Shown: one piece after another, positions 1 through 64,000 of the stretch | How the letters are laid out: every line of letters starts with the position of its first letter | Numbering within the stretch: the first letter of the stretch is position 1 | Virus record (IMG/VR): IMGVR_UViG_3300044640_001495 | Span: 124,001-188,000 of that record | Length of the DNA: 64,000 bases | Strand: one strand, 5' to 3' | Translations under genes and position numbers: made by a program | The notes under the pieces: model-generated | What the model saw: the letters and a program-made list of their open reading frames with translations, nothing else | Told to the model about the DNA's origin: nothing | Databases searched by the model: none

Positions 1-19
1 CTGCTCTTTTTCGCTTCAT
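1..19 (-). CDS. 5' end of a minus-strand gene running off the window (MKRKRA...)
   Basis: ATG at 19-17 on -, strong SD (AAAGGAGGG, 38-30) upstream, TTAAATA at 97-91; only 6 codons visible. Confidence 0.55.
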
Positions 20-90
20 ATAAGGTTAGCCCTCCTTTTACGTGTAGGCACGGACCTCAAACCGTTTGTGTCCGTGGCCGAACACAAAAG

Positions 91-97
91 TATTTAA
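91..97 (-). promoter_or_regulatory. T4-like late promoter motif (TTAAATA)
   Basis: TAAATA core upstream of hairpin leader and SD. Confidence 0.45.
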
Positions 98-138
98 CGA
101 TAACTCAAAAAAGTAATGTGTAATGATTATGTTTTGAC

Positions 139-146
139 GATAAATA
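139..146 (+). promoter_or_regulatory. T4-like late promoter motif (GATAAATA)
   Basis: Matches TATAAATA core; followed by AGGAGA SD and ATG 162. Confidence 0.6.
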
Positions 147-161
147 CAATTAGGAGAAATC

Positions 162-692
162 ATGGCCGATATTAAAGACATCATTACAAACATAGAACAG
201 CTTTACGGCTCAAACAGCAGCTTGAACATGCTCAAAGATTTTGAACGTGTTGTAGATGAGTTGGATGTCTATGTTTACGAAAACTGGATCGATGGCGAAC
301 TGGTTGCCGGTCCCAAAGAATCACGCTACTTTGTAGAGTGTACGTTTATGTGGCCTGAAGAAAAAATGCCTGAACCTAAAGGTGGCAAGCGCCTACTAGA
401 CTACGGTTGCAAAGTTCAATATGCCGAAAGCAGTATTTCTAAAGTAAGAAAGATTAAAACCGTAGATGATGTTCGTCCGGGTACAAAGAAAGGCAAAATT
501 GATCATGAGCCTGTGTGGATGGTTAAAATTGTTATGCCTAAAAAATTAATGAACGACATCAATCGTGGTTATAAAAATCTTGATGCAAATAAGGTAGAAG
601 ATATACTAAATCAAAACGGAGTAGTGGCATCTCAACCAGAAGATGCTGCACCAGCAGAGGGAGCCGCAGATGCCGCACAACCAACAGCTTAA
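162..692 (+). CDS. hypothetical phage protein
   Basis: 176-aa ORF with SD, acidic/Ala-rich tail. Confidence 0.85.
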   Translation: MADIKDIITNIEQLYGSNSSLNMLKDFERVVDELDVYVYENWIDGELVAGPKESRYFVECTFMWPEEKMPEPKGGKRLLDYGCKVQYAESSISKVRKIKTVDDVRPGTKKGKIDHEPVWMVKIVMPKKLMNDINRGYKNLDANKVEDILNQNGVVASQPEDAAPAEGAADAAQPTA

Positions 693-1416
693 CGAAGGAC
701 TGCGTCCAATGGACCTAGCAGAGATGGTCAATGATACATTTGAAGTTGATACCTTTCGATCAAAGATGGGCGAGGATCGTGATGTATGCGTGTTAACATT
801 TACTGTCCTTGATAGAAATCCTGCAAAGGATCTAATGGAGTTTATTGAAAAGGGCTACGACTTTGTGTTAGACGCTGATGTCAGCAGTGGCGAAAATACC
901 AACGGCGAGTATAGTGTATTTGTTGAACTGTCAAGAACTAAAGACCTTGCTGAACAGATTAAAGAATTAACCTATGGTATTAAAAAACTTACAGGTATTA
1001 GTGATTGGGAATTTCGTTATCACAAAGACGGCAAGAAGTTTCAAGTATCTGAAGAAACTCTTAAGTCAGTTATTCCTCCAACGCCTGGAGCCTATGACGG
1101 CCTAATGAGCAAAATGCGTGTCGAAGGAATCAAACGTTTCTTTAGTAAAACACTAATGGACGACTTAACCTTAGATGGAGATGTAATTACCATTCACAAA
1201 CCGTTTAATCGACAGGTTAAACTTCGTATGGTTAAAGAAGCTGCCACTGATTCTATCCTAGAAGGTGTGGTAGATCCCATCACAATGGATGATGTTTCTA
1301 CTAGTGAAGTGTTTTGGCTAACTAAAGTTTTAGGTGACTATAATATCAACAAGGTTGGTAATAATTTTATGTTTGACAACAAGGGTCAAGCAATGCTACT
1401 TCAAAGGATGGAATAA
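670..1416 (+). CDS. hypothetical phage protein
   Basis: ORF 643-1416; ATG 670 (MPHNQQLNEG) preferred start; stop overlaps next ATG. Confidence 0.8.
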   Translation: MPHNQQLNEGLRPMDLAEMVNDTFEVDTFRSKMGEDRDVCVLTFTVLDRNPAKDLMEFIEKGYDFVLDADVSSGENTNGEYSVFVELSRTKDLAEQIKELTYGIKKLTGISDWEFRYHKDGKKFQVSEETLKSVIPPTPGAYDGLMSKMRVEGIKRFFSKTLMDDLTLDGDVITIHKPFNRQVKLRMVKEAATDSILEGVVDPITMDDVSTSEVFWLTKVLGDYNINKVGNNFMFDNKGQAMLLQRME

Positions 1417-2045
1417 TGAGCTTTACATTTAACTTCACAAAACAACAACTTAAAGAAATGATTCCAAAGAATCCCTATGTGGATCAATGGTTTGAAGCCA
1501 TAAGTGAAATACTTCCCGAGTATGAAATCACAACGCCCCAGCGTGTGGCAGCTTTCCTAGCACAGTGCGCTCACGAAAGCGGTGGCTTTGTTTTCCTAAA
1601 AGAAAACCTAAACTACAAGGCAGCTAGTCTACGCAGAGTGTTTCCTAAGTATTTTCCAGATGATGCCATTGCTGCTCAGTATGCAGGCAAGGGCGAAATG
1701 ATTGCCAACCGAGTCTATGCTAACCGTATGGGTAATGGTGACGAAGCCAGCGGTGACGGATGGCGCTACTGTGGTCGTGGTCTTATTCAATTGACTGGCA
1801 AGAACAACTATACATTCTTTGCAGGATCACTAGATATCCCTGTAGAAGAAGCCAGCGAATACCTACAGACATTTGAAGGCGCTGTGCAATCCGCCTGCTT
1901 CTTCTGGGAACAAAACAAATTGAACCAATGGGCAGATGCCGGTGACATTCTAACACTGACAAAAAGAATCAACGGTGGCACTATTGGTCTAGAAGATCGC
2001 ATCAAGCACTACGAACACGCTCTACATATCTTCGGAGCACACTAA
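1416..2045 (+). CDS. glycoside hydrolase family 19 (chitinase-like) endolysin
   Basis: AAFLAQCAHESGGF, ENLNY, GDGWRYCGRGLIQLTGKNNY, KRINGG motifs. Confidence 0.93.
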   Translation: MSFTFNFTKQQLKEMIPKNPYVDQWFEAISEILPEYEITTPQRVAAFLAQCAHESGGFVFLKENLNYKAASLRRVFPKYFPDDAIAAQYAGKGEMIANRVYANRMGNGDEASGDGWRYCGRGLIQLTGKNNYTFFAGSLDIPVEEASEYLQTFEGAVQSACFFWEQNKLNQWADAGDILTLTKRINGGTIGLEDRIKHYEHALHIFGAH

Positions 2046-2536
2046 TGACTCAGTTAGGATGGATGTTTGGCCTATTACCTGATGCTTTTTTAAATTGGTT
2101 TTATTGGGCTATAATTGTAGCTGGTATTACCGGAGTGCTTGCAGGATGGTTGGGCAAGTGGATTCCATTCTACGGAAACTATGTAAGGATATTACAACCA
2201 GTTGGCATCGTATTACTGGTACTAGGTGTATGGCTACGTGGTGGGTATGATACGGAAATGGCTTGGCGAGAGAAAGTTAAAGCTGCTGAAGAACGTGTAG
2301 CACTTGCTGAAAAGCAGGCCGAGGAGGCCAGCGGCAAAGTTGAAATTAAAGTTGTTGAAAAGACTAAAATACTTAAAGAAAAAGGCAACGACATTATCAA
2401 ATATGTTGATCGTGAAGTTATTAAGAAAGAAGAAATTATCAAATACATTGAAAGATGCCCAGTTCCTACTGAAATAATCAATCTACACAATCAAGCTACA
2501 GAACTTAACCGTGCAGCAGAAGGGCCAAAGAAATGA
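2045..2536 (+). CDS. putative inner-membrane spanin (Rz-like)
   Basis: N-terminal TM segments, coiled coil, C-terminal Cys; follows endolysin and precedes a lipoprotein. Confidence 0.7.
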   Translation: MTQLGWMFGLLPDAFLNWFYWAIIVAGITGVLAGWLGKWIPFYGNYVRILQPVGIVLLVLGVWLRGGYDTEMAWREKVKAAEERVALAEKQAEEASGKVEIKVVEKTKILKEKGNDIIKYVDREVIKKEEIIKYIERCPVPTEIINLHNQATELNRAAEGPKK

Positions 2537-2799
2537 AAATTTTAATTCTTAGCTTAACATTATTTTTAGTGAGTTGCGCTACATCTGTTCCTGTTGTACC
2601 TAAGTTTCCCGAGGCGCCGCAAGTTTTAAAAGAGAAATGCGAAAGCCTAAGAAAGATTGAAGGCGATAAAGTAGCTATTACAGAAATGTTAAAAGTTGTA
2701 ATACAGAATTACTCTTTGTACTACGAATGTTCAACTAAAGTTGAAGGTTGGCAGGAGTGGTATGATGCACAAAAGAAAATCTACGAAAGCATAAAATGA
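2533..2799 (+). CDS. putative outer-membrane spanin lipoprotein (Rz1-like)
   Basis: Signal peptide with lipobox LVSC, Pro-rich PVVPKFPEAP after Cys; 4-nt overlap with i-spanin. Confidence 0.75.
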   Translation: MKILILSLTLFLVSCATSVPVVPKFPEAPQVLKEKCESLRKIEGDKVAITEMLKVVIQNYSLYYECSTKVEGWQEWYDAQKKIYESIK

Positions 2800-3020
2800 A
2801 AATTATATTAATTATTGCGGCAGTGTTATTATCCGGGTGTGCAGCCACTAATCCGGAAGTTCAAAAATCATTGTCAAGAGATCAAACCATGGACAAGATG
2901 GCTAAAACAGCACTGATAAACGAAATGTTAAACAGTCCCGACCCCCATGTAAGATCTAAAGGTGCTGCAATTGCAGAAAAGTTTTTAACAGAACCGAAGA
3001 AGAACTTCTTTGGATTTTAA
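2796..3020 (+). CDS. small lipoprotein
   Basis: Lipobox LSGC at residues 12-15. Confidence 0.7.
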   Translation: MKIILIIAAVLLSGCAATNPEVQKSLSRDQTMDKMAKTALINEMLNSPDPHVRSKGAAIAEKFLTEPKKNFFGF

Positions 3021-3027
3021 TTAAATA
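3021..3027 (+). promoter_or_regulatory. late promoter motif (TTAAATA)
   Basis: Intergenic, upstream of AGGAG SD and ATG 3053. Confidence 0.5.
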
Positions 3028-3052
3028 CTAGTACATTAAGTAGGAGCGAGCG

Positions 3053-3616
3053 ATGTCAGTAGTTGATTCAGTATTAAAATTAATAACAAAAACCCCAAAA
3101 GATCCGGACGCACCTAAGCCGCCAGTAGGATCAAGATCAGAGCGCGAAGCAAAGATCAAAGATCGAGCAGGTATGGTAATCAGTGTGTTTGCACTGTTGC
3201 TGGCTGTAAACGCTTGGTATGGCGGCGGATTATCAAGCAAGGTATTAAACAATACCATTGCTGCCAACAATCAATGGTCGTGGTATCAGGCTAAAAACAT
3301 TCGTGCTGTGCTATACGAAACAGCCGCAGTAGAAGCTCGTAGTCCGGAAGTTAAAGCCAAGTTTGAAGCAGAAGCAGATCGTATGGAAGCAGACAAGAAA
3401 GAAATTGCGGTTAAAGCTAAACAACTTGAAGCAGAACGTGATCTAGCTAAACAGAAATCACCTTGGATTGGATATGCATCAACTGCATATCAAATGAGCA
3501 TTGTTATATTGTCAGCAAGTATTCTTGCTGTTAGTATGCCCCTATTCTGGGGAAGTTTTGCGGTAGCAGGCATTGGTATACTGTTAAGTAGCCAAGGTGT
3601 GTTGCTTTGGTTGTGA
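3053..3616 (+). CDS. DUF4337-like membrane protein
   Basis: TM, NNQWSWYQAKNIR motif, coiled coil, two C-terminal TMs. Confidence 0.65.
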   Translation: MSVVDSVLKLITKTPKDPDAPKPPVGSRSEREAKIKDRAGMVISVFALLLAVNAWYGGGLSSKVLNNTIAANNQWSWYQAKNIRAVLYETAAVEARSPEVKAKFEAEADRMEADKKEIAVKAKQLEAERDLAKQKSPWIGYASTAYQMSIVILSASILAVSMPLFWGSFAVAGIGILLSSQGVLLWL

Positions 3617-3636
3617 TAGACAAATAGGAGCGGAAA

Positions 3637-4182
3637 ATGAGCGAACAAGTTAAAAGCGCAAGCGAAACAAAGAAAGAAGATTGGATGAATTCAAAATGGC
3701 GTCCAATGATGGGGTGGATGTACATGTTAGTTTGTACTATGGACATGGTTATATTTCCCGTCCTATGGAGTCTGCTACAAACTACAACAGGCCACCCTTT
3801 AACCCAATGGAATCCATTGACACTTCAAGGCGCTGGTTTATTCCATATTGCCATGGGCGCGGTATTAGGTATTGCGGCATTTGGTCGCACACAAGAAAAA
3901 CTAGGTGGAGCAAACAATGGCGGAATACAAACACCAGGAACAGGATTTCAGAGCGGGGCTCCAGCATTTGGCCAACCTCAAGCAGGAGGCTTCGGCAACT
4001 CCGGTGGTTTTAATTCACCAGCACCAAGTAGCTTTGGCGGCAGTACAGGATTTGGATCGCCAACAAGTGGCGGGTTTAATCCAGCACCAAGCTGGGGTAC
4101 AACACCAGTATCAGCAGCACCAGTAGTAGCAGGTTTTGGCGGTAAGCCAGCACCTATGCAACCAGAACAACCACAAATTTAA
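3637..4182 (+). CDS. putative holin (3TM/GTA-holin-like) with G/S/F-rich tail
   Basis: KWRPMMGWMY...IFPVLW hydrophobic segments typical of 3TM holins; lysis cassette context. Confidence 0.65.
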   Translation: MSEQVKSASETKKEDWMNSKWRPMMGWMYMLVCTMDMVIFPVLWSLLQTTTGHPLTQWNPLTLQGAGLFHIAMGAVLGIAAFGRTQEKLGGANNGGIQTPGTGFQSGAPAFGQPQAGGFGNSGGFNSPAPSSFGGSTGFGSPTSGGFNPAPSWGTTPVSAAPVVAGFGGKPAPMQPEQPQI

Positions 4183-4192
4183 AGGAATTATT

Positions 4193-4429
4193 ATGAAAAA
4201 GTTTTTAATCGCATTAAACATTGTAATTTGGAGTTTTGTAGGATATCAAGCAACAGCTTTGGCTGCTGCCGAAGAACCAAAGACAAAACAAATTTGTGTA
4301 GATCTGCAAGGCAAGGACGGCAAGCCCGTAATTGACCCTAAGACTAAGAAGCCCAAGCAAGATTGCAAAACTGTCAAAATACACAAGAAACACGAAGGCA
4401 CCAAGCCCGAGGATGTTAAGAAAAAATAA
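4193..4429 (+). CDS. small exported basic protein
   Basis: AAGGA SD, signal peptide MKKFLIAL...ALA, two Cys, Lys-rich. Confidence 0.7.
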   Translation: MKKFLIALNIVIWSFVGYQATALAAAEEPKTKQICVDLQGKDGKPVIDPKTKKPKQDCKTVKIHKKHEGTKPEDVKKK

Positions 4430-4455
4430 TAGCAATCTAGTTTAGGTATTAAATA

Positions 4456-4483
4456 TAAGGCTGCTTGACGCAGCCTTACTTTT
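4456..4483 (+). terminator. probable intrinsic terminator
   Basis: 9-bp stem TAAGGCTGC/GCAGCCTTA, loop TTGAC, then CTTTT. Confidence 0.6.
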
Positions 4484-4493
4484 CGTATATAAT
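4465..4493 (+). promoter_or_regulatory. sigma70-type promoter for dnaJ operon
   Basis: TTGACG-N17-TATAAT; ATG 6 nt after -10. Confidence 0.8.
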
Positions 4494-4499
4494 ATAAAC

Positions 4500-5357
4500 A
4501 TGGACTACTATTCAACTCTCGGTTTACAAAGAAACGCCTCCGAAGACGATATCAAAAAAGCATATCGCAAAATGGCTATGAAACATCACCCCGATCGTGG
4601 AGGTGATGAAAAACAATTCAAACAGGTTTCCGAAGCCTACGAAATACTCAGCGATCCACAGAAAAAACAAATGGTGGACATGGGTGTTGATCCTAAGGCT
4701 CAACAGGCCGGAGGACACAGACATCAACAAGGACCATTTGAGTTCCACTTCAATACAGGAAATTTTGAAGATGTCTTTAGCAATTTTGGATTCGGCGGAG
4801 GTGGTCCGTTTGGATTCGGCGGAAGGCAACCGCAAAGAAACAAGACTATCAACATCACTGTGGATCTTTCGTTGGAAGACGTTTTGAAAGGCAAAGATCT
4901 AGATGCAGAACTTGCCGTGCCCGGGGGTAGAAAAAAAATAATTAATATAAGTATTCCTTCTGGGATTGAGGGTGGTCAGCAGATCAGATATCAAGGCATG
5001 GGAGATGCCAGCATTCAAGGCATACCGCCGGGCGATCTAATCGTTAACATACGTGTGGCACCACATCCCATATTCAGGCGAGAAGGCGATGCACTAATCA
5101 TCGAGAAAAATATTTCAGTGTGGGAAGCCATTCTAGGTTGTACCCTAGACCTACAAACCTTAGACGGAAAAAAATTAACTATCACGGTGCCGCCAGGCAC
5201 ACAGCCAGAAACTGTGTTGAGCTGTCGCAATGAGGGCTTGCCAAATATGCGAAATAGACAAAGAGGAAATCTATTGATAAACATCAAAGTGGTTATACCT
5301 AGAAATTTAACTGCTGCACAAATTGCTGCTGTCGAAAATTGTAAAAATGGATTTTAA
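4500..5357 (+). CDS. dnaJ: DnaJ-family co-chaperone (class II, no Zn finger)
   Basis: J domain with HPD (KHHPDRGG), G/F region, C-terminal GEGLP-like/RGNL domain; no CxxCxGxG repeats. Confidence 0.95.
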   Translation: MDYYSTLGLQRNASEDDIKKAYRKMAMKHHPDRGGDEKQFKQVSEAYEILSDPQKKQMVDMGVDPKAQQAGGHRHQQGPFEFHFNTGNFEDVFSNFGFGGGGPFGFGGRQPQRNKTINITVDLSLEDVLKGKDLDAELAVPGGRKKIINISIPSGIEGGQQIRYQGMGDASIQGIPPGDLIVNIRVAPHPIFRREGDALIIEKNISVWEAILGCTLDLQTLDGKKLTITVPPGTQPETVLSCRNEGLPNMRNRQRGNLLINIKVVIPRNLTAAQIAAVENCKNGF

Positions 5358-5850
5358 ACTAGATGCTCATGAGAGCTTGATGCAGGTGAGTGAGCCTTGG
5401 GATTTTACCACCCAAGATTCTAAAATGCATGCCAAGCATTTAGCCGATGCCATGATTGAATTCATGACTGCTCAAAAAGGAATAGGACTAGCTGCCAATC
5501 AAATCGGTATTGCACAACGTGTGTTTACCATGGGCAGTTATAACATCGAAGGATTTCCCATTCCTTTTGCTGTGTTTAATCCCAAGATTATAAGTACAAG
5601 TAACACACAAGAACTTGCAGAAGAAGGATGTTTAAGTTATCCTAATTTATGGTTGAAGGTTACCCGACCTTGCAGTATTGTAGCAGAATATCAAGACAGC
5701 GACAGCAACACGCATACCGTGGAAATGTCTGGACTTATTGCAAGATGCTTTCAACATGAATTAGATCACTTGAACGGTGTATGTTTTGTTGACAAAGTCT
5801 CTCCTATGAGACTACAATTAGCTATGAAGAAACTTAGGAAAAGGAAATAA
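5347..5850 (+). CDS. def: peptide deformylase
   Basis: GIGLAANQIG, EGCLS, QHELDHLNG motifs; ATG 5347 preferred. Confidence 0.96.
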   Translation: MDFKLDAHESLMQVSEPWDFTTQDSKMHAKHLADAMIEFMTAQKGIGLAANQIGIAQRVFTMGSYNIEGFPIPFAVFNPKIISTSNTQELAEEGCLSYPNLWLKVTRPCSIVAEYQDSDSNTHTVEMSGLIARCFQHELDHLNGVCFVDKVSPMRLQLAMKKLRKRK

Positions 5851-8184
5851 ATGATCGAGCCAAGTCAGAACTTACAGCGTATATTCGATAATGCTGTGCA
5901 AGTTGCCAAACAATTGCAACATGAATATATCACCATAGAACATTTAGTCTACAGTATCATATGTGACGAGGAGTCATTTAAGATAGTAGAAAACTATGGC
6001 GCCGATGCTAACTTTATCAAAAGCAATCTAGATCATTATATCAAAAATAATCTCAAAGAAATTGTTGTTGTAGAAACAGAGTATAAGCCCAAAAAGACTA
6101 GTTCAGTTGAACGTGTGTTAAATCGTTGTTTTACCCAAGTATTGTTTAGTGGACGCCAACGCATGGAAGTGGCTGACATCATAATCAGTGTGCTCAGTGA
6201 AAAAAATAGTTTCAGTTTTTACTTCCTGACCAAAGGTGGGTTAACCAAAGACAAATTTGTCAAATACTTTCAAGAAAATATTGTTGTAGAAGAAGAAGAA
6301 CAACCCATGCAGATAGTTAATAATAATCAGGTAGAAAGAATTCTCAATCAATTCTGTACCAATCTCAGTCTACATGCCAAACAACGCAAGATCGATCCTG
6401 TTATTGGTCGAGATGAAGAACTAGAAAAAATACAATTGATACTGGCTCGCCGTAGCAAATCTAATGTGTTAATGGTAGGTGATCCAGGGGTTGGCAAGAC
6501 TGCCATAGCTGAAGGATTGGCTCGCAAGATCTTTGAAAAGAAAGTTCCCAAGTTCATCCAGGATCATCAAGTATACACTCTTGATATCAGTGCGTTACTA
6601 GCTGGATCAAAATATCGTGGGGATTTCGAAGAAAGAATCAAGGCCGTGTTATCTGCACTAGAAAAGAAAGGCAAGATCATTCTTTTTATTGATGAGGCGC
6701 ACATGATGCAGGGTGCTGGTGCTGCTAATCAAAGTTCCAACGACATGGCCAATATGTTGAAACCTATACTTACCAAAGGTGTTCTCAAACTGATAGCATC
6801 AACAACATGGGAAGAATATCGCAAGCACTTTGAAAAAGATCGTGCATTGATGCGCAGATTCCAACGTGTTACAGTTGACGAGCCAAGTCCGGAAATGTCA
6901 GTAAAGATTCTCAAGGGCATTCGCAAATACTATGAGAAACATCACAACGTTAAGATTACAGATGCCGCAGTAGAACAGGCTGTTAAACTTTCTATTAAGT
7001 ATATGGCAGACAAAAAGTTGCCCGACAAGGCCATAGACATCATAGACTGTGCGGCTGCAAGATACAAACTCAAAGATGACGAAACCATGGATGGTGTTGA
7101 ACAACTTGTAGATGTTGAGCAGGTGGTATACGAACTTAGTAAAATGATCAACATGCCTTTAGAAAGTGTGGCACAAAAAGAAAGTAAAAATCTTGCAGAT
7201 CTAGAAGGCGGCATGAAAGCCGCAGTCTATGGACAGGATGGTGCTGTTGATACCCTGTTAGACAAAATATTTGTAGCGCAGGCCGGAATGAAATCACCAA
7301 ACAAACCTATAGGAAGTTTTTTATTCTTGGGACCCACGGGCTGCGGTAAAACAGAAACTGCCAAGCAATTGGCTGATAAGATGTCAATGACATTGGTAAG
7401 ATTTGACATGGGTGAGTATCAAGAAAAACATTCTGTGGCTCGATTGATAGGTGCACCTCCGGGCTATGTAGGCTACGAAGACAATGCCGGACAATTGATT
7501 ACAAAACTACAGGAAACACCCAACTGCATACTGTTATTGGATGAAATTGAAAAAGCTCATCCTGATGTCACAAACATCTTGTTGGCATTCATGGACAATG
7601 GCTTTGTCACAGGATCTAATGGCAAAGTGGCCGATGGCAGAAATTGTATTCTAATTATGACATCAAATCTTGGTGCCAGAGACAACGAAAACAACACTAT
7701 TGGTTTTGGAGAACTAGAAAAAGATGGTGAAGATGACAAAGCAGTGAAAAAATTCTTTGCGCCGGAGTTTCGTAATAGACTAGATGCTGTAATAAAGTTC
7801 TCTAAATTATCTCAGACTGTGGTTATACAGATTGTTAAAAAGTTTGTGGCAGAGCTCAATGATCAGTTAAAAGACAAAAACATTGAGATAGTTTTGAACA
7901 ATGAAGCTGTAAAGTGGCTGGCAGATCAAGGCTTTGATTCTAAAATGGGTGCAAGACCGCTGGCTCGTTTAATCGACAACAAGTTGAAATCGCCGTTGAG
8001 TCGTAAGGTATTATTCGGTGACCTTCAGAACGGTGGTAGGGTAAATGTGCAGTTACAAGATTCAGATTTAGTATTTGAAATTACGGAACTGCCTAAGCCA
8101 CTGTCTAAAGAAGAAAGAAAAGCTCTTAAAAGAACACAGCCAGTGGTAGAGGTCATTAAAGATGTTGAAAAGCAAGACAACTAG
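5851..8184 (+). CDS. clpA: ATP-dependent Clp protease ATP-binding subunit ClpA
   Basis: Two AAA+ domains (GDPGVGKT/FIDEAH; GPTGCGKT/LLDEIEKAH), IGF ClpP-docking loop, no ClpB middle domain. Confidence 0.95.
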   Translation: MIEPSQNLQRIFDNAVQVAKQLQHEYITIEHLVYSIICDEESFKIVENYGADANFIKSNLDHYIKNNLKEIVVVETEYKPKKTSSVERVLNRCFTQVLFSGRQRMEVADIIISVLSEKNSFSFYFLTKGGLTKDKFVKYFQENIVVEEEEQPMQIVNNNQVERILNQFCTNLSLHAKQRKIDPVIGRDEELEKIQLILARRSKSNVLMVGDPGVGKTAIAEGLARKIFEKKVPKFIQDHQVYTLDISALLAGSKYRGDFEERIKAVLSALEKKGKIILFIDEAHMMQGAGAANQSSNDMANMLKPILTKGVLKLIASTTWEEYRKHFEKDRALMRRFQRVTVDEPSPEMSVKILKGIRKYYEKHHNVKITDAAVEQAVKLSIKYMADKKLPDKAIDIIDCAAARYKLKDDETMDGVEQLVDVEQVVYELSKMINMPLESVAQKESKNLADLEGGMKAAVYGQDGAVDTLLDKIFVAQAGMKSPNKPIGSFLFLGPTGCGKTETAKQLADKMSMTLVRFDMGEYQEKHSVARLIGAPPGYVGYEDNAGQLITKLQETPNCILLLDEIEKAHPDVTNILLAFMDNGFVTGSNGKVADGRNCILIMTSNLGARDNENNTIGFGELEKDGEDDKAVKKFFAPEFRNRLDAVIKFSKLSQTVVIQIVKKFVAELNDQLKDKNIEIVLNNEAVKWLADQGFDSKMGARPLARLIDNKLKSPLSRKVLFGDLQNGGRVNVQLQDSDLVFEITELPKPLSKEERKALKRTQPVVEVIKDVEKQDN

Positions 8185-8839
8185 TAGAAAATTCTACGGT
8201 AAATGGTTATACAAGGCATCTATCAATATTCCAGGTGTTGCAATTCTACGTTCAAAATCTTTAGATGATATTATTGATTTTTTGATAAAACCTTTACCCC
8301 AAACTACAAATTATAGGCATAGTCTCAATGTCAAAGCACATACCAATGCTATATATTTGACCAAGTTATGCAAATTTTTAAAACCACTTGAAATTCAACT
8401 ATGGACAAAACGTATCGAAACCAATCAATTGGATTTCTATACCAACGACCAATCGATATACAATGATTTCTGTAAGAAATTTAGTTTGATTCTTACGCAA
8501 AAATTTGAACCTGCAGCTGATGATCTAGAATTACTTAATAATCAATATACAATTATAACTAAAAAATTACCGCACAACAGGTATAGATACAGAGCATTTC
8601 TTAGACCACATAAAATGAAAAGTGATCTAGATGCCAAACAGAAATACATAGAGTGGATCGAGCTGCAAGGTGATAAAGTGCGCCTAAGTAAGAGAGTCAA
8701 AGAGTGGTTTATTAAAACTGATTGGAATTGGGATCGTAGATACCTATTGGTAGAAGACACTCCAACCTTGCTAATGCTGCAAATGCGTAGTGGAGAGGCT
8801 ATAGGCAAGGTATACGAATACGTGGTAGTCGATAAATAA
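8162..8839 (+). CDS. hypothetical protein
   Basis: 225-aa ORF on coding strand. Confidence 0.75.
   Translation: MLKSKTTSRKFYGKWLYKASINIPGVAILRSKSLDDIIDFLIKPLPQTTNYRHSLNVKAHTNAIYLTKLCKFLKPLEIQLWTKRIETNQLDFYTNDQSIYNDFCKKFSLILTQKFEPAADDLELLNNQYTIITKKLPHNRYRYRAFLRPHKMKSDLDAKQKYIEWIELQGDKVRLSKRVKEWFIKTDWNWDRRYLLVEDTPTLLMLQMRSGEAIGKVYEYVVVDK
8831..8838 (+). promoter_or_regulatory. late promoter motif (GATAAATA)
   Basis: ATG 4 nt downstream, no SD. Confidence 0.6.
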
Positions 8840-8842
8840 CTG

Positions 8843-9199
8843 ATGTCCACTGAAAATCAAGTATTATTATCAAATATCACTGCCGAAGCAGCTGATTCTA
8901 CCTATGTGTATGGCTCTAAACAGCCAGGTGCAGGCTATCATAAACGTAGCGATAGCATGCATACAGCCACATATTCAGTGAATTCATTTGTCGGAGCAAT
9001 CAAACTCCAGGCCACATTGGCGTTGTATCCGGCAGATTCTGATTGGTTTGACATAGATGGCACAGATATAGGACTTGGTTCTGATAGTTCTGCATGGACC
9101 ATTACAAATTCTATTAATTTTACCGGGAATTTTGTATGGCTACGTGCTGCATACAATCTACAGAACGGTACTATTATAGAAATCCGATATAATTATTAA
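8843..9199 (+). CDS. hypothetical, beta-rich (possible virion protein)
   Basis: 118-aa ORF behind late motif. Confidence 0.75.
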   Translation: MSTENQVLLSNITAEAADSTYVYGSKQPGAGYHKRSDSMHTATYSVNSFVGAIKLQATLALYPADSDWFDIDGTDIGLGSDSSAWTITNSINFTGNFVWLRAAYNLQNGTIIEIRYNY

Positions 9200-9211
9200 C
9201 TCCTAACATTC

Positions 9212-9219
9212 GATAAATA
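9212..9219 (+). promoter_or_regulatory. late promoter motif (GATAAATA)
   Basis: 15-mer GATAAATATAGTATG identical to 13320-13334. Confidence 0.65.
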
Positions 9220-9246
9220 TAGTATGACCTTACGGAATCATATTAT

Positions 9247-9585
9247 ATGCTATTGAAAGAAATGTTTAGCCCAGTTGGCGCACCTAAAGACGAGCAGCCT
9301 GACATAGATTGGATCGGCGATCTTAAATTCTATATGGACAATAACGATCAAATGCTGAACAAGCATTTCTTCCCTGCGGTTAAACGACATAAAGAACACC
9401 GTGGCAATCCTAACGCATATAAAATTTATATTCGTACACTAGAAGGCTGCTTAGAAAGCTATTGCGAAAAGTACGAAGTTGAAGATCGTGAAGAAAAGTT
9501 CCCTAAAGAAAAACTAGAAGAGTTAGCAAAGCAAATAGCAACTCAACAAGAAAAGTTTATGGAAAAAGGCGACTACGATAAATGA
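9247..9585 (+). CDS. hypothetical protein (possible internal head protein)
   Basis: 112-aa ORF, N-terminus MLLKEMF. Confidence 0.8.
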   Translation: MLLKEMFSPVGAPKDEQPDIDWIGDLKFYMDNNDQMLNKHFFPAVKRHKEHRGNPNAYKIYIRTLEGCLESYCEKYEVEDREEKFPKEKLEELAKQIATQQEKFMEKGDYDK

Positions 9586-10763
9586 AACTCCTAGAACTTT
9601 TTGAACAATCAGGCAAAACTGCTGCTGTTGCATTTGGCAGGATGAACCCTCCTACAATTGGCCATCAGAAGGTGGTTGCTGCTATCTTGAAACAGAAAGC
9701 CGATGCTCATTTTCTATTTGTGTCGCAAACTCACAAACCAACTGGCAAGAACAAAACAAGATATGAAAACCCATTGCCGTTTGATGTTAAACTGGGATTT
9801 ATAGAAAAGGCATTTCCCGATATTGATATTGGTGATACTTCAGTGAGTACTGCTATCGGTCTACTGCAATTTTTAGAAAAACAGGGATTTGACAACGTTA
9901 TCTTTGTAGGCGGTTCGGATCGTGTAGCTAGTTTTACTGAACTGTTTAACAATCAAAACGGTGTTGATTACAATTTAAAATCAATTAAAGTTGTGTCTAG
10001 TGGTGCTAGAGATCCTGATGCTGAAGGTGCTGAAGGTATGAGTGCAAGCAAGATGAGAGCCGCTGCTATTGCCAATGACTTTGAATCATTTAAGACAGGA
10101 TTGCCAGCAGGACTGAGTGGCGATGCTGAAGAAGTGTTTGCTGCGGTTAGACAAGGACTCGAGCCTTGGCTAGAATATGCAGAAAGTTTAGATGAAGTTA
10201 GTTGGCAAGGAATTAAAAAAGGTGCTGCTGCTGCTGGACTTGCTGGGGCAATGGCTTTCGGTGCTTCTGGGGCCAATGCTCGAGTTACTCCTGGCGATGA
10301 TCCCAATATCAATCGATTAACAGGCAAACCAATCGCTACGCAACAGGCAACTGATACCGCACCTGCAAAAGCAGAAGCACCAAAAGGTTTCAGTAAAGAA
10401 TATCTACAGGCTGTAGTAGATGGTAAACATCCGAGACCTATGGTCAGTGTTGAAAAAGCAAAAGAATTATTAAAAAATATGACAGAAAAAGAATCTGTTG
10501 AAATTACAGAACTTGCTGATGACGATGCCTACTACAAATATATTGTAGCAAAAGTAAAAACCTCTAGACCTTTAAGTAATCGAGAAAAAGAGTTTTTAAA
10601 AACCTATACACTACTCAATAAAAAAACCGAGAGTTCAAAGATTCCCTTTGCTGGTGCCAAGGTAGGACATAAGGAAGGTCCTGCAGGTCAATGGCGTAAT
10701 AAAGGCCCTAAGGCAAACAAGCCAGCAAAAGTTGGAGACCTAGTAGGCGGATCGGCATCTTAA
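9582..10763 (+). CDS. cytidyltransferase-like (HIGH-family) nucleotidyltransferase with C-terminal extension
   Basis: FGRMNPPTIGH, VGGSDR, MSASKMR motifs as in T4-like phage cytidyltransferases. Confidence 0.85.
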   Translation: MKLLELFEQSGKTAAVAFGRMNPPTIGHQKVVAAILKQKADAHFLFVSQTHKPTGKNKTRYENPLPFDVKLGFIEKAFPDIDIGDTSVSTAIGLLQFLEKQGFDNVIFVGGSDRVASFTELFNNQNGVDYNLKSIKVVSSGARDPDAEGAEGMSASKMRAAAIANDFESFKTGLPAGLSGDAEEVFAAVRQGLEPWLEYAESLDEVSWQGIKKGAAAAGLAGAMAFGASGANARVTPGDDPNINRLTGKPIATQQATDTAPAKAEAPKGFSKEYLQAVVDGKHPRPMVSVEKAKELLKNMTEKESVEITELADDDAYYKYIVAKVKTSRPLSNREKEFLKTYTLLNKKTESSKIPFAGAKVGHKEGPAGQWRNKGPKANKPAKVGDLVGGSAS

Positions 10764-10781
10764 GGTGTTAAGGAAAATTAA

Positions 10782-11639
10782 ATGAAAGCAAAAGAATTTA
10801 TACCAGCAACTAAGCCTAGAAACTTTGTGGCAAAAAATCAAAAGACCGCAGGTGCTGGCCCACACAAAGATAAGAAACGGGCCGGGGCGCGGGGCGATAT
10901 TAAACATAAGGCTAAACAGTACGAGGAAGGTGTGGCGGAAGGTGACTATCCGGATGGATCATCTGTTAAAACACCAGATTCATCTGAATGGCAACAGCAG
11001 TATCAACAAGCAGTTGACAAAGTGAATAATGCCAAGACTCAACAAGAATACGAAGCCGCAAGTGAAAGAGCTGGCAAGATTAAAGATTTTCTAGCAAGCA
11101 AAGGAATTAAAGTAGGACCAGTATTAGGAAAAGGCATGGCGGAAGGTACGCCTGGTAATGACTTCCGTGTCGGACAACGAGTAATCTATACTACAGGCAG
11201 GGGAGAAAAGTTTCCTTCTATAGTTACTGCTGTTGATTTTGACGAAGACGCTGTTAAAATTAAAAGTGCAAACAACAAACCGTTCCCCAATAGTGGCGGC
11301 GATATTGAAATAGTAGTCGATCCAGGTTGGAAGTTTTTAACTCCGGAACCAGGTGTTGACCCTAATTCTGTTATTGCTGTGTCACCAAGTATGAGAAAAA
11401 CTACAGAACGAGTGCGAGATCCAGAAGATTGGGACGAAGGCAACACCGAACCTCCAAACAACTTCGCTGTATATATTAACGGCAAGAAATGGAAAGTATT
11501 CAAAGGTCGTGGACAGTATGCAGACGACGATCGTGAACAAGCTCACTATGAACAGCTAAAAGGTTGGGCTCGTAAGAAATCAGAAGAGACTGGCAAGAAG
11601 TGGGAGATTTCTATTACAGGCGAAGGTCCAACTGCATAA
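10782..11639 (+). CDS. modular hypothetical protein, probable internal head protein
   Basis: MKAKEFI N-terminus; modules separated by GVAEG/GMAEG. Confidence 0.8.
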   Translation: MKAKEFIPATKPRNFVAKNQKTAGAGPHKDKKRAGARGDIKHKAKQYEEGVAEGDYPDGSSVKTPDSSEWQQQYQQAVDKVNNAKTQQEYEAASERAGKIKDFLASKGIKVGPVLGKGMAEGTPGNDFRVGQRVIYTTGRGEKFPSIVTAVDFDEDAVKIKSANNKPFPNSGGDIEIVVDPGWKFLTPEPGVDPNSVIAVSPSMRKTTERVRDPEDWDEGNTEPPNNFAVYINGKKWKVFKGRGQYADDDREQAHYEQLKGWARKKSEETGKKWEISITGEGPTA

Positions 11640-11860
11640 TGGATGAACTTGCTGACATCAAACGCCTAGCAGGCATTACTGAGTTCAAAGGTTTAAAGCC
11701 TTACGGCGGTAGCAATATCAGTGTTACAGGAATGACCAATCAAGAACTTGAACGCAAGCACGATATTAGACCAGGAACACCAGAATGGTTCCAATTATGG
11801 TTTAGTTTGCCTTACCTAACCGGCGAAAAGAAAATAGGGGATACCAAATGGTTGAGATAA
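11639..11860 (+). CDS. hypothetical protein
   Basis: ATG 11639 overlaps previous stop (TAATG). Confidence 0.75.
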
Positions 11861-12174
11861 CAGAATCAGCAAAATCAAAGATTATGGATTTGCTGCTAGA
11901 AGAAGATAATCCAAAACTGGCATTACGTACCTTTGTACAAGGTGGCGGATGCAGTGGCTTTAGCTATGGCTTTACATTCGATGAAGAAAAGAATGAAGAT
12001 GATTTTGAATTTCCTATCAACGAACAATACAATGTGCTAGTGGATGCAATGAGCATGCAATATCTACAAGGTGCTGTTATTGATTACAAAGAAGAAGTTA
12101 TGGGTAGTCAATTTGTTATTACTAATCCCAATGCACAATCAACTTGTGGTTGTGGATCAAGTTTTTCAGTATGA
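11848..12174 (+). CDS. erpA: A-type Fe-S carrier (HesB/IscA/ErpA family)
   Basis: [32 protein letters not shown]. Confidence 0.93.
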
Positions 12175-12248
12175 ACCCAGATCAATATCCAGTGTATCCA
12201 GAAGATGACGGCCACGATAGATTTCGTAATCCCTATTCACCAGTATGA
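12171..12248 (+). CDS. 25-aa microprotein [25 protein letters not shown]
   Basis: Fills the gap exactly with ATGA overlaps at both ends; not in ORF track. Confidence 0.6.
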
Positions 12249-12583
12249 AAGCCAAAGAATTTATCATTGAAAGAAAAAAATCTAAACGTAGATCAAGAAG
12301 TGCTGCTTGGGGTCCTGATCCCTACGGTGGCTATGGTTATTATGCAGGATATAGCGGAGATTCAAGCGGTGAAGGTGGTGGTGAAGGTGGTGGTGAAAGC
12401 GTAGAACACGAAAACTTTGCTGACGGAAAGCGTCCACAGGACAAAGGCGATAGCAAGCGCCATGGGATAAATACCAAAGCATCAGTAAGTTCGCTTCGTA
12501 AAACTGCTAAACAGGGCGGTCGCAAAGGACAACTTGCACATTGGTTAGCTAATATGAAAGCTGGTAGGGCTAAGAAAAAATGA
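12245..12583 (+). CDS. basic hypothetical protein, probable internal head protein
   Basis: [10 protein letters not shown]-terminus, Gly-rich linker, Lys/Arg-rich C-terminus. Confidence 0.8.
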   Translation: MKAKEFIIERKKSKRRSRSAAWGPDPYGGYGYYAGYSGDSSGEGGGEGGGESVEHENFADGKRPQDKGDSKRHGINTKASVSSLRKTAKQGGRKGQLAHWLANMKAGRAKKK

Positions 12584-13137
12584 AATTATACGAAATTTTA
12601 ACAGAAGGTGTGGCAGGACCAAAAAACTGCTGGCCAGGCCATCGTAAAGTTGGTACACAGCCCGGTACTGGTAAGAACAAAGGCAAACGTGTCAACGACT
12701 GCGAAGAGATTAAAAAAGAAGATGTCGAAGAAGAATTTGACACTATTGAAGAAACAATCAATTACATAGCAGAAGCAAATGGCGTTGATCCTGAAGTTGT
12801 TTGGGAAGACTTAGAAACACTCACAGATGACGAGCTGTATGTATTTGCGTTCACACATGAGCCTGTTAACGAAGATTGGCAAAAGGCCAACAAGCGAGAC
12901 AAGACTGATGGTATGAGCAAGAAGGCTGTTAATGCCTATCGTCGCGAGAATCCAGGTAGCAAACTAAAGACTGCTGTGACTACCAAGCCAAGTAAGTTAA
13001 AGAAAGGTTCTAAAGCCAGTAAACGCAGATCAAGCTATTGCTCACGCAGCCGTGGACAAATGAAAATGCATAGCATTAGCTGTGCTAAAACTCCCGATAA
13101 AGCAATTTGTAAAGCCCGTAGACGCTGGAACTGCTAA
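12580..13137 (+). CDS. modular hypothetical protein, probable internal head protein
   Basis: MKLYEILTE N-terminus; acidic middle, very basic C-terminal module. Confidence 0.8.
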   Translation: MKLYEILTEGVAGPKNCWPGHRKVGTQPGTGKNKGKRVNDCEEIKKEDVEEEFDTIEETINYIAEANGVDPEVVWEDLETLTDDELYVFAFTHEPVNEDWQKANKRDKTDGMSKKAVNAYRRENPGSKLKTAVTTKPSKLKKGSKASKRRSSYCSRSRGQMKMHSISCAKTPDKAICKARRRWNC

Positions 13138-13143
13138 TAAATA
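13136..13143 (+). promoter_or_regulatory. late promoter motif (AATAAATA)
   Basis: ATG 13148 4 nt downstream. Confidence 0.55.
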
Positions 13144-13147
13144 CATT

Positions 13148-13324
13148 ATGAAAATTAAAGAGTTGTTTGAAACAGCATCTAGCATGGGTGCTGGCGATGT
13201 TGCTACATTTATCAAGGGTGGTTCTGGAACAGATGTAGGCACACTCTTTGGGGGTAGTTATCAGCAAAAAACTGTTAAAAAACCCAAGTCTAAGAAGCCT
13301 CGCGAAAGTATATTAAGAAGATAA
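13148..13324 (+). CDS. small hypothetical protein (MKIKELFE...)
   Basis: In-frame ATG within ORF 13082-13324. Confidence 0.7.
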   Translation: MKIKELFETASSMGAGDVATFIKGGSGTDVGTLFGGSYQQKTVKKPKSKKPRESILRR

Positions 13325-13327
13325 ATA
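13320..13327 (+). promoter_or_regulatory. late promoter motif (GATAAATA)
   Basis: ATG 13332 4 nt downstream. Confidence 0.6.
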
Positions 13328-13331
13328 TAGT

Positions 13332-13634
13332 ATGGACTTTAAAAAACACGATCACGAAGCAAGTATGGCAAAAGCAGAGCTAGCTCAAATAGCTAAAAAT
13401 GCCATGGCTGTTTATCGTATGATCAAAGAAGGCGACAATTTAGATGGTTGGATCAGCAGTTATATCTCTGTGGCCAATGATCATTTGAATTCTGTTCATG
13501 AAAAGATGGATTACGAATCTCAAGCACAAGGAGCCGTTAATCAGGGTCCTCGAGAATTTGAAGAAACAGTGCAGTACGAAATTAAAAGCAATCTGTGCGA
13601 GCAGTGGCTAGCGAAAAAATATCAAGGAAGATAA
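13332..13634 (+). CDS. hypothetical protein
   Basis: 100-aa ORF. Confidence 0.8.
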   Translation: MDFKKHDHEASMAKAELAQIAKNAMAVYRMIKEGDNLDGWISSYISVANDHLNSVHEKMDYESQAQGAVNQGPREFEETVQYEIKSNLCEQWLAKKYQGR

Positions 13635-13637
13635 AAA

Positions 13638-14624
13638 ATGGATTTCAAATCATTACTTAACAAATTAGACAGCATGGAAGCTCCTCCACAGACACCGGCT
13701 GCACCAGTTTTAGAAAAAGCTGTTCAACTAAACGAAGATGCACAATTACGTGTTCTAAGTGGACGTTCTACATATGTTGCTGAAGCTAAGAAAAAAGCCG
13801 AAGAAGATGTTAAAGAAGAAAAATCTTCAACTGGTGGCACTATTGATCGTTCTACAAAAGGTGTTACCAAACACAAAGAAAATCCCAATCGTTTCAGTGA
13901 TGAGCCACACACTGAACCAAAGTCAGGGGCCAAATCACAAAGTGCAGCAGACAAAGCAGATGACAAAGCTGCTGACAAAGCTGCCGCTAAAGATTCTAAA
14001 GATTACGAAAAGAAAAATCCAGGCACAGTAACTCGTGTTAAAGATGGCAAGAAAGTAGAAAGCATCGAACCACAATTCAAAAGCAAATTCATGAAGATGG
14101 TGGAAGCAGCTAAAGAACAAAGCGAAGCTGAAAAAGCAGAGGCCAAGAGAAAGAAAGAGCAAGAGAAAGAAGATAAGAAAAAGAAAATAGCCAAGATCAT
14201 GGACGAAGCAATGGATCCGGTTGGCAAGGAAGATGACGACGTCAACAACGATGGTGAGAAAAATAAGACCGATGACTATTTAAAGAATCGTCGTGCCGCA
14301 GTCAGCAAGGCTATTGGCGGCAAGAAAGAAGGCGGCAAGACAGGAATGAGTGCAAAGCAAGAAAAATTCTTTGGAAAAAAGAAGACTGTTAAAGAGTCAA
14401 TTGAAAATATCCTATCATTCAAAGACATGATCAAACTTGTGCAAGAGAGTGGCGGTCAACAACAAATTGATGCAGTTGATCAAGAACTGTTTGCATGGGC
14501 TCAACGTGTTGCAAAACAAAAAATTGGTGAAGGCCTAAAAGCTGATGTGTATGCAGGTATGGTATACGAGCGCATGGGTGGTGTATTTGAAATGTACGAT
14601 GTACTAAGCGAAGACCAAAAGTAA
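13638..14624 (+). CDS. Lys/Glu-rich hypothetical protein (possible internal/core protein)
   Basis: 328 aa, highly charged low-complexity middle. Confidence 0.85.
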   Translation: MDFKSLLNKLDSMEAPPQTPAAPVLEKAVQLNEDAQLRVLSGRSTYVAEAKKKAEEDVKEEKSSTGGTIDRSTKGVTKHKENPNRFSDEPHTEPKSGAKSQSAADKADDKAADKAAAKDSKDYEKKNPGTVTRVKDGKKVESIEPQFKSKFMKMVEAAKEQSEAEKAEAKRKKEQEKEDKKKKIAKIMDEAMDPVGKEDDDVNNDGEKNKTDDYLKNRRAAVSKAIGGKKEGGKTGMSAKQEKFFGKKKTVKESIENILSFKDMIKLVQESGGQQQIDAVDQELFAWAQRVAKQKIGEGLKADVYAGMVYERMGGVFEMYDVLSEDQK

Positions 14625-14641
14625 TTTAACCAATCGCACTC

Positions 14642-14673
14642 AAAAGCCGGCAATTTAGTTGACCGGCTTTTTT
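14642..14673 (+). terminator. intrinsic terminator
   Basis: AAAAGCCGG/CCGGCTTTT stem followed by T6. Confidence 0.85.
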
Positions 14674-14687
14674 GTTGACTATATAAT
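14659..14687 (+). promoter_or_regulatory. sigma70-type promoter
   Basis: TTGACC-N17-TATAAT, then AGGAG SD and ATG 14707. Confidence 0.8.
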
Positions 14688-14706
14688 AGCTATATAGGAG
14701 AAAATT

Positions 14707-14970
14707 ATGTCAACTAGAATGTACGGTCCCGAAGAAAAAGCAAAACTAGAACGTCTTATTAACGAAGGCGGAAATGTACTACGTGAAGTAGAAGATCTTA
14801 AAGAGGGACTTAAAGAAACTGTTAAAGCTGTTGCAGAAGAACTACAGATCAAGCCATCAGTTATTAACAAAGCAATTTCTATTGCACATAAAGACAACTG
14901 GAAAGATCACGAACAAGAATGGAATGACATTGAAATGATTCTTGGTGTCACTAAACGTCTACCAGAATGA
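14707..14970 (+). CDS. T4 DsbA-like dsDNA-binding protein
   Basis: 87 aa helical; AEELQIKPSVINKAISIAHKDN resembles T4 DsbA/GapR-type fold. Confidence 0.6.
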   Translation: MSTRMYGPEEKAKLERLINEGGNVLREVEDLKEGLKETVKAVAEELQIKPSVINKAISIAHKDNWKDHEQEWNDIEMILGVTKRLPE

Positions 14971-15260
14971 TTGACAAAATCTTTGCGCCAACTCTACAAT
15001 GGATAAAAGATGACTTTAAATCCCATCGAGTTCGCTTTGTTGTTGAGTTGCTTGCTTGGGCTATCAGTATTGGCTGTTCAATTACTATGGCACTTACCGT
15101 ACCCACACCTCCGTTACTTACTCTTTACCCTGTGTGGATCCTTGGTTGTGCTATGTATGCTTGGGCTAGTTGGACTAGGAAATCTTTTGGCATGCTGGCT
15201 AACTATATACTGTTGACCACAATTGATAGTGTTGGACTAGCAAGAATGCTAATTAATTAA
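14967..15260 (+). CDS. small membrane protein
   Basis: Three hydrophobic segments; ATGA coupling. Confidence 0.75.
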   Translation: MIDKIFAPTLQWIKDDFKSHRVRFVVELLAWAISIGCSITMALTVPTPPLLTLYPVWILGCAMYAWASWTRKSFGMLANYILLTTIDSVGLARMLIN

Positions 15261-15277
15261 ATAAAGTAAGAAGGTAG

Positions 15278-15330
15278 GCGTGGCCATAAACCGCACATTG
15301 GTATTTGCAAGCCCTAAATTGCATAGGAGA
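15278..15330 (+). promoter_or_regulatory. tandem-hairpin leader, candidate translational operator of DNA polymerase
   Basis: Two hairpins with 8-nt loops GCCATAAA and GCCCTAAA, the second abutting AGGAGA SD. Confidence 0.45.
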
Positions 15331-15335
15331 AAAAT

Positions 15336-18005
15336 TTGAGTTACGTAGACGCTTTCTATAATAGAGAGCAGGATATCATCAATGTTGTTGAACGCAATGA
15401 TAAAGGCGAACGACATTACAAAGAATATCCTGCACGACATGTTTTTTATTACCCGGATGCCAAGGGTAAATTTACAAGTATTTTTGGACAGTCATTGTCC
15501 AGAGTAAGTTCCAAAAATGTCAAAGAACATCGCAAAGAACTTGCAATTCATTCAAACAAAAAACTGTTTGAAAGTGATATCAACCCAATCTATCGTTGTC
15601 TAGAAGACAACTATCTTAATCAAGACGCACCAAAATTAAATGTAGCGTTCTTTGACATTGAGGTGGACTTTGATCCAGAACGTGGCTATGCATCACCTGA
15701 AGATGCGTTTATGCCAATCACTGCTATTGCTGTCTACCTACAATGGATGCAGACTATGGTCTGTTTAGCAATTCCCCCTAAGACATTGTCAATGGAAGAA
15801 GCTACTAAACAGGTAGCAGAATTTCCTAACACTATGCTGTTTGACAACGAAGCAGATATGTTAGACACATTCTTAGATCTAATACAAGATGCAGATGTAC
15901 TGAGTGGTTGGAACAGTGAGGGCTTTGATATTCCTTACACAGTTAATCGTGTGACCAAAGTTTTGAGCAAAGAGGACACACGCAGATTCTGCTTGTGGGA
16001 TCAATTCCCCAAGAAACGAGAGTATGAAAAATACGGCAAGGCCGCTGTCACATACGATCTAATTGGCCGTGTACACCTAGACAGTCTTGAACTATATCGC
16101 AAGTACACATACGAAGAACGCCATACCTATCGACTGGATGCTATTGGAGAGATGGAGATCGGTGAAAACAAGACTGTGTACGAAGGCACACTGGATCAAT
16201 TGTACAACAACGATTTCCGTAGATTTATCGAATACAACAGACAAGACTGTATGCTGTTAGAAAAACTAGACAAGAAGCTAAAGTTCTTGGATCTTGCTAA
16301 CACACTGGCACATGAATGTACTGTGCTGTTGCAGACCACAATGGGTGCGGTAGCTGTTACTGAGCAGGCCATTATTAACGAAGCTCACAAGCGTGGAATG
16401 ATTGTTCCTAATAGAATATCTCGTGAAGAAGGCTTTAGTAATCAGGCTGCTGGTGCGTATGTTGCCTATCCTAAGAAAGGTATTCATGAGTGGATCGGTT
16501 CACTAGATATTAACTCGCTGTATCCGTCAGCAATTCGTGCGCTCAACATGGGTCCAGAAACTATTATTGGGCAGTTGCGTCAAGATGGCACCAAGGCATT
16601 CATTGACGGTGAGATTGCCAAAGGCAAAAGTTTTGCATCAGCATGGGAAGGCATCTTTGGTTCATTAGAATATGCAGCCGTACTAGAAAAAAATGTTGGT
16701 CGTGAAATCGTTATTGACTGGGAAGACGGTGGCTCTGATACACTAAGTGCTGCTCAGGCCTATGATCTAATCTTTGAAAGTAATCAGCCGTGGATGGTTA
16801 GTGCCAACGGAACTATTTTCACTTATGAAAAAGAAGGTATTATTCCGGGCTTGCTCAAGCGTTGGTATGCAGAACGTAAAGACATGCAGGCCAAACTCAA
16901 AGACTGCATTGCAGCTGGCAACAAGATTGAAGAAGAATACTGGGACAAGCGTCAGTTGGTCAAGAAGATTAACTTAAACAGTTTGTATGGTGCTATTTTG
17001 AATCCAGGTTGCCGCTTCTTTGATAACCGTATTGGACAAAGTACCACGCTAACAGGTCGTGCCATTGCCAAGCATATGGCTGGCAAAGTCAATGAGATCA
17101 TTACCGGCGAAAACAATCACACAGGTAAAGCAATTATCTATGGTGATACAGACTCTTGTTATTTTTCGGCTTACACCACCCTTAAGAAAGAAATAGATCG
17201 AGGAGCTCTGCCGTGGACAAAAGAAAGTGTTGTTGAACTCTATGACACCATCGGTGAAGAAGTAAACTCAACATTTCCTAAGTTCATGCAGGATGCGTTT
17301 CACTGTCCTAAGACTCGTGGTGAAGTTATTAAAGCTGGTCGTGAAATTGTTGCCAGTCGTGGCTTATTCATTACTAAGAAACGATATGCTGTGCTTTACT
17401 ATGACAAAGAAGGCAAACGTGCAGACGTAGACGGTAAGCCGGGCAAGATCAAGGCCATGGGTTTAGATCTGAAGCGCAGTGATACTCCTGTGATTATCCA
17501 AGACTTCTTAAGTGAAGTCTTGACCAAGGTTTTAAATAACGGCACCAAAGAAGATGTGCTGGAATATATCACTAACTTTCGAACTGAGTTCAAGACTAGA
17601 CCAGGTTGGGAGAAAGGATCACCTAAACGTGCCAACAACATTACAGAGTACGCTGCTAAAGAAAAGAAAGCAGGTAAGACTAACATGCCCGGACACGTTC
17701 GTGCAAGTCTTAACTGGAATACACTAAAACGTATGATGGATGACAAATACTCTGTGGCAATTACCGACGGTGCTAAAGTGATCGTTTGTAAGGTCAAAGA
17801 TAATCCAATGGGGTATACATCAGTAGCCTACCCCGTAGATGAACTTAGACTACCTCAATGGTTTAAGGACTTGCCTTTCAACGATGCTGAAATGGAAAAT
17901 GCAGTTATCGATGAAAAGTTAGAAAACTTGATTGGTGTTTTGGAATGGGACATCAGTTCAACTCGCAGTGATAATACATTCGCAAAATTGTTTGACTTTG
18001 AGTAA
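15336..18005 (+). CDS. family B DNA polymerase (T4 gp43-like)
   Basis: Exo FDIEVD, GWNSEGFDIPY, YNRQD; pol SLDINSLYPS, KINLNSLYG, YGDTDS; TTG start with SD. Confidence 0.97.
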   Translation: MSYVDAFYNREQDIINVVERNDKGERHYKEYPARHVFYYPDAKGKFTSIFGQSLSRVSSKNVKEHRKELAIHSNKKLFESDINPIYRCLEDNYLNQDAPKLNVAFFDIEVDFDPERGYASPEDAFMPITAIAVYLQWMQTMVCLAIPPKTLSMEEATKQVAEFPNTMLFDNEADMLDTFLDLIQDADVLSGWNSEGFDIPYTVNRVTKVLSKEDTRRFCLWDQFPKKREYEKYGKAAVTYDLIGRVHLDSLELYRKYTYEERHTYRLDAIGEMEIGENKTVYEGTLDQLYNNDFRRFIEYNRQDCMLLEKLDKKLKFLDLANTLAHECTVLLQTTMGAVAVTEQAIINEAHKRGMIVPNRISREEGFSNQAAGAYVAYPKKGIHEWIGSLDINSLYPSAIRALNMGPETIIGQLRQDGTKAFIDGEIAKGKSFASAWEGIFGSLEYAAVLEKNVGREIVIDWEDGGSDTLSAAQAYDLIFESNQPWMVSANGTIFTYEKEGIIPGLLKRWYAERKDMQAKLKDCIAAGNKIEEEYWDKRQLVKKINLNSLYGAILNPGCRFFDNRIGQSTTLTGRAIAKHMAGKVNEIITGENNHTGKAIIYGDTDSCYFSAYTTLKKEIDRGALPWTKESVVELYDTIGEEVNSTFPKFMQDAFHCPKTRGEVIKAGREIVASRGLFITKKRYAVLYYDKEGKRADVDGKPGKIKAMGLDLKRSDTPVIIQDFLSEVLTKVLNNGTKEDVLEYITNFRTEFKTRPGWEKGSPKRANNITEYAAKEKKAGKTNMPGHVRASLNWNTLKRMMDDKYSVAITDGAKVIVCKVKDNPMGYTSVAYPVDELRLPQWFKDLPFNDAEMENAVIDEKLENLIGVLEWDISSTRSDNTFAKLFDFE

Positions 18006-18012
18006 ATTGCGG

Positions 18013-18041
18013 TTGCTTTTTACTCTAGATCTAAATATAAT
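18013..18041 (+). promoter_or_regulatory. sigma70-type promoter
   Basis: TTGCTT-N17-TATAAT (overlapping CTAAATA). Confidence 0.65.
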
Positions 18042-18064
18042 CTTAATATACAGGAGAACTTTCA

Positions 18065-18802
18065 ATGAAAGATATTTTACAAGACATCGTGTCACACACA
18101 CAAAACCTAGGCTTCTTAACCACAGTTAAAGTCACAGGCACAGACAAAGGCACAACTATCAACTCAATGGCCGATGACCGTTCAGTGATTATGGAGGCAG
18201 AAACTGCTAATCCGTACCCAGACATGATTGGTGTGTTTGGCATGCCACAATTAAACAAATTAAAATATTTGTTAGATGGTGCTGAATACAAAGAAAATGC
18301 TAAAATTTCTATTACCACAGCAGATCGCAATGGTGAAACAATTCCAACAGGCTTACACTTTGAAAACAAAGACGGCGATTTTAAAAACGACTATCGTTTT
18401 ATGAATGCTGAAATTATCAACGAAAAGATGAAGACTGTCAAGTTCCGTGGAGTTAAGTGGGATGTAGAACTAGAGCCAACTGTATCCGCAGTTCAACGTT
18501 TTAACTTCCAAGCAGGTGCTCATAACGAACATCCAACATTCTTGGCAAAGACAGACGGTGGCAACCTAAAGTTTATCTTTGGTGATGCATCAACACACGC
18601 AGGTGAGTTTATATTTGCACAAAACGTTGTAGGCAAACTTGATCGTGGTTGGACTTGGCCTGTTATGCCAATCTTAAGTATTCTTAAGATTGCAGATGTC
18701 AACAACACCAAGATGTCGTTGAGCAATGAAGGTGCTATTCAAATTACTCTTGACAGCGGCCTAGCATCATACAAATATATCATTCCAGCACAAGCGGCCT
18801 AA
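18065..18802 (+). CDS. probable sliding clamp (gp45/PCNA-like)
   Basis: 245 aa directly after polymerase; C-terminal YKYIIPA; polymerase ends in clamp-binding-like LFDF. Confidence 0.55.
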   Translation: MKDILQDIVSHTQNLGFLTTVKVTGTDKGTTINSMADDRSVIMEAETANPYPDMIGVFGMPQLNKLKYLLDGAEYKENAKISITTADRNGETIPTGLHFENKDGDFKNDYRFMNAEIINEKMKTVKFRGVKWDVELEPTVSAVQRFNFQAGAHNEHPTFLAKTDGGNLKFIFGDASTHAGEFIFAQNVVGKLDRGWTWPVMPILSILKIADVNNTKMSLSNEGAIQITLDSGLASYKYIIPAQAA

Positions 18803-18803
18803 T

Positions 18804-20348
18804 ATGAAAGAACCAGTCAATTTAACTCCACTACAAAAAGACTATGCGGTATACTTACCTGCTATTAGTTCTTTTTATAGTACCTACGTTGCTAAACAGC
18901 GATTAGAAGAATTTGTACCCAACGATCGTATTCCTGCAGGATTCGATCGTGGCATTGAAGGTATGAACTTTTTAAATCCCGAACAAGGCTACTTTACCTA
19001 CAAGTATGCTTTATATTCAGCAGGTCATGCACAATTAGATTTGAATAAGAGCATGACACAGGAGTCGATGATTCAACAGAGAGATCGTGCTAACACAATG
19101 ATCTTGGGCGACTCCGGTGGATACCAAATTGGTAAGGGTGTGTTAAAGTTTGATTGGCTCAACTTCGAAGGCCCCGCTGCAAACAAGACACGACAAAATA
19201 TTTTAGAGTGGCTTGAACTAACTGCTGATTGGTCCATGATGCTAGACGTTCCAACATGGGCATGTGATCACATTCACAGTCCCAAGACTGGATTGAAAAC
19301 ATTTGAAGATTGTCTAGAAAAGACACGATTCAATAACGATTACTTCTTGCAAAATCGTCTAGGCCAGACCAAATGGCTCAACGTACTGCAAGGCGGAGAC
19401 TGGGATACTGCTGAAAAGTGGTATAACGGCGTGAAAGAATTTAGTGATCCCAAAGGCAAATATGCCGGTAAGGAAGCAGAAGGTTGGGCAATGGGTGGCG
19501 CTAATATGTGCAAGATGCCCATTACACTAAAGAGGTTGATAACATTGAGAGACGAAGGTCTCTTAGAAGGCAAGGACTGGATGCACTTTTTAGGTACAGC
19601 ACAGCTTGACTGGTCGTGTTATCTTACATTAATTCAACGTGAAATTAAAAAGCACATAAATGAAAACTTTACCATCTCTTTTGATTGCGCCTCACCGTTC
19701 ATTGCAACAGCACACGGACTTGTCTACACCAACGCCCAGCACACCAACAAACGGTGGAGTGTTATCATGGACAAAGCCCCAGACACAAAAACCCTTAGCC
19801 AGAATTTTAACATCCCCTTCCCATTTGAAAGTGAATTCGGAAGTAGATTATCAATAGGCGATATCTGTTGGTACAAGCCTGGAATGCTTAACAAGATCAA
19901 CAAAGAAGGTAAAACTTCTTGGGATAGCTTCAGCTATGCACTAATGATGGGGCATAATGTTGAATGTCATATTAAGGCCGTACAACGTGCTCAACAATTC
20001 ATGGATATTGAATGTGCTAAACATAAGCCTGACTGGCGTATGTGGGGCGTTGAAGGCAAGAAAGAAATTGAATTCAGCGAATGGGTTCCACGCAAGATCC
20101 TTTACTTTGCCACATTCATTGAAGAATTGTTCAATACTAAAACTAAAGCCGAAGCATTTACATTGATCGACAATGCCAATCAATTCTTGACCAGTCTCGA
20201 AGGTGCTCGACTACAAGGCGGGCCAGTTGCCTATGGCAATAAAGATCTGTTTGATTGGGGTGATGCCAAGAAAGTTAAAGAAGAAGAATTTGATCAACAA
20301 GATGATGATGAGCTACGTGCATTGGAAGAAATCGTTCAAGGAGCATAA
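18804..20348 (+). CDS. dpdA: DpdA/tRNA-guanine transglycosylase-like protein
   Basis: TGT-fold motifs GDSGGYQ, MMLDVP, NVLQG, GWAMGG, HFLG, SFD; co-located with folE/queD/queE. Confidence 0.8.
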   Translation: MKEPVNLTPLQKDYAVYLPAISSFYSTYVAKQRLEEFVPNDRIPAGFDRGIEGMNFLNPEQGYFTYKYALYSAGHAQLDLNKSMTQESMIQQRDRANTMILGDSGGYQIGKGVLKFDWLNFEGPAANKTRQNILEWLELTADWSMMLDVPTWACDHIHSPKTGLKTFEDCLEKTRFNNDYFLQNRLGQTKWLNVLQGGDWDTAEKWYNGVKEFSDPKGKYAGKEAEGWAMGGANMCKMPITLKRLITLRDEGLLEGKDWMHFLGTAQLDWSCYLTLIQREIKKHINENFTISFDCASPFIATAHGLVYTNAQHTNKRWSVIMDKAPDTKTLSQNFNIPFPFESEFGSRLSIGDICWYKPGMLNKINKEGKTSWDSFSYALMMGHNVECHIKAVQRAQQFMDIECAKHKPDWRMWGVEGKKEIEFSEWVPRKILYFATFIEELFNTKTKAEAFTLIDNANQFLTSLEGARLQGGPVAYGNKDLFDWGDAKKVKEEEFDQQDDDELRALEEIVQGA

Positions 20349-20351
20349 TTT

Positions 20352-20537
20352 ATGTACGAACAGAGAATTAAACATTTGGAAGAAGCACATCATGCTTTGG
20401 ACAAACAAGTTGACACTTTGGAAAGAACAGGCCTGTTTGAAGACCTAAAATTAGAGCAATTGAAAAAAGAAAGGTTGCTCTTAAAGGATAAAATTGCTAT
20501 ACTAAAGCATAAGCAACAACTTCACACACAGGCATAA
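20352..20537 (+). CDS. DUF465/YdcH-like coiled-coil protein
   Basis: LEEAHHALDKQV...LKKERLLLKDKI pattern. Confidence 0.65.
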   Translation: MYEQRIKHLEEAHHALDKQVDTLERTGLFEDLKLEQLKKERLLLKDKIAILKHKQQLHTQA

Positions 20538-20538
20538 C

Positions 20539-20730
20539 ATGGTCCAACTGAACATATTTGAATTGAACAAAATTAAAACAATCTGCGAAGCTGTTGGCAC
20601 AGAGTATTTTACTCTTGAGCAAACAAATAGTTCAGGCATTGGTAGGGTATTAACAATGATTTATGATACAGAAATAGCAGACTATCCTGCTAGTGTTCGT
20701 GTCGAAGTATCTGGCGTGGAGACGTGGTAA
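20539..20730 (+). CDS. hypothetical protein
   Basis: 63-aa ORF in operon. Confidence 0.65.
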   Translation: MVQLNIFELNKIKTICEAVGTEYFTLEQTNSSGIGRVLTMIYDTEIADYPASVRVEVSGVETW

Positions 20731-21215
20731 TGAAACAAGAACTAGATAAGTTGTTGTGTGAGAAGTATCCTAAGATGATGGTGAACCGCAACAAGAACAT
20801 GCAGGAAACTTGTATGTGTTGGGGGTTCGAATGTGGCGATGGTTGGTTTAATATCCTAGATCAGCTTATGAGCAATATCCAACATCATATTGATTGGAAT
20901 AATCAAAATTTTGACAAAGGTTACAAGCAATACAAACAAGTTGCGCAGGTAACTCTGGATCAGGTTAAGGAAAAGTTTGGTACACTACGTTTTTACTACA
21001 CAGGTGGTGATGACATTATTGACGGTATGGTACGTATGGCAGAAAGCATGAGTGGATGTACCTGTGAGGAATGTGGCAATATCGGAAAAAGTCGCGGCGG
21101 CGGTTGGATCCATACTTACTGTGATCCTTGCGAAGAAGCACGTGAACTAGCACGTAAAAAGGCAGCTGATGAATACGAATTTAAAAAACTTCTCAAAGAA
21201 GGCAGTGAACAATGA
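20730..21215 (+). CDS. hypothetical protein with Cys pairs
   Basis: QVKEKFGTLRFY, CEECG, CDPC; TAATG coupling. Confidence 0.8.
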   Translation: MKQELDKLLCEKYPKMMVNRNKNMQETCMCWGFECGDGWFNILDQLMSNIQHHIDWNNQNFDKGYKQYKQVAQVTLDQVKEKFGTLRFYYTGGDDIIDGMVRMAESMSGCTCEECGNIGKSRGGGWIHTYCDPCEEARELARKKAADEYEFKKLLKEGSEQ

Positions 21216-21367
21216 AATGTACAACCTGTGGTCAAGCTATTTCAGAAACTTGTTCTTGGAACCAAGGACGATGCCCGCATCTGCCTAGTCTTGCAGAACA
21301 AATCATAAACAATCCCTACAAGGCACGTTTTCTTAATCTACTTAAATTTTTTAAAATCATAAAATGA
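21212..21367 (+). CDS. 51-aa Cys4 microprotein
   Basis: MKCTTCGQAISETCSWNQGRCPH...; ATGA overlaps at both ends; not in ORF track. Confidence 0.65.
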   Translation: MKCTTCGQAISETCSWNQGRCPHLPSLAEQIINNPYKARFLNLLKFFKIIK

Positions 21368-21891
21368 AAAGAAATTATTCCACTGGTATAGAAACTGCTA
21401 TAGAGTTTTTTACAGGCATTGAGATCGAAAAGACTCCTGCACATGGCATGAAAACACTGTTTGTTGTAGGAGTGCATGACGATCAAATTATTACCACCAT
21501 GGCCAAGAACAATGATTGCACACACATCTATTTTGGTGCTAATCAAAGTTTTAAAACCGATGGCGTTAATGATGCACACAATTGGCGCATGTGGGAAGAC
21601 ATGATCTATGTCTGCTTGGAAGAGGGCTACTGGTGTACACTAGACTTAGATGTCAGTGAAGTTGAAGGACTTCTTGAAAGCGGGCTTGTTGAGAAACAGC
21701 AGTTTATTCCGCAGATTTCGGTTAAACTGCCCTATTTACAACAGCTGGGATATAATGCTACAATAAAGATAGACGACAAAGATTTTAAGGCAACAAATCC
21801 TGGAGTGTGGTGCCATAACCTCCATGACCTACTTGGTAGAGACAAGTTTACCAGTTGGGATCAATATGGCAAAGATGAGATTATAAAATGA
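21364..21891 (+). CDS. hypothetical protein
   Basis: 175 aa, HIYFGANQSF motif; coupled in deazaguanine region. Confidence 0.85.
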   Translation: MKRNYSTGIETAIEFFTGIEIEKTPAHGMKTLFVVGVHDDQIITTMAKNNDCTHIYFGANQSFKTDGVNDAHNWRMWEDMIYVCLEEGYWCTLDLDVSEVEGLLESGLVEKQQFIPQISVKLPYLQQLGYNATIKIDDKDFKATNPGVWCHNLHDLLGRDKFTSWDQYGKDEIIK

Positions 21892-22268
21892 GTGGTGGAT
21901 ATGCAGTAGCATCAACAGCAAAGCAGAGACGGGTTCCGCGAATGACCGGCTCTAATCAAGTAAATCGTGCAAGACAATATATACAACAAAAACCTATGAA
22001 ATTATCAATTAGAGAACGAATTCGAAACTGGCTGTTAAAAGACGTTGACGACGCCGAGCTAGTATACGCTGAGGATTGCGACGGCGTTGACCTACATTCT
22101 CAAGGTTTCCGTTTACAAGTTTATGGTGCTAGCGGTGGTACTATTGTAGAGACAACTAAGTACGACCAAAAGAAAGATGAGAATCGTCACAGTCTATACG
22201 TGGTCACTGAAGACAAAGATCTCGGTCAAGAATTAGCAAAAATTATAACCATGGAGCAACTGCGATGA
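21888..22268 (+). CDS. hypothetical protein
   Basis: 126-aa coupled ORF. Confidence 0.8.
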   Translation: MSGGYAVASTAKQRRVPRMTGSNQVNRARQYIQQKPMKLSIRERIRNWLLKDVDDAELVYAEDCDGVDLHSQGFRLQVYGASGGTIVETTKYDQKKDENRHSLYVVTEDKDLGQELAKIITMEQLR

Positions 22269-22492
22269 AACATCCCAATCTAGATGTAAAAAAAATCACG
22301 ATAAAAGAAACTGATGCATACAGAGTTCGTGTTGAAAGTTGGGAAAGTATAAGTCCACAAGGACTGTTTGCAGTAGATATCATTCAAGAATGTTTAGACA
22401 CTGAGAAAAATATCACTGAATCCAGTACCTACAATTTTCACATGACTAGAGAAGAAATTAAAACGCTGTGCGAAGGACTGTTGTCATTATGA
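22265..22492 (+). CDS. hypothetical protein
   Basis: 75-aa coupled ORF. Confidence 0.75.
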   Translation: MKHPNLDVKKITIKETDAYRVRVESWESISPQGLFAVDIIQECLDTEKNITESSTYNFHMTREEIKTLCEGLLSL

Positions 22493-22878
22493 TTATCAAA
22501 CAAGACATTAGACCCAACAAAATGATTTGGGTTACCTTTCAGAAAGAAGGTATGCACAAATATCCAGCGGCGCTGACAGACCCAGCACTTGCTACAGGAG
22601 ATGAATATGATGTAAGTTTCCTAGGCTATCCGCATCGGCATATCTTCCACTTTAAAGTTTGGATTGGTGTTACCCACGATGATCGAGATATTGAGTTTAT
22701 TCAGTTTAAACGATGGTTGCTAAATCTTTATAAAGATGCTACACTTAGTTTAGACTACAAGAGTTGTGAAATGATGTCAGGCGATTTGTATGACGTCATT
22801 AACAAAAAGTATCCAGGTCGTGAGGTTTGGATTGAGGTCTCCGAAGACGGAGAAAATGGTTCATTTATTAAGTACTAA
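22489..22878 (+). CDS. queD: QueD-like 6-carboxytetrahydropterin synthase (T-fold)
   Basis: HxY...PHRHIFHF, IEF, SCEM, VSEDGENG; ATG 22489 coupled. Confidence 0.75.
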   Translation: MIIKQDIRPNKMIWVTFQKEGMHKYPAALTDPALATGDEYDVSFLGYPHRHIFHFKVWIGVTHDDRDIEFIQFKRWLLNLYKDATLSLDYKSCEMMSGDLYDVINKKYPGREVWIEVSEDGENGSFIKY

Positions 22879-22891
22879 AAGGAAAGCTATA

Positions 22892-23149
22892 ATGGCTAAG
22901 AATTACAGAGATTATTCCTATTTTGAAAATCGTCCCGACGTTGTTCGGATCTTTGATGACTTGGATACATATCTAGATTGGTGTAGATTAGAACTGCAAC
23001 CATTTAATCCTGCAGATCTCTATAAGAGAGATTCTGTAACTTATCAGTCTTACCTGGCAAGTCGTCGTCCAGCAAGACGCCCATATTTAGGCAACAAGCC
23101 TCGTTGGGACAATAACGGTCGTCGCAATGAGCAGAATTTTTCTCGTTGA
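22892..23149 (+). CDS. hypothetical protein
   Basis: ATG 22892 with AAGGA SD. Confidence 0.75.
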   Translation: MAKNYRDYSYFENRPDVVRIFDDLDTYLDWCRLELQPFNPADLYKRDSVTYQSYLASRRPARRPYLGNKPRWDNNGRRNEQNFSR

Positions 23150-24230
23150 TCTAGAAGCAGTTGAGACAAGGTACACGGGTCAATGGAAGACTCATGTACC
23201 TGCACTCTTACGAAAGGCAGGACACAATGTCAACATTATATCAGGTCCTACGGACATTCCTAGTGCTACCACTCCTGGGGCATTTCTCAACTTTGGCGGC
23301 ACTAATATCTACAAGGCTAGTCAAGTTGAGCAGATGGGCCGTTTATTTTGTTCCGGAGCAGTTAAGCCTGGCGATCATTTTTTGTTTACTGACGCTTGGC
23401 ATCCTGGTATCATAAACTTAAAGTATATGAGCGAGTTGCTGGGCATTCCAATAACAACACATGGCTTATGGCATGCTGGTTCATATGATCCGCAAGACTT
23501 CCTAGGACGTCTTGTTGGCAACAAGCCTTGGGTGCGTAATGCAGAGAAATCGTTCTTTTCTGCCTTTGATCACAACTACTTTGCCACTGACTTTCATATT
23601 GAATTGTTTAATAGAGAATTACTGAACAATGGGCATACTGTAGAAAATCCTTGGTACGAGGAAGAACTTAAAGAAATACTTGCAGGCGAGTATCCTAAGT
23701 TTGTACGCACAGGTTGGCCTATGGAGTATATGCAGGACACTTTGCTAATGTATAAGAACATGAAGAAGCGTGATCTTATTCTATTCCCGCATCGTGTTGC
23801 TCCAGAGAAACAGGTTGAAATATTCCGTGATCTAAAACATCAGTTGCCGCAATATGAATTTGTTGTTTGTCAAGATCAACAGTTGACCAAAAATGAATAT
23901 CACAATTTGTTAGGTGAAGCAAAAATGGTATTCAGTGCCAATCTACAAGAAACACTGGGTATCAGTTGGTACGAAGGTGCTATTGTGGATGCTATTCCAA
24001 TGGTGCCGGATCGCCTAAGCTATAGCGAAATGGCTCTTGATACATTTAAGTATCCTAGCAAATGGACTGAAAGTTTTGAAGCATATACTGTATATCGTCC
24101 AGACATCTGTAAAACAATTATAGAACATATGGAAAATTACAGAACTCGTATATCTAGCCTAAATAAACAGGTAGATATACTAAAAGAAAACTTTTTTAGT
24201 TGCAATAAACTATTAGAGATGTTAAAATAA
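23127..24230 (+). CDS. GT-B fold glycosyltransferase
   Basis: FTDAWHPG, HAGS, ILFPHR..PEKQ, ETLGISWYEG (ExFG...E-type signature). Confidence 0.8.
   Translation: MSRIFLVDLEAVETRYTGQWKTHVPALLRKAGHNVNIISGPTDIPSATTPGAFLNFGGTNIYKASQVEQMGRLFCSGAVKPGDHFLFTDAWHPGIINLKYMSELLGIPITTHGLWHAGSYDPQDFLGRLVGNKPWVRNAEKSFFSAFDHNYFATDFHIELFNRELLNNGHTVENPWYEEELKEILAGEYPKFVRTGWPMEYMQDTLLMYKNMKKRDLILFPHRVAPEKQVEIFRDLKHQLPQYEFVVCQDQQLTKNEYHNLLGEAKMVFSANLQETLGISWYEGAIVDAIPMVPDRLSYSEMALDTFKYPSKWTESFEAYTVYRPDICKTIIEHMENYRTRISSLNKQVDILKENFFSCNKLLEMLK
24200..24228 (+). promoter_or_regulatory. sigma70-type promoter upstream of folE
   Basis: TTGCAA-N17-TAAAAT. Confidence 0.55.
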
Positions 24231-24272
24231 TATAACAAATGTCATCCACGACATTAACTCGGAGAAATAAAA

Positions 24273-25016
24273 TTGACAAGTAAAGAAACAGGCTTGGACG
24301 CAATGGCAGGCGATGGCGGATATGAAGAAGCATACCTATCAGATGTACTTCGCTTTAAAATGAAGCGTGAAGGAAAACGCTTTTGGGCAGGCGATAACAT
24401 CAGCGACTATCTGTATGAAGGCGATATAGAACGACTAATTGACGAAGCAACGCCCGCATTTGAACAAGTGCTAGACAAGTTGCTCATTGATCGCGAGAAC
24501 GATCCTAACAGTAAAGGTACAGCCCGTCGACTGGCTAAAATGTACTTCAATGAAATCATGGAAGGTAGATATCAAGCTGCTCCAGATTGTACTGCTTTTC
24601 CCAACGATAGTGAGGATAGATATGAGGGTATGTTGGTTGTTCGCAGTGAGCTTCGTAGCATGTGCAGTCACCATCACCAGCCTGTGGCTGGCGTCGCGTA
24701 TATCGGTATCATCGCCGCACAAAAACTTATCGGCTTGTCAAAGTACACAAGAATAGCACAGTGGTGTGCTAGACGTGGTACTCTGCAAGAAGAACTATGT
24801 AACGACATTGCCCGTGAGATTAGCAAGGCAACTGATAGCGACAATGTAGCAGTCTATATACAGGCCACACATGGTTGCTGTGAGAATCGTGGCATCATGG
24901 CACACTCTAGTCTAACACAGACTACAGTACTTAAAGGTTCGTTTAAAGATGATCCTCACACAAAGAAAGAGTTTTTTGATAACATCAAACTACAACAAGA
25001 GTTTGCACCACGATAA
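24273..25016 (+). CDS. folE: GTP cyclohydrolase I
   Basis: SMCSHHHQP, IGLSKYTRI, LQEEL, HGCCENRG; TTG start with GGAG SD. Confidence 0.95.
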   Translation: MTSKETGLDAMAGDGGYEEAYLSDVLRFKMKREGKRFWAGDNISDYLYEGDIERLIDEATPAFEQVLDKLLIDRENDPNSKGTARRLAKMYFNEIMEGRYQAAPDCTAFPNDSEDRYEGMLVVRSELRSMCSHHHQPVAGVAYIGIIAAQKLIGLSKYTRIAQWCARRGTLQEELCNDIAREISKATDSDNVAVYIQATHGCCENRGIMAHSSLTQTTVLKGSFKDDPHTKKEFFDNIKLQQEFAPR

Positions 25017-25024
25017 GGAATATC

Positions 25025-25528
25025 ATGAGCCAAGTATATGTAATTAAACCTCTAGAGAAGAAAAGCATTGTCTACCATGTAGAAATGTATCGTAATAATC
25101 CAGACGGTAGCGTCGGTTGGTTTAACCTCGACGAAACATATCGTTGGGGGCAAGGCTTTGTAGAAGGCGACCTAGATTGCAATCTTCCTTGGGAAGGTGA
25201 CGATGTTGCCTATGCCAGAGCAGATGTGGGCTGGGGTTGCGAGTTCGATGATAGTTGTAGCATCGAATTTGAATTCAGCGATGATATCGACGAGGCTGAA
25301 CAAGAATCTATTCGTGAAGCCTATTACGAAGGCGGCGCTGGCTGGCTGTTTGACGGTGAGCATGAATGGCTGGAAGAAGACACTGCTGTACACATCATTG
25401 CGCCTTATCAGGTAGATCTGTGCGAAGATGATGGTACAGTCATTGAAGAAAATGTTAAACTTAAACCAAGGCCTGATCCAAGAACTTCTTGGCCGTGGAG
25501 TGTAGATAATCCTAAACCAGAAGAATAG
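25025..25528 (+). CDS. acidic hypothetical protein
   Basis: 167 aa, SD AAGGA. Confidence 0.8.
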   Translation: MSQVYVIKPLEKKSIVYHVEMYRNNPDGSVGWFNLDETYRWGQGFVEGDLDCNLPWEGDDVAYARADVGWGCEFDDSCSIEFEFSDDIDEAEQESIREAYYEGGAGWLFDGEHEWLEEDTAVHIIAPYQVDLCEDDGTVIEENVKLKPRPDPRTSWPWSVDNPKPEE

Positions 25529-25532
25529 CATT

Positions 25533-25751
25533 ATGACTACCGCAAAAGAACTAACCGATAATTTAATTAATCGTGCAAAAAACTTGCAGGAGTTTGTTGT
25601 AGAACGAGACTGGGATTTAATTCCCGCTGGTGTAATCAAATATAACATACAGCACACTGTGGGCCAACCTGCACGTATCTTTGTACACGCAATGACACAA
25701 CAAGAAGCAGAGCGTCAAGTAGATGATTGGTTTGGTGAAGGTGTAGAATGA
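25533..25751 (+). CDS. hypothetical protein
   Basis: 72-aa ORF. Confidence 0.7.
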   Translation: MTTAKELTDNLINRAKNLQEFVVERDWDLIPAGVIKYNIQHTVGQPARIFVHAMTQQEAERQVDDWFGEGVE

Positions 25752-26167
25752 TTAAACCTCTACGTAATGACCTAATGGTACAACAACAGGTAGACGATGC
25801 TTGGCAGCATTTTGTCGGTGTAATCATGCTGAATCAAACTGGACGCAAAGCTGTAAAGACCACGCTACCAGAATTCCTATATTGGTTTCCTACAGCACTA
25901 TCTTTGTTACACGCAGACGAAGAGTTTGTCAAAAGCATTATCCAACCCTTGGGAATGGTTAATGTTCGCTATAGTCGTTTGATTAGAATGAGTCAAGACT
26001 ATTTGACTTGGGACGGAAATGATGCTACAAAGTTATATGGCATTGGAAAATACGGCAGCGACAGCTATGAAATTTTTTACAAGAACAATTATGGCGTAAT
26101 GCCTACGGACAAAGAATTAATAAGATACCTCAAGGAAGAAGTTGAAAATGTTTTTGAAACTGCTTGA
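25748..26167 (+). CDS. MBD4-like HhH-GPD DNA glycosylase
   Basis: WQHFVGVIMLNQT, FP, QPLGM, LYGIGKYGSDSYEIF, VMPTDKEL (catalytic Asp position). Confidence 0.85.
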   Translation: MIKPLRNDLMVQQQVDDAWQHFVGVIMLNQTGRKAVKTTLPEFLYWFPTALSLLHADEEFVKSIIQPLGMVNVRYSRLIRMSQDYLTWDGNDATKLYGIGKYGSDSYEIFYKNNYGVMPTDKELIRYLKEEVENVFETA

Positions 26168-26600
26168 ACAGTTAGGTCGCAAACGTATCATTTTTGATCG
26201 TGTTTGCAACGAGCCTTACCTAGAACGCTACTATGTGTTTTTAAAAGATCGAACGCACTTTCCATTCAACATATTCTTACACAAATTCCTAAAAGGTGAT
26301 CCCGATGATGTACATGATCATCCGTGGCCTTACGCCACTCTAATTTTAAAAGGAGGTTACTACGAATACACTCCTAATTTTGAATATGGCAAAATGGTCG
26401 GAGAAACTAAGCATTGGCGCGGGCCTGGACACTTTCGAATCTGTAGTTCTAATAGCTATCATCGTATCGAATTAAAACAAGGAGTCACTGCTTGGACTCT
26501 GTTCATGCCCGGCCCACACAAACGCGATTGGGGATTTTTAGTCAACAACAAATGGATTCAACACGAGCAGTATCTTAAGGAGCGTCATGGAAAAGCGTAA
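26148..26600 (+). CDS. cupin-fold protein
   Basis: LHKF..GD..VHDHPW..LKGGY.E and YHRI...WTLF motifs. Confidence 0.7.
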   Translation: MFLKLLEQLGRKRIIFDRVCNEPYLERYYVFLKDRTHFPFNIFLHKFLKGDPDDVHDHPWPYATLILKGGYYEYTPNFEYGKMVGETKHWRGPGHFRICSSNSYHRIELKQGVTAWTLFMPGPHKRDWGFLVNNKWIQHEQYLKERHGKA

Positions 26601-27132
26601 AGTAAGTTGGCAAGAGTTTCAAGGCCTAGTGGCAAAGATTTGTAGAGATATTTCTCTAAATAAATGGCGCCCAGATTACGTAGTAGGCATTACCCGAGGC
26701 GGGCTATTGCCTGCTGTCATGATCAGTCAGTATTTTAATATTCCCTGCGAAACACTGAAAGTAAGTCTACGAGACAACGGCGGTGATCATGCCACTGAAA
26801 GCAATCTTTGGATGTCTGAAGATGCATTCGGTTATCCTATATACGACCTTATGGTGTCAGGCGGTGAAAAAAAGAATATACTGGTAGTAGACGATATCAA
26901 CGATACAGGTGCAACTATTAACTGGATTTTAAACGATTGGCAATCTGGATGTTTACCCGATGACGAAAGATGGCTTGACGAAATATGGAATCAAAATGTA
27001 AAGTTTGCCACAATATTCGATAACCTTGCCAGCGAGTCCAAAGTCAAAATGGACTATGTTGGGGAAGAGATCAACAAAGCAGAAAATCCTGTATGGATTG
27101 AATTTCCCTTTGAAGAGTGGTGGACTAAATGA
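26587..27132 (+). CDS. type I phosphoribosyltransferase (purine PRT-like)
   Basis: VVGITRGGLLPA, ILVVDDINDTGAT PRPP-binding motif. Confidence 0.88.
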   Translation: MEKRKVSWQEFQGLVAKICRDISLNKWRPDYVVGITRGGLLPAVMISQYFNIPCETLKVSLRDNGGDHATESNLWMSEDAFGYPIYDLMVSGGEKKNILVVDDINDTGATINWILNDWQSGCLPDDERWLDEIWNQNVKFATIFDNLASESKVKMDYVGEEINKAENPVWIEFPFEEWWTK

Positions 27133-27509
27133 GAAAAGAAGATTACATACTAGCAGATGCAGAGAAGGAAGGTATTGCACCGTGGAAGGACTTGGTCCGG
27201 GAAGACTTCCATGTCAAGGTCTTTAAAGATAAGTACCCTGTATCCGAAGGTCATTTGTTGTTTGTGCCGCAGTATGCAGCCGATGGAGTGATTGTCGACT
27301 GCTTTAGTGATGCACTAACACACGGCAAAGATATGGTAGAGAAAGGTGAGTGGGATGGATTTAATATTGGAATCAATTGGGGTGAGGCAGCGGGTCAGAC
27401 CGTAATGTACCCGCATATACATCTAATTCCAAGACGCAAAGGAGACATGGCGGATCCTCGTGGCGGTGTTAGACATGTTATTCCAGAAAAAGGAAATTAT
27501 AAAAAATGA
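27129..27509 (+). CDS. HIT-family hydrolase
   Basis: KYPVSEGHLLFVP, GFNIGIN.G.AAGQTV..PHIHLIPRR. Confidence 0.9.
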   Translation: MRKEDYILADAEKEGIAPWKDLVREDFHVKVFKDKYPVSEGHLLFVPQYAADGVIVDCFSDALTHGKDMVEKGEWDGFNIGINWGEAAGQTVMYPHIHLIPRRKGDMADPRGGVRHVIPEKGNYKK

Positions 27510-28324
27510 GCAGAGCTTTATTCATAGGTGATAGTCAAACTTGTGGCTACTGGAGTCACCCGACTAAAGTAGGGCCGGGTAGTTATTCTTATTGGAACGA
27601 CAACAACTATGCAGAAATCTACGGAGAAGATAATAACAAACCCGTAGCTATATATGCAATGGCAGGTGTTTGTAATCGAGTCTACACTGATTGGCTAGCT
27701 AACATGTTTAAAAAATATGATGATATAGACGAAGTGTTTATATGTCTAGCACCATTCAATAGATTTAGACTGGCTTTTGACGGTGAGTTGTCTGACGAAA
27801 TTATACCCATTGACTACTTTACCGAAAAGATGAGTGCGTCCGATGGTGTCGTTGATAGGTATTGTGATCAAACTATACAAAATGAAAAAATACAACTATT
27901 TCAGAAATCACGCGATAAAGACTACAGTAATTTTCCCGGGCTAGATATTGACATGGGCAAAGGACTGGCATCACCAAATCTTCGTAAAAACACCTATATG
28001 GAAGTTAAGTTATTTTTTGAACTTAATACATTTTTAGAAAAACGTGATTTTTTACTAGATGTCTATGTATGGGATCGCATGTGTGCGGAACATGGTGCCA
28101 AACTTTATCTTTTTAATTTTACAGAACGATTAAAATTTCCTAGTAATTTTGAATATTATGGAAAATTAAACAATACTGTGATTGCTACTAAAACCGTTGA
28201 AGCCTATCTCGCTGACAAACTAATAGACCATACAAAATTCTATCTAGAAGACAACGAACATTATAATCGTGAATATCACAAGTATATCTCGGATAAATAT
28301 CTGCCCTGGTTAAAGACACAATGA
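27506..28324 (+). CDS. SGNH/GDSL-like protein
   Basis: FIGDSQ N-terminal motif and C-terminal DNEH. Confidence 0.6.
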   Translation: MSRALFIGDSQTCGYWSHPTKVGPGSYSYWNDNNYAEIYGEDNNKPVAIYAMAGVCNRVYTDWLANMFKKYDDIDEVFICLAPFNRFRLAFDGELSDEIIPIDYFTEKMSASDGVVDRYCDQTIQNEKIQLFQKSRDKDYSNFPGLDIDMGKGLASPNLRKNTYMEVKLFFELNTFLEKRDFLLDVYVWDRMCAEHGAKLYLFNFTERLKFPSNFEYYGKLNNTVIATKTVEAYLADKLIDHTKFYLEDNEHYNREYHKYISDKYLPWLKTQ

Positions 28325-28896
28325 AAATATTGATTGCGGGAGACAGTTTTGCTACTGTATGGCCGAATGCCGAGTTGGGTTGGCCTACACTGCTCGCTGC
28401 AAAATACAATGTGGTTAATCTAGCACAGGCGGGCATAGGAGAATACAAGATTCTAAAACAAATCGAATCTCAGCATGTTGCAAGTTTTGACATGGTGATT
28501 GTGAGTCATACCAGTCCCAGTCGACTGCATACCCCGCAACATCCCATACATAAACAAGGGCTGCATAAAGATTGTGATTTGATTTTAAATGATCTGCTCG
28601 ATAGGTCTTCATTTAGAAATCCCAGTCTTAAGGCCGCACAAGAATATTTCAAATATCATTATGATGATCAATATCAAATAGACATTTATAATTTAATTAG
28701 AAAACAGATCAAACTGTTGATCACTGTGCCATATATCAGCATGAGTCATATTGATATTGTTAATCAACTTGCAGTAGAAAACAATCATATTGATTTTAGT
28801 GGCCTTTGGTCTAAGGAGCGAGGAAATATAAATCATTATACCATTGAAGGCAATTCTAAAATATTTGAAACATTAAAGGACATCATCAGTGCATGA
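28321..28896 (+). CDS. SGNH/GDSL-like protein
   Basis: IAGDSF, NLAQAG, NHY motifs. Confidence 0.65.
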   Translation: MKILIAGDSFATVWPNAELGWPTLLAAKYNVVNLAQAGIGEYKILKQIESQHVASFDMVIVSHTSPSRLHTPQHPIHKQGLHKDCDLILNDLLDRSSFRNPSLKAAQEYFKYHYDDQYQIDIYNLIRKQIKLLITVPYISMSHIDIVNQLAVENNHIDFSGLWSKERGNINHYTIEGNSKIFETLKDIISA

Positions 28897-29086
28897 AATT
28901 CTGGTTCCGTGGAATAAAGAACAAACTGGGTTTTGGTGGAATGAAACTTGTGCTATGGTATTGGAACACTTTGGCCTGCCAGGCGATCGATATACCAGTC
29001 ATCCAGAGACCGATCAGATGACATTTAAATTTCATAACGAACACGATGCTATGATGTGCAAAATATTGTTAAGCGACAGAATATGA
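28889..29086 (+). CDS. hypothetical protein
   Basis: 65-aa coupled ORF. Confidence 0.7.
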   Translation: MHEILVPWNKEQTGFWWNETCAMVLEHFGLPGDRYTSHPETDQMTFKFHNEHDAMMCKILLSDRI

Positions 29087-29280
29087 TCAAATACATTGTT
29101 GGATTTATTGTTGCTTGCGTCCTTTGGATAATTGTACTTTCTCGAGTAGAGCTTCCCGAATATCGAGTGTACGATTGTAGTATGGCTGAATGGCATCCTG
29201 ATATTCCCATCGATGTAAAAGAAGAATGTCGTAAGCGTAGATATCAAGATTGGAAACATAAAAACGACAATGCCATTTAA
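29083..29280 (+). CDS. small membrane-anchored protein
   Basis: N-terminal TM then YDC..EWHP...C. Confidence 0.7.
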   Translation: MIKYIVGFIVACVLWIIVLSRVELPEYRVYDCSMAEWHPDIPIDVKEECRKRRYQDWKHKNDNAI

Positions 29281-29287
29281 TTAGGAG

Positions 29288-29476
29288 TTGAAATTGAAAA
29301 ATTGGACAGTTACCGTTGAAGAAGATCTCGACACAGGTGATCTTGTTTTGCCGTTACCTCAAGATATGCTCAATCTACAAGGTTGGGTAGAAGGCGACAC
29401 ATTAGAATGGATAGATCAAAAAGATGGTAGTTGGCAACTCAAAAAGGTTGACACAACTAGTGAAAAGAGTGTATAA
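29288..29476 (+). CDS. AbrB/MazE-like swapped-hairpin protein
   Basis: GDLVLPLPQ...GW.EGDTLEW; TTG start with AGGAG SD. Confidence 0.6.
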   Translation: MKLKNWTVTVEEDLDTGDLVLPLPQDMLNLQGWVEGDTLEWIDQKDGSWQLKKVDTTSEKSV

Positions 29477-29477
29477 T
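29448..29477 (+). promoter_or_regulatory. sigma70-type promoter for queE
   Basis: TTGACA-N18-TATAAT; ATG 5 nt after -10. Confidence 0.8.
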
Positions 29478-29482
29478 ATACT

Positions 29483-30346
29483 ATGAGCAAAATTAAAATC
29501 GCAGAGCTGTTTTACAGCATACAAGGTGAAGGTAGATACATGGGTGTGCCTAGTGTATTCTTACGCACATTCGGGTGTAACTTTAAATGTGCCGGCTTCG
29601 GTATGCCTCGTGGGGAAGTAAGTCACGAAGCTACTGACATTGCGGCTACACATAAAATGATTACGCCTTTTACAAAGTATGAAGATTTACCATTAGTTAG
29701 TACTGGATGTGACAGCTACGCTAGTTGGCATCCTGACTTTAAAGAGTTGTCGCCTATGCTTACTAGCGAAGCAATCGTAGAACGAATTATGGAAATTATT
29801 CCGTTTGAAGAATGGCGTGATGAACATCTGGTTATCACAGGTGGCGAACCTTTGCTAGGTTGGCAACGTGCTTATCCTGATTTGTTGAATCATCCAAAGA
29901 TGGGCAAGTTAAAAGAAATTACTTTTGAAACAAATGGTACTCAGAAACTAACTCCAGAGTTTAAACAGTATCTAAAACAATGGGCACAGAATCCGCCATT
30001 TGCCTCTAGAGAAATTACATTCTCAGTAAGTGCTAAACTTCCTTGCAGTGGCGAAAAGTGGGAAGAAGCTATCCTTCCAGAAGTCGTTTGCGAGTACGAA
30101 GAAGTTGGTACAGCATATTTGAAGTTTGTTATTGCTACAGAACAAGACTTTGCTGATGCCGAGTGTGCGATTGCCGCATATCGTAAAGTAGGCTTTACAG
30201 GTCATGTATATCTAATGCCGGTAGGCGGCGTGGAAAGTGTCTACGCATTAAACAATAAGAATGTAGCATTGCTAGCAATGAAAAACGGACTACGTTATAG
30301 TGACCGTTTACAAGTGCCGCTGTTTAAAAATGAGTGGGGTACCTAA
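29483..30346 (+). CDS. queE: 7-carboxy-7-deazaguanine synthase (radical SAM)
   Basis: ELFYSIQGEG..G.PSVFLRTFGC, CDS, VITGGEP, ETNG, LMP, RLQV. Confidence 0.9.
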   Translation: MSKIKIAELFYSIQGEGRYMGVPSVFLRTFGCNFKCAGFGMPRGEVSHEATDIAATHKMITPFTKYEDLPLVSTGCDSYASWHPDFKELSPMLTSEAIVERIMEIIPFEEWRDEHLVITGGEPLLGWQRAYPDLLNHPKMGKLKEITFETNGTQKLTPEFKQYLKQWAQNPPFASREITFSVSAKLPCSGEKWEEAILPEVVCEYEEVGTAYLKFVIATEQDFADAECAIAAYRKVGFTGHVYLMPVGGVESVYALNNKNVALLAMKNGLRYSDRLQVPLFKNEWGT

Positions 30347-30786
30347 TGAAGAAGTTTATAGAAAAACTGTTTGGCATTGACAAGATCAAGGCCGAAACTG
30401 CGGCAGCAGTACAACTGGCCGAGGCCTCAACAAAAATTGCCAAAGATGCAGTCGAGGCTGCGGAACGTGCTGTAGAAGCAGAAGAAACTGCTAAACTAAG
30501 TCCAAAAGATCGTGCTACCAAACTAAAGGAACCTTGGGTAGGTGTACTTAACACTCACGTTAATAAAGATAATATCCGCAATGGCTTTTTTGAGCTTGAC
30601 TGGAACGAGCAGTTTGTGTTAAAATTAAAGCAAGAAGGATATGGTTTCGACGGCGATAAAGACGAAGAGATTGTAGATCGTTGGTTCCGTGAACTATGTG
30701 CTAATGTAGTAGTTGACGGAGATTTTGGCGGCGCTGTAAACACTGGCGTTATTGATATTAATGAAGTTCGAAAGAAGAATCTATGA
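30346..30786 (+). CDS. hypothetical protein
   Basis: ATG 30346 (TAATG coupling). Confidence 0.8.
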   Translation: MKKFIEKLFGIDKIKAETAAAVQLAEASTKIAKDAVEAAERAVEAEETAKLSPKDRATKLKEPWVGVLNTHVNKDNIRNGFFELDWNEQFVLKLKQEGYGFDGDKDEEIVDRWFRELCANVVVDGDFGGAVNTGVIDINEVRKKNL

Positions 30787-31769
30787 CATATATTTTAGTT
30801 GATACTGCAAACACCTTTTTTCGTGCAAGACACGTTATCAACGGTGACGCTGATATCAAACTAGGCATGGCATTTCATATCACACTTAACAGTATTAAGA
30901 AAGCATGGCAAGACTTTGATGGGAAACATGTGGTATTCTTCTTAGAGGGGCGCAGCTGGCGTAAAGATTTTTACAAACCCTACAAGGCACAACGCACTGC
31001 GGCTCGGGCGGCACATACAGAGCGAGAAGCAGAAGAAGAACGTGTATTTTGGGAAGCCTTTGACACATTTAAAGATTTTGTTACAGAAAAAACTAACTGC
31101 ACAGTACTACAACATCCACGCCTAGAAGCTGATGATTTAATTGCAGGTTGGATACAAAGTCATCCTAGCGATAATCATGTGATCATTTCAACAGATACAG
31201 ATTTCGTACAACTAATTTCACCTAATGTAAAACAATATAATGGCGTCACAGAAACCACAATCACGCACGAAGGCTACTTTGATAAAAAAAATAAGCCCAT
31301 CATTGATAAAAAAACTCAAGAAGTCAAAGCGGCTCCGGATCCACAATGGCTACTTTTTGAAAAGTGCATGCGAGGCGATACCTCAGACAATGTATTCTCT
31401 GCATATCCGGGAGTACGTGAAAAAGGCACAAAGAATAAGGTTGGTCTCCGTGAAGCCTACGGTGATAGAGACTCAAAAGGCTATGCGTGGAACAATCTCA
31501 TGCTTCAACGCTGGTCCGACCACAACGGTCAAGAACATCGTGTGCTAGATGACTACGAACGCAATCGTCAATTGATTGATCTGGCTGCACAACCAGCCGA
31601 GATTAAACAAATTATGGTTGACACAATTACAACAGCAACGCAGGCAAATAAAAACGTCAGCCAAGTTGGTATTAGATTAATGAAATTTTGCAATCTGTAT
31701 GATCTTAAAAAGATTGCCGATCAGGCACAAGCCTATGCTGAGCCACTGAATGCGAGATATATACTATGA
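30783..31769 (+). CDS. rnh: T4 RNase H-like 5'-3' exonuclease
   Basis: LVDTAN..FR, EADDLIA, STDTDF.QL, GDTSDNV. Confidence 0.9.
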   Translation: MTYILVDTANTFFRARHVINGDADIKLGMAFHITLNSIKKAWQDFDGKHVVFFLEGRSWRKDFYKPYKAQRTAARAAHTEREAEEERVFWEAFDTFKDFVTEKTNCTVLQHPRLEADDLIAGWIQSHPSDNHVIISTDTDFVQLISPNVKQYNGVTETTITHEGYFDKKNKPIIDKKTQEVKAAPDPQWLLFEKCMRGDTSDNVFSAYPGVREKGTKNKVGLREAYGDRDSKGYAWNNLMLQRWSDHNGQEHRVLDDYERNRQLIDLAAQPAEIKQIMVDTITTATQANKNVSQVGIRLMKFCNLYDLKKIADQAQAYAEPLNARYIL

Positions 31770-32242
31770 CAGATTTACACGCAAAACCAATCATTGAAAA
31801 TAAATTCTGGATTGTTGAACGAGATGGTACAAAATTTGCCACTTTAAGAAAGAACGAAGACAATCGTTTTGTTCTTAGCAACGAATTAGGAATTAAAATC
31901 TATGACACCAAAGAAAGTCTAACTCGTCAATTTGGTAAAGATTTCTTTGTTGCAAAAATTATTAAAGAAGCAGACAATGCACTGCCAAACGAAATTCATG
32001 GATACTCAACAAGTACTGAACCGCACAATGCAATGTTTGATATCAAACGTAAATTACCTTTGTTTACAAAAAGCATTGATTCAAAAAGTTTGTATTGTGC
32101 AGGTTACTATGTAATTAAATTTGACAAAGGATGGGTTAAATCATTTTGCCCTAAGTTAATTACCCTGCAAAGATATACCTATCAAGGTCCCTTTAAAACT
32201 GAACTAGAAATGCGGCAGGTTCTGGCAAATGTCTCAAAGTAA
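31766..32242 (+). CDS. hypothetical protein
   Basis: 158-aa coupled ORF. Confidence 0.8.
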   Translation: MTDLHAKPIIENKFWIVERDGTKFATLRKNEDNRFVLSNELGIKIYDTKESLTRQFGKDFFVAKIIKEADNALPNEIHGYSTSTEPHNAMFDIKRKLPLFTKSIDSKSLYCAGYYVIKFDKGWVKSFCPKLITLQRYTYQGPFKTELEMRQVLANVSK

Positions 32243-32483
32243 TTTACCTACAAATTTACCTAGTGTTGAAAGATTGCTGGCCAGAGTAGCTGCCGCTGAA
32301 CGTAGTCAACAAAAAGACATTAGAATATCAATACAAGAAGCCAAAGACTTAACCGCTGAATTAGCGGTATTAACATCTAAGTTAGGTCGTACAGTTCAAG
32401 AAATACATGCTATGCTAGCGGAAATACGTGAATCGACCACTAAAATTGACGTTAAGTTCGATGGAGGCGGGTTCGGTTCTTGA
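32229..32483 (+). CDS. hypothetical coiled-coil protein
   Basis: 84-aa ORF. Confidence 0.75.
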   Translation: MSQSNLPTNLPSVERLLARVAAAERSQQKDIRISIQEAKDLTAELAVLTSKLGRTVQEIHAMLAEIRESTTKIDVKFDGGGFGS

Positions 32484-32517
32484 TAAATATATACGTGGTT
32501 AATTAGGAAACACGTAT
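32482..32517 (+). promoter_or_regulatory. late promoter motif overlapping an RBS-enclosing hairpin
   Basis: GATAAATA 32482-89; stem ATACGTG/CACGTAT (32491-97/32511-17) around AGGA. Confidence 0.5.
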
Positions 32518-32519
32518 TA

Positions 32520-32804
32520 ATGAGTAGACCAAAACCCAAAGTTATATTAGAACATGCTAATAAGGACACTTTTAAGATTGAACAAATTCTTGAGAGCGAT
32601 GCCATCTGGGCTGTGTTTTATAAAGGCGAGCCATTCAATCTAAAGAGTGGTAGTCTAGTGGCTAGCTATCCCGGTCCTAAATACAAAAAAGTTTCATTTA
32701 GCAATCCTGGCCATGCACACAACCTTGCAAAAAAACTTAATCGACTTTTCAAGACTCAAGACTTTGCAGTTTATAAACTCAGTCAAGGTGAAAAGATAGA
32801 GTAA
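32520..32804 (+). CDS. hypothetical protein
   Basis: 94-aa ORF. Confidence 0.8.
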   Translation: MSRPKPKVILEHANKDTFKIEQILESDAIWAVFYKGEPFNLKSGSLVASYPGPKYKKVSFSNPGHAHNLAKKLNRLFKTQDFAVYKLSQGEKIE

Positions 32805-32807
32805 GAT

Positions 32808-33206
32808 ATGGACCGTAAGGATACCTATACTTCGGTATTCCTCAAAGCTGCGGGACAACCGCATGATGCTGAATACGTCAAAAAATTTCGTGCCGTTTGG
32901 TGGTTAAGTACTCGAGGCAAAGACGTAGGTGGATTACGAATGACCGATCAATGCCTAGAGTTTGTAGAAACCAAATCAGAAATTAAAACTTATAAAATAG
33001 AACTTCCAAAAGATCTAACAATAGGACCGCAAGTTTTAGTTTGGATGGATCAATATCTAGATTCGCCCTTCCATTTACAAAAACGATATATTAAAGTCTT
33101 ATCAGAAAAAGCAGCCTTTGAACTGTATCTATTTGCTGGCGATGTTAGAAAAATGGGTGCTGCTAAGGCGTTGAATAAAAGGCTAAGCCAAGAATCATCT
33201 CAATAA
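32808..33206 (+). CDS. hypothetical protein
   Basis: 132-aa ORF. Confidence 0.8.
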   Translation: MDRKDTYTSVFLKAAGQPHDAEYVKKFRAVWWLSTRGKDVGGLRMTDQCLEFVETKSEIKTYKIELPKDLTIGPQVLVWMDQYLDSPFHLQKRYIKVLSEKAAFELYLFAGDVRKMGAAKALNKRLSQESSQ

Positions 33207-33230
33207 ATTATCTTTGAATTAAATATCACT

Positions 33231-33506
33231 ATGTTAAAACTAAACGCTCTTGACATCTTAAATCATAGACAGGTTGATTCAGTAGCTCCACATTTTGCTA
33301 AAATAAAACTGGCTGATGTAGACCTATTTGGGTCAGATGTTGAAACTTGGATCAGATCCAAATTGGTAGGAAGATTCTACATAAAAAGACAGCCTGGCAT
33401 TTCACAAGATGGAAAACTTAAGACTGCCACATATGTAGGATTTGAAGATCACAAAGAGCTGACTTATTTTATGCTAGCATGTCCACATATAAGGAGAAAC
33501 ACATGA
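33231..33506 (+). CDS. hypothetical protein
   Basis: 91 aa; TTAAATA 5 nt upstream. Confidence 0.75.
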   Translation: MLKLNALDILNHRQVDSVAPHFAKIKLADVDLFGSDVETWIRSKLVGRFYIKRQPGISQDGKLKTATYVGFEDHKELTYFMLACPHIRRNT

Positions 33507-33721
33507 CCGAAGAAGTTAAAGCACCAGAAGCAGCAGCCGCTGCCCCAGAGACACAACCAGCAGCACCCGATTTGAATATCAACGACTTGTCCGCACTGAG
33601 AAGCATATTAGATGTGGCTAGTCAACGAGGAGCGTTCAAAGCAGCCGAACTAGAAGCAGTTGGTAAGATTTATAACAAACTTAACTCATTCTTGGAAGCT
33701 GTTACTAAAAAGGAACAGTGA
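33503..33721 (+). CDS. hypothetical protein
   Basis: ATG 33503 with AAGGAG SD. Confidence 0.8.
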   Translation: MTEEVKAPEAAAAAPETQPAAPDLNINDLSALRSILDVASQRGAFKAAELEAVGKIYNKLNSFLEAVTKKEQ

Positions 33722-34362
33722 TGAAATCATTAAAACATGTAGGAAAAATGAAAAAAGCAGGCTCTAAGGTTCTAGTGGCTTTTAGAACATTACCCGGCGA
33801 ATCCAATCAAGCATTAGTTATTCCAGTATCCAGTCTGTCAGACAACTATCATGACGATATCATGAAGTTGGTTGAGACCACCGAAGCACAATCTGCTTTT
33901 GAATTTGGTGAAGTATTATTTACAAGATCATTTTCCGACGGCCGTCCAATGTTACAAGCTCTGAGAGCTGATAACAGAATGGTTAAGGTTCCTACAGACG
34001 ATGTGTTGATGATGCCATCGCCTGGCAGCGAAATTGCTCTGCACCAGCTTAATACACTTATTGCTGAACAAAAAAACTGTGCAGTGGATGACTTATGTAC
34101 ATTTGTTTCCGGTTCTAAGAAAGACACTCCGGAAGTTCAAGAACTTGTAACGGTTAAAGACCTTGCTCCTCCGTCAACACCTGCAGTGGCACCTCTCAAG
34201 GCAGCCGCTAATGAAGTTTTATCTGATAAAGATATTGCTAAAAGTTATCGCAGTCAAGCTGATTCGATGTACAAAGAAGCTGCCCGTCTACGTAAAGAAG
34301 CAGATGACTTAGATCCGCCGGTAAAGAAAGCGGCAAAGGCCAAAGAAGCCGAAAGTGCCTAA
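33718..34362 (+). CDS. hypothetical protein
   Basis: 214-aa coupled ORF. Confidence 0.85.
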   Translation: MMKSLKHVGKMKKAGSKVLVAFRTLPGESNQALVIPVSSLSDNYHDDIMKLVETTEAQSAFEFGEVLFTRSFSDGRPMLQALRADNRMVKVPTDDVLMMPSPGSEIALHQLNTLIAEQKNCAVDDLCTFVSGSKKDTPEVQELVTVKDLAPPSTPAVAPLKAAANEVLSDKDIAKSYRSQADSMYKEAARLRKEADDLDPPVKKAAKAKEAESA

Positions 34363-34663
34363 ACCGTTATTTAAACCGCCAAAGCATCTTGTTCAGGAAT
34401 GGCCAGAAGTCTTTGAAGATCTTTATATGAATACCATGCCGGTTCACTACCTAGAATCAATTAGGTTGGAATTCGGTAATGGTAGGATATGGGAAATTAA
34501 TATTGCTGAACAGCTGTCTAGCAGTCACAGTGATATAATTGCCAATAGATTGGTAGAAACATTTGCTGAATACAAAGAAGATATTAAAAAAATTGATTTT
34601 AAAATTGATGTTGAAAAATTAAAAAAAGATATACAAAATCAATCTAATGACTTTTTTAAATAA
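34355..34663 (+). CDS. hypothetical protein
   Basis: 102 aa, GTG start. Confidence 0.75.
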   Translation: MPKPLFKPPKHLVQEWPEVFEDLYMNTMPVHYLESIRLEFGNGRIWEINIAEQLSSSHSDIIANRLVETFAEYKEDIKKIDFKIDVEKLKKDIQNQSNDFFK

Positions 34664-34785
34664 AACGGTTGAAACAAAAAGAATACTTTTTTAGGAATTT
34701 CGAATCACCTAAAAAAATTAATTGATGATATTAGTCTCACTCAATTTACGTGACCAAGTTATAATAAGATGAAAACAATTATCAT

Positions 34786-36120
34786 ATGAGTGAACACGAA
34801 AAATTTCAAAAAGTTATTCCAATCCTAAATGCTGTTAGTCCTAGTTTTTGTTTAGCCAAATGGTATCAACTAACATTATATCTCCAAAACGGTTTTAACC
34901 ATAGTTGCCACCATCCATCACCTCATAAGATTCCATTAGACGAGTTAGAGCAAAATCACAAGGCTCTACATAATACTAATTTTAAAAAAGAACAAATGCA
35001 AAAAATGCTCGATGGCGTTAGACCCGCCGAGTGTGACTATTGTTGGACCGCTGAAGATAACGGGCATGTAAGTGATAGAAGTTATAAAAGTGCAACATCT
35101 TGGGCCTATCCTCACATTGGCGAAGTTGTTAAAAATAAAACAGCTGATGTTGAACCTACATACGTTGAAATTAGTTTTAGCAATGTGTGTAATTTTAAAT
35201 GCGCTTATTGTAGTCCAGATCTTAGTAGTCAATGGTATGAAGAAATAGACAAGCACGGTGGGTATCCTACTAGTCAAAACTTTAATGGGTTTGATTGGTT
35301 TAAACAAGTTGGAAAGATGCCTATCAAGCATAGCGATCACAATCCTTATGTCGATGCGTTTTGGAAATGGTGGCCGGAACTTTATCCTAAATTAAACACG
35401 CTAAGACTAACAGGCGGGGAACCACTGTTGAGCAAAGATGTCTGGCGTATGTTAGATGCTATAGAAGCTGATCCCAAACCAGAGTTTTGCTTTGCTATTA
35501 ACACTAACTTAGGAATCCCAGACGAGTTAATTAATCGTATGATTATAAAGCTCAATAGTATTTCTAGTAAAATTAAAGAAGTACAAATCTTTACCAGCGG
35601 AGAAGCAGTTGGCGCTCCTGCTGAATATATTAGATATGGATTAGATTATTCAGCATGGACTAAAAACTTAGAAAAAGTTTTAAATAATACCAATAACATT
35701 GTTGCTGTAATGACTACTGTTAATTTAACTAGCATTACAACCTATTGTAGTTTTATACGATACTTGTTAGACTTGCGTAAGCATTATAATAAGAATGCCA
35801 CATTTAATAAAGTTCAGTTTATGACTAACTTTTTACGGTATCCAGAATTTCTGTCATTACCTATTTTAGACTCTGCTAGCAAACAAAGATTTACAAAAGA
35901 AGTAGCAAAATTAATTTTAGAAAGACCTGACTTATCAGAAAGTGAAATAGATCAGTTGCGTCGTATGATTGACTATATGAACAGCACTGATATCAAGGAA
36001 TTACAATTAAGAAAAGACTTTGCATCTTTTATCACTGAATATGATATTAGACGGGGAACCAACTTTAATAAAACATTCCCTGAACTTACAGAATTTTATC
36101 AACTATGTCAACAAATGTAA
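34786..36120 (+). CDS. radical SAM protein with N-terminal twitch/SPASM-like Cys cluster
   Basis: FCLAKW...SCHH, CDYC; CNFKCAYC; TGGEP. Confidence 0.9.
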   Translation: MSEHEKFQKVIPILNAVSPSFCLAKWYQLTLYLQNGFNHSCHHPSPHKIPLDELEQNHKALHNTNFKKEQMQKMLDGVRPAECDYCWTAEDNGHVSDRSYKSATSWAYPHIGEVVKNKTADVEPTYVEISFSNVCNFKCAYCSPDLSSQWYEEIDKHGGYPTSQNFNGFDWFKQVGKMPIKHSDHNPYVDAFWKWWPELYPKLNTLRLTGGEPLLSKDVWRMLDAIEADPKPEFCFAINTNLGIPDELINRMIIKLNSISSKIKEVQIFTSGEAVGAPAEYIRYGLDYSAWTKNLEKVLNNTNNIVAVMTTVNLTSITTYCSFIRYLLDLRKHYNKNATFNKVQFMTNFLRYPEFLSLPILDSASKQRFTKEVAKLILERPDLSESEIDQLRRMIDYMNSTDIKELQLRKDFASFITEYDIRRGTNFNKTFPELTEFYQLCQQM

Positions 36121-37433
36121 AACGCACAATAGAAATTATTAACGAAATAAGTCCTAGCTTTTGTGCCGCAAAGTGGTACAATGCTACTATATGGTTAGGC
36201 AACGGACGAACAGCCAGCTGTCATTTGCCACCTGCTCATACTATACCCATAGCTGAAATCAAACGAAACCCGTCTGCTCTACACAATACCGTCTTTAAGA
36301 AGGACCGCCGATTAGAAATGCTAATAGGTGAGCGATGTGACGAGTGCGCTTATTGCTGGACTGTTGAGGATAATGCAGCACCTGATGTATATAGTGATCG
36401 AGTTTATAAGACTAGGATTTATGAAGAAGAAGAAATACTTCAGCTGGCTAAATTAGATCCTGGATCAGATGTTGACCCAAAAACTTTAGAGATCAGTTTT
36501 GATAATTTATGTAATTTAAGTTGTAGTTATTGTAATGCAGAGTTCAGTACTACTTGGGCTAGTGATATTAAGGTTAATGGTCCGTACATTGAATTAAAAA
36601 CATCAGGTGGTGGTGCGTTTCAAAATGCCGGGGAACATGCGTTACCTTACGGGATTAAAAATGAAAACAATCCCTACATCGAAGCGTTCTTTACATGGTT
36701 TCATGCTAGCCTTAAAAATAATTTACAAGAACTAAGAATCACCGGGGGTGAGCCTACTCGTAGTCCATCATTTTGGAAATTGTTAGACGAATGCGAAGGT
36801 ACAAATTTTGATTTTGCTGTTAACAGTAATCTTATAATGGATCAAGTAAAGTTAAATCAACTTATTAGTGCTAGTAAAAAGTTTAAGAAATTTGATCTAT
36901 ATACCAGCGGTGAAGGCTACGGGGCCCACGGAGAGTTTATTCGTCATGGGTTAGACTATACATTATGGCGTAACAACTTAATACAATTTGCCAAAGAAGG
37001 TCAATATAATATGATACATGTTATGATGACTATTAGTGCTCTAAGCATTTGGACCGTAACAGAGTTTATGACAGATATGTTAGAGCTACGTAAACAATTT
37101 GGTGGCCATCAGTTCCATATGAGTCTTAATTTAGTACGCTTTCCTAGTTTTCAAAACTTAAACGTATTACCTGAACACTTAAAACAAACACAAGCGGCCA
37201 AGATTGAAACTTGGCTAAGTAGTGTTGTTGGGCTAAGTCCTGCCGAAGCTAATCAAATAGAGAGAATAGCTGTGTATCTTCGAAACGTTGATCGTAGTCA
37301 AGAAGATACCGACAGCCAAAACAATAAGGTGCATGATTTAAAAAGTTTTACACAACAATATGCTGATAGAAAAAATATCACATTAGCTAGGGTATTCCCA
37401 ACAGAATTTATAGAATGGTTTAACACAATATGA
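36105..37433 (+). CDS. radical SAM protein with N-terminal twitch/SPASM-like Cys cluster
   Basis: FCAAKW...SCH, CAYC; CNLSCSYC; TGGEP; paralog of 34786. Confidence 0.9.
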   Translation: MSTNVKRTIEIINEISPSFCAAKWYNATIWLGNGRTASCHLPPAHTIPIAEIKRNPSALHNTVFKKDRRLEMLIGERCDECAYCWTVEDNAAPDVYSDRVYKTRIYEEEEILQLAKLDPGSDVDPKTLEISFDNLCNLSCSYCNAEFSTTWASDIKVNGPYIELKTSGGGAFQNAGEHALPYGIKNENNPYIEAFFTWFHASLKNNLQELRITGGEPTRSPSFWKLLDECEGTNFDFAVNSNLIMDQVKLNQLISASKKFKKFDLYTSGEGYGAHGEFIRHGLDYTLWRNNLIQFAKEGQYNMIHVMMTISALSIWTVTEFMTDMLELRKQFGGHQFHMSLNLVRFPSFQNLNVLPEHLKQTQAAKIETWLSSVVGLSPAEANQIERIAVYLRNVDRSQEDTDSQNNKVHDLKSFTQQYADRKNITLARVFPTEFIEWFNTI

Positions 37434-38644
37434 GCGAAGACAAATTTTGTATAGTGCCATGGATACATCTTAATACAGAACCTAACGGTCGTGTTAAGCC
37501 TTGTTGTGCGTATCTTGGACAAGATTTTGGAAACTTAAAAGATACTACACTAGAAGAAATATGGAATAACGAACATACTAAATCTATGCGTAGAAGCTTT
37601 TTAGAAAATAAAATTCCAGAAGGATGTCTAACCTGTACTAAAAAAGAAGACAGCGGTGGTGTAAGCTATAGAATGGCGGTTACTGAAAGATTCAGCCATC
37701 ATATTGAAAAAGCTAAAAGTAACACATTGCCCGACGGTACTTATGAAACGTTTGAAATAATTTTTTGGGATTTTAGATTCAGCAATATCTGTAACTTTAA
37801 ATGTCGTATGTGCGGACATGGTAGTAGTAGTTCTTGGTTTGACGACTTTACACCTGAAGAAAAGAAAACTAAGGTAAAGTTCCTTGACAGTGCGTATTAT
37901 GGAACTAATTTAATGAAATATGTTGATCAGTTTATTGACGATGTTGAAGAAATCTATTTTGCTGGCGGTGAACCATTACTTATGGCCGAACACTATCAGA
38001 TACTAGATAAGCTAATTGCCAAAGAACGATATGATGTATTTTTGCGTTACAACACCAATATGAGTACTATCAAGTATAAAGATTACGACCTGGTTGATAT
38101 CTGGAAACGATTCAAAGATGTTAGAATTTTTGCAAGTATTGACGGCATTGATGAAAATGCAGAGTACAGTAGATCTGGAACTGACTGGCCTAGAGTAGAA
38201 GAAAACTTAGTCCGTTTATCACAATCAAATGTTGATTATGTAGTATCAACTACTATAAACATTCTCACAGTTTTTAATTTTACTAAACTAGTTGATCGAC
38301 TAATAGAATTAAAAATGTCGACTAGGAAAGTACTAGTAAGTCACGTTAACTGGCCTAAGCACTATATGTCGTCAATTTTGCCCGAAGAGCTAAAAGATCA
38401 AATACGTTTACAACTGGATCAACATTTAGAAAAAATAACGCTGGCCGTAACCGAAGAAGAAAGTCGATGGTTAGCTAACCTATACAACGAAATTAAATTT
38501 TATTTAATCTCAACAACATCAACAGAAGAAACCACGACCTTACAACAGCGATTTAAAAGAGATACTATTAAGTTAGACCGTATTAGAAAAGAAGATATAA
38601 GAACGGCTGTACCAGAATTAGCCGAATGGTTTGATACATTATGA
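37430..38644 (+). CDS. radical SAM protein with N-terminal twitch/SPASM-like Cys cluster
   Basis: FCIVPWIH...PCC, CLTC; CNFKCRMC; AGGEP. Confidence 0.9.
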   Translation: MSEDKFCIVPWIHLNTEPNGRVKPCCAYLGQDFGNLKDTTLEEIWNNEHTKSMRRSFLENKIPEGCLTCTKKEDSGGVSYRMAVTERFSHHIEKAKSNTLPDGTYETFEIIFWDFRFSNICNFKCRMCGHGSSSSWFDDFTPEEKKTKVKFLDSAYYGTNLMKYVDQFIDDVEEIYFAGGEPLLMAEHYQILDKLIAKERYDVFLRYNTNMSTIKYKDYDLVDIWKRFKDVRIFASIDGIDENAEYSRSGTDWPRVEENLVRLSQSNVDYVVSTTINILTVFNFTKLVDRLIELKMSTRKVLVSHVNWPKHYMSSILPEELKDQIRLQLDQHLEKITLAVTEEESRWLANLYNEIKFYLISTTSTEETTTLQQRFKRDTIKLDRIRKEDIRTAVPELAEWFDTL

Positions 38645-39849
38645 GTGATAAATTTATTTGTGATTTTCCCTGGATTCATTTAAGTGTGTTTCCACAGGGC
38701 AACTGTACTGTATGCTGTGTGGCTAAACATTCGGGTAAGGGCAACGGACATAGTTGGAACAGAGTCAGTGAGGATAAAACTAAAACTATAACAGTTATGA
38801 ATAGTTCTATACCAGAGATTGTTAACTGCGATAATTATAAAACTATTAGACTAGATATGTTAGCAGGCAAGGTACCGACTGCATGTGAGGGGTGCCATCA
38901 AATTGAACAGGCTGGTGGAAAAAGTAAACGACAGCAAGAAACTACTCGAAATTTAGATCATGCGGCATTGACCTCAGTTGACGGTTCTATCAAGACAGAT
39001 CTTCGTCACATTGAATTACGATTAGGAAATTTTTGTAATTTAAAATGTCGAAGCTGTAACGCAGACTCTAGTACAAGCTGGATTCAAGATTACTATAAAT
39101 TAAAAGATACAGTCAAGTTAGCTAGTGGTTATCATTGGATTAAAAGTAATCCTGATTTTAGTTTTGATTGGGTAGACGATGAATCTTTTTACAACAGATT
39201 AACAGAATTTGCTCCTAATCTAGAACAAATACATATAAGTGGTGGCGAACCATTCCTTGTACCTACTCACTTTAAACTATTAGAAAAATTAGTGCGAGAT
39301 GGTAAAACAGATATCGCTATTCACTACCATACAAATTTAAATTATAAATGGGATAAAATTACTCCAGCATTGGATCTATTGACTAAATTTAAAGAAGTAC
39401 ATATTAGTTTCAGCATTGATGATGTTGGAGAGCGCAACACTTATATTAGAAGTTTAAGCGATTGGGATTTAACCATTAGTAACTTAAAATTATTTTTAAA
39501 TAATTACAAATTCATTTATCGTGTAACTCAAACTGTCAGCGTCTATAATTTTATGTATGTTGAAGAATTAGAAAGGTATTTAGCCAACAATAAAATACGT
39601 ATTAGAGTAGGTTTAAATCATGTTCAGAGCCCAGACTACTTATCAGCTAATATATTATCTAAACAAATGCGACAAGATAAAATTAATTCACTATACGGTA
39701 TTATTGATCGACGCAATTGGGAAGATCTTTATGGCCATTACTATACTCCAAAAGACAACGGACAGTGGGAATACTTTAAATATTTTACAGAAAAAATTGA
39801 TACTGTGCGTAACGAAGATTTAAATAGTATTTTTCCAAAACTAGCATGA
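38641..39849 (+). CDS. radical SAM protein with N-terminal twitch/SPASM-like Cys cluster
   Basis: ICDFPWIH...VCC, CEGC; CNLKCRSC; SGGEP. Confidence 0.9.
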   Translation: MSDKFICDFPWIHLSVFPQGNCTVCCVAKHSGKGNGHSWNRVSEDKTKTITVMNSSIPEIVNCDNYKTIRLDMLAGKVPTACEGCHQIEQAGGKSKRQQETTRNLDHAALTSVDGSIKTDLRHIELRLGNFCNLKCRSCNADSSTSWIQDYYKLKDTVKLASGYHWIKSNPDFSFDWVDDESFYNRLTEFAPNLEQIHISGGEPFLVPTHFKLLEKLVRDGKTDIAIHYHTNLNYKWDKITPALDLLTKFKEVHISFSIDDVGERNTYIRSLSDWDLTISNLKLFLNNYKFIYRVTQTVSVYNFMYVEELERYLANNKIRIRVGLNHVQSPDYLSANILSKQMRQDKINSLYGIIDRRNWEDLYGHYYTPKDNGQWEYFKYFTEKIDTVRNEDLNSIFPKLA

Positions 39850-40646
39850 AATTTATTTTTTTAAAATCGGGCGACTATTTAGAATTAGAACCCAACAACA
39901 CTCCTATAGCATCTGTTTGGTTTGAAAGCATTTTTTCTAAAAAAATGAATATGAGTTATTTTGCTAGAGATACTTCGTTTATAACTCGTTCTAACGAGAC
40001 TATTAATAATCTAAATACTGCAATTGATATAGTTAATAAGTTTGCTGTAGAAAAAAATCTACCTCAAATCATGTTTGATAAAATTGTTGGTATTGATCAA
40101 CAATGGCTCAATGCGTCACATAAAAAATGGGTATTGCACACTGACAGATTAAAGAATATAGTTAATGGCGACGATACAAAACAAAACTATCCCGGCTTTG
40201 TGAAATCTTGGCAAAATATCAATTTATACATTCATTCTTTAGAATATTATTATTCTGTTTATTTTACTAATACAAAAGGAGCATATTTAGAAAATATTGA
40301 TATTAAAATACAGCCGGAAGATTGCGAATACTCACAACACGATCTAATTTTAAGATTTGACGATTTAGGAAAACATCAGTATGACCAATGGATTACTGGA
40401 AGCGCAGTTGATGAAGAAACTAGCAATTACAAAACAATTTCGGCTAGATTTGAATATGCATTTAATCCGCAATTAAATAAAGGAATTCTTCCTAATCCAG
40501 CATATATAGAGTGGTGTAATCAAAATAATTTACAAGTTATGCCACCGTGGATTATTTTAGGAAACTTTAAAAAGAATAAATGGGAAATTAAACAACTCAT
40601 ACATCAAAATTTATCTCGAGGATTAGAAGTAGGATTTGAATTATGA
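39846..40646 (+). CDS. hypothetical protein
   Basis: 266-aa ORF coupled to rSAM array. Confidence 0.8.
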   Translation: MKFIFLKSGDYLELEPNNTPIASVWFESIFSKKMNMSYFARDTSFITRSNETINNLNTAIDIVNKFAVEKNLPQIMFDKIVGIDQQWLNASHKKWVLHTDRLKNIVNGDDTKQNYPGFVKSWQNINLYIHSLEYYYSVYFTNTKGAYLENIDIKIQPEDCEYSQHDLILRFDDLGKHQYDQWITGSAVDEETSNYKTISARFEYAFNPQLNKGILPNPAYIEWCNQNNLQVMPPWIILGNFKKNKWEIKQLIHQNLSRGLEVGFEL

Positions 40647-41506
40647 AAATTTATGTAAATGGAGATAGTTTTACTGCTGGCGACGGATTGTCTGATCCAG
40701 AAGTTTTTCCAGATTTGTATCCAGGGCATCATTCTTGCGACATAGAATTTGACGTAGCATGGTGTAATAAAAGGCATGCAATGCTAGATAAAAATCTTGA
40801 TTTACACAATCACTGGCAAATTAATAATAAGAAATATGTGTGGTCTACAATATTAGGAGAGCTAGTTAATACTATGTTAGTTAATGACAGCGTTACTGTA
40901 GTTAATGGTGCCATTGGCGGATCATGTATGACAGGCATATCAACTAGAACTATTGCCTATCTTGAATCATTAAGAAGTCGAGCAGACTTGCCAGATCATG
41001 TTTTCATAGGCTTAACAAGCATTGGAAGATTAGGTTGGTATCACGAAGATACACAAGATATTGGTAAAATTTTTAATTGGGTTAAATCGACTATTCCAGG
41101 ATTTCATTATCGAGGACATGAAAGTAAACATAAAAAATTGTTTGAAACTATTTGGACAACACTCAGTGATGAAGAACTGCTTATTAATTATCTAAAAGAA
41201 TGTTTACAAATTAAAAATTATGTCAAGAGAAGAATTGGACGAGATCCTATTTTCTTAAACACTGTGGGTGAATTTTGGCAATACAAAGAAATAGTCAATA
41301 ACTCTAAAAATCAATGGCTTCGAATGCTTTGGTTTGATTTATTAGAATTTGATAAGATTAACAATCGATGGTTCAATAAAGGAGCGTTTGAACAAATGAC
41401 TGCGTGTGGACACGTACTTCCGCCTGGTCATGCTGAATATGCTAGAGATTTAGCAAGAGAACATTTTGGATGGGGTAAAAATCCGGATGATAGGGATGCC
41501 AATTAA
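40643..41506 (+). CDS. SGNH/GDSL-like protein
   Basis: YVNGDSFTAG, NGAIGG, CGH..P.GH. Confidence 0.65.
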   Translation: MKIYVNGDSFTAGDGLSDPEVFPDLYPGHHSCDIEFDVAWCNKRHAMLDKNLDLHNHWQINNKKYVWSTILGELVNTMLVNDSVTVVNGAIGGSCMTGISTRTIAYLESLRSRADLPDHVFIGLTSIGRLGWYHEDTQDIGKIFNWVKSTIPGFHYRGHESKHKKLFETIWTTLSDEELLINYLKECLQIKNYVKRRIGRDPIFLNTVGEFWQYKEIVNNSKNQWLRMLWFDLLEFDKINNRWFNKGAFEQMTACGHVLPPGHAEYARDLAREHFGWGKNPDDRDAN

Positions 41507-41523
41507 GTATCTAGTATAGATTA

Positions 41524-43509
41524 TTATTTTTTTACTAAGGATTGAAATGTATTAAATTGCTTTTGCAACCATTCAAAATCGTTAATTTTTCTTAACTGAT
41601 CGGCATCAGCAATATTCAATAATCCGTACTGTTTTCCAGCTCGAGCTCCTGCTATACTATATTCTCCATAAAGTTTATCAGATCCAATACTACACCAAGT
41701 AATTAATCGATCTTCAGTTTCTTCTTGATATCCAGAATCAACAGGACGGCTGGCTAATTTTACACACTCTCTAAACGCAGATTTCCAAGTATTAAACGGA
41801 TCGGTATTAAAAACTGTTAGATTACTAACTTCTTTTATAACTTTAAATTTTTTGCTTATTGCCATAGTCATGTCAACACTAGACATGTCCATATTAATAG
41901 TTAAGTTTTTAGGCAATAATTTAACACCGCCATAGCCGTATGTTAATCCGTTGATAGGATTTTTGCTTAACCAAACATGAACAATATCTGTATCGTGTTT
42001 AGGTAGTAGTAGGTCAAATTGAAAATCATCTTCTATTATTGCATCACCGTCTACTACCCAAAACATTGGAGTTGTTGCTAATTTTGCGGCTGCAATGTGT
42101 GCTTGGTGAATACCTTTTACGCCGTGTACACGTTTGGCTCTCGGAAATTGATCAATTAATTTAGCAAAATTTTCATCTGCATTAGGTTCGTTATAAGATA
42201 TAAACACAATATCGTATAATTTTAATTTACTTGCCACAAGGTCATATTCTTTTTTTTCAATCAAATATCTATATTCAACTTCTCTTGCAGAAATAAGTCT
42301 TTTCTTCGATAATAACATTATACCGTTGTACTTAATTTCTTCAACATCAATATTTTTAAAGACGTGATTTATACTAAGCTCATACTTATTTTGGTATGGA
42401 AATTGAAGATCAAATTTAAAATCTGGCGCAGGTTCAACTTCCGGAGGAATCGCCCAAAACATATCTGTATCAGCTGTGTTAAGAGCATGTTCGTAATCAC
42501 TAAACGTATCGATTACAAATTTGTCGTACGGTTTATATTTGCTGGCCACTAGATCGTGTTCTTTTTTATCTATAAAAAATCTATGTTCAATCTCTTTCTT
42601 AGATACTGGCTTATTTGTAGAAAATAACACAACACCGTTAACGAACGATTCCTGATCGTTAGATATATTTTTAAACACGTGATTTTCGTTTCGATCATAG
42701 GAATTATGGTGACTAAAATAAGTTTCAAAAATTTGATCATTAATTATTTCAATATTTGGCCATACTCCCCAAAACATTGTTAAAGGTGAATTTTCTAATG
42801 CAGATCGATATTCTTCATAATTGTTAATAATAAAAATAGGATATGTTTTAGGTTTACTAGCTACTATATCAATTTCTTTTTTGTTAACATAAAATCTATG
42901 ATCAAATTCTTTTTTACTAATTTCTTTGTATTTTGAAAACAACGCTATTCCGTCAAAAAATTCTCCGTTTTTAAATACATGAGTTATGTTTCGATGAAAT
43001 GCATCGTATGTTGGAACATAATAATCAAAAAGAAAATTTTCGGCTACAACAACATCATCCCATACTGCCCAGAACATCGCTGTTGAAGATTGCTCTTTTG
43101 CATTTAAATAATCGTTGTATGTTTTTATATTATGAATTTCAAATTTCTTAGGAGTTGATGCAATTACATCCATCTCCTTTTTGTTCATAAAAAATCTATG
43201 ATCAAATTCTTTTTGTGTAGTATTGGCTGTTTTAGGAAATAGATTTATTCCGTCAAATGTTGTTCCGTTTAACCAAACGTGGGTATATTCTTCGTCCCAC
43301 TTAGATACTCTGTATTCAAAATTAAAATCGTCAGCTACAACAACATCATCCCATACGACCCAAAAGAATTTTGTAAATGCTTTCTTTTTAATGTCATCGA
43401 ACGATTTTACATTATCAATTTTTTGAGAAGATGGAAATTTAGAACGAAATTGTTTCCAATTTTGTTCATCAATAATATTTTTACTTACATAAAAAATATC
43501 ATAGACCAT
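41524..43509 (-). CDS. multi-repeat glycosyltransferase-like protein (four partial repeats plus C-terminal GT-A domain)
   Basis: C-terminal DIVFISY..E, AH..AA, WVVDGD (DxD), GYGGVKL; repeated MFW/HVFKN/HRF/KKE units. Confidence 0.75.
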   Translation of the reverse strand: MVYDIFYVSKNIIDEQNWKQFRSKFPSSQKIDNVKSFDDIKKKAFTKFFWVVWDDVVVADDFNFEYRVSKWDEEYTHVWLNGTTFDGINLFPKTANTTQKEFDHRFFMNKKEMDVIASTPKKFEIHNIKTYNDYLNAKEQSSTAMFWAVWDDVVVAENFLFDYYVPTYDAFHRNITHVFKNGEFFDGIALFSKYKEISKKEFDHRFYVNKKEIDIVASKPKTYPIFIINNYEEYRSALENSPLTMFWGVWPNIEIINDQIFETYFSHHNSYDRNENHVFKNISNDQESFVNGVVLFSTNKPVSKKEIEHRFFIDKKEHDLVASKYKPYDKFVIDTFSDYEHALNTADTDMFWAIPPEVEPAPDFKFDLQFPYQNKYELSINHVFKNIDVEEIKYNGIMLLSKKRLISAREVEYRYLIEKKEYDLVASKLKLYDIVFISYNEPNADENFAKLIDQFPRAKRVHGVKGIHQAHIAAAKLATTPMFWVVDGDAIIEDDFQFDLLLPKHDTDIVHVWLSKNPINGLTYGYGGVKLLPKNLTINMDMSSVDMTMAISKKFKVIKEVSNLTVFNTDPFNTWKSAFRECVKLASRPVDSGYQEETEDRLITWCSIGSDKLYGEYSIAGARAGKQYGLLNIADADQLRKINDFEWLQKQFNTFQSLVKK

Positions 43510-44410
43510 CAGTGGTCCTCATATATGTATTTGTTAATTTAATAGTTTCTTCGTACAAATCTAAAGTATATTTGCTCTGTTGACTATCTAGATAGGGATA
43601 ATCAAAACCTAGTTCTAATTTAATTTTTTCACCTAATGATTTAATTTCATCATCTAGACCATCACCGCCTACTTCTTCAAATGGGCGGCCATATTGATTC
43701 CAAATACCTTTAAGGATTTCAAAGTCTCGAACCTCTACATAATTCCAGTCGGTACAGTTTGCTAACCAAGTGCCTAATCTAGCACCATATATAGCATAAA
43801 GTCCGTTTTCTTCATGAGCACCAACTGTTGACCACATACGTAATCTATGCAAATTGTGCCACCAAACACGTTCGCTAATCTCTTGTGGTGACACTTTAAC
43901 TCCATCGAGTAAGGTCATTTTAACGCCTTCACGAAATCCTGCTCTCCATGCTTGAAAAGGACTTCCGGTAATATCAGTATCACTATAACATTCTTTAAAT
44001 TGACGATACCCATCTTCCCAACAAAAGTCTACTTGAGCGCGATCGCTTTCACTAGCTTCATGGGTTTTCATATTGAGAATAAAATCTCGTTTCCATATTT
44101 TAAGCCCGCCATTACCGTAGAGTAAGCCATTAAGTTTGTTTTTTCCTAGCCAACTATATACCTGTATCTTAGGATTACTTGTATCGATGTCTAGATTAAA
44201 AAATTTAGGATTAACTATATTATCAGCGTCAACCGTAATAACCCATTCAGTTTCACTTAACTCAGCTGCTGCCTTATGTGCAGCATCACTACCCTTCACC
44301 CCGTGAACTCGTTTAGCCCAAGGAAGTTTATTACATAAATCAGCATAATGCTTATCTGCATTGGGTTCGTCATAACTTAAAAATACAATGTCAAGTTCTA
44401 TTGTTTTCAT
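43499..44410 (-). CDS. GT-A fold glycosyltransferase
   Basis: DIVFLSYDEP, VHGVKG..AH, TVDAD (DxD), YGNGGLK. Confidence 0.78.
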   Translation of the reverse strand: MKTIELDIVFLSYDEPNADKHYADLCNKLPWAKRVHGVKGSDAAHKAAAELSETEWVITVDADNIVNPKFFNLDIDTSNPKIQVYSWLGKNKLNGLLYGNGGLKIWKRDFILNMKTHEASESDRAQVDFCWEDGYRQFKECYSDTDITGSPFQAWRAGFREGVKMTLLDGVKVSPQEISERVWWHNLHRLRMWSTVGAHEENGLYAIYGARLGTWLANCTDWNYVEVRDFEILKGIWNQYGRPFEEVGGDGLDDEIKSLGEKIKLELGFDYPYLDSQQSKYTLDLYEETIKLTNTYMRTTDGL

Positions 44411-45000
44411 ATTGTTTCAAATATATATTTGTCAAAAATTCGCCTTGTATAAACACTAAATCTATTTGGCAAATCTAATGTAAATAATTTTGTATTTTCT
44501 GTAATGTCGCCTGCCCTAATGCTTAACATATGAAGGAGGACATTGGGGTCGTTGTAATCAGTTACTAAAAAAATCATTTCAGTTGCACCGTCCCAAATAA
44601 TATTATTTGAGTATTTGTCGCTCATTGAAAATATTAATGTACTATTTTTTGTATCATGTGAAATTGTGATATCAGGATCTTGCATATTTGACCACTTTTT
44701 ATCTATTATTCTATGCAAGATGTCATCGATCTTTATTAGACTATGGGTGGAAAATTTGTTTAATTTAACTAATTTCTTAGTTGGTAAATCAACCCTATAA
44801 GAAAATAGATTTTCCTCTCCTGTAGAAACTGCTGTGGCAATTTCTTCATCAATTTTTATATTATTTGTATTATCAAATACCGCATGAGAAGGATATATTC
44901 CAATTAAAGATCCGTCATCTTTAAATGTTGCATAGTATTCGACGGTTTGATTGACTGGTAATTTAATCCACTCGTCAAAGTCCATTAATTCTTGTTCCAT
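44407..45000 (-). CDS. hypothetical protein
   Basis: 197 aa, coupled inside GT operon. Confidence 0.8.
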   Translation of the reverse strand: MEQELMDFDEWIKLPVNQTVEYYATFKDDGSLIGIYPSHAVFDNTNNIKIDEEIATAVSTGEENLFSYRVDLPTKKLVKLNKFSTHSLIKIDDILHRIIDKKWSNMQDPDITISHDTKNSTLIFSMSDKYSNNIIWDGATEMIFLVTDYNDPNVLLHMLSIRAGDITENTKLFTLDLPNRFSVYTRRIFDKYIFETI

Positions 45001-45827
45001 GCAATCTCCTCTAACATACTAACTATTTCGTCATTAACTAGATCTTTTTCAACATAATGCACAATATTATATTGCTGATAATTTCCAATTTTTAAATTTC
45101 CCTGTGTATTAAAATAAAAACCTGCATGTTCAGTGACCCTTTCGGCAGTCCAGGGCCAATTTTGAATCATCGGTTTCATATGTACTATATTAGGAAACGC
45201 TAAATCATAACTTATAATATCACTTATATCTAAAATCTTTGCGCTTAGAGCGAATGCTTCATCTGTTCCAACAACTTTTGGTTTATGTTTAGTAAGATAT
45301 AAATTACTAAACTCTAAAGGGTTTTTTATAATATATCTACCTAAATTGAAAAATTCTGTTGCAAGCTCGGATCCTTGTTTAAAAAAAGTAAACATGGAAT
45401 ATAAATTAGGAAGATTGTTTTTTGTAAATGTTTTTCTATAAAAATCATTTATGATTGTTTCACCTCTATAGGTTAAGGCCTTTGGAGGAATGTATAATTC
45501 ACAATTTTCAATAAAGTAATCAATCCAATGGCTATGATCCCTAAGAAAAAGCATGTCTGCATCAAGGCATACTGTATTTTCAAAAGGAGATAGTTGATCC
45601 ATCCAGCTACGGCCATCCCAATGTGTTTCTTTATCCCAGGTAATTACATGATCAAAAACCCAAGGACTTTTTAAATTATTAACTAGCTGAGGTTTATCGA
45701 TTACTAAAGCAACTTTATTGTATCCTGGTTTCTGAGTATTTTTAATACTTAATGCAAGAGCATAGGCCAGTTTAAGATAGTCTATATTATCATTCGAAGC
45801 AACAAAAATTAAGTAACCAAAGTTCAT
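44985..45827 (-). CDS. GT8-like nucleotide-diphospho-sugar transferase
   Basis: A..LALSIK, TVCLDADMLF (DxD), TDEAF, HMK. Confidence 0.65.
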   Translation of the reverse strand: MNFGYLIFVASNDNIDYLKLAYALALSIKNTQKPGYNKVALVIDKPQLVNNLKSPWVFDHVITWDKETHWDGRSWMDQLSPFENTVCLDADMLFLRDHSHWIDYFIENCELYIPPKALTYRGETIINDFYRKTFTKNNLPNLYSMFTFFKQGSELATEFFNLGRYIIKNPLEFSNLYLTKHKPKVVGTDEAFALSAKILDISDIISYDLAFPNIVHMKPMIQNWPWTAERVTEHAGFYFNTQGNLKIGNYQQYNIVHYVEKDLVNDEIVSMLEEIAWNKN

Positions 45828-46684
45828 ATTAACTCCAGTAGTTTTTCTTTATTTCTAATAATACTTTGTTTGTTCATAACGTGAACATCAGAACCTTGTG
45901 TAGTTGCAGCCCAAAAATCTCCGCAATTAAGTGGTTTGTCAATTAGGAACGTTAGCCGATCTCCATTTACATCATGTAAAATATCTTTATCAAATACTGT
46001 TAGAATAGGAGGTAATGTATAAACAAACTCAGTTTCAAACCCGTTCATGATATGTTTGGCAACGCTAAATGAAATGTCGTTTCGATATTGCCTTGGGTCA
46101 AATCTAAATAGGTCGGCATAATATCTATAATTGTCTTTAATATAATCAACTAATTTAAAAAAGAATCTACTTTCTTCGTTTTTAGTAAACATTACAGTAG
46201 TGGCCCAAAACATATGAACTCCGGTTTCACTTACACGTTGATCTAATATACCGCTGCGGTCACCTGTTATATCATTCATAGAATGTCCTAACATCACACT
46301 ACTATCTGTGTTCCAGTACTCATTTAGTTTGTTAGAAAAGATTAAATAATCACTGTCAACTAACAGGGTTTGATCGTAAGGACTTAAATCCCAAACTGAA
46401 AATCTATTTGAATTTACAAAAGGAATTGTCTGGCTGTAAAAACCATCATGAAGTTTTCTTGTATTTTTTGTTCTAGGCTTTTCAATTTCAATAATCTTAT
46501 CAAAAATAGATTCGGCTCTAGCATACATCTCTGATTCTTTTAACCAAGCAATTGTCCATTTGTCTGTTATTAAACTAACTGGTAATCCCAAATGTTTTTT
46601 TGCTAGGCCGCCAGAAATTATACCCATTACACCATAATCTACTTCTGGGCCATTATGAGCAAAAATTAATACGCCTTTAGTCAT
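45824..46684 (-). CDS. GT8-like nucleotide-diphospho-sugar transferase
   Basis: SPYDQTLLVDSDY (DxD), RNDISF, HVMNK; paralogous to 44985. Confidence 0.65.
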   Translation of the reverse strand: MTKGVLIFAHNGPEVDYGVMGIISGGLAKKHLGLPVSLITDKWTIAWLKESEMYARAESIFDKIIEIEKPRTKNTRKLHDGFYSQTIPFVNSNRFSVWDLSPYDQTLLVDSDYLIFSNKLNEYWNTDSSVMLGHSMNDITGDRSGILDQRVSETGVHMFWATTVMFTKNEESRFFFKLVDYIKDNYRYYADLFRFDPRQYRNDISFSVAKHIMNGFETEFVYTLPPILTVFDKDILHDVNGDRLTFLIDKPLNCGDFWAATTQGSDVHVMNKQSIIRNKEKLLELI

Positions 46685-47031
46685 ATATTCAATAATTTTT
46701 CTACGGTTCTGCTAGATTTAATTTTTTCGTATTCTTCGTGATATTCGTAGGTGGCAGTAAAATACCTATCTAGAATTTCATCTCGAAATATTTGTAGGTC
46801 TGGAATTAAAATTGGGTTTTCATTTTGATCAATTAAGGGAACATTTTCTGTTCTGTCTTGATCAATTAGCATTTGAACAAAAACTAATAGTGTTCTATCA
46901 ATCTTAAATATACCGCCGGAGTGGCCGTAAGTCAATTTACCCTCAATTTTTTCTTTAAGGGTTTTTCTTTGAATTGCTAGGGTTTGTCTATAATTAGAAA
47001 AATCTAAGGCAGCTTTTAGACGGTCGTCCAT
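46681..47031 (-). CDS. hypothetical protein (weakly DUF4376/fibre-assembly-like)
   Basis: 116 aa; GGIFKID...LID.N.NPI pattern; GGAG SD. Confidence 0.7.
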   Translation of the reverse strand: MDDRLKAALDFSNYRQTLAIQRKTLKEKIEGKLTYGHSGGIFKIDRTLLVFVQMLIDQDRTENVPLIDQNENPILIPDLQIFRDEILDRYFTATYEYHEEYEKIKSSRTVEKLLNI

Positions 47032-47056
47032 GGTATCTCCTATAAAACACGCACAT

Positions 47057-47064
47057 TATTTATA
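47057..47064 (-). promoter_or_regulatory. perfect T4 late promoter TATAAATA
   Basis: Reverse complement of TATTTATA, intergenic, upstream of GT operon. Confidence 0.75.
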
Positions 47065-47088
47065 TGGCGTCTTATAGAGGATTAAAAT

Positions 47089-48000
47089 TTATGAACCAGA
47101 AATTGCGCTCAAAGAAGACGACGAGGGGCCTACAGTGGTAAATGTCCCACTTGGTTGTAAAAATCCAGAAGGACGAACCTGATCAACTGTTAGAGTAAGC
47201 GTACCGTCAACTAAATCTCCAGGAGGAATTGCCGGTGTTCCGCCTCCTGGCACTGGATCAGTGTATGCATCTAACCACGTTATTCTAAAATTAACAATGT
47301 TTGCTGTTCCTAACAAGTTATTAGAAACATTACAAGACGCTTCTAACCGCCATTTATTATTAGAATATGCCGAGCTACCTGAAATTTCAGCAAAAGTTTG
47401 AAAACTACTAGTTAAAGAAAAGAAATTAATTCCAGAGGGGCCACCTACAAATGCTTGAGCTCCTGCAGAATTCAATAAATTACTCCACGATGTATTTTGT
47501 GCTTCACCGTTGCCGCCAGTTCTAGTACTAGCGAATCGAATTTTTCCGCCGGCATTAAAGAAGAATCTTGCCTGTTCTGCTGTAGAAAATGTAACTGATG
47601 CTGTAGCACTAACTGATTGATACCACGAAGAAGTAAATGATGTGCTGTTGATTGCTTCTGTAACAAATTGTCCTGTACCTAGGTCAAATCTATTTGTAGT
47701 TGCTGTATCTGCAAAGGTATTGTATTGAAAATTAGGTTGGCTGGCACCAAATCTCACCACATCGCCTACAGCCACTGTGGTCAATGCGGCAGCTGATCCT
47801 GTTTGATGTAACAGCGCATTATAGATATCATATCTCAAGGCATCCCATTGAGTCTTTGTTACTGAATTTCCTGCTGCTACTAAAGAACTGAATGTGTTTT
47901 GTCCGTAACCAGAATTACCAGCTCCCGTGGCCATTACATTGAATATTTTTGTTCTGATTGTGTTATAATCAGTTGCAGAAATAAAATCACCGATTGCCAT
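47089..48000 (-). CDS. virion structural protein (tail/fibre-associated)
   Basis: 303 aa S/T/G-rich; follows fibre genes. Confidence 0.7.
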   Translation of the reverse strand: MAIGDFISATDYNTIRTKIFNVMATGAGNSGYGQNTFSSLVAAGNSVTKTQWDALRYDIYNALLHQTGSAAALTTVAVGDVVRFGASQPNFQYNTFADTATTNRFDLGTGQFVTEAINSTSFTSSWYQSVSATASVTFSTAEQARFFFNAGGKIRFASTRTGGNGEAQNTSWSNLLNSAGAQAFVGGPSGINFFSLTSSFQTFAEISGSSAYSNNKWRLEASCNVSNNLLGTANIVNFRITWLDAYTDPVPGGGTPAIPPGDLVDGTLTLTVDQVRPSGFLQPSGTFTTVGPSSSSLSAISGS

Positions 48001-48009
48001 AAATTTTCC

Positions 48010-49764
48010 TTATAATACCAATGCTTCAACTAGTTTGCGATCTAGGTCTGTGTTTGATTCTAATGCAATAGCAAACACATCGTTGTCCTGCGGTTCGGCT
48101 GCCACGGCATTGCCATTATTTGCAGCTACAAGACGTTGACCTTTTTTCACTGCTCCTGTAACATACACAGGCACACGCCCTTTGAGAGCAATATATGTTC
48201 CGCCTTCAAGATCTTTGTTCATCATAAATCCAGGATTGGCCGATACCACTCCTACAGCTCGGTCGCCATACTGTGCAGCGGTGACTTCTTTGTCTCCGCC
48301 TACTGCTACCACTGTGCCTACTTCATATTCTTTATCTGCTAGATATTTTTCAGCAAGATCTGCATATTGCGCTGCGGTTGCTGTGCCGTCGAAGGTATTG
48401 GCCAATAAATTTCCTGAACCATCTCTAGCTGCAATTGTGTTGGCTGTTTTTGTAGTCTTAGCAGACCTGTAATCGGGATCTGTGTCTACTGCTGCATCAT
48501 TTATCCTAGTTCTATCTGATTTATCTACAACCCCAATAAATCTAGTAGCAGTAATATTACCACTGCCATCTCTCAAAGCCACAGAAGTTGCCACTGCGCC
48601 AAGTTCTCCAACTAGACTGTTCAAAGTCAAAGCGTTGGTGGCTGTACCTGTGACTGAACCTATCACGTTGCCTGTGAGTGTTCCCGAGAAGCTGCCTGAG
48701 AATATTTTTGTAACCGCGGTATAGGCCACAGAATTGTCGTCAGCAAGTATATTACCTTTGTGTACACCTGTGGTATTTCCGGTTACATTACCAGTTAACG
48801 CACCTGTAAATGTGGTTGAATGCACGTTGGCCCATTTGGAAACAGCAGAACCAAGAGTAAAGAAATTGTCTGTACCTGGAATCATGCCGGTTGCGGTTAT
48901 AATGCCAACATTGCGAAGATCACTATCCGATACTCTTATTCTCAAGGTTATAGTGTTGCCTAATCTGTTTTCAATAATAGGTTCATCGCCGTTTTCAACA
49001 CGGATTCTTAAATCATTTTGATCGCCTACTGTAAGACCGGCATCGGCGAAAGCAATTGCATTGGTAAAGGATACCTCACCCAGTCTAACATATTCACTAG
49101 CAGGAAAGCCGCCTAATCTCAACGCATTACTTGCTGATCCCCAGAAATAATGATCTGTGGTTGTTACTCCGGTAGTTCCGTTAGTGTTAACTAAGTTGAC
49201 ACCTTTTTTGATCACCGAAAATCCTGTTATAGGATTTAAAACGCTGTTTAAGGTAAATGCATCTTTGCTGACGATTGATATTACATCACCGCCAGATTGA
49301 AATTTTACTATGGTATGATTGTTGTTGAGAGTGTCTTTGACTACCTGTGCTTGTACTGCTGATGCACCTAGATCTGGCAAGGTTTCAGGGCCAATTAATA
49401 CAAATTCAGTGCCAGTATAGGCATACAGTTGTTCGGCTCCGGTATCAAACCAAAAATCTCCGGCCTGCAATCCGCTAGGAGGAGTAGGTCCTATCTCTGC
49501 GCCGCTGGCTGTTCTAAATTTTGTGCCGTCGTAAAATCGTAGTTTTTTTAGGCCACTGTCATACCAAATTTGACCAGTTACTCTTTTTGGAGGGGCTGAT
49601 GTATTGGCAAAGTTTTCCAGCAAATGTAGGAAATTCTCGTTCTGTACTTCGCCGTAGCCAGCGTAATTTTTACCTACAAAACGCAAATCAGTGGTGGTAT
49701 CAATGGTACCGTCGTCGACAGAGACTAAGAACGTTCCATTAAATTTGTCTACTTGATATGCCAT
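48010..49764 (-). CDS. tail fibre protein
   Basis: Shared N-terminal GxNYxGYGE.QNENFL.LLENFA domain, G-x-L-T-G-N-V repeats, C-terminal AQYADLAEKY domain. Confidence 0.85.
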   Translation of the reverse strand: MAYQVDKFNGTFLVSVDDGTIDTTTDLRFVGKNYAGYGEVQNENFLHLLENFANTSAPPKRVTGQIWYDSGLKKLRFYDGTKFRTASGAEIGPTPPSGLQAGDFWFDTGAEQLYAYTGTEFVLIGPETLPDLGASAVQAQVVKDTLNNNHTIVKFQSGGDVISIVSKDAFTLNSVLNPITGFSVIKKGVNLVNTNGTTGVTTTDHYFWGSASNALRLGGFPASEYVRLGEVSFTNAIAFADAGLTVGDQNDLRIRVENGDEPIIENRLGNTITLRIRVSDSDLRNVGIITATGMIPGTDNFFTLGSAVSKWANVHSTTFTGALTGNVTGNTTGVHKGNILADDNSVAYTAVTKIFSGSFSGTLTGNVIGSVTGTATNALTLNSLVGELGAVATSVALRDGSGNITATRFIGVVDKSDRTRINDAAVDTDPDYRSAKTTKTANTIAARDGSGNLLANTFDGTATAAQYADLAEKYLADKEYEVGTVVAVGGDKEVTAAQYGDRAVGVVSANPGFMMNKDLEGGTYIALKGRVPVYVTGAVKKGQRLVAANNGNAVAAEPQDNDVFAIALESNTDLDRKLVEALVL

Positions 49765-49786
49765 TGATCAACTCCGTTGTAACTAT

Positions 49787-49794
49787 TATTTATC
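49787..49794 (-). promoter_or_regulatory. late promoter motif (GATAAATA)
   Basis: Intergenic, upstream of GGAG SD of 49764. Confidence 0.6.
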
Positions 49795-49808
49795 GTAAAT
49801 ACACCCAT

Positions 49809-51626
49809 TTAAACTCTGCCCACTGCTACTTCTATAACACCACTTACACCATCAAAATCAACTAGAGCTTTACCTATAATTGTACCTATTTGAGGATTAA
49901 TTGCTTTTCTAGCATATCCTTCGCCTGCACTCATTAGCATATCACCTTTAGATATTTTACCGCGGACCTTACAAGGGGCTCTACCCTGTAATGCAATGGC
50001 AACTACATAGTTACCACTACATTCGCTGTTCATTAGGTATGCAGGATCTGTTGAGACAATACCCGCTAGTCTATTTGTGCCGTCTTCTGCTAGAGTTACT
50101 TCAAACTCACCACCAAATTCAAGTACTGTACCTGGCTCATAATCTTGATCTGCTACATATTTTTCAGCAAGATCTGCGTATTGTGCAGCAGTGGCTGTAC
50201 CTACAAAAAAGTTGGCATGCACGTTGTTCCATTTTGCAGTGGATATTCCTAGATCGGTAGTAGCAGTATTTACTGGGATCATAGCTGGAGCATTGAGTCC
50301 CCCTAACGCCAATGCGGTAGCTGCATTTACCATAGAGATTGCAGCCGTACTTGACGGTTGCGTTGGATCAAGAATTGTGAAATGTATTCCAGAATTACGT
50401 GAATGTAATGTTGGTATTGTGGATGCGTCTAAATATATTCTCAAAGGCGCCACACTGGTGCTAGGTCCTCCGAGTGTAATGCCGGTTGCGCCAGCGACAT
50501 CTAGAGAAGATAGAGTTCCTACATTAGTAAGGTCGGAATCTACTATGTTGGTTGCCAATTGAGTGCCAGTCAATGTGTTGCCGTCTGCAGGTACTGTGAT
50601 ATTTGCACTACCGTCAAACAGTACTGTGTTGATTGTTCTTGCTGTTTGTAATTTTGTAGCTGTGAATGCATTACCGGATAAAGTGGCCCCTATAAATTCG
50701 TTGGCTGATACTATGTTAAAAGTACTAGTTCCACTGGCAGTGGTCACGTTACCTGAGACATTGCCAAGTAGATTAGCAGTGATTGTTCCTGCTGAAAAAT
50801 CTCCGGCACTATCTCTAGCCACAATTTTACCTATGACATTACTGGGGCTAGCATCCACACTCCAAGTAGTGGCTGTTGATCCATTAAAATTTGCACCTGT
50901 AAGATACGTGCCTCTTGATAATGTGTTTGTGGTGTTGGATGTTATGGTTATGTCTGTTTGGCCATCGAAATACACCCCGTTAATGAGTCTACCAGGATTC
51001 AATTTACTGGCAGATTCTGCATTTCCCACCAGTGAGCCTATTACTGGCCTAGCTGTTGAGATATTGGTTCCTGCCTGCAGGATTGAAAATCCAGGTATAG
51101 CGTTGGCATCATCAATGGTAAAGGCATCATCGACACATACCGCCAACACTGTGCCATCTACTACCACCTTGATAGCTGCATGTTCAGTGCCATTGCTATC
51201 CATAATTTTTTCAGCTAGAACTTTGGTTGTATCAAAACCTTCAATAGCTTCAGGTCCTATCAATTTCCAAAATCCAGAATCATATACAAAAAGTTGATCT
51301 GTGATATCTTTGTACCAAATGCCGCCGTCGAATCCTTCTGGTTCAGTGTCACTAATAACAGCAGATCCCACAGGAGTCCAGGCTGTACCATTATAAACAT
51401 TCAGTGCGCCAACATCGGTGTTATACCATGTTTGTCCTGTGATTGGTCTAGACGGTGGATTTTCATTGGCAAAATTTTCAAGCAAAAACAAAAAATTTTC
51501 ATTTTGTGTTTCACCATAGCCAGTGTAGTTTCTGCCAAGCAATCCTAGACTGGTTGAGGTATCTAGTGTGCCATCTTCTAGCACTACTAATTGCTGACCG
51601 CTAAATCTGTTTATGATATATGCCAT
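49809..51626 (-). CDS. tail fibre protein
   Basis: Same N-terminal domain, ARTINxVxFDG repeats, C-terminal AQYADLAEKY domain. Confidence 0.85.
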   Translation of the reverse strand: MAYIINRFSGQQLVVLEDGTLDTSTSLGLLGRNYTGYGETQNENFLFLLENFANENPPSRPITGQTWYNTDVGALNVYNGTAWTPVGSAVISDTEPEGFDGGIWYKDITDQLFVYDSGFWKLIGPEAIEGFDTTKVLAEKIMDSNGTEHAAIKVVVDGTVLAVCVDDAFTIDDANAIPGFSILQAGTNISTARPVIGSLVGNAESASKLNPGRLINGVYFDGQTDITITSNTTNTLSRGTYLTGANFNGSTATTWSVDASPSNVIGKIVARDSAGDFSAGTITANLLGNVSGNVTTASGTSTFNIVSANEFIGATLSGNAFTATKLQTARTINTVLFDGSANITVPADGNTLTGTQLATNIVDSDLTNVGTLSSLDVAGATGITLGGPSTSVAPLRIYLDASTIPTLHSRNSGIHFTILDPTQPSSTAAISMVNAATALALGGLNAPAMIPVNTATTDLGISTAKWNNVHANFFVGTATAAQYADLAEKYVADQDYEPGTVLEFGGEFEVTLAEDGTNRLAGIVSTDPAYLMNSECSGNYVVAIALQGRAPCKVRGKISKGDMLMSAGEGYARKAINPQIGTIIGKALVDFDGVSGVIEVAVGRV

Positions 51627-51652
51627 TTATCGCTCCGTTACATATTTAACCA

Positions 51653-53491
51653 TTAAGATACAAATACCCATGCTCCAGAAATAATCTGGAATGTTTTAAC
51701 TATCCTTGAAACCACCAAGCCAGGCGCTGCCACTGTAGCAGTGGTAAAACTAACGTTGTTTATACCAAACGCTGTGCCTGTTGGAGTCACAAATTCAGTT
51801 GAAGAAGTTGATAACAATGGATTAATATCAAGATTGGTAGTACTGTTGATCAACAGTGAACACAGCACTCTAGCAATGGTGCCATTGTTGTATTCTGCTA
51901 CCGGTGATATTTGTTCTAATAGTGTGGCAATACCTGCATTAGAAATACCGTCGGATATGTCTAGGCTGAGCACAATACTTCTAGCTTTGATGGTATTATC
52001 AACATAATTTTTTGTGGCAGCATCTTGTGCAGAAGTTGGGTCTGCTACTGATTTGATCTTTTTGCTGCCTAGGTTAAGGCCACCTGTGCCGTCAATAAGC
52101 AATGACAGATCAGTGTTTGATGTTGTTACTTGTATAGCTGCATCATTGAGATATAGACTATCCACAGATAATTGTGTTTGTACACCGAAGCTGGTTACAC
52201 CTGGAATGCTGGTAATTCCAGGACCCAGTGATGTACCCGACAACACAGTCACTCCGTCAATTTTAAATTCTTTGCCTGTGGCTAAATTTATGTGTTCTGA
52301 ACTAGTCCATGCAGCACTGGCCAATGCAGGTAGAGCATCATTGTAGCCTTCGGCAGTTGCAGTACCGCTGGTAGCCTGTGCTGCTTGACCTACATCATGC
52401 CATAAAAATACATGGCTAGCAGCTCCTTGTAGTACCACTCCGCCGCTAGCCGCATTTGCATCTGTGGGCACAATACCGGTTTGTTTGGCCAACACTATGT
52501 TTTTGTCTTCAATAGTCACAGTACTGGTATTCACTGTGACTACATCTCCATTCACAGTTAGGTCTCCCTGCACTGTGAGACTTCCACCTATTTGTACTTC
52601 ACTAGTAGGAAAGCCATCATATAAACTAATTCGACGAGCATCAGCTTCTATGGTGACTGCTGATTCTGCGATAACATCTCGTCTAACGTTGAAAGTCATC
52701 TGCTTGTTTGAAGCAATGTTGGCAATGATTAAATTACCGTCTTGAACTTGAAATTGTCCTTGGTTGGCATCTCCAATAATCAAACCTAAATTTGATGAAA
52801 TAATAATCTGTCCGTTAACAATATTACTTGTATCGTTTCTAACATATAGGCTTGCAGGTTGTCCTCCAAGTTTTTCACTGTTTGTCACAGTGACGTTGAA
52901 TTTAAGATTAGTCAATGTTCCTGCGCTGAATCCAGGTATGATGCTGCCACTGAATCCATCAATGGGAAGTTTGGGAGTGAATGCGTCTTTGGAAAAAATA
53001 CCCAGCAATATACCGTTGGCATAGAGATATACCACCACTCGATTTTGATTTAGTGAGTCTAGAATATTCACTACCTTTAAACCACTAATACCTTGAGTTA
53101 CAGAATAATCTGGCCCTAATAATATTGTGTTTGTGCCGTCAAAGAAATACAACTGCTTAGCCACATCATTGAACCATAGATCTCCCACACCCAGATTCAA
53201 GGGTTGTTGACTGGATATTGTAGCAGAGCTTACTGGTACAAAGCCGGTTCCGCTGTAGACTTTTAATTTTAATTCACTTACATCGAACCAAATCTGTCCT
53301 CTAATAGGACTTGTAGGTTGGCTAGAGCTGGAAAAATTTTCCAACAGTTTGACAAAATTTTCATTAATTGATTCACCAAAGCCACTGTAGTTTTTTCCTA
53401 CCAGTGTAAGATCTGTTGATAACTCATCTATCTGACCATCTGCCACTGTGGCTAAAATTGTTCCGTCAGTTTTGTTAATTGTATATGCCAT
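51653..53491 (-). CDS. tail fibre protein
   Basis: Same N-terminal domain; VADPTSAQDAATKNYVD motif. Confidence 0.85.
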   Translation of the reverse strand: MAYTINKTDGTILATVADGQIDELSTDLTLVGKNYSGFGESINENFVKLLENFSSSSQPTSPIRGQIWFDVSELKLKVYSGTGFVPVSSATISSQQPLNLGVGDLWFNDVAKQLYFFDGTNTILLGPDYSVTQGISGLKVVNILDSLNQNRVVVYLYANGILLGIFSKDAFTPKLPIDGFSGSIIPGFSAGTLTNLKFNVTVTNSEKLGGQPASLYVRNDTSNIVNGQIIISSNLGLIIGDANQGQFQVQDGNLIIANIASNKQMTFNVRRDVIAESAVTIEADARRISLYDGFPTSEVQIGGSLTVQGDLTVNGDVVTVNTSTVTIEDKNIVLAKQTGIVPTDANAASGGVVLQGAASHVFLWHDVGQAAQATSGTATAEGYNDALPALASAAWTSSEHINLATGKEFKIDGVTVLSGTSLGPGITSIPGVTSFGVQTQLSVDSLYLNDAAIQVTTSNTDLSLLIDGTGGLNLGSKKIKSVADPTSAQDAATKNYVDNTIKARSIVLSLDISDGISNAGIATLLEQISPVAEYNNGTIARVLCSLLINSTTNLDINPLLSTSSTEFVTPTGTAFGINNVSFTTATVAAPGLVVSRIVKTFQIISGAWVFVS

Positions 53492-53502
53492 TTGTTTTTA
53501 CC

Positions 53503-55575
53503 TTAGAATGCTGGCGGACCAGAATGAATAATATAATTCAATGTCAAAAACGGATTTATAACTGAAAATTCTTGCCCCAGTGTTCCGGATGTTTTAATGC
53601 CTCCCGAACTGGGGATATATTGACTTTGTCCCACAGTGGTTGGACCTTTTTCTGAGAAAGATCCCACATCACTAGGTATGGCACTATCTACTCTAGTTGC
53701 AAAGTATTGTTGTCCAGTTGATCCTTTCATGTTGTGTTCATGATCTGGTAAATTCAATACAGTAAGCGTGTTGGCACTTTGTCCACCGCTGTCACCGAGA
53801 TTGTCGGGAGCGGTGCCGGATACTCTATCTACATTTCCGCCACCTGCATCAATAAAGCCACCTGTGCTATTAGGCACAGTAAAAGCATTATCCATATTGT
53901 CTTTGCCAAGAGGAAATCTACCTCTGAGATCCGGTACCTTAAACGTATTGATACCGTTAAGAGCTGCCGCTCCATTGTAGGTTGTGCCAATAACATCATA
54001 TAAATCAGAATATTTTGTCTGTTCAAGTTCGCTGCCGTCGCATAAGATATAACCATATGGAGCTTCTGCCCCGGCATACGGCAATATAGCTCCAATCGGC
54101 ACAGCTAAATCAGCAACAAAGGTGTTTCGTGTTTCTTTGATCAGACCAATACTAGGTCGAAAAACCAATACAGTATCTTGCGGGGTCGATATTAAAGGAA
54201 AAGGTTCGTCTTTGCTACTGATTAATGCAGAGGTCAAGGTAGTAGTAAATGTTTTAGTATTTCCGCCCACCTGTCCATCGAATATAAAAGATGGAGCTGT
54301 TACGTCTCCTTCCATTTTAAATGTTGATGTAAATTTTAAGTTTGTTGCCGTAGATGCATTGCCGACAATGTTTCCGGTCAAAACTCCTTCAATAGTTTCA
54401 GCTATTAAATTTTTAGTTCTAACATTTTTCCAACGTTTCAACACCGTACCACTGTCATAAAAATCTGTAGCAGACGGCTGTATATTATCAAATTCGCTGA
54501 CTCCGGTAACTTTGAGCCCATCTCCAATAATTAGATTCTTTGTAATAGCTGCGCCGCCGGCAGTTCTAAATGTACCGTTATTGAAATTAGAACTTGCTGT
54601 GGTGCCTGTTAGAATTAGTGAACCATTGGTTTTAATATTGCCATCAACATGTAGGGCCTCATCTGGCGATAACACATTGATACCCACGGTGTTGCCAATT
54701 ACTCGTAGTACTGTGGATGGAATACCATCATTATTAATTTGCAAATCGATACTGCCGCCGGGAGTTGAATCATAAATCCTAGAAGCTACATCTGAAGTGG
54801 TAAGACTAAATGTACCATTGACTCCGATAGTAACACCTTGATTATTTCTAACATTGATGCCAAATTCGGTGGTATTGACAATATCAGAGCGCAAGAATTT
54901 GGCTGCAGGAATTTCAACATCTGAAACAATCAGTGACTCGGCAGATGTTGCAGCTCCATATATTTTGGTATCAAATCCGCCAAGACCAATATTGTTTTCT
55001 GTAATGTTTAGTCCAGACTTGATGGTAATAAATCCTGAAAGAGATAATTTTGGAGTAAAACTATCCTTGCTGAATATAATTACTGGAATATCTTCAATGT
55101 AAAATATCAATATCACTCTAGATACGTTATCTGAATCTGTAATAGATTCCACTATAGGACCGCTTCGTAGTCCTGTTGAAAAGTTAGGTCCTACTAGAAT
55201 CCAGCGTGTGCCACTGTAGACATATAGCTGTTGATTGGTGGTGTCTACCCATAGTTCTCCAACTTTTGACTGTTCAGTAGAAGGTTCAACTCCACCTTTC
55301 TGGATGTTGCTGGCTGCCTTCCAGGCTGTACTGTCCCACAACTGAAGTACACCGTCAGTTGTGTTATACCACAGTTGACCTTCAACAGGATTTACTGGTT
55401 GTGTTTCTTTGGCAAAATTTTCTAACAGTGCTAAAAAATTTTCAGCTATTGTCTGACCGTATCCTGTTACGTTTCTACCAGGGAATGTTAAACTGGTGTC
55501 TGTGCTGGAAGTATTGTCGTATACCGTGATTGGTAACTTGTTGTCTTTGTCTGTAAAATTAACAATATATGGCAT
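53503..55575 (-). CDS. tail fibre protein with tail-collar domain
   Basis: Same N-terminal domain; PIGAILPYAG..AP.GY.LCDG...FKVPDLRGRF collar motif. Confidence 0.88.
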   Translation of the reverse strand: MPYIVNFTDKDNKLPITVYDNTSSTDTSLTFPGRNVTGYGQTIAENFLALLENFAKETQPVNPVEGQLWYNTTDGVLQLWDSTAWKAASNIQKGGVEPSTEQSKVGELWVDTTNQQLYVYSGTRWILVGPNFSTGLRSGPIVESITDSDNVSRVILIFYIEDIPVIIFSKDSFTPKLSLSGFITIKSGLNITENNIGLGGFDTKIYGAATSAESLIVSDVEIPAAKFLRSDIVNTTEFGINVRNNQGVTIGVNGTFSLTTSDVASRIYDSTPGGSIDLQINNDGIPSTVLRVIGNTVGINVLSPDEALHVDGNIKTNGSLILTGTTASSNFNNGTFRTAGGAAITKNLIIGDGLKVTGVSEFDNIQPSATDFYDSGTVLKRWKNVRTKNLIAETIEGVLTGNIVGNASTATNLKFTSTFKMEGDVTAPSFIFDGQVGGNTKTFTTTLTSALISSKDEPFPLISTPQDTVLVFRPSIGLIKETRNTFVADLAVPIGAILPYAGAEAPYGYILCDGSELEQTKYSDLYDVIGTTYNGAAALNGINTFKVPDLRGRFPLGKDNMDNAFTVPNSTGGFIDAGGGNVDRVSGTAPDNLGDSGGQSANTLTVLNLPDHEHNMKGSTGQQYFATRVDSAIPSDVGSFSEKGPTTVGQSQYIPSSGGIKTSGTLGQEFSVINPFLTLNYIIHSGPPAF

Positions 55576-55577
55576 TT

Positions 55578-56237
55578 TTAGACCTCAGTGAAACTGGTTA
55601 AACTTTGAATACGTATCGTGTAGTCAATTTGTAACAGTCTATTTAATGACTTTTGCACAGGATGGAATATCACATGCGTTAACAGCTTTCCGGTTCCCAA
55701 TGGGTCAAAGGATACTAATCCTAATTCATCAAACACAAAATTGCCACTCATATCCACACTGTTGTCAAATGCTTCCTGACCGTCTGGCTCACCGTAGTCT
55801 AATATGCAACTGATGATGATATCACTATAGGTAGCTCCGCTGACATGGCGAATCTGCATTTTATTTCTTATAGGATCTACGTTTTCTATAGCAGTTTGAT
55901 CTATGACTTTTTGGAATGTTTGATTATATAGGCTGGTGTTTATGCCCACTGTATTGGGTGTTAGATACGTGATAAGACCTGTGGGATCAACGTTTGTGCC
56001 ACCATTGCCAAACACCATTTGATATAGCGTGCCTTGGCCTTGATTGCTAAGACTGTTTACCATGGCCACACTCATATTTTCATAATGAATTGCGTTTCTT
56101 TTGTCGATTAAAACTTCACCGCTGGTTGGATCAAATATCTTTATATGACCTTCAAAATGAAATCCACCGGTTTCATTAGGCAGTTTTTCAGGTTTTTCGC
56201 TATTGTTTGGCATGATGTTTTCTTGTTGGTTATTCAT
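55578..56237 (-). CDS. baseplate/fibre-attachment structural protein
   Basis: 219 aa between baseplate-like giant and fibres; FDELGL motif; AATAAATA 5 nt upstream. Confidence 0.65.
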   Translation of the reverse strand: MNNQQENIMPNNSEKPEKLPNETGGFHFEGHIKIFDPTSGEVLIDKRNAIHYENMSVAMVNSLSNQGQGTLYQMVFGNGGTNVDPTGLITYLTPNTVGINTSLYNQTFQKVIDQTAIENVDPIRNKMQIRHVSGATYSDIIISCILDYGEPDGQEAFDNSVDMSGNFVFDELGLVSFDPLGTGKLLTHVIFHPVQKSLNRLLQIDYTIRIQSLTSFTEV

Positions 56238-56245
56238 AGTAGTAT

Positions 56246-59200
56246 TTATTCGGGCAATTCAGAGGTCTTGGCAGCAATGAATTCTGCAATAGGAGTGCGA
56301 TTAGACAACAGTGTTACACCCTTGCTAGCAGAAAACTCACTTCTTTCATACCATATTCTTCCCAATTTCCTTATAATTGTAATTTTAGCTCCCACTGCTA
56401 CAGGTTCGGTCAATCTAATGTATGGAGTAGTTCCATTCACTGAAAATTCAGCTTCTACAATCTCGTCGGCCGATGGACTGCTGGCTCCATTAGATTCCAT
56501 GTATATATCTAAAGGATTTTTACGTAATCGTCTGCCTGAAACAAACACCTCCACTTGATCGCAGGCACCATAGCTAGAAGGAATAGAATGTCTGTACCAA
56601 CTGGTTCGAACTGCCTGAGTTGGTGTAAAATCTAAAGGGCCAATTAACAATGTACTACCGTCACTGATAAAATTAGATTTTTCTTGATTCTCTGTATAGG
56701 GCAGAGTATCATCGGCACCTGCATTAATAACATAACTGCCTGCGGCATGAATTTCTGCAATACCTGTGCCAAAACAACCACGACGTATCTGTGACAAAAT
56801 ATTGCCATTCTTTTCAAAATAGTCAATACGCTCATTATTGATGATAACCACTCCGGGAATTCTTCTACTCGGTATAGGATCAGATAATTCACTGCTGTCA
56901 GTGACTTCAATTTCTGTGTCATAGTAAGTCAGTGCTTTGGCCAGGCTAATAGAGTTAGATATTGAATGCCGTTTGTAATGATAGTTGTTAAGCATATCTT
57001 TGAAAATTTCAAATGCACGATTTGGTTTGTATATAATGTTGCCAAACTGCACTATTTTTATAAGATCATCAACTGTTGAATCTTCTGTGAGATATATCAC
57101 TGATCTTGGAGCATCTAATCTGTAGTCTGCATCTTTGGTCAGTCGTTGACCATTTTTATACACCCAAACAAAATTCTCATCTATGGGTTGTCTTGGCAAT
57201 TGAAACTGTACCCGACCTCCGGTATATTCATCTGTAATCATATTCAGTGTGGGATACTCACTAAAACAGATTATCTGTATATCATCATTGAGAGACAGAT
57301 TTACTGTGGCAGGAATTACTAGATTATTTCCAACTATAGAATATTCGGCTCTCACATTAGTTTCTATTCTTATAATATCTCCTAGTGTGAGATTTTCTGT
57401 GGGAATGTTGATTAAATTTGCGTTTCCGTTATAGGTAAAATCAATCACAAACTGCTGTAGTACTTCGTTGATATAGACCTTTATACCACCTGACGTAATA
57501 GTTCCAATAGACTCTGCAGGATCTACTCCCAAGGTGATATTATTGTTTGTGCCATCGTATACGAGATAGGTGGTATCGATTCCCTGCAAGAAAGTTCCAT
57601 TGACATTGACTAGCACCGAAGATATTTCAGATGACCTTTGTAAATTAACAAATTGATCTACAGGAATACTACGAGTGCTGCCGTCAAATGGCACAGTCTG
57701 TTGATTTATTCTAACAAAACTGAGATTATTAGAATTGGCATATTCGCTGGATTCAAAGCATATTATTTTTATCACTTGCCTGAATCCCGGAGCTATTCCA
57801 AATTGAACCATGGTTTTATTTTCAACGCTGATAAAATCAGAGCTGTTTACAAATCCGGTATCTATTTCTTCGCCATCTAATGTGACCAGTACTGCTGAAG
57901 TCTGCGCATACTGAGCATTGGTTAAAAATAAGTTTGTTGTGCCATCTGCTACAAATTCTTGATAGTCAATTATTCCAATACCGCCTATGCCTATAGATAC
58001 AATTTCTATTATATCGCTGATTGCAGGAGCAAGATTGAATTCAATTTCATTAGCCACAAAATCAATACTGAAATTAATGGTGCTGTCTCCAATATATTCC
58101 TGTTTGATTTTATTCACATACACTGTGACTGCTTTAGATTCTACTATAGTAAGTCCAATTTTAAATCTACGAGTGGACCCATCACCTATGTATCCACGAT
58201 GTTGCAAAGGAGCGGCTCCTGGATCAGTTTTGTTAAAAACTTTTATACTCACACTGTCTAGAATTTGACCTGGAACATTTTCCTCAGGTGCTGGTACCTG
58301 GTCCGGACTGACAAATTTTTCACCATCTATGACTATTTCTTCTGGAGTCATTCCAGATGCTGAAACATAAGCACCGCCTATATTGGACAGTGTACCTCCA
58401 CTAATCCTAGTGTCTAGAAGATTTACATCACTGATTGTTACAGATCCGTCACTGTCTAATTTCCTAAAGATCAAGGTGTCGCCAGGCTGAGTACTCAGGT
58501 ATCTGTGTATTTCTATAATTTTTGTAGAACCATCGCCGATAAATGTTGGCATTTCTGCGTTGGCATTTGTGCGCACACTAGAATCTAAACTAGGATCGTA
58601 TAATGGATCGTCAATTCTAATAGGTCGACTAGTTCCTAACCGTTGGATATAGATTGATATTAGCTGATTGTTTTCTGGAGTATAGGGCAAAGATACGAAT
58701 GTGGTGCTGCCGTCTGCAACATAATAAAAATCGTTGCTGGATTCTACACTGTCCCAACTGTCAGTGAACCATGGAAGAGCATCCCAACCTCCAGTAACTT
58801 CAAAGGTTGTACCCTGAACTTGTACACCTCCAAAATCTATACCGGTCATTAGCTGGACTAATTCTTGTCCTTTCATGCCACTTGTAGGAGCATAGTATTT
58901 GTTGATTCTATCAATGCTGTCTAATAATAGATCATTCTTTTCATAGGTAATAACAATTATATCTCCAGCCAATGGCGGTATATAGAATTTTATTTTTCCT
59001 TTTAATAAACCATAGGTGTCCGTGCTGGATGTGTAAAGATTTATTTCATAGTCTGTGTTCAACACTGTTTGATTGTTTTTTGTTACTGAAATCTTGGTTT
59101 TATCTCTAGTAGGTGCATAGATTAAATCGAAGATTGCACTCGAACCAGTGGCTGTAAACGATTGAGTATTTGACAGTTGACTATATGTTCCTGTTTTGTT

Positions 59201-62200
59201 AGTTCTGTCAAATCTCATAGTAATGTCAAAAGATCTTACCTTGCTGTTACCCAGCACTGCTGCTGCTTTTGCAATGTTGACTGATGCTCCATTACCGCCA
59301 ACAAGACTAACTACAGGAATATCTGTGTACCCAGATCCTTGAGTGATGACCTGTATGCCTGATACTTTGCCGCTGGAAACGTATGCCTGTGCTGTGGCTC
59401 CTGATCCGTTGCCTTGAATTAATACCGTAGGAGGGGATGTGTAGTCACCACCACCATAGGACACAGAGATAGCAGTGATAGAATATCCGTTGTTTTCTTG
59501 CCAAGACTTCCAAGGATATTCATCAAATCTATTGTAGTATTGATTTACGGGCAGTATCTTTCCATCTCTAACCGAATATGCTGGTGGCAGATCAAAGTCA
59601 GAAGTTGCAGCTCCGTTAACATCAAGATTAGTGTATCTGCTAGTATATTCTCTAATGCTAGTTCTATACGGTTTTACTTCTTCTATGTATTGTTGAAAAC
59701 TTTGTAGATTATCATTTTTATAATTTTTAGGTTGCTCTAATGCGCCAACGTTATGTATAGCATTTAAGAAGCTGGTCTTGAATGCCCAATCAATGTAGGT
59801 CTGTTCTGAGAAAGCATACTTGATGGATGAGAAAAACAATTTGTTCCATTCCACCGTGAGATCATCAACAAAAATATTTTCTTTGGCGGCCTTGAGAATA
59901 AATCTTAGTTCTTTGGTTGGTTGAAGATCGTACAGAGCAGCGTCATAGGATCCCACATTGTCGTAACCCAAGCTATTGACCATTCTATTGTACAATATAT
60001 CTTTGATTTTTATTGTGCCACGCTGTTTACCCACAAGATTGTAGTTGTCCAACAGGGTTCCTTGACCCTCTTCTGTTTTCGCCAATACGGCCCACCCGCC
60101 GTTAGAATATTCTTTTATTCTAATTAGATCTCCCACTTGGGCTTCTATAGAAGGTTCTTGATAGATATTGCCAATTTCTTTGATTATTCGTGAGCTTGGA
60201 GAATATCCTTGATCCCACCAATCTATAAATTCCCAATAGACCGTGGTATCGTAACCCTGAGATTTGCTACGGTAAAAAATTCTGCGTTGTTGGTCCCAAC
60301 CATAAATGCTCCAAAATCCATTGGCTGTGCTGTCACTGACCAGCAGCACTGAAAATGGTCTAATTTTCACTATGGCTGTGGAGTATTTTCTTCCTTTTGA
60401 TGTTACTGTTATAGAGTTAACCTTGCCCTGAGTGTTAAGTGTTATCACTGCTGTGGCGCCAAATCCATCTCCTTGGATTTCTACATATGGCACAGTTCTA
60501 TATCCAAATCCTGGATCTACAATATCAATGGTATCAATTTCGCCGTTGATGATATTTGCAGAAAACTCTGCTTGGCGCACTTTTACAGTGCCCACTTGTT
60601 CGAGATCAATATTAGAATCAACAATAACATCGTACTGATTTAATAACTCTCCAGGAATAGGATCTAATTTATTAAGATTTTCAAAGTTGATAGTATCTGC
60701 AAACGGTCTAGTCAATAAAATATCATTGATATTGTCTATGGCAATTTTCAATGCTTTGTCTCTGTTCACAAACATGCTTTGACGGGGTCTTACGCTAAGT
60801 CCATATTTTTTCTTTGCAGGAAGTTTTGGATCTGGGACTGTATTGCCGGCGCGATCCTCACCCACAAGACTATCTAACCATTTTTCTTCAAGCGTAGCCG
60901 TAGGCAGGCTGTCAGCAACACCGTTGGTCAACAATTGGTATTCTCTGTGAACTGCATTCAATTGCTTACGATTTTTAATGTATTCAAAATTAATTAAAGC
61001 GGTATCAGTGCTTATCACCGTAGGCAAATTATAGGCCAGGAATTTGTCCTCACCAATCACTGCCATAAATGCAGCACCCGAACCTATGGGATTTTCAATG
61101 GCCAACTGTATATCTCTGGCGGAAATTTTTCGCTGAGCTAATGACGGCACGATAGTTTTAGATTTTACCCAATAATAGTGTAGTGTGCCTGTAGCAAGAC
61201 CAGTATTGGGGTTGAAAAATACTTTAGTGTTGTACACCGTATCATCTATGAATTTTGGCTGACCAGATATACCCTCTGCAAGACCTTCTACGGTATCTGC
61301 TAAGATGCTCCATTCTGATGGCAGTAACGGACTTGCCACCCATTCATAGATATCTATAGAAGACCCCACTACCTGTGAATTCCAATTGCCAATTCTGTAG
61401 GCAAAATCATCTTGTTCATAATTCAAATATTTTACCGTGCTAAGGTCCCACCATATCTGTCCCACAGGTTTTTCAAACCATGCCTGAGTTTCATCTATAA
61501 CTTGTTCTTCTGTGGCAGTGATATAGATCGCAGGATCATACACAGTTTTAAAGCTGATTTCCTGTTCGGCCTGACCCAATATTTTTAGTTTATATCCATC
61601 TACAATGTCCAGATCGGTGATTTTTATGTTGTTAACATTGTCAAATAATTCAATGTTTTGCAGTAGATCAATATCTGTAAGTTTGCTTTGTTGACCAATA
61701 GTTTTGAAACTATCTGTATCGGCGGATGTTTTAAACAGTCTTACTCGTCCCGCTGGAGCACCGTCAACTTGATAAGTGGGTGATCCCACCACAATGATTG
61801 AGCTGGTAGTGTCGATAGAGTACCCAAACGATTCTCCTGACTGAAACTCTGCTTCTAGTTTTTCTACCAAGAAATAACCTGTGTCTTTTCTTTGGTAGAC
61901 ATAGACCTGTCCAGGAAAACCTCTTGGATCGGAAAATGTAGTTCTACGTTTGTCAAAGGTTGTAAAATTAAATTGCGTGGTAATGGAGTATCCTGCATTC
62001 TTGGCAGCCACTACAATTTTTTCTGTGGATGGACTTATAGATATGCTAGAACCAAAATATTCATTGGTAAAATATTCAAAACTTTGTAATTTTTGTTTCA
62101 ATCTAAATTGACGCACAGAAGAATCGCTGTCAAATTTAAACACATAGGCAGCGCCTTGATTCTGCTTGGTAATATCTGCCAACGGGCTGCTGGCCACAAT

Positions 62201-64000
62201 GGTAGTAGCAGCAGCGTCTATGTCTATGGCAAATCCAAATTGATCTCCAGATGCTATGATTCCACCATTGCTAGTGTCGTTGATATCTGACAGTGAATCT
62301 GCAGTTATGGTCTGTAACAGGGAATATCGGTTACCGGCATCTCTTTCATATATAAAAATCTTGCCGGTGGAGGGTGACGCACTATCTCCTACATTTGACC
62401 AAGGCAATCCCGCATCTGGATACTGTGCTAGACTAGTTATAGATGATGTAGTTGCGTCTATCAACCTGTGATATCCGCCCTGCCATTTGACTACATCGCC
62501 TTCTGTGTATTCCTGGTACAGATTCCAATTACCCTTGTAATTAGAAAAATACTGTCCGTCTGAATTAGGTGCTCCTACAACTAGAACCGCACCATCTCGA
62601 CTCATGGTCAAACTTATACCAAATTGATCTCCGTCCTTGACTAGTTCTGCCAACTGACTTGAACTCAACAGGCCTTCTGCAAGTGTTGATCCGTCATCAT
62701 CCATAGCCACATTTGTTGGCAATGAACATTGTGTGGACACAGGATCTAATTTTCTCCAATTAGTTGGCACGGTAGGCAATATTATGCCGCCTTGATTGTC
62801 AACTACAGATTCATACAAATCTCCCTGATACCATACTATCGATTCAGCTGGATAAAATACTAGAGACGATGATTGATATAATCCTAGATACTTGGTATTT
62901 TCTAAATGCTGCCATTCTGTACCGTTGTAGAAATATAGATATACTCGACCTCGACCTGTATTAGCGCCTAGTGCTGGATCGCACAACGACCCCACTGCTG
63001 ACACTGCCATATAATAGGTATTGCCGGACACACCAATTGAAATAGCACTACCAAATTGTTCAAACGCTGCTTGGCGGGGACTTACAAAACTATGAGCAAT
63101 TTCCCACTGTCCTTGAGAATATCTATACAAAGAGATCATGCCCTGATCTGTAAAGCCATTTCCTCTGGCTGCTGGATTGGCATTCACTATAGTAGCTGGT
63201 TTCCAATCTTCACTGTTGAAATTTATAGAACTGCCATCTCCTGCACTGATATTATTCACGGCTTCCCAAAGTTTGCCCTGATACAATACAGTTTCGCCTA
63301 CAAGATAACTGACAAACTGATTTAACTCTCCTAGATAGCCACTTTTTACACCGCTGGCATTTGGTGAGCCAACTGCTAACCATCTATGATCAGGACTTAC
63401 TGCCAATACCTTACCAAATGATCCTAGTACTGCTGTATCAAAACCGTCAGGTGGGGGTACTATCTGTTTCAATATCAATTGTGATCCAGCAGTCTGTGCT
63501 GTATAAATCATCACGTATCCAGAGTCCGGTATGCTGGTGGCAATTTGTTTGAGGCTGTCTAGATACAACACCGCGGTACCTGTGCCGAGAGGGGCGGTAA
63601 TTCCGTATTCAGCAAATTCAAAAGTTGAATATTGTTTGGTTTTTTCTATGACTTCCCACTTGTTGTCGCCATTGTTGTCCACCCATAGTTTTGATCCAAG
63701 ACCAAGCAGTGCAGTTTTTTGGTCATCTAATTGTGCGTATGTTGCGAATCTCACTGTGGTGAAAATTCCTACCACTGCCGAGGTGCTGTCTTCTATTTCT
63801 GGATCATCTGTAGACGACGGTGCTATAATAATGGTGTTGCGTGTTACCGCAGTAATCTTAAAGAATCCATTGAGATTTAGCACATAGGTGATGCCTACAA
63901 TATCGTTAACTGAAAAATTATGCAGTCTTTCAAAAGTTAGTTCTATTTCAGTTTCGGATAATTTTTCAACTCTGCTGATTCTCAACGCTAATTCTTCATT
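56246..64000 (-). CDS. giant baseplate/tail structural protein (5'-truncated by window)
   Basis: Frame is open to 64000 (NEELAL before TTG 63985); >2580 aa; FG-GAP-like repeats and G.GY...P.V.I.G.G.GA.A repeats. Confidence 0.85.
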   Translation of the reverse strand, partial: NEELALRISRVEKLSETEIELTFERLHNFSVNDIVGITYVLNLNGFFKITAVTRNTIIIAPSSTDDPEIEDSTSAVVGIFTTVRFATYAQLDDQKTALLGLGSKLWVDNNGDNKWEVIEKTKQYSTFEFAEYGITAPLGTGTAVLYLDSLKQIATSIPDSGYVMIYTAQTAGSQLILKQIVPPPDGFDTAVLGSFGKVLAVSPDHRWLAVGSPNASGVKSGYLGELNQFVSYLVGETVLYQGKLWEAVNNISAGDGSSINFNSEDWKPATIVNANPAARGNGFTDQGMISLYRYSQGQWEIAHSFVSPRQAAFEQFGSAISIGVSGNTYYMAVSAVGSLCDPALGANTGRGRVYLYFYNGTEWQHLENTKYLGLYQSSSLVFYPAESIVWYQGDLYESVVDNQGGIILPTVPTNWRKLDPVSTQCSLPTNVAMDDDGSTLAEGLLSSSQLAELVKDGDQFGISLTMSRDGAVLVVGAPNSDGQYFSNYKGNWNLYQEYTEGDVVKWQGGYHRLIDATTSSITSLAQYPDAGLPWSNVGDSASPSTGKIFIYERDAGNRYSLLQTITADSLSDINDTSNGGIIASGDQFGFAIDIDAAATTIVASSPLADITKQNQGAAYVFKFDSDSSVRQFRLKQKLQSFEYFTNEYFGSSISISPSTEKIVVAAKNAGYSITTQFNFTTFDKRRTTFSDPRGFPGQVYVYQRKDTGYFLVEKLEAEFQSGESFGYSIDTTSSIIVVGSPTYQVDGAPAGRVRLFKTSADTDSFKTIGQQSKLTDIDLLQNIELFDNVNNIKITDLDIVDGYKLKILGQAEQEISFKTVYDPAIYITATEEQVIDETQAWFEKPVGQIWWDLSTVKYLNYEQDDFAYRIGNWNSQVVGSSIDIYEWVASPLLPSEWSILADTVEGLAEGISGQPKFIDDTVYNTKVFFNPNTGLATGTLHYYWVKSKTIVPSLAQRKISARDIQLAIENPIGSGAAFMAVIGEDKFLAYNLPTVISTDTALINFEYIKNRKQLNAVHREYQLLTNGVADSLPTATLEEKWLDSLVGEDRAGNTVPDPKLPAKKKYGLSVRPRQSMFVNRDKALKIAIDNINDILLTRPFADTINFENLNKLDPIPGELLNQYDVIVDSNIDLEQVGTVKVRQAEFSANIINGEIDTIDIVDPGFGYRTVPYVEIQGDGFGATAVITLNTQGKVNSITVTSKGRKYSTAIVKIRPFSVLLVSDSTANGFWSIYGWDQQRRIFYRSKSQGYDTTVYWEFIDWWDQGYSPSSRIIKEIGNIYQEPSIEAQVGDLIRIKEYSNGGWAVLAKTEEGQGTLLDNYNLVGKQRGTIKIKDILYNRMVNSLGYDNVGSYDAALYDLQPTKELRFILKAAKENIFVDDLTVEWNKLFFSSIKYAFSEQTYIDWAFKTSFLNAIHNVGALEQPKNYKNDNLQSFQQYIEEVKPYRTSIREYTSRYTNLDVNGAATSDFDLPPAYSVRDGKILPVNQYYNRFDEYPWKSWQENNGYSITAISVSYGGGDYTSPPTVLIQGNGSGATAQAYVSSGKVSGIQVITQGSGYTDIPVVSLVGGNGASVNIAKAAAVLGNSKVRSFDITMRFDRTNKTGTYSQLSNTQSFTATGSSAIFDLIYAPTRDKTKISVTKNNQTVLNTDYEINLYTSSTDTYGLLKGKIKFYIPPLAGDIIVITYEKNDLLLDSIDRINKYYAPTSGMKGQELVQLMTGIDFGGVQVQGTTFEVTGGWDALPWFTDSWDSVESSNDFYYVADGSTTFVSLPYTPENNQLISIYIQRLGTSRPIRIDDPLYDPSLDSSVRTNANAEMPTFIGDGSTKIIEIHRYLSTQPGDTLIFRKLDSDGSVTISDVNLLDTRISGGTLSNIGGAYVSASGMTPEEIVIDGEKFVSPDQVPAPEENVPGQILDSVSIKVFNKTDPGAAPLQHRGYIGDGSTRRFKIGLTIVESKAVTVYVNKIKQEYIGDSTINFSIDFVANEIEFNLAPAISDIIEIVSIGIGGIGIIDYQEFVADGTTNLFLTNAQYAQTSAVLVTLDGEEIDTGFVNSSDFISVENKTMVQFGIAPGFRQVIKIICFESSEYANSNNLSFVRINQQTVPFDGSTRSIPVDQFVNLQRSSEISSVLVNVNGTFLQGIDTTYLVYDGTNNNITLGVDPAESIGTITSGGIKVYINEVLQQFVIDFTYNGNANLINIPTENLTLGDIIRIETNVRAEYSIVGNNLVIPATVNLSLNDDIQIICFSEYPTLNMITDEYTGGRVQFQLPRQPIDENFVWVYKNGQRLTKDADYRLDAPRSVIYLTEDSTVDDLIKIVQFGNIIYKPNRAFEIFKDMLNNYHYKRHSISNSISLAKALTYYDTEIEVTDSSELSDPIPSRRIPGVVIINNERIDYFEKNGNILSQIRRGCFGTGIAEIHAAGSYVINAGADDTLPYTENQEKSNFISDGSTLLIGPLDFTPTQAVRTSWYRHSIPSSYGACDQVEVFVSGRRLRKNPLDIYMESNGASSPSADEIVEAEFSVNGTTPYIRLTEPVAVGAKITIIRKLGRIWYERSEFSASKGVTLLSNRTPIAEFIAAKTSELPE

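What the first reader, a model, noticed from the sequence alone, without database searches (positions are those of the whole stretch)
9247..14624. Cluster of proteins with T4 capsid-targeting-like N-termini
Seen N-termini: MLLKEMF (9247), MKLLELFE (9582), MKAKEFI (10782), MKAKEFIIE (12245), MKLYEILTE (12580), MKIKELFE (13148), all near late motifs, many with basic modules. Established: the T4 internal protein CTS is MKTYQEFIAE and is cut after Glu by gp21. Inference: an arsenal of packaged, protease-matured proteins ejected into the host.
Basis: partly seen in the sequence, partly recalled or inferred. Interest (0 to 1): 0.6.

Follow-up and report, generated by a model that had tools for sequence, protein, structure and literature searches.

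The report
Capsid-targeting leaders on phage cargo genes
A freshwater giant T4-type phage carries a shuffled cluster of small, mostly basic genes that each begin with a short T4-like "pack me into the head and cut here" leader. This probably marks them as proteins loaded into the capsid and trimmed by the head protease, and it offers a sequence rule for finding the proteins such phages carry in their heads.

Summary
In the 199-kb genome, 6 of 192 genes match a leader pattern, against 0.04-0.27 expected, and 4 of the 6 lie in window 9582-13324.

The phage comes from lake water and has a PA5oct/RaK2-type head module with a gp21-like prohead protease.

In 41 related viral contigs the leader M-[KR]-x-x-E-Φ-Φ-(x)-E is conserved at the peptide level while the cargo behind it is swapped.

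Cargo modules begin right after a Glu, mostly in [VILM]-x-E. That is the T4 gp21 cleavage motif, and it holds deep inside multi-module proteins too.

The 58-aa gene (13148) continues, after its leader, with a copy of the phage's own capsid-protein cleavage junction.

Independent proteomics support the idea. In cyanophage S-CREM2, 5 of 6 ORFs with the T4-register leader are in the published virion proteome, including all three "unexpected" enzymes. In PA5oct the leaderless nucleotidyltransferase homologue is not in the virion.

Two of the six (9247, 10782) lack the terminal Glu. Only 2 of 6 have their own late-promoter motif.

Packaging and cleavage are likely (about 0.6). Ejection and effector roles are untested. 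I rate this a new variant of a known kind.

The parts
8832..8838 (+). Late-promoter-like motif [AT]TAAATA, 4 nt before the ATG of 8843.
   Evidence: The motif occurs 89 times in the genome, 40 of them within 60 nt upstream of a start.
8843..9199 (+). 118-aa acidic protein at the upstream edge of the cluster. It has no leader.
   Evidence: Its homologue in PA5oct (EST35_0299) is tagged ESI-MS/MS as a structural protein and follows ClpA there, as here.
9213..9219 (+). Late-promoter-like motif, 27 nt before 9247. It is the candidate promoter for the operon 9247-12583.
   Evidence: No convincing sigma-70 promoter or + strand terminator lies inside the cluster.
9247..9585 (+). 112-aa acidic protein (pI 5.3) with the leader variant MLLKEMFSPVGAP. 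It has the core but no terminal Glu.
   Evidence: The family is conserved as MLL[KRN]EM[FW]S[PA]xGA. Distant members start MKLIELFS or MRLFELFG. No Pfam or PHROG hit.
9582..9605 (+). 8-residue leader MKLLELFE of the nucleotidyltransferase. Predicted cleavage is after Glu8 (L-F-E|Q).
   Evidence: Nearly invariant L6, F7 and E8 in 15 homologues. AF2 gives pLDDT below 50 for residues 1-7, and beta-1 starts at residue 13. Distant homologues L101 and L102 lack the leader.
9582..10763 (+). 393-aa protein: leader, then a class-I nucleotidyltransferase domain (aa 13-205, window 9618-10196), then a variable basic C-terminal half.
   Evidence: phrog_3041 and phrog_395 'cytidyltransferase', E 3e-47. The fold resembles PPAT and NaMN adenylyltransferase. 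It is 33% identical to S-CREM2 ORF154, a virion protein.
10782..11639 (+). 285-aa modular protein. Its parts are the leader variant MKAKEFIPAT (no Glu), a basic KPRNFVAKN module (aa 13-48, window 10818-10925), a middle region, and the RVRDPEDW module after Glu209 (window 11409-11636).
   Evidence: phrog_1359. Relatives carry [20 protein letters not shown], with the Glu. The RVRDPEDW module is preceded by Glu in 8 of 8 distinct contexts and is fused directly to a leader in L092.
11639..11860 (+). 73-aa protein ([13 protein letters not shown]...) with no leader. It is a conserved passenger in the cluster.
   Evidence: No family hit.
11848..12174 (+). HesB/IscA-type Fe-S assembly protein. It is acidic and has no leader, so it is not part of the leader class.
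   Evidence: Pfam PF01521, E 2.6e-18. pI 4.1.
12245..12583 (+). 112-aa basic protein (pI 10.1). Its parts are the leader MKAKEFIIE (12245-12271, I-I-E|R), a basic/Gly-rich spacer, and a second predicted cut ..VEHE|NFADGK that releases a 56-aa module of pI 11.5 (12413-12580).
   Evidence: The NFADGK module is preceded by Glu in 17 of 17 distinct contexts, and by the leader alone in L072 and L091.
12580..13137 (+). 185-aa protein. Its parts are the leader MKLYEILTE (12580-12606, L-T-E|G), a Cys-containing GVAGPKNCWPGHRK module (12607-12729), an acidic linker, and C-terminal DUF6321 (12895-13128).
   Evidence: Pfam PF19846. The GVAGPK module is preceded by L-x-E in 8 of 8 contexts. DUF6321 is 75% identical to the C-terminus of S-CREM2 ORF137, and aa 15-50 are 50% identical to ORF160. 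Both are virion proteins.
13137..13143 (+). Late-promoter-like motif, 4 nt before 13148. It is conserved in the relatives of this gene.
   Evidence: In family B, 12 of 14 distinct upstream sequences carry ATAAATA about 5 nt before the ATG.
13148..13324 (+). 58-aa protein (pI 10.2). Its parts are the leader MKIKELFE (13148-13171), a stretch that mimics the capsid protein's post-cleavage N-arm (13172-13213), a Gly-rich part, and the basic tail KKPKSKKPRESILRR.
   Evidence: In an alignment with the genome's own MCP, RKYLAE|SATAGATSAGNVATL pairs with relatives' ELLE|TATAGATSAGNIATV. MCP aa 37-56 is the best non-self hit in the proteome, 70-75% identical over 20 aa, E 7e-4 to 0.02.
13321..13327 (+). 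Late-promoter-like motif, 4 nt before 13332.
13332..13634 (+). 100-aa acidic protein (MDFKKHDHE...), a late-promoter gene without the leader.
13638..14624 (+). 328-aa Lys/Glu-rich protein with a second type of conserved N-terminus, MDFKSLLNKLDSMEAP. That N-terminus is shared with genome gene 194534-195478, next to the T4-register CTS gene.
   Evidence: Weak PHROG hits only.
14707..14970 (+). 87-aa protein flanking the cluster downstream, just before the DNA polymerase gene. It has a weak DsbA-like hit.
   Evidence: It is 45% identical to PA5oct EST35_0310, tagged ESI-MS/MS as a structural protein, in the same position before the DNA polymerase. Pfam PF11126, E 1.4e-4, below the curated cut-off. 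A sigma-70-like promoter lies at 14659-14687.

Best explanation
Window 9247-14624 is a hyperplastic 'internal-protein' locus of a freshwater jumbo T4-superfamily myophage.

Several unrelated genes (9582, 12245, 12580, 13148, and in degenerate form 9247 and 10782) start with a portable 8-9-residue leader, M-[KR]-x-x-E-Φ-Φ-(x)-E. I propose that it works like the T4 capsid-targeting sequence, in these steps:
1. The genes are expressed late, at least from the TAAATA motifs at 9213 and 13137.
2. The amphipathic leader takes the protein into the scaffold core of the assembling prohead.
3. The gp21-like prohead protease then cuts after the Glu of Φ-x-E.
4. The same protease probably also cuts the Φ-x-E sites that separate the small cargo modules, so the multi-module proteins behave as polyproteins.

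The products stay in the DNA-filled head. They would be one PPAT/NaMNAT-fold nucleotidyltransferase and several small, very basic peptides. One of these carries a copy of the capsid protein's N-arm. They would be available to leave with the DNA at infection.

Shown here: the motif and its enrichment, its peptide-level conservation, cargo shuffling, Glu at module boundaries, the presence of protease and scaffold, and the homology and proteomic links to S-CREM2 and PA5oct.

Inferred: targeting, cleavage, residence in the virion, and ejection.
For: 1. Enrichment and clustering of the leader.
2. In 41 related IMG/VR loci, 166 of 1217 + strand ORFs (72 distinct 12-mers) carry it, against 0 of 940 minus-strand ORFs.
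3. Codons vary synonymously (Leu, Arg/Lys, Ala, Ile) and the upstream DNA differs. Selection therefore acts on the peptide, not on the RNA.
4. The position pattern fits a P3-P1 protease site. E5, Φ6, Φ7 and E8/9 are conserved, while positions 4 and 8 vary.
5. The same leader is fused to different cargo in different contigs. Examples are MRATEFIDE|NFADGK, MKLKEIISE|RVRDPEDW and MKITEILTE|GVAGPK.
6. Six of about nine internal shuffling boundaries have Glu as P1, mostly in [VILM]-x-E, in 5-17 distinct contexts each. The T4 gp21 motif is L/I-x-E.
7. The genome encodes portal, a gp21-like protease (phrog_207, E 8e-58), scaffold and a gp23-like MCP. The MCP has KYLAE|SATAG where T4 gp23 has FLTE|AEIGG. 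The scaffold starts MLDFVKQLFE.
8. T4 gp22 starts MLKEQLIAE and T4 gp21 starts MNEPQLLIE, the same 9-residue register. In T4 the patterns hit ipII, ipIII, gp21 and gp22 among 6 hits.
9. The family-B protein copies the MCP cleavage junction. S-CREM2 virion protein ORF160 does the same with its own MCP (75% over 24 aa, E 5e-8).
10. In the S-CREM2 virion proteome (PMC10665884), ORF6 SAM hydrolase, ORF13, ORF14 kinase, ORF136 and ORF154 nucleotidyltransferase all carry M[KQ]x[FL]xxF[LF]xE. These are 5 of the 6 such ORFs in the genome, hypergeometric P = 0.003.
11. PA5oct nucleotidyltransferase EST35_0307 has no leader and no ESI-MS/MS tag. Its flanking genes have the tag, and so do the homologues of 8843 and 14707.
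12. The genome's T4-register gene (MKTFKEYLAE) has a PA5oct homologue that is a virion protein by MS.
13. The leader lies outside the folded nucleotidyltransferase domain.
Against: - There is no direct data for this phage: no virion proteome, no N-terminal mapping, no expression timing.
- The locus lies between a chaperone block and the DNA polymerase gene. Four of the six genes lack their own late motif.
- The leaders are 1-2 residues shorter than the experimentally defined IPIII CTS. K or L stands at position 4, where T4 needs Tyr4 for targeting.
- 9247 and 10782 lack the Glu.
- T4 gp61.1 (MKTFKEFIKE) has the motif but is not known to be packaged.
- S-CREM2 ORF175 has the motif and was not detected.
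- The S-CREM2 authors themselves caution that abundant enzymes may co-purify with virions.
- About three of nine shuffling boundaries do not have Glu at P1.
- The Glu could simply be the first residue of each module.
- The similarity to the capsid-protein junction is short and low in complexity.
Confidence: 0.6

Rival explanations
1. The proteins are packaged and cut as proposed, but they are structural or charge-neutralising head contents, not effectors. This would resemble T4 internal peptides or capsid-wall-anchored DNA binders. Nothing they do matters in the next host.
For: - Most of the cargo is small, very basic and without enzyme folds.
- Family B carries a capsid N-arm mimic plus a basic tail, which suits an anchor on the inner capsid wall.
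- T4 core proteins gp22, gp67 and gp68 are also cut into small peptides.
Against: - One cargo is an enzyme, the nucleotidyltransferase.
- The S-CREM2 leader set includes a SAM hydrolase and a kinase, which make sense only in a host cell.
- The locus is hyperplastic, as expected for arms-race genes.
Confidence: 0.25
2. The leader is a conserved N-terminal tag for something other than the capsid. One candidate is recognition by the phage's own DnaJ/ClpA-type chaperone block just upstream (window 4500-8184). Another is a different Glu-specific processing step. On this reading the proteins are non-virion early or middle proteins.
For: - The cluster directly follows DnaJ, peptide deformylase and a ClpA-like ATPase.
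- Four genes have no late motif of their own.
- T4 gp61.1 shows that such an N-terminus can sit in a replication region.
Against: - The DnaJ-ClpA block is followed by MS-verified virion proteins in PA5oct as well.
- The leader matches known prohead-core N-termini and the gp21 motif.
- The S-CREM2 leader set is found in virions.
- Family B copies the capsid-protein junction.
Confidence: 0.08
3. The shared N-terminus is a nucleotide-level feature. It could be a translation-initiation or repressor site, or a recombination cassette boundary that drives module shuffling. It would have no role as a peptide.
For: - The first codons are A/T-rich (ATG AAA ...), and GAA and TTT dominate.
- T4-type phages do shuffle genes at conserved short sequences (PeSLs, PMC4122927, listed).
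Against: - Synonymous variation is plentiful at the Leu, Arg/Lys, Ala and Ile codons, and the upstream sequences are unrelated.
- Conservative amino-acid swaps keep the physicochemical pattern (K/R, I/V, F/L).
- The Glu rule also holds at internal junctions far from any start codon.
Confidence: 0.05
4. The similarity is chance or N-terminal compositional bias, since MK... starts are common.
For: K is the third commonest second residue (29 of 192).
Against: - No column shuffle out of 2000 reaches the observed 6.
- The leader is conserved across 41 loci down to 37% protein identity.
Confidence: 0.01

Closest known systems
T4 internal proteins IPI/IPII/IPIII with their capsid-targeting sequence (CTS), and the variable IP loci of T-even phages.
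   Same: - A short N-terminal propeptide on otherwise unrelated, mostly basic small proteins.
- It ends in L/I-x-E for the gp21 protease.
- The genes are clustered and variable between relatives.
- The phage has gp21-, gp22- and gp23-type head genes.
- One gene outside the window (MKTFKEYLAE) matches the T4 CTS at 6 of 10 identical and 3 conservative positions.
   Different: - The leaders in the window are 8-9 residues, the register of the T4 gp22 N-terminus, not the 10-residue IPIII CTS.
- There is no sequence homology of the cargo to the IPs.
- The cargo is built from shuffled mini-modules separated by further Φ-x-E sites, like a polyprotein.
- One cargo mimics the capsid-protein N-arm.
- The phage is a freshwater jumbo phage of the PA5oct/RaK2 head lineage.
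T4 prohead core proteins gp22, gp21, gp67 and gp68.
   Same: The N-termini MLKEQLIAE (gp22) and MNEPQLLIE (gp21) fit the window's 9-residue pattern. These proteins are cut at several L/I-x-E sites into small peptides.
   Different: The window genes are not homologues of these proteins and lie far from the head module. They carry enzyme and basic cargo rather than scaffold coiled coils.
Virion-associated 'regulatory' proteins of T4-like cyanophages: S-CREM2 SAM hydrolase, APH-like kinase and cytidylyltransferase (PMC10665884).
   Same: - The nucleotidyltransferase is homologous, and the DUF6321 and CWPGxxK modules are shared.
- They carry an N-terminal M-K-x-F-x-x-F-L-x-E leader and upstream late promoters.
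- The proteins were found in CsCl-purified virions.
   Different: - S-CREM2 uses the 10-residue T4 register, identical in its last five residues to the T4 gp23 cleavage site SFLTE|A.
- The paper does not mention a targeting sequence and leaves open how the enzymes get into the virion.
- Neither my two full-text queries for 'capsid targeting' nor term look-ups in two cyanophage genomics papers linked the CTS to cyanophage proteins.
Inner-body and ejection proteins of phiKZ-like jumbo phages (phiKZ, 201phi2-1, SPN3US).
   Same: Many head-internal proteins are cut after Glu by a gp21-related prohead protease. Their propeptides carry several redundant sites.
   Different: The motif there is S/A-x-E. 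It is a different phage lineage, and no short portable N-terminal leader of this kind has been described.
T4 Alt ADP-ribosyltransferase.
   Same: It is an enzyme packaged in the head, trimmed by gp21 and injected with the DNA. It is a precedent for a packaged nucleotidyltransferase.
   Different: The fold and chemistry are unrelated. Alt is cut at both ends.

Membership tests
T4-type CTS-bearing internal head proteins | An extreme N-terminal propeptide of about 10-19 residues that resembles the CTS: M-K, hydrophobic residues at the targeting positions, an amphipathic character. | tested here: met
   9582, 12245, 12580 and 13148 carry M-K-x-x-E-Φ-Φ-(x)-E. The register is 1-2 residues shorter than IPIII and equals that of T4 gp22. 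9247 and 10782 have only the core.
T4-type CTS-bearing internal head proteins | The propeptide ends in the prohead-protease site L/I-x-E. | tested here: met
   L-F-E (9582, 13148), I-I-E (12245) and L-T-E (12580). Not met for 9247 (..MFSPVG) and 10782 (..FIPATK).
T4-type CTS-bearing internal head proteins | The phage encodes a gp21-type prohead protease and a scaffold core. | tested here: met
   phrog_207 head maturation protease, E 7.7e-58, 33% identical to T4 gp21. A scaffold-like 365-aa protein is 42% identical to its PA5oct counterpart. The MCP is gp23-like.
T4-type CTS-bearing internal head proteins | Late expression together with the head genes. | tested here: inconclusive
   TAAATA motifs lie before 8843, 9247, 13148 and 13332 but not before 9582, 10782, 12245 or 12580. 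Lake metatranscriptome contigs cover parts of the locus but cannot give timing or starts.
T4-type CTS-bearing internal head proteins | Physical presence in purified virions. | not testable with these tools
   The evidence is only indirect. Homologues or shared modules are in the S-CREM2 virion proteome (ORF154, 137, 160). The flanking genes' homologues are in the PA5oct virion, and the leaderless PA5oct nucleotidyltransferase is absent.
T4-type CTS-bearing internal head proteins | Cleavage after Glu demonstrated, and the leader sufficient to package a foreign protein. | not testable with these tools
   This needs N-terminal MS and fusion experiments.
T4-type CTS-bearing internal head proteins | Ejection into the host with the DNA. 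| not testable with these tools
   No data.
Class-I nucleotidyltransferase (PPAT/NMNAT/cytidylyltransferase superfamily), for gene 9582 only | A Rossmann-like fold with the N-terminal (H/T)xGH motif after beta-1. | tested here: met
   GRMNPPTIGH at aa 19-28 is invariant across 15 homologues. The AF2 model (pLDDT 85.5) matches PPAT and NaMNAT structures at Foldseek E 1e-6, TM 0.55-0.72. Pfam PF01467 scores 19.3 bits, below the 21-bit cut-off. The substrate is unknown.

The most novel reading that the evidence does not exclude
Aquatic T4-superfamily phages (cyanophages, pelagiphage-like phages and this freshwater jumbo lineage) share a simple protein grammar. It has three parts: a portable N-terminal capsid-targeting leader, cargo modules delimited by Φ-x-E prohead-protease sites, and sometimes a copy of the phage's own capsid-protein N-arm as a second anchor or substrate mimic.

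On this reading the grammar explains how 'unexpected' enzymes such as SAM hydrolase, kinase and nucleotidyltransferase get into virions. It would also let the packaged, and perhaps injected, proteome be read from sequence alone, giving a way to mine first-minute counter-defence proteins from metagenomes.
Probability: 0.35. Interest if true: 0.8.

Novelty: new variant of a known kind. Interest (0 to 1): 0.66.

Why it matters
Capsid-packaged proteins are the first phage proteins to reach a host cell. In T4 they include anti-restriction and host-takeover factors.

Outside the T-even phages and phiKZ-like phages there is no rule for recognising such proteins. Cyanophage proteomics papers report enzymes in virions without explaining how they get there.

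If the leader-plus-Φ-x-E grammar holds, three things follow:
- It explains those reports.
- It predicts the cargo of uncultured jumbo phages from sequence alone.
- It gives a short tag that might be used to load foreign proteins into non-coli phage heads.

The idea is directly testable, either by re-searching existing virion MS data for peptides that start after the Glu or by a protease-peptide assay.

Tried and rejected
- **Paralogy.** All-against-all blastp of the cluster proteins found no similarity beyond the 7-9-residue leader. The cluster is not a paralogous gene family.
- **RNA-level motif.** Rejected on codon variation.
- **tRNAs.** None in the window.
- **Sigma-70 promoters and terminators.** Nothing above the shuffle expectation inside the cluster.
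- **Strict T4-register pattern.** In HTVC008M it finds nothing. Its nucleotidyltransferase starts MKTLKELLRKK, without Glu. In PA5oct only one weak hit appears (EST35_0271, not MS-detected), so the rule is not universal.
- **Family searches of the cargo.** Pfam, PHROG and NCBIfam scans left 9247, 12245, 13148, 13332 and 13638 without a function. A PDB sequence search of the nucleotidyltransferase found nothing; only the fold search did.
- **Automated listing of homology boundaries.** The first version was far too noisy. A stricter version gave a usable but small set.
- **Reads.** Read laying gave only Logan contigs of relatives in RNA libraries, with no transcript ends or timing. The stretch laid was 5,901 letters.
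- **Large protein searches.** These were not used, because the viral-contig scan gave enough relatives.
- **Habitat.** I first assumed a marine origin from the cyanophage and pelagiphage hits. The runs say lake water.

Full report
**What the window is**

The window is bases 48450-112449 of a single 199,328-bp contig with 40.6% GC.
- Its DNA polymerase (window 15336-18005) is about 50% identical to those of the jumbo phages Phosso and Atu_ph07, and about 43% identical to the RaK2/121Q group.
- Its major capsid protein (genome 145472-146647) is 66-70% identical to those of Phosso, a Vibrio jumbo phage and PA5oct.
- The head module reads portal, small core protein, two further proteins, gp21-like prohead protease (phrog_207, E 8e-58), a 365-aa scaffold-like protein, and a gp23-like capsid protein.
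- A viral contig of 353,123 bp encodes an identical nucleotidyltransferase. The 199-kb contig is therefore probably part of a jumbo genome.
- Public runs that hold the locus at 97-99% of sampled words are lake-water metagenomes. The phage is from fresh water, not the sea.

**Checking the observation**

All six N-termini are real first-ATG starts on the + strand.

I called 192 genes on the contig with a simple codon-usage model.
- The pattern MK.{2,3}E[FLIMYV][FLIMV].?E stands at six N-termini. Expected is 0.044 from its internal frequency.
- When the position-specific composition of N-termini is kept, the expectation is 0.07-0.27, and no column shuffle out of 2000 reaches six.
- Four of the six lie within 3.7 kb of the window (9582, 12245, 12580, 13148).
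- The two others are outside the window. One is genome 134412 (MKISELLVE). The other is genome 193972, which begins MKTFKEYLAE.
- That last N-terminus is a near copy of the T4 IPII/IPIII leader MKTYQEFIAE, which I verified to be encoded twice in T4. Its PA5oct homologue is a virion protein by mass spectrometry.

The genes at 9247 and 10782 share only the core M-x-x-K-E-Φ-Φ and have no Glu at position 8-10.

The proteins are not paralogues of one another. The motif-bearing ones are basic (pI 8.8-10.2), while their motif-less neighbours are acidic.

The late-promoter claim is only partly right.
- [AT]TAAATA occurs 89 times in the genome, fewer than composition predicts. Forty of these lie within 60 nt upstream of a start, many only 4-7 nt before the ATG.
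- In the locus the motif precedes 8843, 9247, 13148 and 13332.
- The tightly packed genes 9582-12583 have none of their own. No convincing sigma-70 promoter or terminator lies inside the locus.

**The leader is a portable peptide module**

A scan of IMG/VR with the nucleotidyltransferase returned 41 syntenic loci, from 100% down to 37% identity.
- In them, 166 of 1217 + strand ORFs (72 distinct 12-mers) start with M[KRL]..[EQ]ΦΦ. None of 940 minus-strand ORFs does.
- Five sub-families correspond to the window's genes.
- Positions E5, Φ6, Φ7 and the Glu at 8 or 9 are conserved. Positions 4 and 8 vary freely. This is the pattern expected for P5-P1 of a site whose P2 is free.
- Codons for Leu, Arg/Lys, Ala and Ile vary synonymously, and the upstream DNA differs between copies. 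Selection therefore acts on the peptide.
- The cargo behind the leader changes from contig to contig. The same leader is found directly on the NFADGK module, on the RVRDPEDW module, on the KPRNFVAK module, or on long multi-module proteins.
- In the AlphaFold model of the nucleotidyltransferase domain (pLDDT 85.5), residues 1-7 are unstructured and beta-1 starts at residue 13. Distant homologues simply lack the leader.

**Glu at the module boundaries**

The cargo modules NFADGK.. (17 distinct upstream contexts), RVRDPEDW.. (8), GVAGPK.. (8) and [ST]ATAGATSAG.. (8) are always preceded by Glu. This holds whether the module follows the leader directly or lies hundreds of residues inside a protein. 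The upstream tripeptide is mostly [VILM]-x-E.

Two more modules, AKYQGREV and ASLGNVL, behave the same way.

A stricter unsupervised listing of boundaries with at least four unrelated upstream contexts recovers three of these. It also shows about three boundaries without Glu at P1. The rule therefore holds for roughly six of nine modules, against a Glu background I estimate at roughly 9% (not computed).

T4 gp21 cuts after L/I-x-E (PMC9026906).

In window coordinates this predicts cuts after the following residues:
- residue 8 of 9582
- residues 9 and 56 of 12245
- residue 9 of 12580
- residue 8 of 13148
- residue 209 of 10782

**Links to the head proteins**

The T4 gp23 propeptide ends GSFLTE|AEIGG. 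This phage's capsid protein has RKYLAE|SATAGATSAGNVATL at the homologous place. The same YLAE ends the T4-register leader MKTFKEYLAE.

The scaffold-like protein starts MLDFVKQLFE. T4 gp22 starts MLKEQLIAE and T4 gp21 starts MNEPQLLIE. These have the same 9-residue register as the window's leaders. In T4 my patterns hit only six ORFs, four of which are ipII, ipIII, gp21 and gp22.

The 58-aa family (window 13148) is the most telling case.
- In relatives it reads MKIRELLE|TATAGATSAGNIATV.... That is a copy of the capsid-protein junction and N-arm.
- The capsid protein is the best non-self hit in the whole proteome, at 70-75% identity over 20 residues, E 7e-4 to 0.02.
- The same trick appears independently in cyanophage S-CREM2. 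Virion protein ORF160 copies 24 residues of its own capsid N-arm (75% identity, E 5e-8 in a six-frame search of that genome).

**Independent proteomic evidence**

S-CREM2 has a published virion proteome of 52 of 221 ORFs (PMC10665884).
- I scanned every start codon of its genome for M[KQRN]x[FYLIW]xx[FYLIMW][FLIMV]xE. This finds six annotated ORFs.
- Five are in the virion: SAM hydrolase (MKDFDSFLEE), ORF13 (MKDLHSFLTE), APH-like kinase (MKRFDAFLTE), ORF136 (MQTFSMFFSE) and cytidylyltransferase (MKNFSSFLTE). The hypergeometric P is 0.003.
- These include all three 'regulatory' enzymes whose presence the authors could not explain.
- The window's nucleotidyltransferase is their ORF154 homologue. 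The two cargo modules of 12580 recur in virion proteins ORF137 and ORF160.

PA5oct gives the converse case.
- Its nucleotidyltransferase homologue starts MSILTSIL, has no leader and carries no ESI-MS/MS tag.
- The genes around it do carry the tag. So do the homologues of the window's flanking genes 8843 and 14707, in the same order: DnaJ-ClpA-virion protein ... virion protein-DNA polymerase.
- The position of the locus beside replication genes therefore does not argue against virion proteins.

**What the cargo is**

Gene 9582 encodes a class-I nucleotidyltransferase.
- It carries the GRMNPPTIGH motif.
- Its fold matches phosphopantetheine and NaMN adenylyltransferases at Foldseek E 1e-6.
- Its substrate is unknown.

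The rest are small modules without known function: a phrog_1359-type basic module, DUF6321, a Cys-containing CWPGHRK module, the very basic NFADGK module, and the RVRDPEDW module.

The HesB/IscA gene (11848) and the 73-aa gene (11639) have no leader. They are passengers in the locus.

**Verdict**

Its interpretation is the best-supported one.
- I put about 0.6 on packaging plus protease maturation for at least 9582, 12245, 12580 and 13148.
- I put less on 9247 and 10782, and about 0.35 on ejected effectors.

The known kind is the T4 CTS/internal-protein system. The new elements are these:
- the shorter gp22-type register
- the polyprotein-like module grammar
- the capsid N-arm mimicry
- the extension to a freshwater jumbo lineage and to cyanophage virion enzymes

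Neither my two full-text queries for 'capsid targeting' with cyanophage terms nor term look-ups in two cyanophage genomics papers linked the CTS to cyanophage proteins.

Weak points are the lack of any direct data for this phage, the post-hoc patterns, the short low-complexity similarities, and the exceptions (T4 gp61.1, S-CREM2 ORF175, modules without Glu).

Noticed in passing
window 4500-8184: A chaperone block: DnaJ (4500-5357), peptide deformylase (5347-5850) and a ClpA/ClpB-like double AAA+ ATPase (5851-8184). It is syntenic with DnaJ-ClpA in PA5oct, which also encodes a ClpP tagged ESI-MS/MS.
   Followed up: partly
genome 193972-195478 (L002:13972-15478), outside the window: A 186-aa gene starts MKTFKEYLAE, close to the T4 CTS, with ATAAATA 5 nt upstream. 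Its PA5oct homologue is a virion protein. The next gene (314 aa, acidic, Pro/Met-rich) shares the N-terminus M[DN]F[KN]xL[LM]xK[LM]..[ML][ED]AP with window gene 13638.
   Followed up: partly
genome 132938-135320 (L001:938-3320), outside the window: Two genes just upstream of the head region start MRVSNIIFE (490 aa) and MKISELLVE (302 aa, pI 10.2). A late motif precedes the first. Neither has a family hit.
   Followed up: partly
T4 NC_000866 18966-19130: T4 gp61.1 (54 aa, hypothetical, next to the primase gene) starts MKTFKEFIKE, a CTS-like N-terminus. As far as I know it has not been reported as packaged.
   Followed up: no
Synechococcus phage S-RIM8 KX349285 93806-94132: A 108-aa ORF starts MKSYNEFISE, 7 of 10 identical to the T4 CTS. 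It is a candidate IP-like protein in a cyanophage.
   Followed up: no
Synechococcus phage S-CREM2 OR473000 128342-129235 and 7704-10313: Virion protein ORF160 copies 24 residues of its own capsid N-arm. The Cas9-like virion nuclease ORF12 has an internal ..RFASFMAE|A stretch at residues 18-25 that looks like a displaced leader or cleavage site.
   Followed up: partly
whole genome; e.g. window 8832, 13137, 13321: The late motif [AT]TAAATA often lies only 4-7 nt before the ATG, with no room for a Shine-Dalgarno sequence. This suggests leaderless or near-leaderless late mRNAs.
   Followed up: no
genome 26794-27478, and window 11848-12174: The phage seems to encode an IscU/NifU-like protein and two IscA/HesB-like proteins. 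Only the window copy was checked against Pfam. The others are judged from their N-termini alone.
   Followed up: no
window about 34000-47000: A low-GC island (0.32-0.36, against about 0.40 elsewhere) holds a run of 400-444-aa ORFs at 34786-39849, two of which share an N-terminal ..(I/D)(V/F)PWIHL.. motif, and a strand switch at about 41.5 kb.
   Followed up: no
window 56246-64000 (minus strand), continuing beyond the window: A giant ORF of 4576 aa in the full contig, followed by several 584-690-aa ORFs with similar MAY.. N-termini. These are presumably fibre or structural genes.
   Followed up: no
window 8800-14700: Contigs from four lake or freshwater metatranscriptome libraries, mostly 90-95% identical and so from relatives, lie on 8800-10200, 11200-12150 and 13330-14700. 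DNA carry-over cannot be excluded, and no transcript ends can be read from contigs.
   Followed up: partly
L064 (IMGVR_UViG_3300044640_001495): A 353,123-bp viral contig encodes an identical nucleotidyltransferase. The 199-kb contig is probably an incomplete jumbo-phage genome.
   Followed up: no

What the first reader, a model, noticed from the sequence alone, without database searches (positions are those of the whole stretch)
18804..30346. 7-deazaguanine DNA-modification pathway with no QueC in view
Seen: a DpdA/TGT-like gene right after polymerase and clamp, plus QueD-like, FolE and QueE genes; no QueC, QueF or Gat-QueC in 64 kb. Established: FolE-QueD-QueE make CDG, QueC is needed for preQ0, and phage DpdA enzymes insert deazaguanines into DNA. 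Inference: the product is dCDG or a further-decorated base, or host QueC is borrowed. Many uncharacterised coupled ORFs between these genes could be tailoring enzymes.
Basis: partly seen in the sequence, partly recalled or inferred. Interest (0 to 1): 0.7.

Follow-up and report, generated by a model that had tools for sequence, protein, structure and literature searches.

The report
QueC-less deazaguanine DNA module with glycosyltransferase
A lake-water jumbo phage carries a gene set for replacing guanine in its DNA with a 7-deazaguanine made without QueC (through the known QueD look-alike DpdL), and the set also holds a conserved sugar-transferase and a purine salvage enzyme that nobody has yet explained.

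Summary
The genes are real, but two points need correcting. The 'QueD-like' ORF (22468-22878) is DpdL, the QueD paralogue proposed as CDG decarboxylase in phiST-type phages. The true QueD lies about 26 kb upstream of the window.

- **TGT-like enzyme:** the 514-aa ORF after polymerase and clamp matches no Pfam, PHROG or NCBIfam model. Its model (pLDDT 91) is a TGT fold (VIA-align Z 18), with invariant DSGGYQ and FDC motifs. It belongs to an unnamed clade closest to DpdA2.
- **No QueC or QueF:** none in the 199 kb held, none above Pfam's cut-off in five complete cultured relatives (X1 has one 16-bit match), and none in five long IMG/VR relatives.
- **Known core:** this is the QueC-less FolE-QueD-QueE-DpdL-DpdA route of Cui et al. 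2023, whose product in phiST is 2'-deoxy-7-deazaguanosine.
- **GT4 glycosyltransferase (23127-24230):** it sits in the module in about ten lineages. It is present in 6 of 6 complete genomes with a large DpdA and in 0 of 5 without. One relative adds a sugar kinase and a nucleotidyltransferase.
- **XGPRT-like PRTase:** within the phage collection it is almost confined to deazaguanine phages.

PA5oct, the closest cultured relative, has restriction-resistant DNA of unknown chemistry. The final base may therefore be a sugar-decorated deazaguanine. This is untested.

The parts
15336..18005 (+). Family-B DNA polymerase (context; syntenic anchor)
   Evidence: Pfam DNA_pol_B 1e-34 and exonuclease domain 3e-19. 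It is 50% identical to the PA5oct and Phosso polymerases.
18065..18802 (+). Sliding-clamp-like protein (context)
   Evidence: phrog_12062, 3.5e-37. It is 35% identical to the Phosso protein annotated as a sliding clamp.
18804..20348 (+). TGT-fold enzyme, candidate DNA deazaguanine transglycosylase (DpdA-like, unnamed clade nearest DpdA2)
   Evidence: AF2 pLDDT 91.4. The Foldseek PDB top 50 are all TGT, E about 2e-7. VIA-align Z 18.2 over residues 11-437. D103, S104, G106, H261 and D294 are invariant in 47 homologues. hhalign against ACP17/X1/BCSR5 DpdA2-like proteins gives 98%, E 2e-13; against phiST DpdA3 it gives 70%. BFVD ranks nt-1 DpdA2 at 2e-9 and phiST DpdA3 at 1.7e-3.
21364..21891 (+). 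p175, conserved protein of unknown function that travels with the DpdA gene
   Evidence: It lies directly beside DpdA in L008, L009, L010 and ACP17. It is present in 21 of 22 full-flank relatives. AF2 pLDDT is 66 with a beta/alpha pattern. No significant fold match.
22468..22878 (+). DpdL, QueD paralogue proposed as CDG decarboxylase
   Evidence: tblastn: ACP17 55%, E 3e-35; phiST 31%, E 9e-6. Motif L-GYP-HRH-I-F. H30, H56 and H58 are invariant. The family is defined in PMC10516641.
22892..23149 (+). Small basic protein, conserved in the lineage, function unknown
   Evidence: Present in 20 of 22 full-flank relatives. No family match. The longest ORF starts at 22790 and overlaps DpdL.
23127..24230 (+). 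GT4-type (GT-B) glycosyltransferase embedded in the module
   Evidence: Homologues lie next to DpdL or DpdA in PA5oct, Phosso, ACP17, X1/BUDD, BCSR5, BUCT-ZZ01, L009, L011 and L012. Five of six homologues hit PF00534, best 8e-12. E275-x7-E283 is invariant. The PDB profile hits are all GT4. Atlas neighbours are GT1/GT4.
24273..25016 (+). FolE, GTP cyclohydrolase I
   Evidence: Pfam PF01227 4e-40. PHROG 4.5e-45.
25748..26167 (+). MBD4-like HhH-GPD DNA glycosylase (variable accessory gene)
   Evidence: Pfam HhH-GPD 1e-7. PDB MBD4 glycosylase domain 2.5e-18. Found in only 3 of 22 full-flank relatives.
26142..26600 (+). Cupin protein (near-core in this lineage), function unknown
   Evidence: phrog_4786 'cysteine dioxygenase' 2.8e-36. 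Weak cupin hits in PDB. Present in 17 of 22 relatives.
26587..27132 (+). 6-oxopurine (XGPRT-like) phosphoribosyltransferase
   Evidence: Pfam Pribosyltran 4.5e-14. The best NCBIfam match is xanthine PRTase, below cut-off. PDB purine PRTases score 1.5e-7. Homologues sit inside the deazaguanine clusters of PA5oct, BUCT-ZZ01 and immuto_2-6A and are also present in phiST; 21 of the 22 phage records that hold one are such phages. Present in 18 of 22 relatives.
27129..27509 (+). HIT-family nucleotide hydrolase/transferase
   Evidence: Pfam HIT 1.2e-9. It is 56% identical to the HIT gene in the same position of L009. Present in 11 of 22 relatives.
27506..28896 (+). Two translationally coupled ORFs with N-terminal GDS motifs (possible SGNH hydrolases); variable
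   Evidence: GDS motifs are visible in the translations. The only match is Pfam Lipase_GDSL_2 at E 0.17. Found in 3 of 22 relatives. Assignment is weak.
29483..30346 (+). QueE, 7-carboxy-7-deazaguanine synthase (radical SAM)
   Evidence: PHROG QueE-like 2.3e-48. NCBIfam QueE models match in part, below their cut-offs. C32, C76, TGGEP and ETNG are conserved with the PA5oct, ACP17, X1 and phiST QueE proteins.

Best explanation
The locus is a QueC-independent module for modifying the phage's DNA with a 7-deazaguanine. The proposed steps are below, each marked shown or inferred.

1. **Base synthesis.** FolE, QueD (encoded about 26 kb upstream of the window) and QueE convert GTP to the free base 7-carboxy-7-deazaguanine (CDG). 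This follows from family membership and the established pathway.
2. **Conversion by DpdL.** DpdL, a QueD paralogue lacking the catalytic Cys, converts CDG to 7-deazaguanine. This is inferred from Cui et al. 2023. The enzyme activity has never been shown; the product dDG was measured in phiST DNA.
3. **Insertion into DNA.** The 514-aa TGT-fold enzyme, encoded right after the polymerase and clamp genes, exchanges guanine in phage DNA for this base. This is inferred from its fold, its catalytic motifs and its gene linkage.
4. **Decoration.** The conserved GT4 glycosyltransferase most likely decorates the inserted base or its DNA further. This is inference from linkage only.
5. **Salvage.** The XGPRT-like PRTase most likely returns the released guanine to GMP and GTP, feeding FolE again. 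This is inference, and an alternative role is given under the rival explanations.

The result would be restriction-resistant DNA, as seen in PA5oct.
For: - **Pathway genes identified:** FolE, QueE, QueD and DpdL.
- **TGT fold:** invariant DSGGYQ, HxLG and FDC motifs in 47 homologues.
- **Relation to DpdA2-type enzymes:** hhalign 98%. ACP17's enzyme is 36% identical to nt-1 and VH7D DpdA2.
- **Independent context for the same TGT clade:** in Vibrio phage 2.275.O it sits beside QueF, a YhhQ-like transporter and FolE.
- **QueC:** absent from the 199-kb record. No match above cut-off in five complete cultured relatives and none in five long metagenomic relatives.
- **QueF:** absent from the 199-kb record; the relatives were not searched for it.
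- **Published definition fits:** DpdL is described as occurring in phages with DpdA, FolE, QueD and QueE but no QueC, and dDG fully replaces dG in phiST.
- **Cultured relative:** PA5oct shares the syntenic module. [quoted passage not shown]
- **GT4 linkage:**
- **Sugar-activation genes:** a GHMP kinase and an NTP_transferase lie next to the GT in L009. A PIG-L deacetylase lies in the BCSR5 cluster.
- **PRTase linkage:**
Against: - No chemistry is available for this phage or for any phage with the GT-bearing module.
- DpdL activity has never been shown. ACP17 DpdL plus its DpdA gave no dDG in E. coli.
- Plain 7-deazaguanine has no obvious hydroxyl acceptor for a GT4 enzyme.
- The window's own GT copy does not itself reach Pfam PF00534.
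- The TGT-like protein matches no curated TGT or DpdA model.
- The record is only about 53% complete, so a queC elsewhere cannot be strictly excluded for this phage.
- The runs holding this sequence are kept only as assembled contigs, so they carry no modification signal.
Confidence: 0.6

Rival explanations
1. Incorporation happens at the nucleotide level, before replication. The XGPRT-like PRTase joins the deazaguanine base (DG or CDG) to PRPP. Cellular or phage kinases and ribonucleotide reductase then yield the deoxynucleoside triphosphate, and the phage polymerase builds it in. The TGT-like enzyme only patches remaining G or has another role. This can coexist with the main explanation.
For: - The PRTase is embedded in the deazaguanine clusters of four unrelated phage groups, and 21 of the 22 phage records that hold a homologue are deazaguanine phages.
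- phiST and immuto_2-6A also carry MazG-like NTP pyrophosphohydrolases in their clusters.
- Both of those phages show 100% replacement.
- An ADG nucleoside was reported in CP220-infected cells (cited).
- From my own knowledge: PRTases that accept CDG or preQ0 exist in tubercidin and toyocamycin biosynthesis (TubE, ToyH).
- A HIT nucleotide enzyme is translationally coupled to the PRTase here.
Against: - A TGT-fold enzyme with intact catalytic motifs is conserved in every relative: 22 of 22 full-flank loci.
- Cui et al. argue that all known cases are post-replicative.
- Guanine salvage explains the PRTase equally well.
- No dedicated kinase or dGTP-destroying enzyme was identified in the region.
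Confidence: 0.15
2. The DNA carries dCDG itself. DpdL is not a decarboxylase, and the TGT-like enzyme inserts CDG, possibly followed by esterification or glycosylation of the carboxylate.
For: - DpdL activity is unproven, and heterologous ACP17 and phiST DpdL gave no dDG.
- VH7D DpdA2 can insert CDG in a queC-deleted host.
- A carboxylate would offer the GT an acceptor.
Against: - In phiST, the only DpdL phage group analysed chemically, CDG was not detected and dDG replaced all dG.
- DpdL is conserved with invariant metal-binding His residues, which argues for an active enzyme.
Confidence: 0.12
3. The phage borrows host QueC, or has queC in the unsequenced half of its genome, and makes ordinary dPreQ0, dADG or dG+.
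For: - The record is about 53% complete.
- Some phages do rely on host enzymes (PMC6884629).
Against: - There is no QueC above cut-off in five complete genomes with the same module, and none in five long relatives.
- The presence of DpdL defines the QueC-less class.
- Encoding FolE, QueD and QueE but relying on the host for one step is unparsimonious.
Confidence: 0.06
4. The GT4 has nothing to do with the deazaguanine. It glycosylates another target, such as a hydroxymethyl-pyrimidine, a virion or host protein, or a cell-envelope component, and it is only a neighbour.
For: - Phage genomes often carry GTs for other purposes.
- The acceptor problem on plain DG.
- PA5oct and Phosso do encode ThyA-family enzymes.
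- RHph_I1_18, Ahp1, D479 and phiST have DpdL without this GT.
Against: - The GT lies between or next to DpdA, DpdL and QueE in about ten lineages that share little else.
- It is present in 6 of 6 complete genomes with a large DpdA and in 0 of 5 without.
- ACP17, BCSR5 and X1 have no ThyA-family enzyme.
Confidence: 0.3

Closest known systems
Cellulophaga phage phiST dDG system (FolE, QueD, QueE, DpdL, DpdA3; Cui et al. 2023, PMC10516641)
   Same: - It has FolE, QueD (of the CxxxHGY type), QueE and DpdL (LxxxHRHxF), and it has no QueC.
- A TGT-superfamily enzyme is encoded near the polymerase.
- An XGPRT-like PRTase is present in the genome.
   Different: - phiST's transglycosylase is a 259-aa DpdA3, only weakly related to the 514-aa enzyme here (hhalign 70%; BFVD 1.7e-3).
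- phiST has no GT4 homologue and no p175.
- phiST has a MazG-like enzyme and an ATPase in its cluster.
Pseudomonas jumbo phage PA5oct (Wroclawvirus) cluster EST35_0311-0325
   Same: - The order is syntenic: PolB, clamp-like, TGT-like (43.5% identity), GT4 (41%), DpdL (56%), PRTase (22%), QueE (31%), 5'-3' exonuclease.
- There is no QueC.
- Its DNA resists G-containing restriction sites.
- Iyer et al. 2021 noted a deazaguanine synthesis and incorporation system in it.
   Different: - PA5oct lacks a detectable p175.
- It has a short epimerase-like ORF in the cluster.
- Its FolE and QueD lie elsewhere in the genome.
- Its DpdL motif reads HFH rather than HRH.
- Its modification has not been identified chemically.
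DpdA2 systems (Vibrio phages nt-1 and VH7D; Acidovorax phage ACP17)
   Same: - DpdA2 is the nearest described transglycosylase subfamily by profile (98%) and by structure.
- ACP17 has the same GT4, DpdL and p175 genes around its DpdA.
   Different: - nt-1 and VH7D encode QueC and insert preQ0, preQ1 or G+.
- Sequence identity to the enzyme here is about 21% over the catalytic core.
- The enzyme here has extra N- and C-terminal parts.
Nucleic-acid glycosyltransferases: T4 alpha/beta-glucosyltransferases (hmC in DNA) and QTMAN/GTDC1 (mannosyl-queuosine in tRNA)
   Same: - They are GT-B enzymes that add a sugar to an already modified base inside a nucleic acid.
- A QTMAN-family cluster is among the structural neighbours of the GT's Atlas relative (TM 0.74).
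   Different: - No specific relation was shown: generic GT4 clusters score the same or better, and no Pfam QTMAN_N match was found.
- The acceptor here is unknown.
Deazapurine nucleoside antibiotic pathways (tubercidin TubE, toyocamycin ToyH); from my own knowledge, not tested here
   Same: FolE-, QueD- and QueE-type enzymes are combined with a PRTase that can attach a 7-deazapurine base to PRPP.
   Different: - Those pathways make free nucleosides in Streptomyces.
- The PRTase here is of the XGPRT or archaeal Gpt type, and its substrate is unknown.

Membership tests
DpdA / TGT superfamily (DNA deazaguanine transglycosylase) | TGT-type (beta/alpha)8 barrel fold | tested here: met
   AF2 pLDDT 91.4. 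The Foldseek PDB top 50 are all TGT. VIA-align Z 18.2, about 300 residues aligned.
DpdA / TGT superfamily (DNA deazaguanine transglycosylase) | Two catalytic aspartates, in DSGG(F/Y)Q and (F/Y)D(C/S) motifs (Z. mobilis TGT D102 and D280; numbering from my own knowledge) | tested here: met
   D103-S-G-G-Y-Q and F-D294-C are in the sequence. D103, S104, G106 and D294 are invariant in 47 homologues. The same motifs align in the hhalign comparison with ACP17-type DpdA.
DpdA / TGT superfamily (DNA deazaguanine transglycosylase) | Match to the curated sequence model (Pfam PF01702 TGT) | tested here: not met
   No Pfam, PHROG or NCBIfam hit. PF01702 finds nothing in the record. A profile of the family finds no TGT chain in PDB.
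DpdA / TGT superfamily (DNA deazaguanine transglycosylase) | Membership of one of the named subfamilies (bDpdA, DpdA1-4) | tested here: inconclusive
   The nearest is DpdA2 (hhalign 98%, E 2e-13, 21% identity; nt-1 2e-9). DpdA3 is weak. bDpdA and DpdA4 were not compared directly. No tree was built.
DpdA / TGT superfamily (DNA deazaguanine transglycosylase) | Gene linkage with deazaguanine base synthesis genes | tested here: met
   This window; PA5oct; L009 and L012; Vibrio 2.275.O with QueF, YhhQ and FolE.
DpdA / TGT superfamily (DNA deazaguanine transglycosylase) | Base exchange on DNA rather than tRNA | not testable with these tools
   Needs an enzyme assay or genetics.
DpdL (proposed CDG decarboxylase, QueD paralogue) | Homology to phiST CGPG_00067 and ACP17 DpdL | tested here: met
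   tblastn: 55% identity, E 3e-35 (ACP17); 31% identity, E 9e-6 (phiST).
DpdL (proposed CDG decarboxylase, QueD paralogue) | Signature LxxxHRHxF in place of QueD's CxxxHGH | tested here: met
   FLGYPHRHIFHF in the translation. L52, H56, H58 and F60 are invariant in 10 sequences.
DpdL (proposed CDG decarboxylase, QueD paralogue) | Occurs with DpdA, FolE, QueD and QueE and without QueC | tested here: met
DpdL (proposed CDG decarboxylase, QueD paralogue) | CDG decarboxylase activity | not testable with these tools
   This has not been shown for any family member either.
QueE (7-carboxy-7-deazaguanine synthase) | Radical-SAM core with three cluster cysteines, a GGE SAM motif and a match to a QueE family model | tested here: met
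   PHROG QueE-like 2.3e-48. C32, C36 and C76 with a 39-residue insert; TGGEP and ETNG are conserved with phage QueEs. NCBIfam QueE models match only in part and below their cut-offs.
QueD (CPH4 synthase) | PTPS fold family with the catalytic Cys in a CxxxHG(H) motif | tested here: met
   PF01242 51.9 bits, over the cut-off, outside the window. The motif is HCNLIHGY, the same CxxxHGY as in the phiST, ACP17 and BCSR5 QueD proteins.
GT4 / Glycos_transf_1 glycosyltransferases | GT-B C-terminal domain with an E-x7-E motif and a match to PF00534 | tested here: inconclusive
   E275-x7-E283 is invariant. Five of six homologues hit PF00534 (best 8e-12), but the window copy itself does not. PDB profile hits are all GT4 but weak, E 0.005-0.2.
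6-oxopurine phosphoribosyltransferases (XGPRT/Gpt type) | Type-I PRTase fold with a PRPP loop; equivalog-level match | tested here: inconclusive
   Pfam Pribosyltran 52.5 bits, over the cut-off. The VVDDINDTG PRPP motif is in the sequence. NCBIfam xanthine PRTase scores 41 bits against a cut-off of 138. PDB purine PRTases score 1.5e-7. The substrate is unknown.

The most novel reading that the evidence does not exclude
Phages that combine a large DpdA (this clade or the DpdA2-like clade) with DpdL and the GT4 do not stop at 7-deazaguanine. They attach a sugar to the deazaguanine in DNA, for example at the electron-rich C7 or on a DpdL- or cupin-derived function. This would be the first glycosylated purine in any natural DNA. 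The XGPRT-like PRTase would be a dedicated part of the system, either as a guanine recycling loop or as a nucleotide-level entry route. The lineage is abundant in lakes, with more than 7000 homologues in metagenomes. Six cultured phages (PA5oct, ACP17, Phosso, X1/BUDD, BCSR5, BUCT-ZZ01) could settle the matter with one LC-MS run each.
Probability: 0.35. Interest if true: 0.85.

Novelty: new variant of a known kind. Interest (0 to 1): 0.62.

Why it matters
7-Deazaguanine DNA is one of the main ways phages escape restriction and some CRISPR nucleases. Eight derivatives are known, and none carries a sugar.

The work here has five consequences:

- **The missing QueC is resolved.** It is explained by the known DpdL route.
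- **A large TGT clade is defined.** Curated models miss it, yet it is very abundant in freshwater viromes.
- **Two recurrent components are flagged.** Neither the GT4 nor the purine PRTase is mentioned in the main text of Cui et al. 2023 (PMC10516641), the paper that defines the pathway.
- **A published failure may be explained.** If the GT acts on the base, the described pathway is incomplete for a whole class of phages. That could explain why ACP17 DpdL plus DpdA gave no product in E. coli.
- **The PRTase bears on an open question.** It is relevant to whether complete G replacement is purely post-replicative.

All of this is directly testable in cultured phages, including the therapy candidate PA5oct.

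Tried and rejected
- **Near-identical DNA in the phage collection:** none found.
- **Curated models on the TGT-like protein:** Pfam, PHROG and NCBIfam gave nothing. A family profile against PDB sequences also gave nothing. Only structure prediction resolved it.
- **DpdA3 membership:** considered, because DpdL phages such as phiST use DpdA3. It is not supported.
- **p175 (21364-21891):** the Atlas feature search gave only weak glycoside-hydrolase-like leads. The AF2 model is mediocre, pLDDT 66. Foldseek against PDB and AFDB gave no significant named match. hhalign against the small ORFs of X1, BCSR5 and Phosso was not significant, although X1 and BCSR5 share an IG-x-E-x-E...T-x-F...H-x-Y motif.
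- **Complex prediction of DpdA with p175:** no answer, so it is not evidence either way.
- **GT as a QTMAN/GTDC1 relative (a lead from memory):** a QTMAN cluster is only one of several GT4 neighbours, and there is no QTMAN_N match. The relation is not specific.
- **Sequencing runs:** all holders are kept as contigs, so there is no read-level signal of modification. Metatranscriptome contigs of related strains cover the region, but DNA carry-over cannot be excluded.
- **The 370-aa ORF next to the DpdA of Vibrio 2.275.O:** it is not a GT homologue.
- **The top PDB hit for the GT profile, 8xsg:** it is an Actinobacillus glucoside glucosyltransferase, which says nothing about the acceptor here.

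Full report
**Setting.** The window is bases 48450-112449 of a 199,328-bp IMG/VR virus record that CheckV rates about 53% complete. It comes from lake-water metagenomes. It has no near-identical relative among 50,697 deposited phage genomes. The region of the finding is one long run of + strand, largely overlapping ORFs.

**What is there.**
- **Replisome genes.** A family-B polymerase lies at 15336-18005 and a clamp-like protein at 18065-18802.
- **The 514-aa ORF (18804-20348).** It follows the clamp directly and matches nothing in Pfam, PHROGs or NCBIfam. Its sequence contains GDSGGYQ and SFDCASP.
  - A search of 1.8 billion cluster representatives found 888 relatives. In an alignment of 47 of them, D103, S104, G106, H261 and D294 are invariant.
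  - The AlphaFold model is confident, pLDDT 91.4. Its 50 best Foldseek matches in PDB are all tRNA-guanine transglycosylases, E about 2e-7.
- VIA-align gives Z 18.2 over residues 11-437.
- **FolE** lies at 24273-25016 (Pfam 4e-40).
- **QueE** lies at 29483-30346 (PHROG QueE-like 2e-48). It has three conserved cysteines with a 39-residue insert before the third, plus TGGEP and ETNG motifs shared with the QueE proteins of PA5oct, ACP17, X1 and phiST.

**The 'QueD-like' gene is DpdL.**
- **Motif.** ORF 22468-22878 reads ...FLGYPHRHIFHF.... Cui et al. 2023 define DpdL, the proposed CDG decarboxylase, by exactly this change of QueD's CxxxHGH into LxxxHRHxF. [quoted passage not shown]
- **Homology.** The ORF is 55% identical to ACP17 DpdL and 31% to phiST DpdL. 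L52, H56, H58 and F60 are invariant in ten homologues.
- **The genuine QueD.** It lies at G000:C1:22110-22616, outside the window (PF01242, 51.9 bits). It has the same CxxxHGY motif as the QueD proteins of phiST, ACP17 and BCSR5.

**QueC is really absent.**
- **Own record.** PF06508 finds nothing in the 199 kb. QueF and PAPS-reductase-like PP-loop models also find nothing.
- **Complete cultured relatives.** Because the record is incomplete, I searched five complete cultured genomes that carry the same module: PA5oct, Phosso, ACP17, BCSR5 and X1. None has QueC above Pfam's cut-off; X1 has one 16-bit match.
- **Long metagenomic relatives.** Five long IMG/VR relatives have no match at all.
- **Reading.** The missing QueC is therefore the hallmark of the DpdL class. 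In phiST, the product of that class was shown to be 2'-deoxy-7-deazaguanosine replacing all dG.

**Which DpdA?**
- **tblastn.** It finds the enzyme only in the PA5oct group (43.5%), in Phosso (29%) and in Vibrio phage 2.275.O (30%).
- **Against DpdA2-type enzymes.** Profile comparison with the ACP17/X1/BCSR5 enzymes gives 98% probability, E 2e-13 and 21% identity across the DSGG to (F/Y)D core. ACP17's enzyme is itself 36% identical to DpdA2 of nt-1 and VH7D.
- **Against DpdA3.** Comparison with phiST DpdA3 gives only 70%.
- **Predicted viral structures.** The order is own clade, then Motura TGT and nt-1 DpdA2 (2e-9), then DpdA1-type enzymes (about 1e-5), then phiST DpdA3 (1.7e-3).
- **Context in 2.275.O.** There the same clade sits with QueF, a YhhQ-like transporter and FolE. 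This independently ties it to deazaguanine metabolism.
- **Conclusion.** It is thus a distinct, larger clade nearest DpdA2. I did not build a tree or compare it with bDpdA or DpdA4.

**A conserved module that goes beyond the published pathway.**
- **Homologues of the 367-aa ORF (23127-24230).** They lie next to DpdA or DpdL in PA5oct (41%), Phosso (50%), ACP17 (36%), X1/BUDD, BCSR5, the metagenomic contigs L009, L011 and L012, and the cyanophage BUCT-ZZ01 (hhalign 99.6%).
- **It is a GT4-type glycosyltransferase.**
  - E275-x7-E283 and an R-x3-E-K motif are invariant.
  - Five of six homologues hit PF00534.
  - The family profile finds only GT4 enzymes in PDB, though weakly.
  - Its ESM Atlas neighbours are GT1/GT4.
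- **It tracks the large DpdA.** Among complete genomes, the GT is present in 6 of 6 that have a large DpdA of either clade. It is present in 0 of 5 DpdL or DpdA3 phages without one: RHph_I1_18, Ahp1, D479, phiST and immuto_2-6A.
- **Sugar-handling genes sit beside it.** In L009 the GT is followed by a GHMP sugar kinase, an NTP_transferase and a HIT protein 56% identical to the one here. BCSR5 has a PIG-L deacetylase in its cluster.
- **Hydroxymethyl-pyrimidines are unlikely acceptors.** ACP17, BCSR5 and X1 have no ThyA-family enzyme, and none is found in the 199 kb here.
- **p175 (21364-21891).** This second conserved partner lies directly beside DpdA in L008, L009, L010 and ACP17. Its function stays unknown.

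**The PRTase.**
- **Type.** ORF 26587-27132 is a type-I PRTase, nearest to xanthine-guanine and archaeal purine PRTases.
- **Distribution.** Only 22 of 50,697 phage records hold a homologue, and 21 of them are deazaguanine phages.
  - In PA5oct it is directly upstream of QueE.
  - In BUCT-ZZ01 it lies between QueE and QueD.
  - In immuto_2-6A it lies between QueE and FolE.
  - It is also present in phiST.
- **Prior mention.** The word 'phosphoribosyl' does not occur in the main text of Cui et al..
- **Two possible roles.** It could salvage the guanine that DpdA releases back to GMP and GTP for FolE. Or it could convert the deazaguanine base to a nucleotide for incorporation during replication. 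I favour the first but cannot exclude the second.

**Core versus accessory genes.** I compared 22 close relatives that have full 10-kb flanks on both sides.

| Gene | Present in |
|---|---|
| PolB, clamp, DpdA, DpdL | 22 of 22 |
| p175, FolE | 21 of 22 |
| GT, QueE, small basic ORF | 20 of 22 |
| PRTase | 18 of 22 |
| Cupin | 17 of 22 |
| HIT | 11 of 22 |
| MBD4-like glycosylase | 3 of 22 |
| Two GDS-motif ORFs | 3 of 22 |

The MBD4-like glycosylase matches the PDB MBD4 glycosylase domain at 2.5e-18. The last two rows are variable cargo rather than part of the pathway.

**Experimental anchor.**
[quoted passage not shown] The modification was not identified (PMC12191111).
- Iyer et al. 2021 had noted a deazaguanine synthesis and incorporation system in PA5oct.
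- Cui et al. could not obtain dDG from ACP17 DpdL plus DpdA in E. coli and suggested that further enzymes may be needed. The GT4, p175 and the PRTase are obvious candidates.
- I found no paper describing a glycosylated deazaguanine in DNA.

**Verdict.**
- **Observation.** It is real but needs two corrections: DpdL is not QueD, and QueD lies outside the window.
- **Core.** It is a new member of the known DpdL-type, QueC-less pathway.
- **Variant.** The large TGT clade together with the conserved GT4, p175 and PRTase makes it a new variant of that kind. There is a realistic but unproven chance that the final base is sugar-decorated.
- **Limit.** Nothing about the chemistry can be read from the sequence. 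The sequencing runs available are kept as contigs and carry no modification signal.

Noticed in passing
window 34786-39849 (+): Four tandem paralogous ORFs of about 400-440 aa are radical-SAM enzymes. Two of them have an N-terminal SPASM domain. They lie in a stretch of lower G+C (0.32-0.36, against about 0.40 elsewhere). Their target is unknown.
   Followed up: no
window 4500-5357 and 5851-8184 (+): The phage encodes a DnaJ (J domain plus C-terminal domain) and a ClpB-like double-AAA chaperone. A ClpB-like gene also lies upstream of the polymerase in the relative L011.
   Followed up: no
L001:2135-2983 (G000:C1, outside the window, next to QueD): A KdsA-like protein (DAHP_synth_1, E 1e-71; 3-deoxy-8-phosphooctulonate synthase type) lies directly downstream of QueD. 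A 210-aa ORF of unknown family lies upstream. This is a sugar-acid synthesis gene in a phage that also carries an unexplained glycosyltransferase.
   Followed up: partly
window 25748-26167 (+): A phage-encoded homologue of the MBD4 mismatch glycosylase domain (E 2.5e-18 to PDB MBD4 chains). It is present in only 3 of 22 close relatives. Its role in a genome with modified G is unclear.
   Followed up: partly
window 41500-42000: Gene orientation and GC/AT skew flip at about 41.5 kb, from + strand genes to - strand genes. A 2579-aa ORF on the - strand runs from 56246 to 63985.
   Followed up: no
window 18804-20348 and 21364-21891; metagenome collections: The lineage is very abundant. More than 7000 proteins in the 5.8-billion-protein collection match the TGT-like enzyme, and as many match p175, mostly at 70-95% identity. 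They occur on contigs of up to 354 kb. At least 594 IMG/VR stretches encode DpdL relatives.
   Followed up: partly
L012:7879-9201: In one metagenomic relative, an IS605-type OrfB/TnpB (Cas12f-like) element sits immediately upstream of the DpdA-DpdL-GT triad.
   Followed up: no
L007:4843-5376 and L006:10267-10914: The X1 and BCSR5 clusters each contain a small PAPS-reductase-like PP-loop protein, from the same superfamily as QueC, between FolE or DpdL and the GT. It could adenylate the CDG carboxylate. No such gene is found in this phage's 199 kb.
   Followed up: partly

What the first reader, a model, noticed from the sequence alone, without database searches (positions are those of the whole stretch)
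22489..25016. Glycosyltransferase wedged between queD and folE: candidate glycosylated deazaguanine
Seen: queD-like, an 85-aa ORF, a GT-B enzyme and folE in series with overlaps or short gaps. Established: T4 GT-B enzymes glucosylate hmC in DNA. No hmC synthesis gene is visible here. Inference: this GT adds a sugar to the 7-substituent of the inserted deazaguanine, giving an undescribed hypermodified base.
Basis: inference. Interest (0 to 1): 0.75.

Follow-up and report, generated by a model that had tools for sequence, protein, structure and literature searches.

The report
Glycosyltransferase tied to deazaguanine DNA modification
A jumbo phage carries an intact sugar-transferring enzyme that, in many unrelated phages, always sits beside the genes that put 7-deazaguanine into DNA, so these phages may make a sugar-bearing purine base that nobody has yet described.

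Summary
The four ORFs exist as described. The 367-aa ORF has no Pfam, PHROG, NCBIfam or PDB sequence hit, but it folds confidently (pLDDT 95) as a GT-B enzyme. Its closest structures are retaining GT4 transferases (Z 24-25), and its family keeps the EX7E and R-x4-K donor motifs. folE is confirmed.

The "queD-like" ORF is not QueD. It is DpdL, the proposed 7-carboxy-7-deazaguanine decarboxylase (LxxxHRHxF motif; homologous to phiST gp040). The real QueD lies 26 kb before the window. A TGT-fold DpdA-like transglycosylase lies 3 kb upstream and QueE 5 kb downstream. No QueC or hmC/hmU synthase was found.

In five isolated phage lineages and five metagenomic ones the GT sits next to DpdL and/or a DpdA. 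All 17 GenBank phage records with a full-length GT also have DpdL. Eleven DpdL records lack the GT, including phiST, whose DNA carries plain 7-deazaguanine. The GT is therefore an optional add-on.

A glycosylated deazaguanine is plausible and undescribed in the library searched. "Sugar on the 7-substituent" is not supported, because DpdL is proposed to remove that substituent. The acceptor atom, the donor, and whether the enzyme acts on the free base or on DNA remain unknown.

The parts
15336..18005 (+). Family B DNA polymerase. It marks the replication module in which the modification genes sit.
   Evidence: PF00136 1e-34 and PF03104 3e-19. The order PolB-clamp-DpdA-GT is syntenic with PA5oct-like phages and Phosso.
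18065..18802 (+). Sliding-clamp-like protein.
   Evidence: phrog_12062 3.5e-37 and a weak hit to phrog_223, processivity factor. Homologous to the Phosso and PA5oct-like clamp/PCNA genes.
18804..20348 (+). DpdA-like DNA-guanine transglycosylase (TGT superfamily), 514 aa.
   Evidence: DSGGYQ motif. Profile A4 hits only TGT chains in the PDB, weakly (E 0.02). The AF2 model has pLDDT 67, and its top 50 PDB matches are all TGT at E about 1e-8. phmmer gives 5e-14 to the L085 402-aa protein, whose relatives carry PF01702. It is 41% identical to the ORF upstream of the GT in PA5oct-like phages. It has no direct Pfam hit.
21364..21891 (+). 175-aa protein of unknown function that travels with the module.
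   Evidence: Homologues lie next to DpdA in ACP17 (1.3e-15) and directly upstream of the GT in L088 (1.2e-28). Present in 70 of 80 lineage loci. The Atlas gave only sub-threshold leads.
22489..22878 (+). DpdL (QueD-paralogous T-fold protein, proposed 7-carboxy-7-deazaguanine decarboxylase).
   Evidence: The motif LGYPHRHIF fits LxxxHRHxF, the DpdL signature in PMC10516641. BLASTP gives 6e-14 to phiST gp040. 71% identical to the Phosso ORF upstream of its GT. No PTPS Pfam hit. phrog_17812 2.7e-30.
22892..23149 (+). 85-aa basic protein (pI 9.4), lineage-specific, function unknown.
   Evidence: Ribosome-binding site plus ATG. Conserved between DpdL and the GT in 75 of 80 related loci. No family hit. 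Absent from distant GT loci.
23127..24230 (+). Divergent GT4-type GT-B glycosyltransferase, 367 aa. This is the finding's central gene.
   Evidence: AF2 pLDDT 95.2, pTM 0.91. VIA Z 25.3 to sucrose-phosphate synthase, 24.8 to BshA and 23.8 to MshA; Foldseek prob 1.0. E275-x7-E283, R223-x4-K228, H116 and G118 are conserved across 50 relatives at 29-53% identity. 38 of 53 relatives hit PF00534 weakly. The family has 1077 clusters at 50% identity.
24273..25016 (+). GTP cyclohydrolase I (FolE), the first step of deazaguanine synthesis.
   Evidence: PF01227 4e-40; phrog_2197 4.5e-45; NCBIfam FolE 1.6e-40.
25748..26167 (+). Small HhH-GPD (EndoIII/MutY-like) protein. Its role in the module is unclear.
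   Evidence: PF00730 1e-7; a weak mutY hit. Phosso has a 'glycosylase' gene just upstream of its DpdL-GT pair. Present in 25 of 80 lineage loci.
26142..26600 (+). Cupin-like protein.
   Evidence: phrog_4786 2.8e-36. Present in 63 of 80 lineage loci. A cupin/'epimerase domain' gene sits at the same relative position in PA5oct-like phages, by annotation only.
26587..27132 (+). Purine-type phosphoribosyltransferase.
   Evidence: PF00156 4.5e-14. The best NCBIfam hits are xanthine and hypoxanthine PRTases, below cut-off. A PRT also lies in the module in PA5oct-like phages, L089 and L092.
27129..27509 (+). HIT-family (HinT-like) nucleotide hydrolase/transferase.
   Evidence: PF01230 1.2e-9; NCBIfam HinT 3e-12.
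29483..30346 (+). QueE (radical-SAM 7-carboxy-7-deazaguanine synthase).
   Evidence: phrog_2076 2.3e-48; five NCBIfam QueE models at 1e-9 to 3e-15; weak PF04055.

Best explanation
The window holds a QueC-less, 'DpdL-type' 7-deazaguanine DNA-modification module inside the replication gene block of a jumbo phage of about 350 kb.

Inferred pathway, from family assignments:
- FolE, QueD (encoded 26 kb upstream of the window) and QueE make 7-carboxy-7-deazaguanine from GTP.
- DpdL is proposed to decarboxylate it to 7-deazaguanine.
- The 514-aa TGT-fold DpdA-like enzyme swaps that base for guanine in DNA.

The 367-aa ORF is a divergent but catalytically intact GT4-type (retaining, NDP-sugar-dependent) GT-B enzyme. 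It is an optional add-on to this module. It is gained and lost among DpdL phages, tracks DpdL, and is not tied to one DpdA clade.

My best reading is that it acts downstream of DpdL and transfers a sugar onto the DpdL-derived deazaguanine unit, so that virion DNA carries a glycosylated 7-deazaguanine.

What is shown:
- the fold;
- the conserved donor-site residues;
- the gene linkage.

What is inferred:
- that the acceptor is the deazaguanine unit;
- that the sugar reaches DNA.

What is unresolved:
- Whether transfer occurs on DNA after insertion. I lean slightly this way, because the add-on works with two different DpdA clades.
- Or whether it occurs on the free base before insertion.
- Which atom is glycosylated. 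The DpdL product has no 7-substituent, so the site would have to be N2, O6 or a ring carbon, or DpdL does something different here.
- Which NDP-sugar is the donor.
For: Fold and active site:
- AF2 pLDDT 95.
- Z 24-25 to the retaining GT4 enzymes SPS, BshA and MshA.
- EX7E, R-x4-K, H116 and G118 are conserved across relatives of 29-53% identity.
- 38 of 53 relatives give weak PF00534 hits.

Linkage of the GT in other phages:
- Phosso: DpdL overlaps the GT, with FolE and QueE nearby.
- ACP17: DpdA-GT-DpdL-QueE, overlapping or abutting.
- PA5oct-like phages: DpdA-GT-DpdL-...-PRT-QueE.
- Xanthomonas BUDD and X1: BUDD has FolE-...-GT-DpdA-DpdL-QueE; in X1 the GT and DpdL lie 1.5 kb apart.
- Burkholderia BCSR5: GT and DpdL are 2.8 kb apart.
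- Metagenomic L085/86: DpdL-GT-x-DpdA. L087: FolE-DpdL-GT in a PolA phage. L089: QueD-PRT-DpdL-x-QueE-GT-x-FolE. L101: DpdA-DpdL-GT. L103: QueD-FolE-DpdL-x-GT.

Co-occurrence counts:
- All 17 GenBank phage records with a full-length GT have DpdL, while DpdL occurs in only 28 of 50,697 records.

Optional add-on:
- 11 DpdL records lack the GT, including phiST, whose DNA is fully 7-deazaguanine (PMC10516641).
- GT-bearing phages use two different DpdA clades.

Sugar context:
- L103 continues directly into further GTs and NDP-sugar synthesis genes.
- L092 has a canonical GT4 next door.

External evidence:
- PA5oct virion DNA resists several restriction enzymes. It is reported to carry an uncharacterised modified G and is targeted by sensors of modified G (PMC12191111).
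- A GT4-type enzyme that glycosylates a 7-deazapurine base already exists: HuiG of the huimycin pathway (bioRxiv 10.64898/2026.04.15.718813).

No alternative acceptor pathway:
- There is no thymidylate-synthase-family gene in this record or in the complete twin genome.
Against: - No chemistry has been measured for any GT-bearing phage.
- The expected DpdL product, 7-deazaguanine, has no hydroxyl or other 7-substituent to accept a sugar (PMC10516641).
- DpdL's decarboxylase activity is itself only proposed. Co-expression of DpdL with DpdA from ACP17 and from phiST in E. coli gave no dDG.
- The protein is acidic (net charge -6; family median pI 5.7). Only two basic residues are conserved in its acceptor domain.
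- Its nearest structures all act on small anionic metabolites, which fits DNA poorly.
- A phage DNA alpha-glucosyltransferase appears only at rank 39 with TM 0.5.
- The window protein itself has no family-model hit.
- The 80 IMG/VR loci recovered are one lineage and are not independent evidence.
Confidence: 0.5

Rival explanations
1. The GT glycosylates the free deazapurine base, or its PRT-made nucleotide, before incorporation. The DpdA-like enzyme or the polymerase then installs the already glycosylated unit. This is a variant of the main explanation in which the acceptor is a small molecule.
For: The closest structures are all GT4 enzymes with small, mostly anionic acceptors: BshA with malate, MshA with inositol-phosphate, SPS with fructose-6-phosphate, GlgM with glucose-1-phosphate, LmbT with ergothioneine. 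The protein is acidic. The GT tracks DpdL, a presumed small-molecule enzyme, and not one DpdA clade. HuiG is a GT4-type enzyme acting on a free 7-deazapurine base. A purine-type PRT recurs in the module, as in CDG-based tubercidin synthesis.
Against: TGT-family pockets read the 2-amino/6-oxo face tightly, so a sugar there should block insertion. The GT is gained and lost between phages that share related DpdA enzymes (ACP17 versus BUCT-ZZ01). That is easier to explain if DpdA need not adapt to a bulkier base. N9 must stay free for insertion.
Confidence: 0.22
2. The GT is needed to make or insert the deazaguanine itself and no sugar remains in the DNA. It could act through a transient glycosyl intermediate or as an obligate partner of DpdL or DpdA.
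For: There is tight translational coupling with DpdA and DpdL in several lineages. ACP17 DpdL plus DpdA alone gave no dDG in E. coli, and the authors suggested that further enzymes may be required.
Against: phiST also failed in that assay and has no GT. Eleven DpdL records lack the GT, and phiST reaches full dDG substitution without it. The donor-site residues are conserved as in true transferases. The complex prediction gave no answer either way.
Confidence: 0.1
3. The GT has an acceptor unrelated to deazaguanine, such as a host surface glycan, a virion protein or another metabolite. It merely shares an early operon with the modification genes.
For: Jumbo phages often carry glycan-modifying GT clusters (PMC7824862). 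The twin genome has a separate GDP-sugar/GT cluster. In L103 the GT abuts a polysaccharide-type gene set.
Against: Adjacency to DpdL and DpdA is kept across about ten lineages with different polymerases and genome sizes. The co-occurrence with DpdL is 17 of 17 records against a background of 28 in 50,697.
Confidence: 0.1
4. One reading: a T4-like DNA glucosyltransferase adds a sugar to the 7-substituent (carboxyl, aminomethyl or similar) of an inserted deazaguanine.
For: The fold is GT-B, like T4 AGT and BGT. The module makes CDG, which has a 7-carboxyl (QueE). DpdL's decarboxylase role is unproven.
Against: DpdL accompanies the GT in nearly every lineage, and its only correlated product is unsubstituted 7-deazaguanine. 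There is no QueC or QueF to make aminomethyl or amido groups. No specific similarity to phage DNA GTs was found.
Confidence: 0.08

Closest known systems
DpdL-type dDG system of Cellulophaga phage phiST (Cui et al. 2023, PMC10516641)
   Same: Both have FolE, QueD, QueE, DpdL with the LxxxHRHxF motif and a TGT-superfamily transglycosylase, and neither has QueC. The window DpdL is homologous to phiST gp040 (6e-14).
   Different: phiST has no GT. It has a small 259-aa DpdA3 that shows no BLAST similarity to the window's 514-aa enzyme. Its DpdL sits between a MazG-like pyrophosphatase and a kinase-like ATPase. Its measured base is plain 7-deazaguanine.
PA5oct-like Wroclawvirus, Acidovorax phage ACP17, Sinorhizobium phage Phosso, Xanthomonas phages BUDD and X1
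   Same: They carry orthologous GTs (26-50% identity) in the same DpdA/DpdL/QueE context. PA5oct is reported to have an uncharacterised modified G (PMC12191111).
   Different: None has a determined base chemistry. The GT is annotated only as 'hypothetical' or 'glycosyltransferase'. ACP17 and BUDD use a different DpdA clade, related to that of Vibrio phage nt-1.
T4 alpha- and beta-glucosyltransferases (DNA 5-hmC glucosylation)
   Same: Both are GT-B-fold phage enzymes that decorate a non-canonical base as a second layer over a base-replacement pathway.
   Different: No specific structural or sequence similarity was found. A cyanophage DNA alpha-GT ranks 39th at TM 0.5, and no T4 enzyme is in the PDB top 50. 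There is no hmC or hmU pathway here. The presumed acceptor base has no hydroxymethyl group.
Retaining GT4 small-molecule glycosyltransferases (BshA, MshA, sucrose-phosphate synthase, GlgM)
   Same: These are the best structural matches, covering the whole chain at Z 23-25. They share the EX7E and R-x4-K motifs.
   Different: Sequence identity is only 10-14%. The N-terminal acceptor domain has its own signature (E10, R15, Y16, W20, D89, W91, D121, D124), and the usual glycine-rich first loop is absent.
HuiG of the huimycin pathway (GT4-type, UDP-GlcNAc, 7-deazapurine base acceptor)
   Same: It is a GT4-family enzyme that glycosylates a 7-deazaguanine-derived free base (bioRxiv 10.64898/2026.04.15.718813).
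   Different: It belongs to actinomycete secondary metabolism, its substrate is made via QueC (preQ0) and is O-methylated, and it has no link to DNA.
   Same: They add a sugar to a 7-deazaguanine derivative after it has been inserted into a polynucleotide.
   Different: Their acceptor is the cyclopentenediol of queuosine in tRNA. No such enzyme appeared among the top 30 Swiss-Prot structural matches.

Membership tests
GT-B fold, GT4-type retaining glycosyltransferases | Two Rossmann-like domains with an inter-domain cleft and a C-terminal helix crossing back. | tested here: met
   AF2 pLDDT 95.2. Full-length alignment to BshA, MshA and SPS at Z 24-25, rmsd about 3 A over about 300 residues.
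GT-B fold, GT4-type retaining glycosyltransferases | EX7E motif and R/K pair for the NDP-sugar in the C-terminal domain. | tested here: met
   E275-x7-E283 (E283 invariant, E275 at 90% or more) and R223-x4-K228 are conserved in 50 relatives. hhalign aligns the motif to that of a canonical GT4, but weakly (E 3.5e-4, prob 37%). The roles of these residues are inferred from position.
GT-B fold, GT4-type retaining glycosyltransferases | Match to the curated family model (PF00534/PF13439) above threshold. | tested here: not met
   The window protein has no Pfam hit at E <= 0.01. 38 of 53 relatives hit PF00534 at E <= 0.1, best 6.5e-7. It is therefore a divergent sister group and not a model-defined member.
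GT-B fold, GT4-type retaining glycosyltransferases | NDP-sugar-dependent transfer activity. | not testable with these tools
   Needs an enzyme assay.
T4-type phage DNA glucosyltransferases | Specific structural or sequence kinship to AGT or BGT. | tested here: not met
   Absent from the PDB top 50. The only DNA alpha-GT in the viral library ranks 39th, at TM 0.50 by query and 0.44 by hit.
T4-type phage DNA glucosyltransferases | A partner pathway making a hydroxymethyl-pyrimidine acceptor. | tested here: not met
   No PF00303-family gene in the 199-kb record or the 98%-complete twin genome.
QueD (CPH4 synthase), for ORF 22489-22878 | CxxxHGH motif and a PTPS family match. | tested here: not met
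   The motif reads LGYPHRHIF and there is no PF01242 hit even at E 10. A true QueD with PF01242 at 1.8e-13 lies at G000:C1:22164-22577.
DpdL (proposed CDG decarboxylase), for ORF 22489-22878 | LxxxHRHxF motif and homology to phiST DpdL. | tested here: met
   The motif is present (definition in PMC10516641). BLASTP gives 6e-14 to phiST gp040. The same motif is found in the ORF beside the GT in Phosso, ACP17, BUDD, L085, L087, L089 and L101.
DpdL (proposed CDG decarboxylase), for ORF 22489-22878 | Genomic context of FolE, QueD, QueE and DpdA without QueC. | tested here: met
   Caveat: the complete twin genome has a 310-aa PP-loop ORF with a partial QueC match (25 bits, N-terminal 65 positions only) 75 kb away.
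DpdL (proposed CDG decarboxylase), for ORF 22489-22878 | Decarboxylase activity yielding 7-deazaguanine. | not testable with these tools
   It is also unproven in the literature.
DpdA/TGT superfamily, for ORF 18804-20348 | TGT TIM-barrel fold with the DSGG(F/Y)Q substrate motif. | tested here: met
   The top 50 PDB matches are all TGT, at E 1e-8 to 2e-7. DSGGYQ is invariant in the family. The model is of moderate quality (pLDDT 67).
DpdA/TGT superfamily, for ORF 18804-20348 | Match to PF01702, or assignment to a named DpdA subfamily. | tested here: inconclusive
   There is no direct Pfam hit. PF01702 is recorded only on homologues of a homologue. No BLAST similarity to phiST DpdA3, and only weak similarity to the ACP17 DpdA (E 0.002).

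The most novel reading that the evidence does not exclude
A widespread group of environmental jumbo phages, together with the isolates PA5oct, ACP17, Phosso, BUDD/X1 and BCSR5, replaces guanine with a glycosylated 7-deazaguanine. To my knowledge this would be the first sugar-bearing purine in any DNA. It would be made by a previously unrecognised GT4-like enzyme family acting on the DpdL product. It would also be the unidentified 'modified G' of PA5oct.
Probability: 0.4. Interest if true: 0.85.

Novelty: new variant of a known kind. Interest (0 to 1): 0.7.

Why it matters
To my knowledge, sugar decoration of DNA bases is known only for pyrimidines: glucosyl- and arabinosyl-hmC in T-even phages and base J in kinetoplastids. 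The 7-deazaguanine DNA modifications described so far carry no sugar. A glycosyltransferase that travels with DpdL and DpdA in many phage lineages points to a new class of purine hypermodification. It would have consequences for restriction, CRISPR and glycosylase-based defences.

It also gives a concrete candidate gene for the uncharacterised modified G of PA5oct, whose DNA is sensed by END nucleases. PA5oct, ACP17, Phosso and BUDD are cultured phages, so the question can be tested directly by LC-MS.

The GT family is large (more than 1000 clusters at 50% identity), and this member matches no current family model. Annotation pipelines therefore miss it.

Tried and rejected
- Direct family and sequence searches of the GT found nothing: Pfam, PHROGs, NCBIfam, and PDB by sequence. 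Only the structure identified it.
- The search for related loci with the wide alignment failed because it had no conserved stretch. With a narrower alignment it returned 80 loci, all from one lineage at 76-100% identity, so they are not independent evidence of linkage. Independent loci had to be fetched one by one. Four were too short to inform (L088, L095, L102, L104). One 7-kb contig (L092) shows no DpdL.
- Complex prediction of the GT against DpdA(1-470) plus DpdL returned 'no answer' (score 0.01). This is no evidence for or against binding.
- Pterin-glucoside idea (FolE plus a PTPS-like enzyme plus a BGluT-like GT): tetrahydrobiopterin glucosyltransferases are only mid-list matches (Z 20.9, rank 35), and QueE and DpdA are present. 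Rejected.
- Queuosine-glycosyltransferase kinship: none in the top 30 Swiss-Prot matches.
- hmC or hmU as the acceptor: no thymidylate-synthase-family gene.
- Atlas search for the 175-aa neighbour gave only sub-threshold glycoside-hydrolase-like leads. Not used.
- hhalign of the GT family against a canonical GT4 gave only a weak local match.
- Literature searches for a hexosylated or glycosylated deazaguanine in phage DNA, for DpdL follow-ups, for PA5oct base chemistry and for Phosso found nothing beyond PMC10516641 and PMC12191111.

Full report
**What is in the sequence.**

The window is part of a 199-kb IMG/VR virus record (G000:C1:48450-112449, about 53% complete). A 353-kb record that is 98% complete (G001) carries an identical copy of the central gene. 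The four ORFs of the finding lie on the + strand:

- 22489-22878, 129 aa from the ATG. The ATG overlaps the stop of the previous ORF.
- 22892-23149, 85 aa, with a good ribosome-binding site.
- 23127-24230, 367 aa, overlapping the 85-aa ORF by 23 nt.
- 24273-25016, 247 aa, with a TTG start after a GGAG site.

They sit in a one-directional replication block. In order it contains:

| Gene | Coordinates |
|---|---|
| Family B polymerase | 15336-18005 |
| Clamp-like protein | 18065-18802 |
| 514-aa ORF | 18804-20348 |
| Several small ORFs | between 20348 and 22489 |
| The four ORFs of the finding | 22489-25016 |
| HhH-GPD protein | 25748-26167 |
| Cupin-like protein | 26142-26600 |
| Purine-type phosphoribosyltransferase | 26587-27132 |
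| HIT protein | 27129-27509 |
| QueE | 29483-30346 |
| 5'-3' exonuclease | 30783-31769 |

**The glycosyltransferase.**

The 367-aa protein has no hit in Pfam, PHROGs or NCBIfam, and no hit to PDB sequences. It belongs to a very large family: more than 8000 clusters at 90% identity and 1077 at 50% identity.

With an alignment of 50 relatives at 29-53% identity, AlphaFold2 gives pLDDT 95.2 and pTM 0.91. The model is a complete GT-B fold. VIA-align gives these matches, each over about 300 residues of the whole chain:

- Z 25.3 to sucrose-phosphate synthase;
- Z 24.8 to BshA;
- Z 23.8 to MshA;
- Z 23.2 to GlgM.

Foldseek agrees. All of these are retaining GT4 enzymes, and most have small anionic acceptors.

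The family conserves several residues:

- E275-x7-E283, the EX7E motif;
- R223-x4-K228;
- H116 and G118;
- an acceptor-domain signature of its own: E10, R15, Y16, W20, D89, W91, D121, D124.

38 of 53 relatives give weak PF00534 hits. I therefore treat it as a divergent, catalytically intact GT4-type enzyme.

Kinship to the T4 DNA glucosyltransferases is limited to the shared fold. None is in the PDB top 50, and a cyanophage DNA alpha-GT ranks 39th in the viral library at TM 0.5.

**The neighbour is DpdL, not QueD.**

The 129/136-aa ORF has no PTPS hit even at E 10. It reads LGYPHRHIF where QueD has CxxxHGH. Cui et al. 2023 (PMC10516641) define exactly this change, LxxxHRHxF, as the signature of DpdL. 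DpdL is the QueD paralogue they propose as the 7-carboxy-7-deazaguanine (CDG) decarboxylase. It occurs in phages that have FolE, QueD, QueE and DpdA but no QueC.

The window ORF aligns to phiST gp040 at 6e-14. By its position (DpdL, then the ATPase, then the 259-aa DpdA3) and its motif, gp040 is that paper's DpdL. A genuine QueD (PF01242, 1.8e-13) is encoded 26 kb before the window. No QueC is found in the 199-kb record. The complete twin has only a 310-aa PP-loop ORF with a partial 25-bit QueC match, 75 kb away.

**A transglycosylase is present.**

The evidence that the 514-aa ORF is a TGT-superfamily enzyme is as follows:

- It carries DSGGYQ.
- A small family profile hits only TGT chains in the PDB, weakly (E 0.02).
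- Its AF2 model (pLDDT 67) has TGT structures as all 50 top matches, at E about 1e-8.
- It is linked by phmmer (5e-14) to a metagenomic family in which many members carry PF01702.

It is 41% identical to the ORF immediately upstream of the GT in PA5oct-like phages. The module is therefore FolE, QueD and QueE making CDG, then DpdL, then a DpdA-like enzyme. This matches the set associated with 2'-deoxy-7-deazaguanosine in phiST.

**Linkage of the GT family.**

tblastn against 50,697 phage records finds 17 records with a full-length homologue: Phosso, ACP17, eleven PA5oct-like phages, BUDD, X1 and BCSR5. All 17 are also among the only 28 records that contain DpdL.

| Locus | Gene order or spacing |
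|---|---|
| Phosso | DpdL overlaps the GT; FolE and QueE follow |
| ACP17 | DpdA, GT, DpdL and QueE overlap or abut |
| PA5oct-like | PolB-PCNA-DpdA-GT-DpdL-...-PRT-QueE |
| BUDD | FolE-...-GT-DpdA-DpdL-QueE |
| L085/86 | DpdL-GT-x-DpdA |
| L087 (a PolA phage) | FolE-DpdL-GT |
| L089 | QueD-PRT-DpdL-x-QueE-GT-x-FolE |
| L101 | DpdA-DpdL-GT |
| L103 | QueD-FolE-DpdL-x-GT |

The metagenomic representatives in the last five rows are 30-44% identical to the window GT. One 7-kb contig (L092) shows no DpdL, and four contigs were too short to tell. The 80 IMG/VR loci found by pattern search are one lineage. They show only that the order DpdA ... DpdL-orf85-GT-FolE ... QueE is stable within that lineage.

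**The GT is an optional add-on that follows DpdL.**

Eleven DpdL records lack it: the phiST group, Chryseobacterium MA9V-3, Rhizobium RHph_I1_18, Aeromonas Ahp1, Vibrio Bakedbeans and D479, and Synechococcus BUCT-ZZ01. phiST reaches complete dDG substitution without it.

GT-bearing phages use at least two different transglycosylase clades:

- The window type is shared with PA5oct-like phages and Phosso. In Phosso it lies 170 kb from the GT.
- The ACP17/BUDD type is related to the DpdA of nt-1/KVP40-like vibriophages and to that of the GT-less BUCT-ZZ01.
- phiST's DpdA3 is a third type.

The DpdL proteins of GT-bearing and GT-less phages are interleaved in similarity. The simplest reading is a downstream decoration step layered on the DpdL product.

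**What it most likely does.**

I infer that the enzyme transfers a sugar from an NDP-sugar onto the deazaguanine unit made by this module. Four observations support this:

- In L103 the GT runs straight into further glycosyltransferases (GT10 and two GT2) and NDP-sugar synthesis genes.
- In L092 a canonical GT4 is adjacent.
[quoted passage not shown] It is reported to carry an uncharacterised modified G and is restricted by sensors of modified G (PMC12191111).
- A GT4-type enzyme that glycosylates a 7-deazapurine base already exists: HuiG of the huimycin pathway, which uses UDP-GlcNAc.

DpdL is proposed to remove that substituent, and no QueC or QueF is present to build another. The acceptor would then have to be N2, O6 or a ring carbon, or DpdL must do something different when the GT is present.

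Whether transfer happens on DNA or on the free base or nucleotide is open.

- For DNA: the add-on is gained and lost without regard to DpdA clade, and the gene is translationally coupled to DpdA in several phages.
- For a small-molecule acceptor: the nearest structures, the acidic charge (net -6, family median pI 5.7), only two conserved basic residues in the acceptor domain, and the HuiG precedent.

A prediction of a GT-DpdA-DpdL complex returned no answer.

**Other members of the module.**

- The PRT is closest to xanthine and hypoxanthine-guanine PRTases, and it recurs in PA5oct-like phages, L089 and L092.
- It could recycle the guanine released by transglycosylation back towards GTP. Or, as in CDG-based tubercidin synthesis, it could make a deazapurine nucleotide. 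Both readings are inference.
- The HIT, cupin, HhH-GPD, 175-aa and 85-aa proteins are conserved to varying degrees, and I did not assign them roles.

**Novelty.**

In the library searched, no paper describes a glycosylated deazaguanine in DNA or a role for this GT. The DpdL paper does not contain the string 'glycosyl'.

The system is a new variant of a known kind: the 7-deazaguanine DNA modification system with an added, unrecognised glycosyltransferase family. If the product is confirmed it would, to my knowledge, be the first sugar-bearing purine in DNA. Several cultured phages carry the gene, so the decisive experiments are straightforward: nucleoside LC-MS, a GT knock-out and an in-vitro transfer assay.

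Noticed in passing
G000:C1:22164-22577 (about 26 kb before the window start; locus L004): The phage's true QueD (PF01242 1.8e-13) is encoded apart from the rest of the module. PA5oct likewise has its PTPS gene (gp230) far from QueE (gp162).
   Followed up: partly
window 25748-26167: A 139-aa HhH-GPD (EndoIII/MutY-like) protein sits inside the modification module. Phosso has a 'glycosylase' gene just upstream of its DpdL-GT pair. END nucleases sense modified G through an inactivated EndoIII domain (PMC12191111), so this small protein could be a decoy, or a repair or processing factor.
   Followed up: no
window 26587-27509: A purine-type (XGPRT/HGPRT-like) phosphoribosyltransferase and a HinT-like HIT protein lie in the module. 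PRTs recur next to the GT in PA5oct-like phages, L089 and L092 (there with NUDIX and a PurT-like ATP-grasp). This resembles the CDG plus PRT logic of tubercidin synthesis, or it may salvage the guanine released by DpdA.
   Followed up: partly
L103:5790-15487 (JGI 3300009149 contig): Directly downstream of QueD-FolE-DpdL-x-GT lies a run of GT10, two GT2, RmlA-like and RmlC-like genes, several epimerase/dehydratases, an acetyltransferase and a DegT aminotransferase, all on the same strand. It could build a more complex glycan on the same acceptor, or it could be an unrelated glycan cluster.
   Followed up: no
G001:C1:278000-290000 (locus L109), outside the window and beyond the end of record G000: The complete twin genome encodes GDP-mannose 4,6-dehydratase (8e-117), an epimerase/reductase, a DegT aminotransferase, a ManC-like nucleotidyltransferase/isomerase and a DXD glycosyltransferase. 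This GDP-sugar pathway could supply a donor for the GT or serve surface-glycan modification.
   Followed up: partly
G001:C1:70927-71859 (L100:991-1923, - strand): A 310-aa PP-loop ORF with a partial QueC match (25 bits, only the N-terminal 65 model positions) lies next to a fatty-acid desaturase, 75 kb from the module. It is probably not QueC, but it keeps 'no QueC' from being absolute.
   Followed up: partly
window 21364-21891: A 175-aa acidic protein with no family is conserved with the module in ACP17 (next to DpdA) and in L088 (directly upstream of the GT). It is present in 70 of 80 lineage loci.
   Followed up: partly
window about 38000-47000: GC content falls from about 0.41 to 0.32, and GC and AT skew change sign near 42 kb. 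This suggests a switch of transcription direction and possibly a differently composed gene block.
   Followed up: no
L101:5984-7306: An IS605-type OrfB/TnpB (Cas12f-like) element with its HTH gene lies about 0.8 kb upstream of the DpdA-DpdL-GT block in this metagenomic phage contig.
   Followed up: no
L097 (Rhizobium phage RHph_I1_18), 7408-8232: In this GT-less DpdL phage, the gene following FolE-DpdL is a macro-domain (Appr-1-p processing) protein. It may be an alternative accessory function at the position where other phages carry the GT.
   Followed up: no
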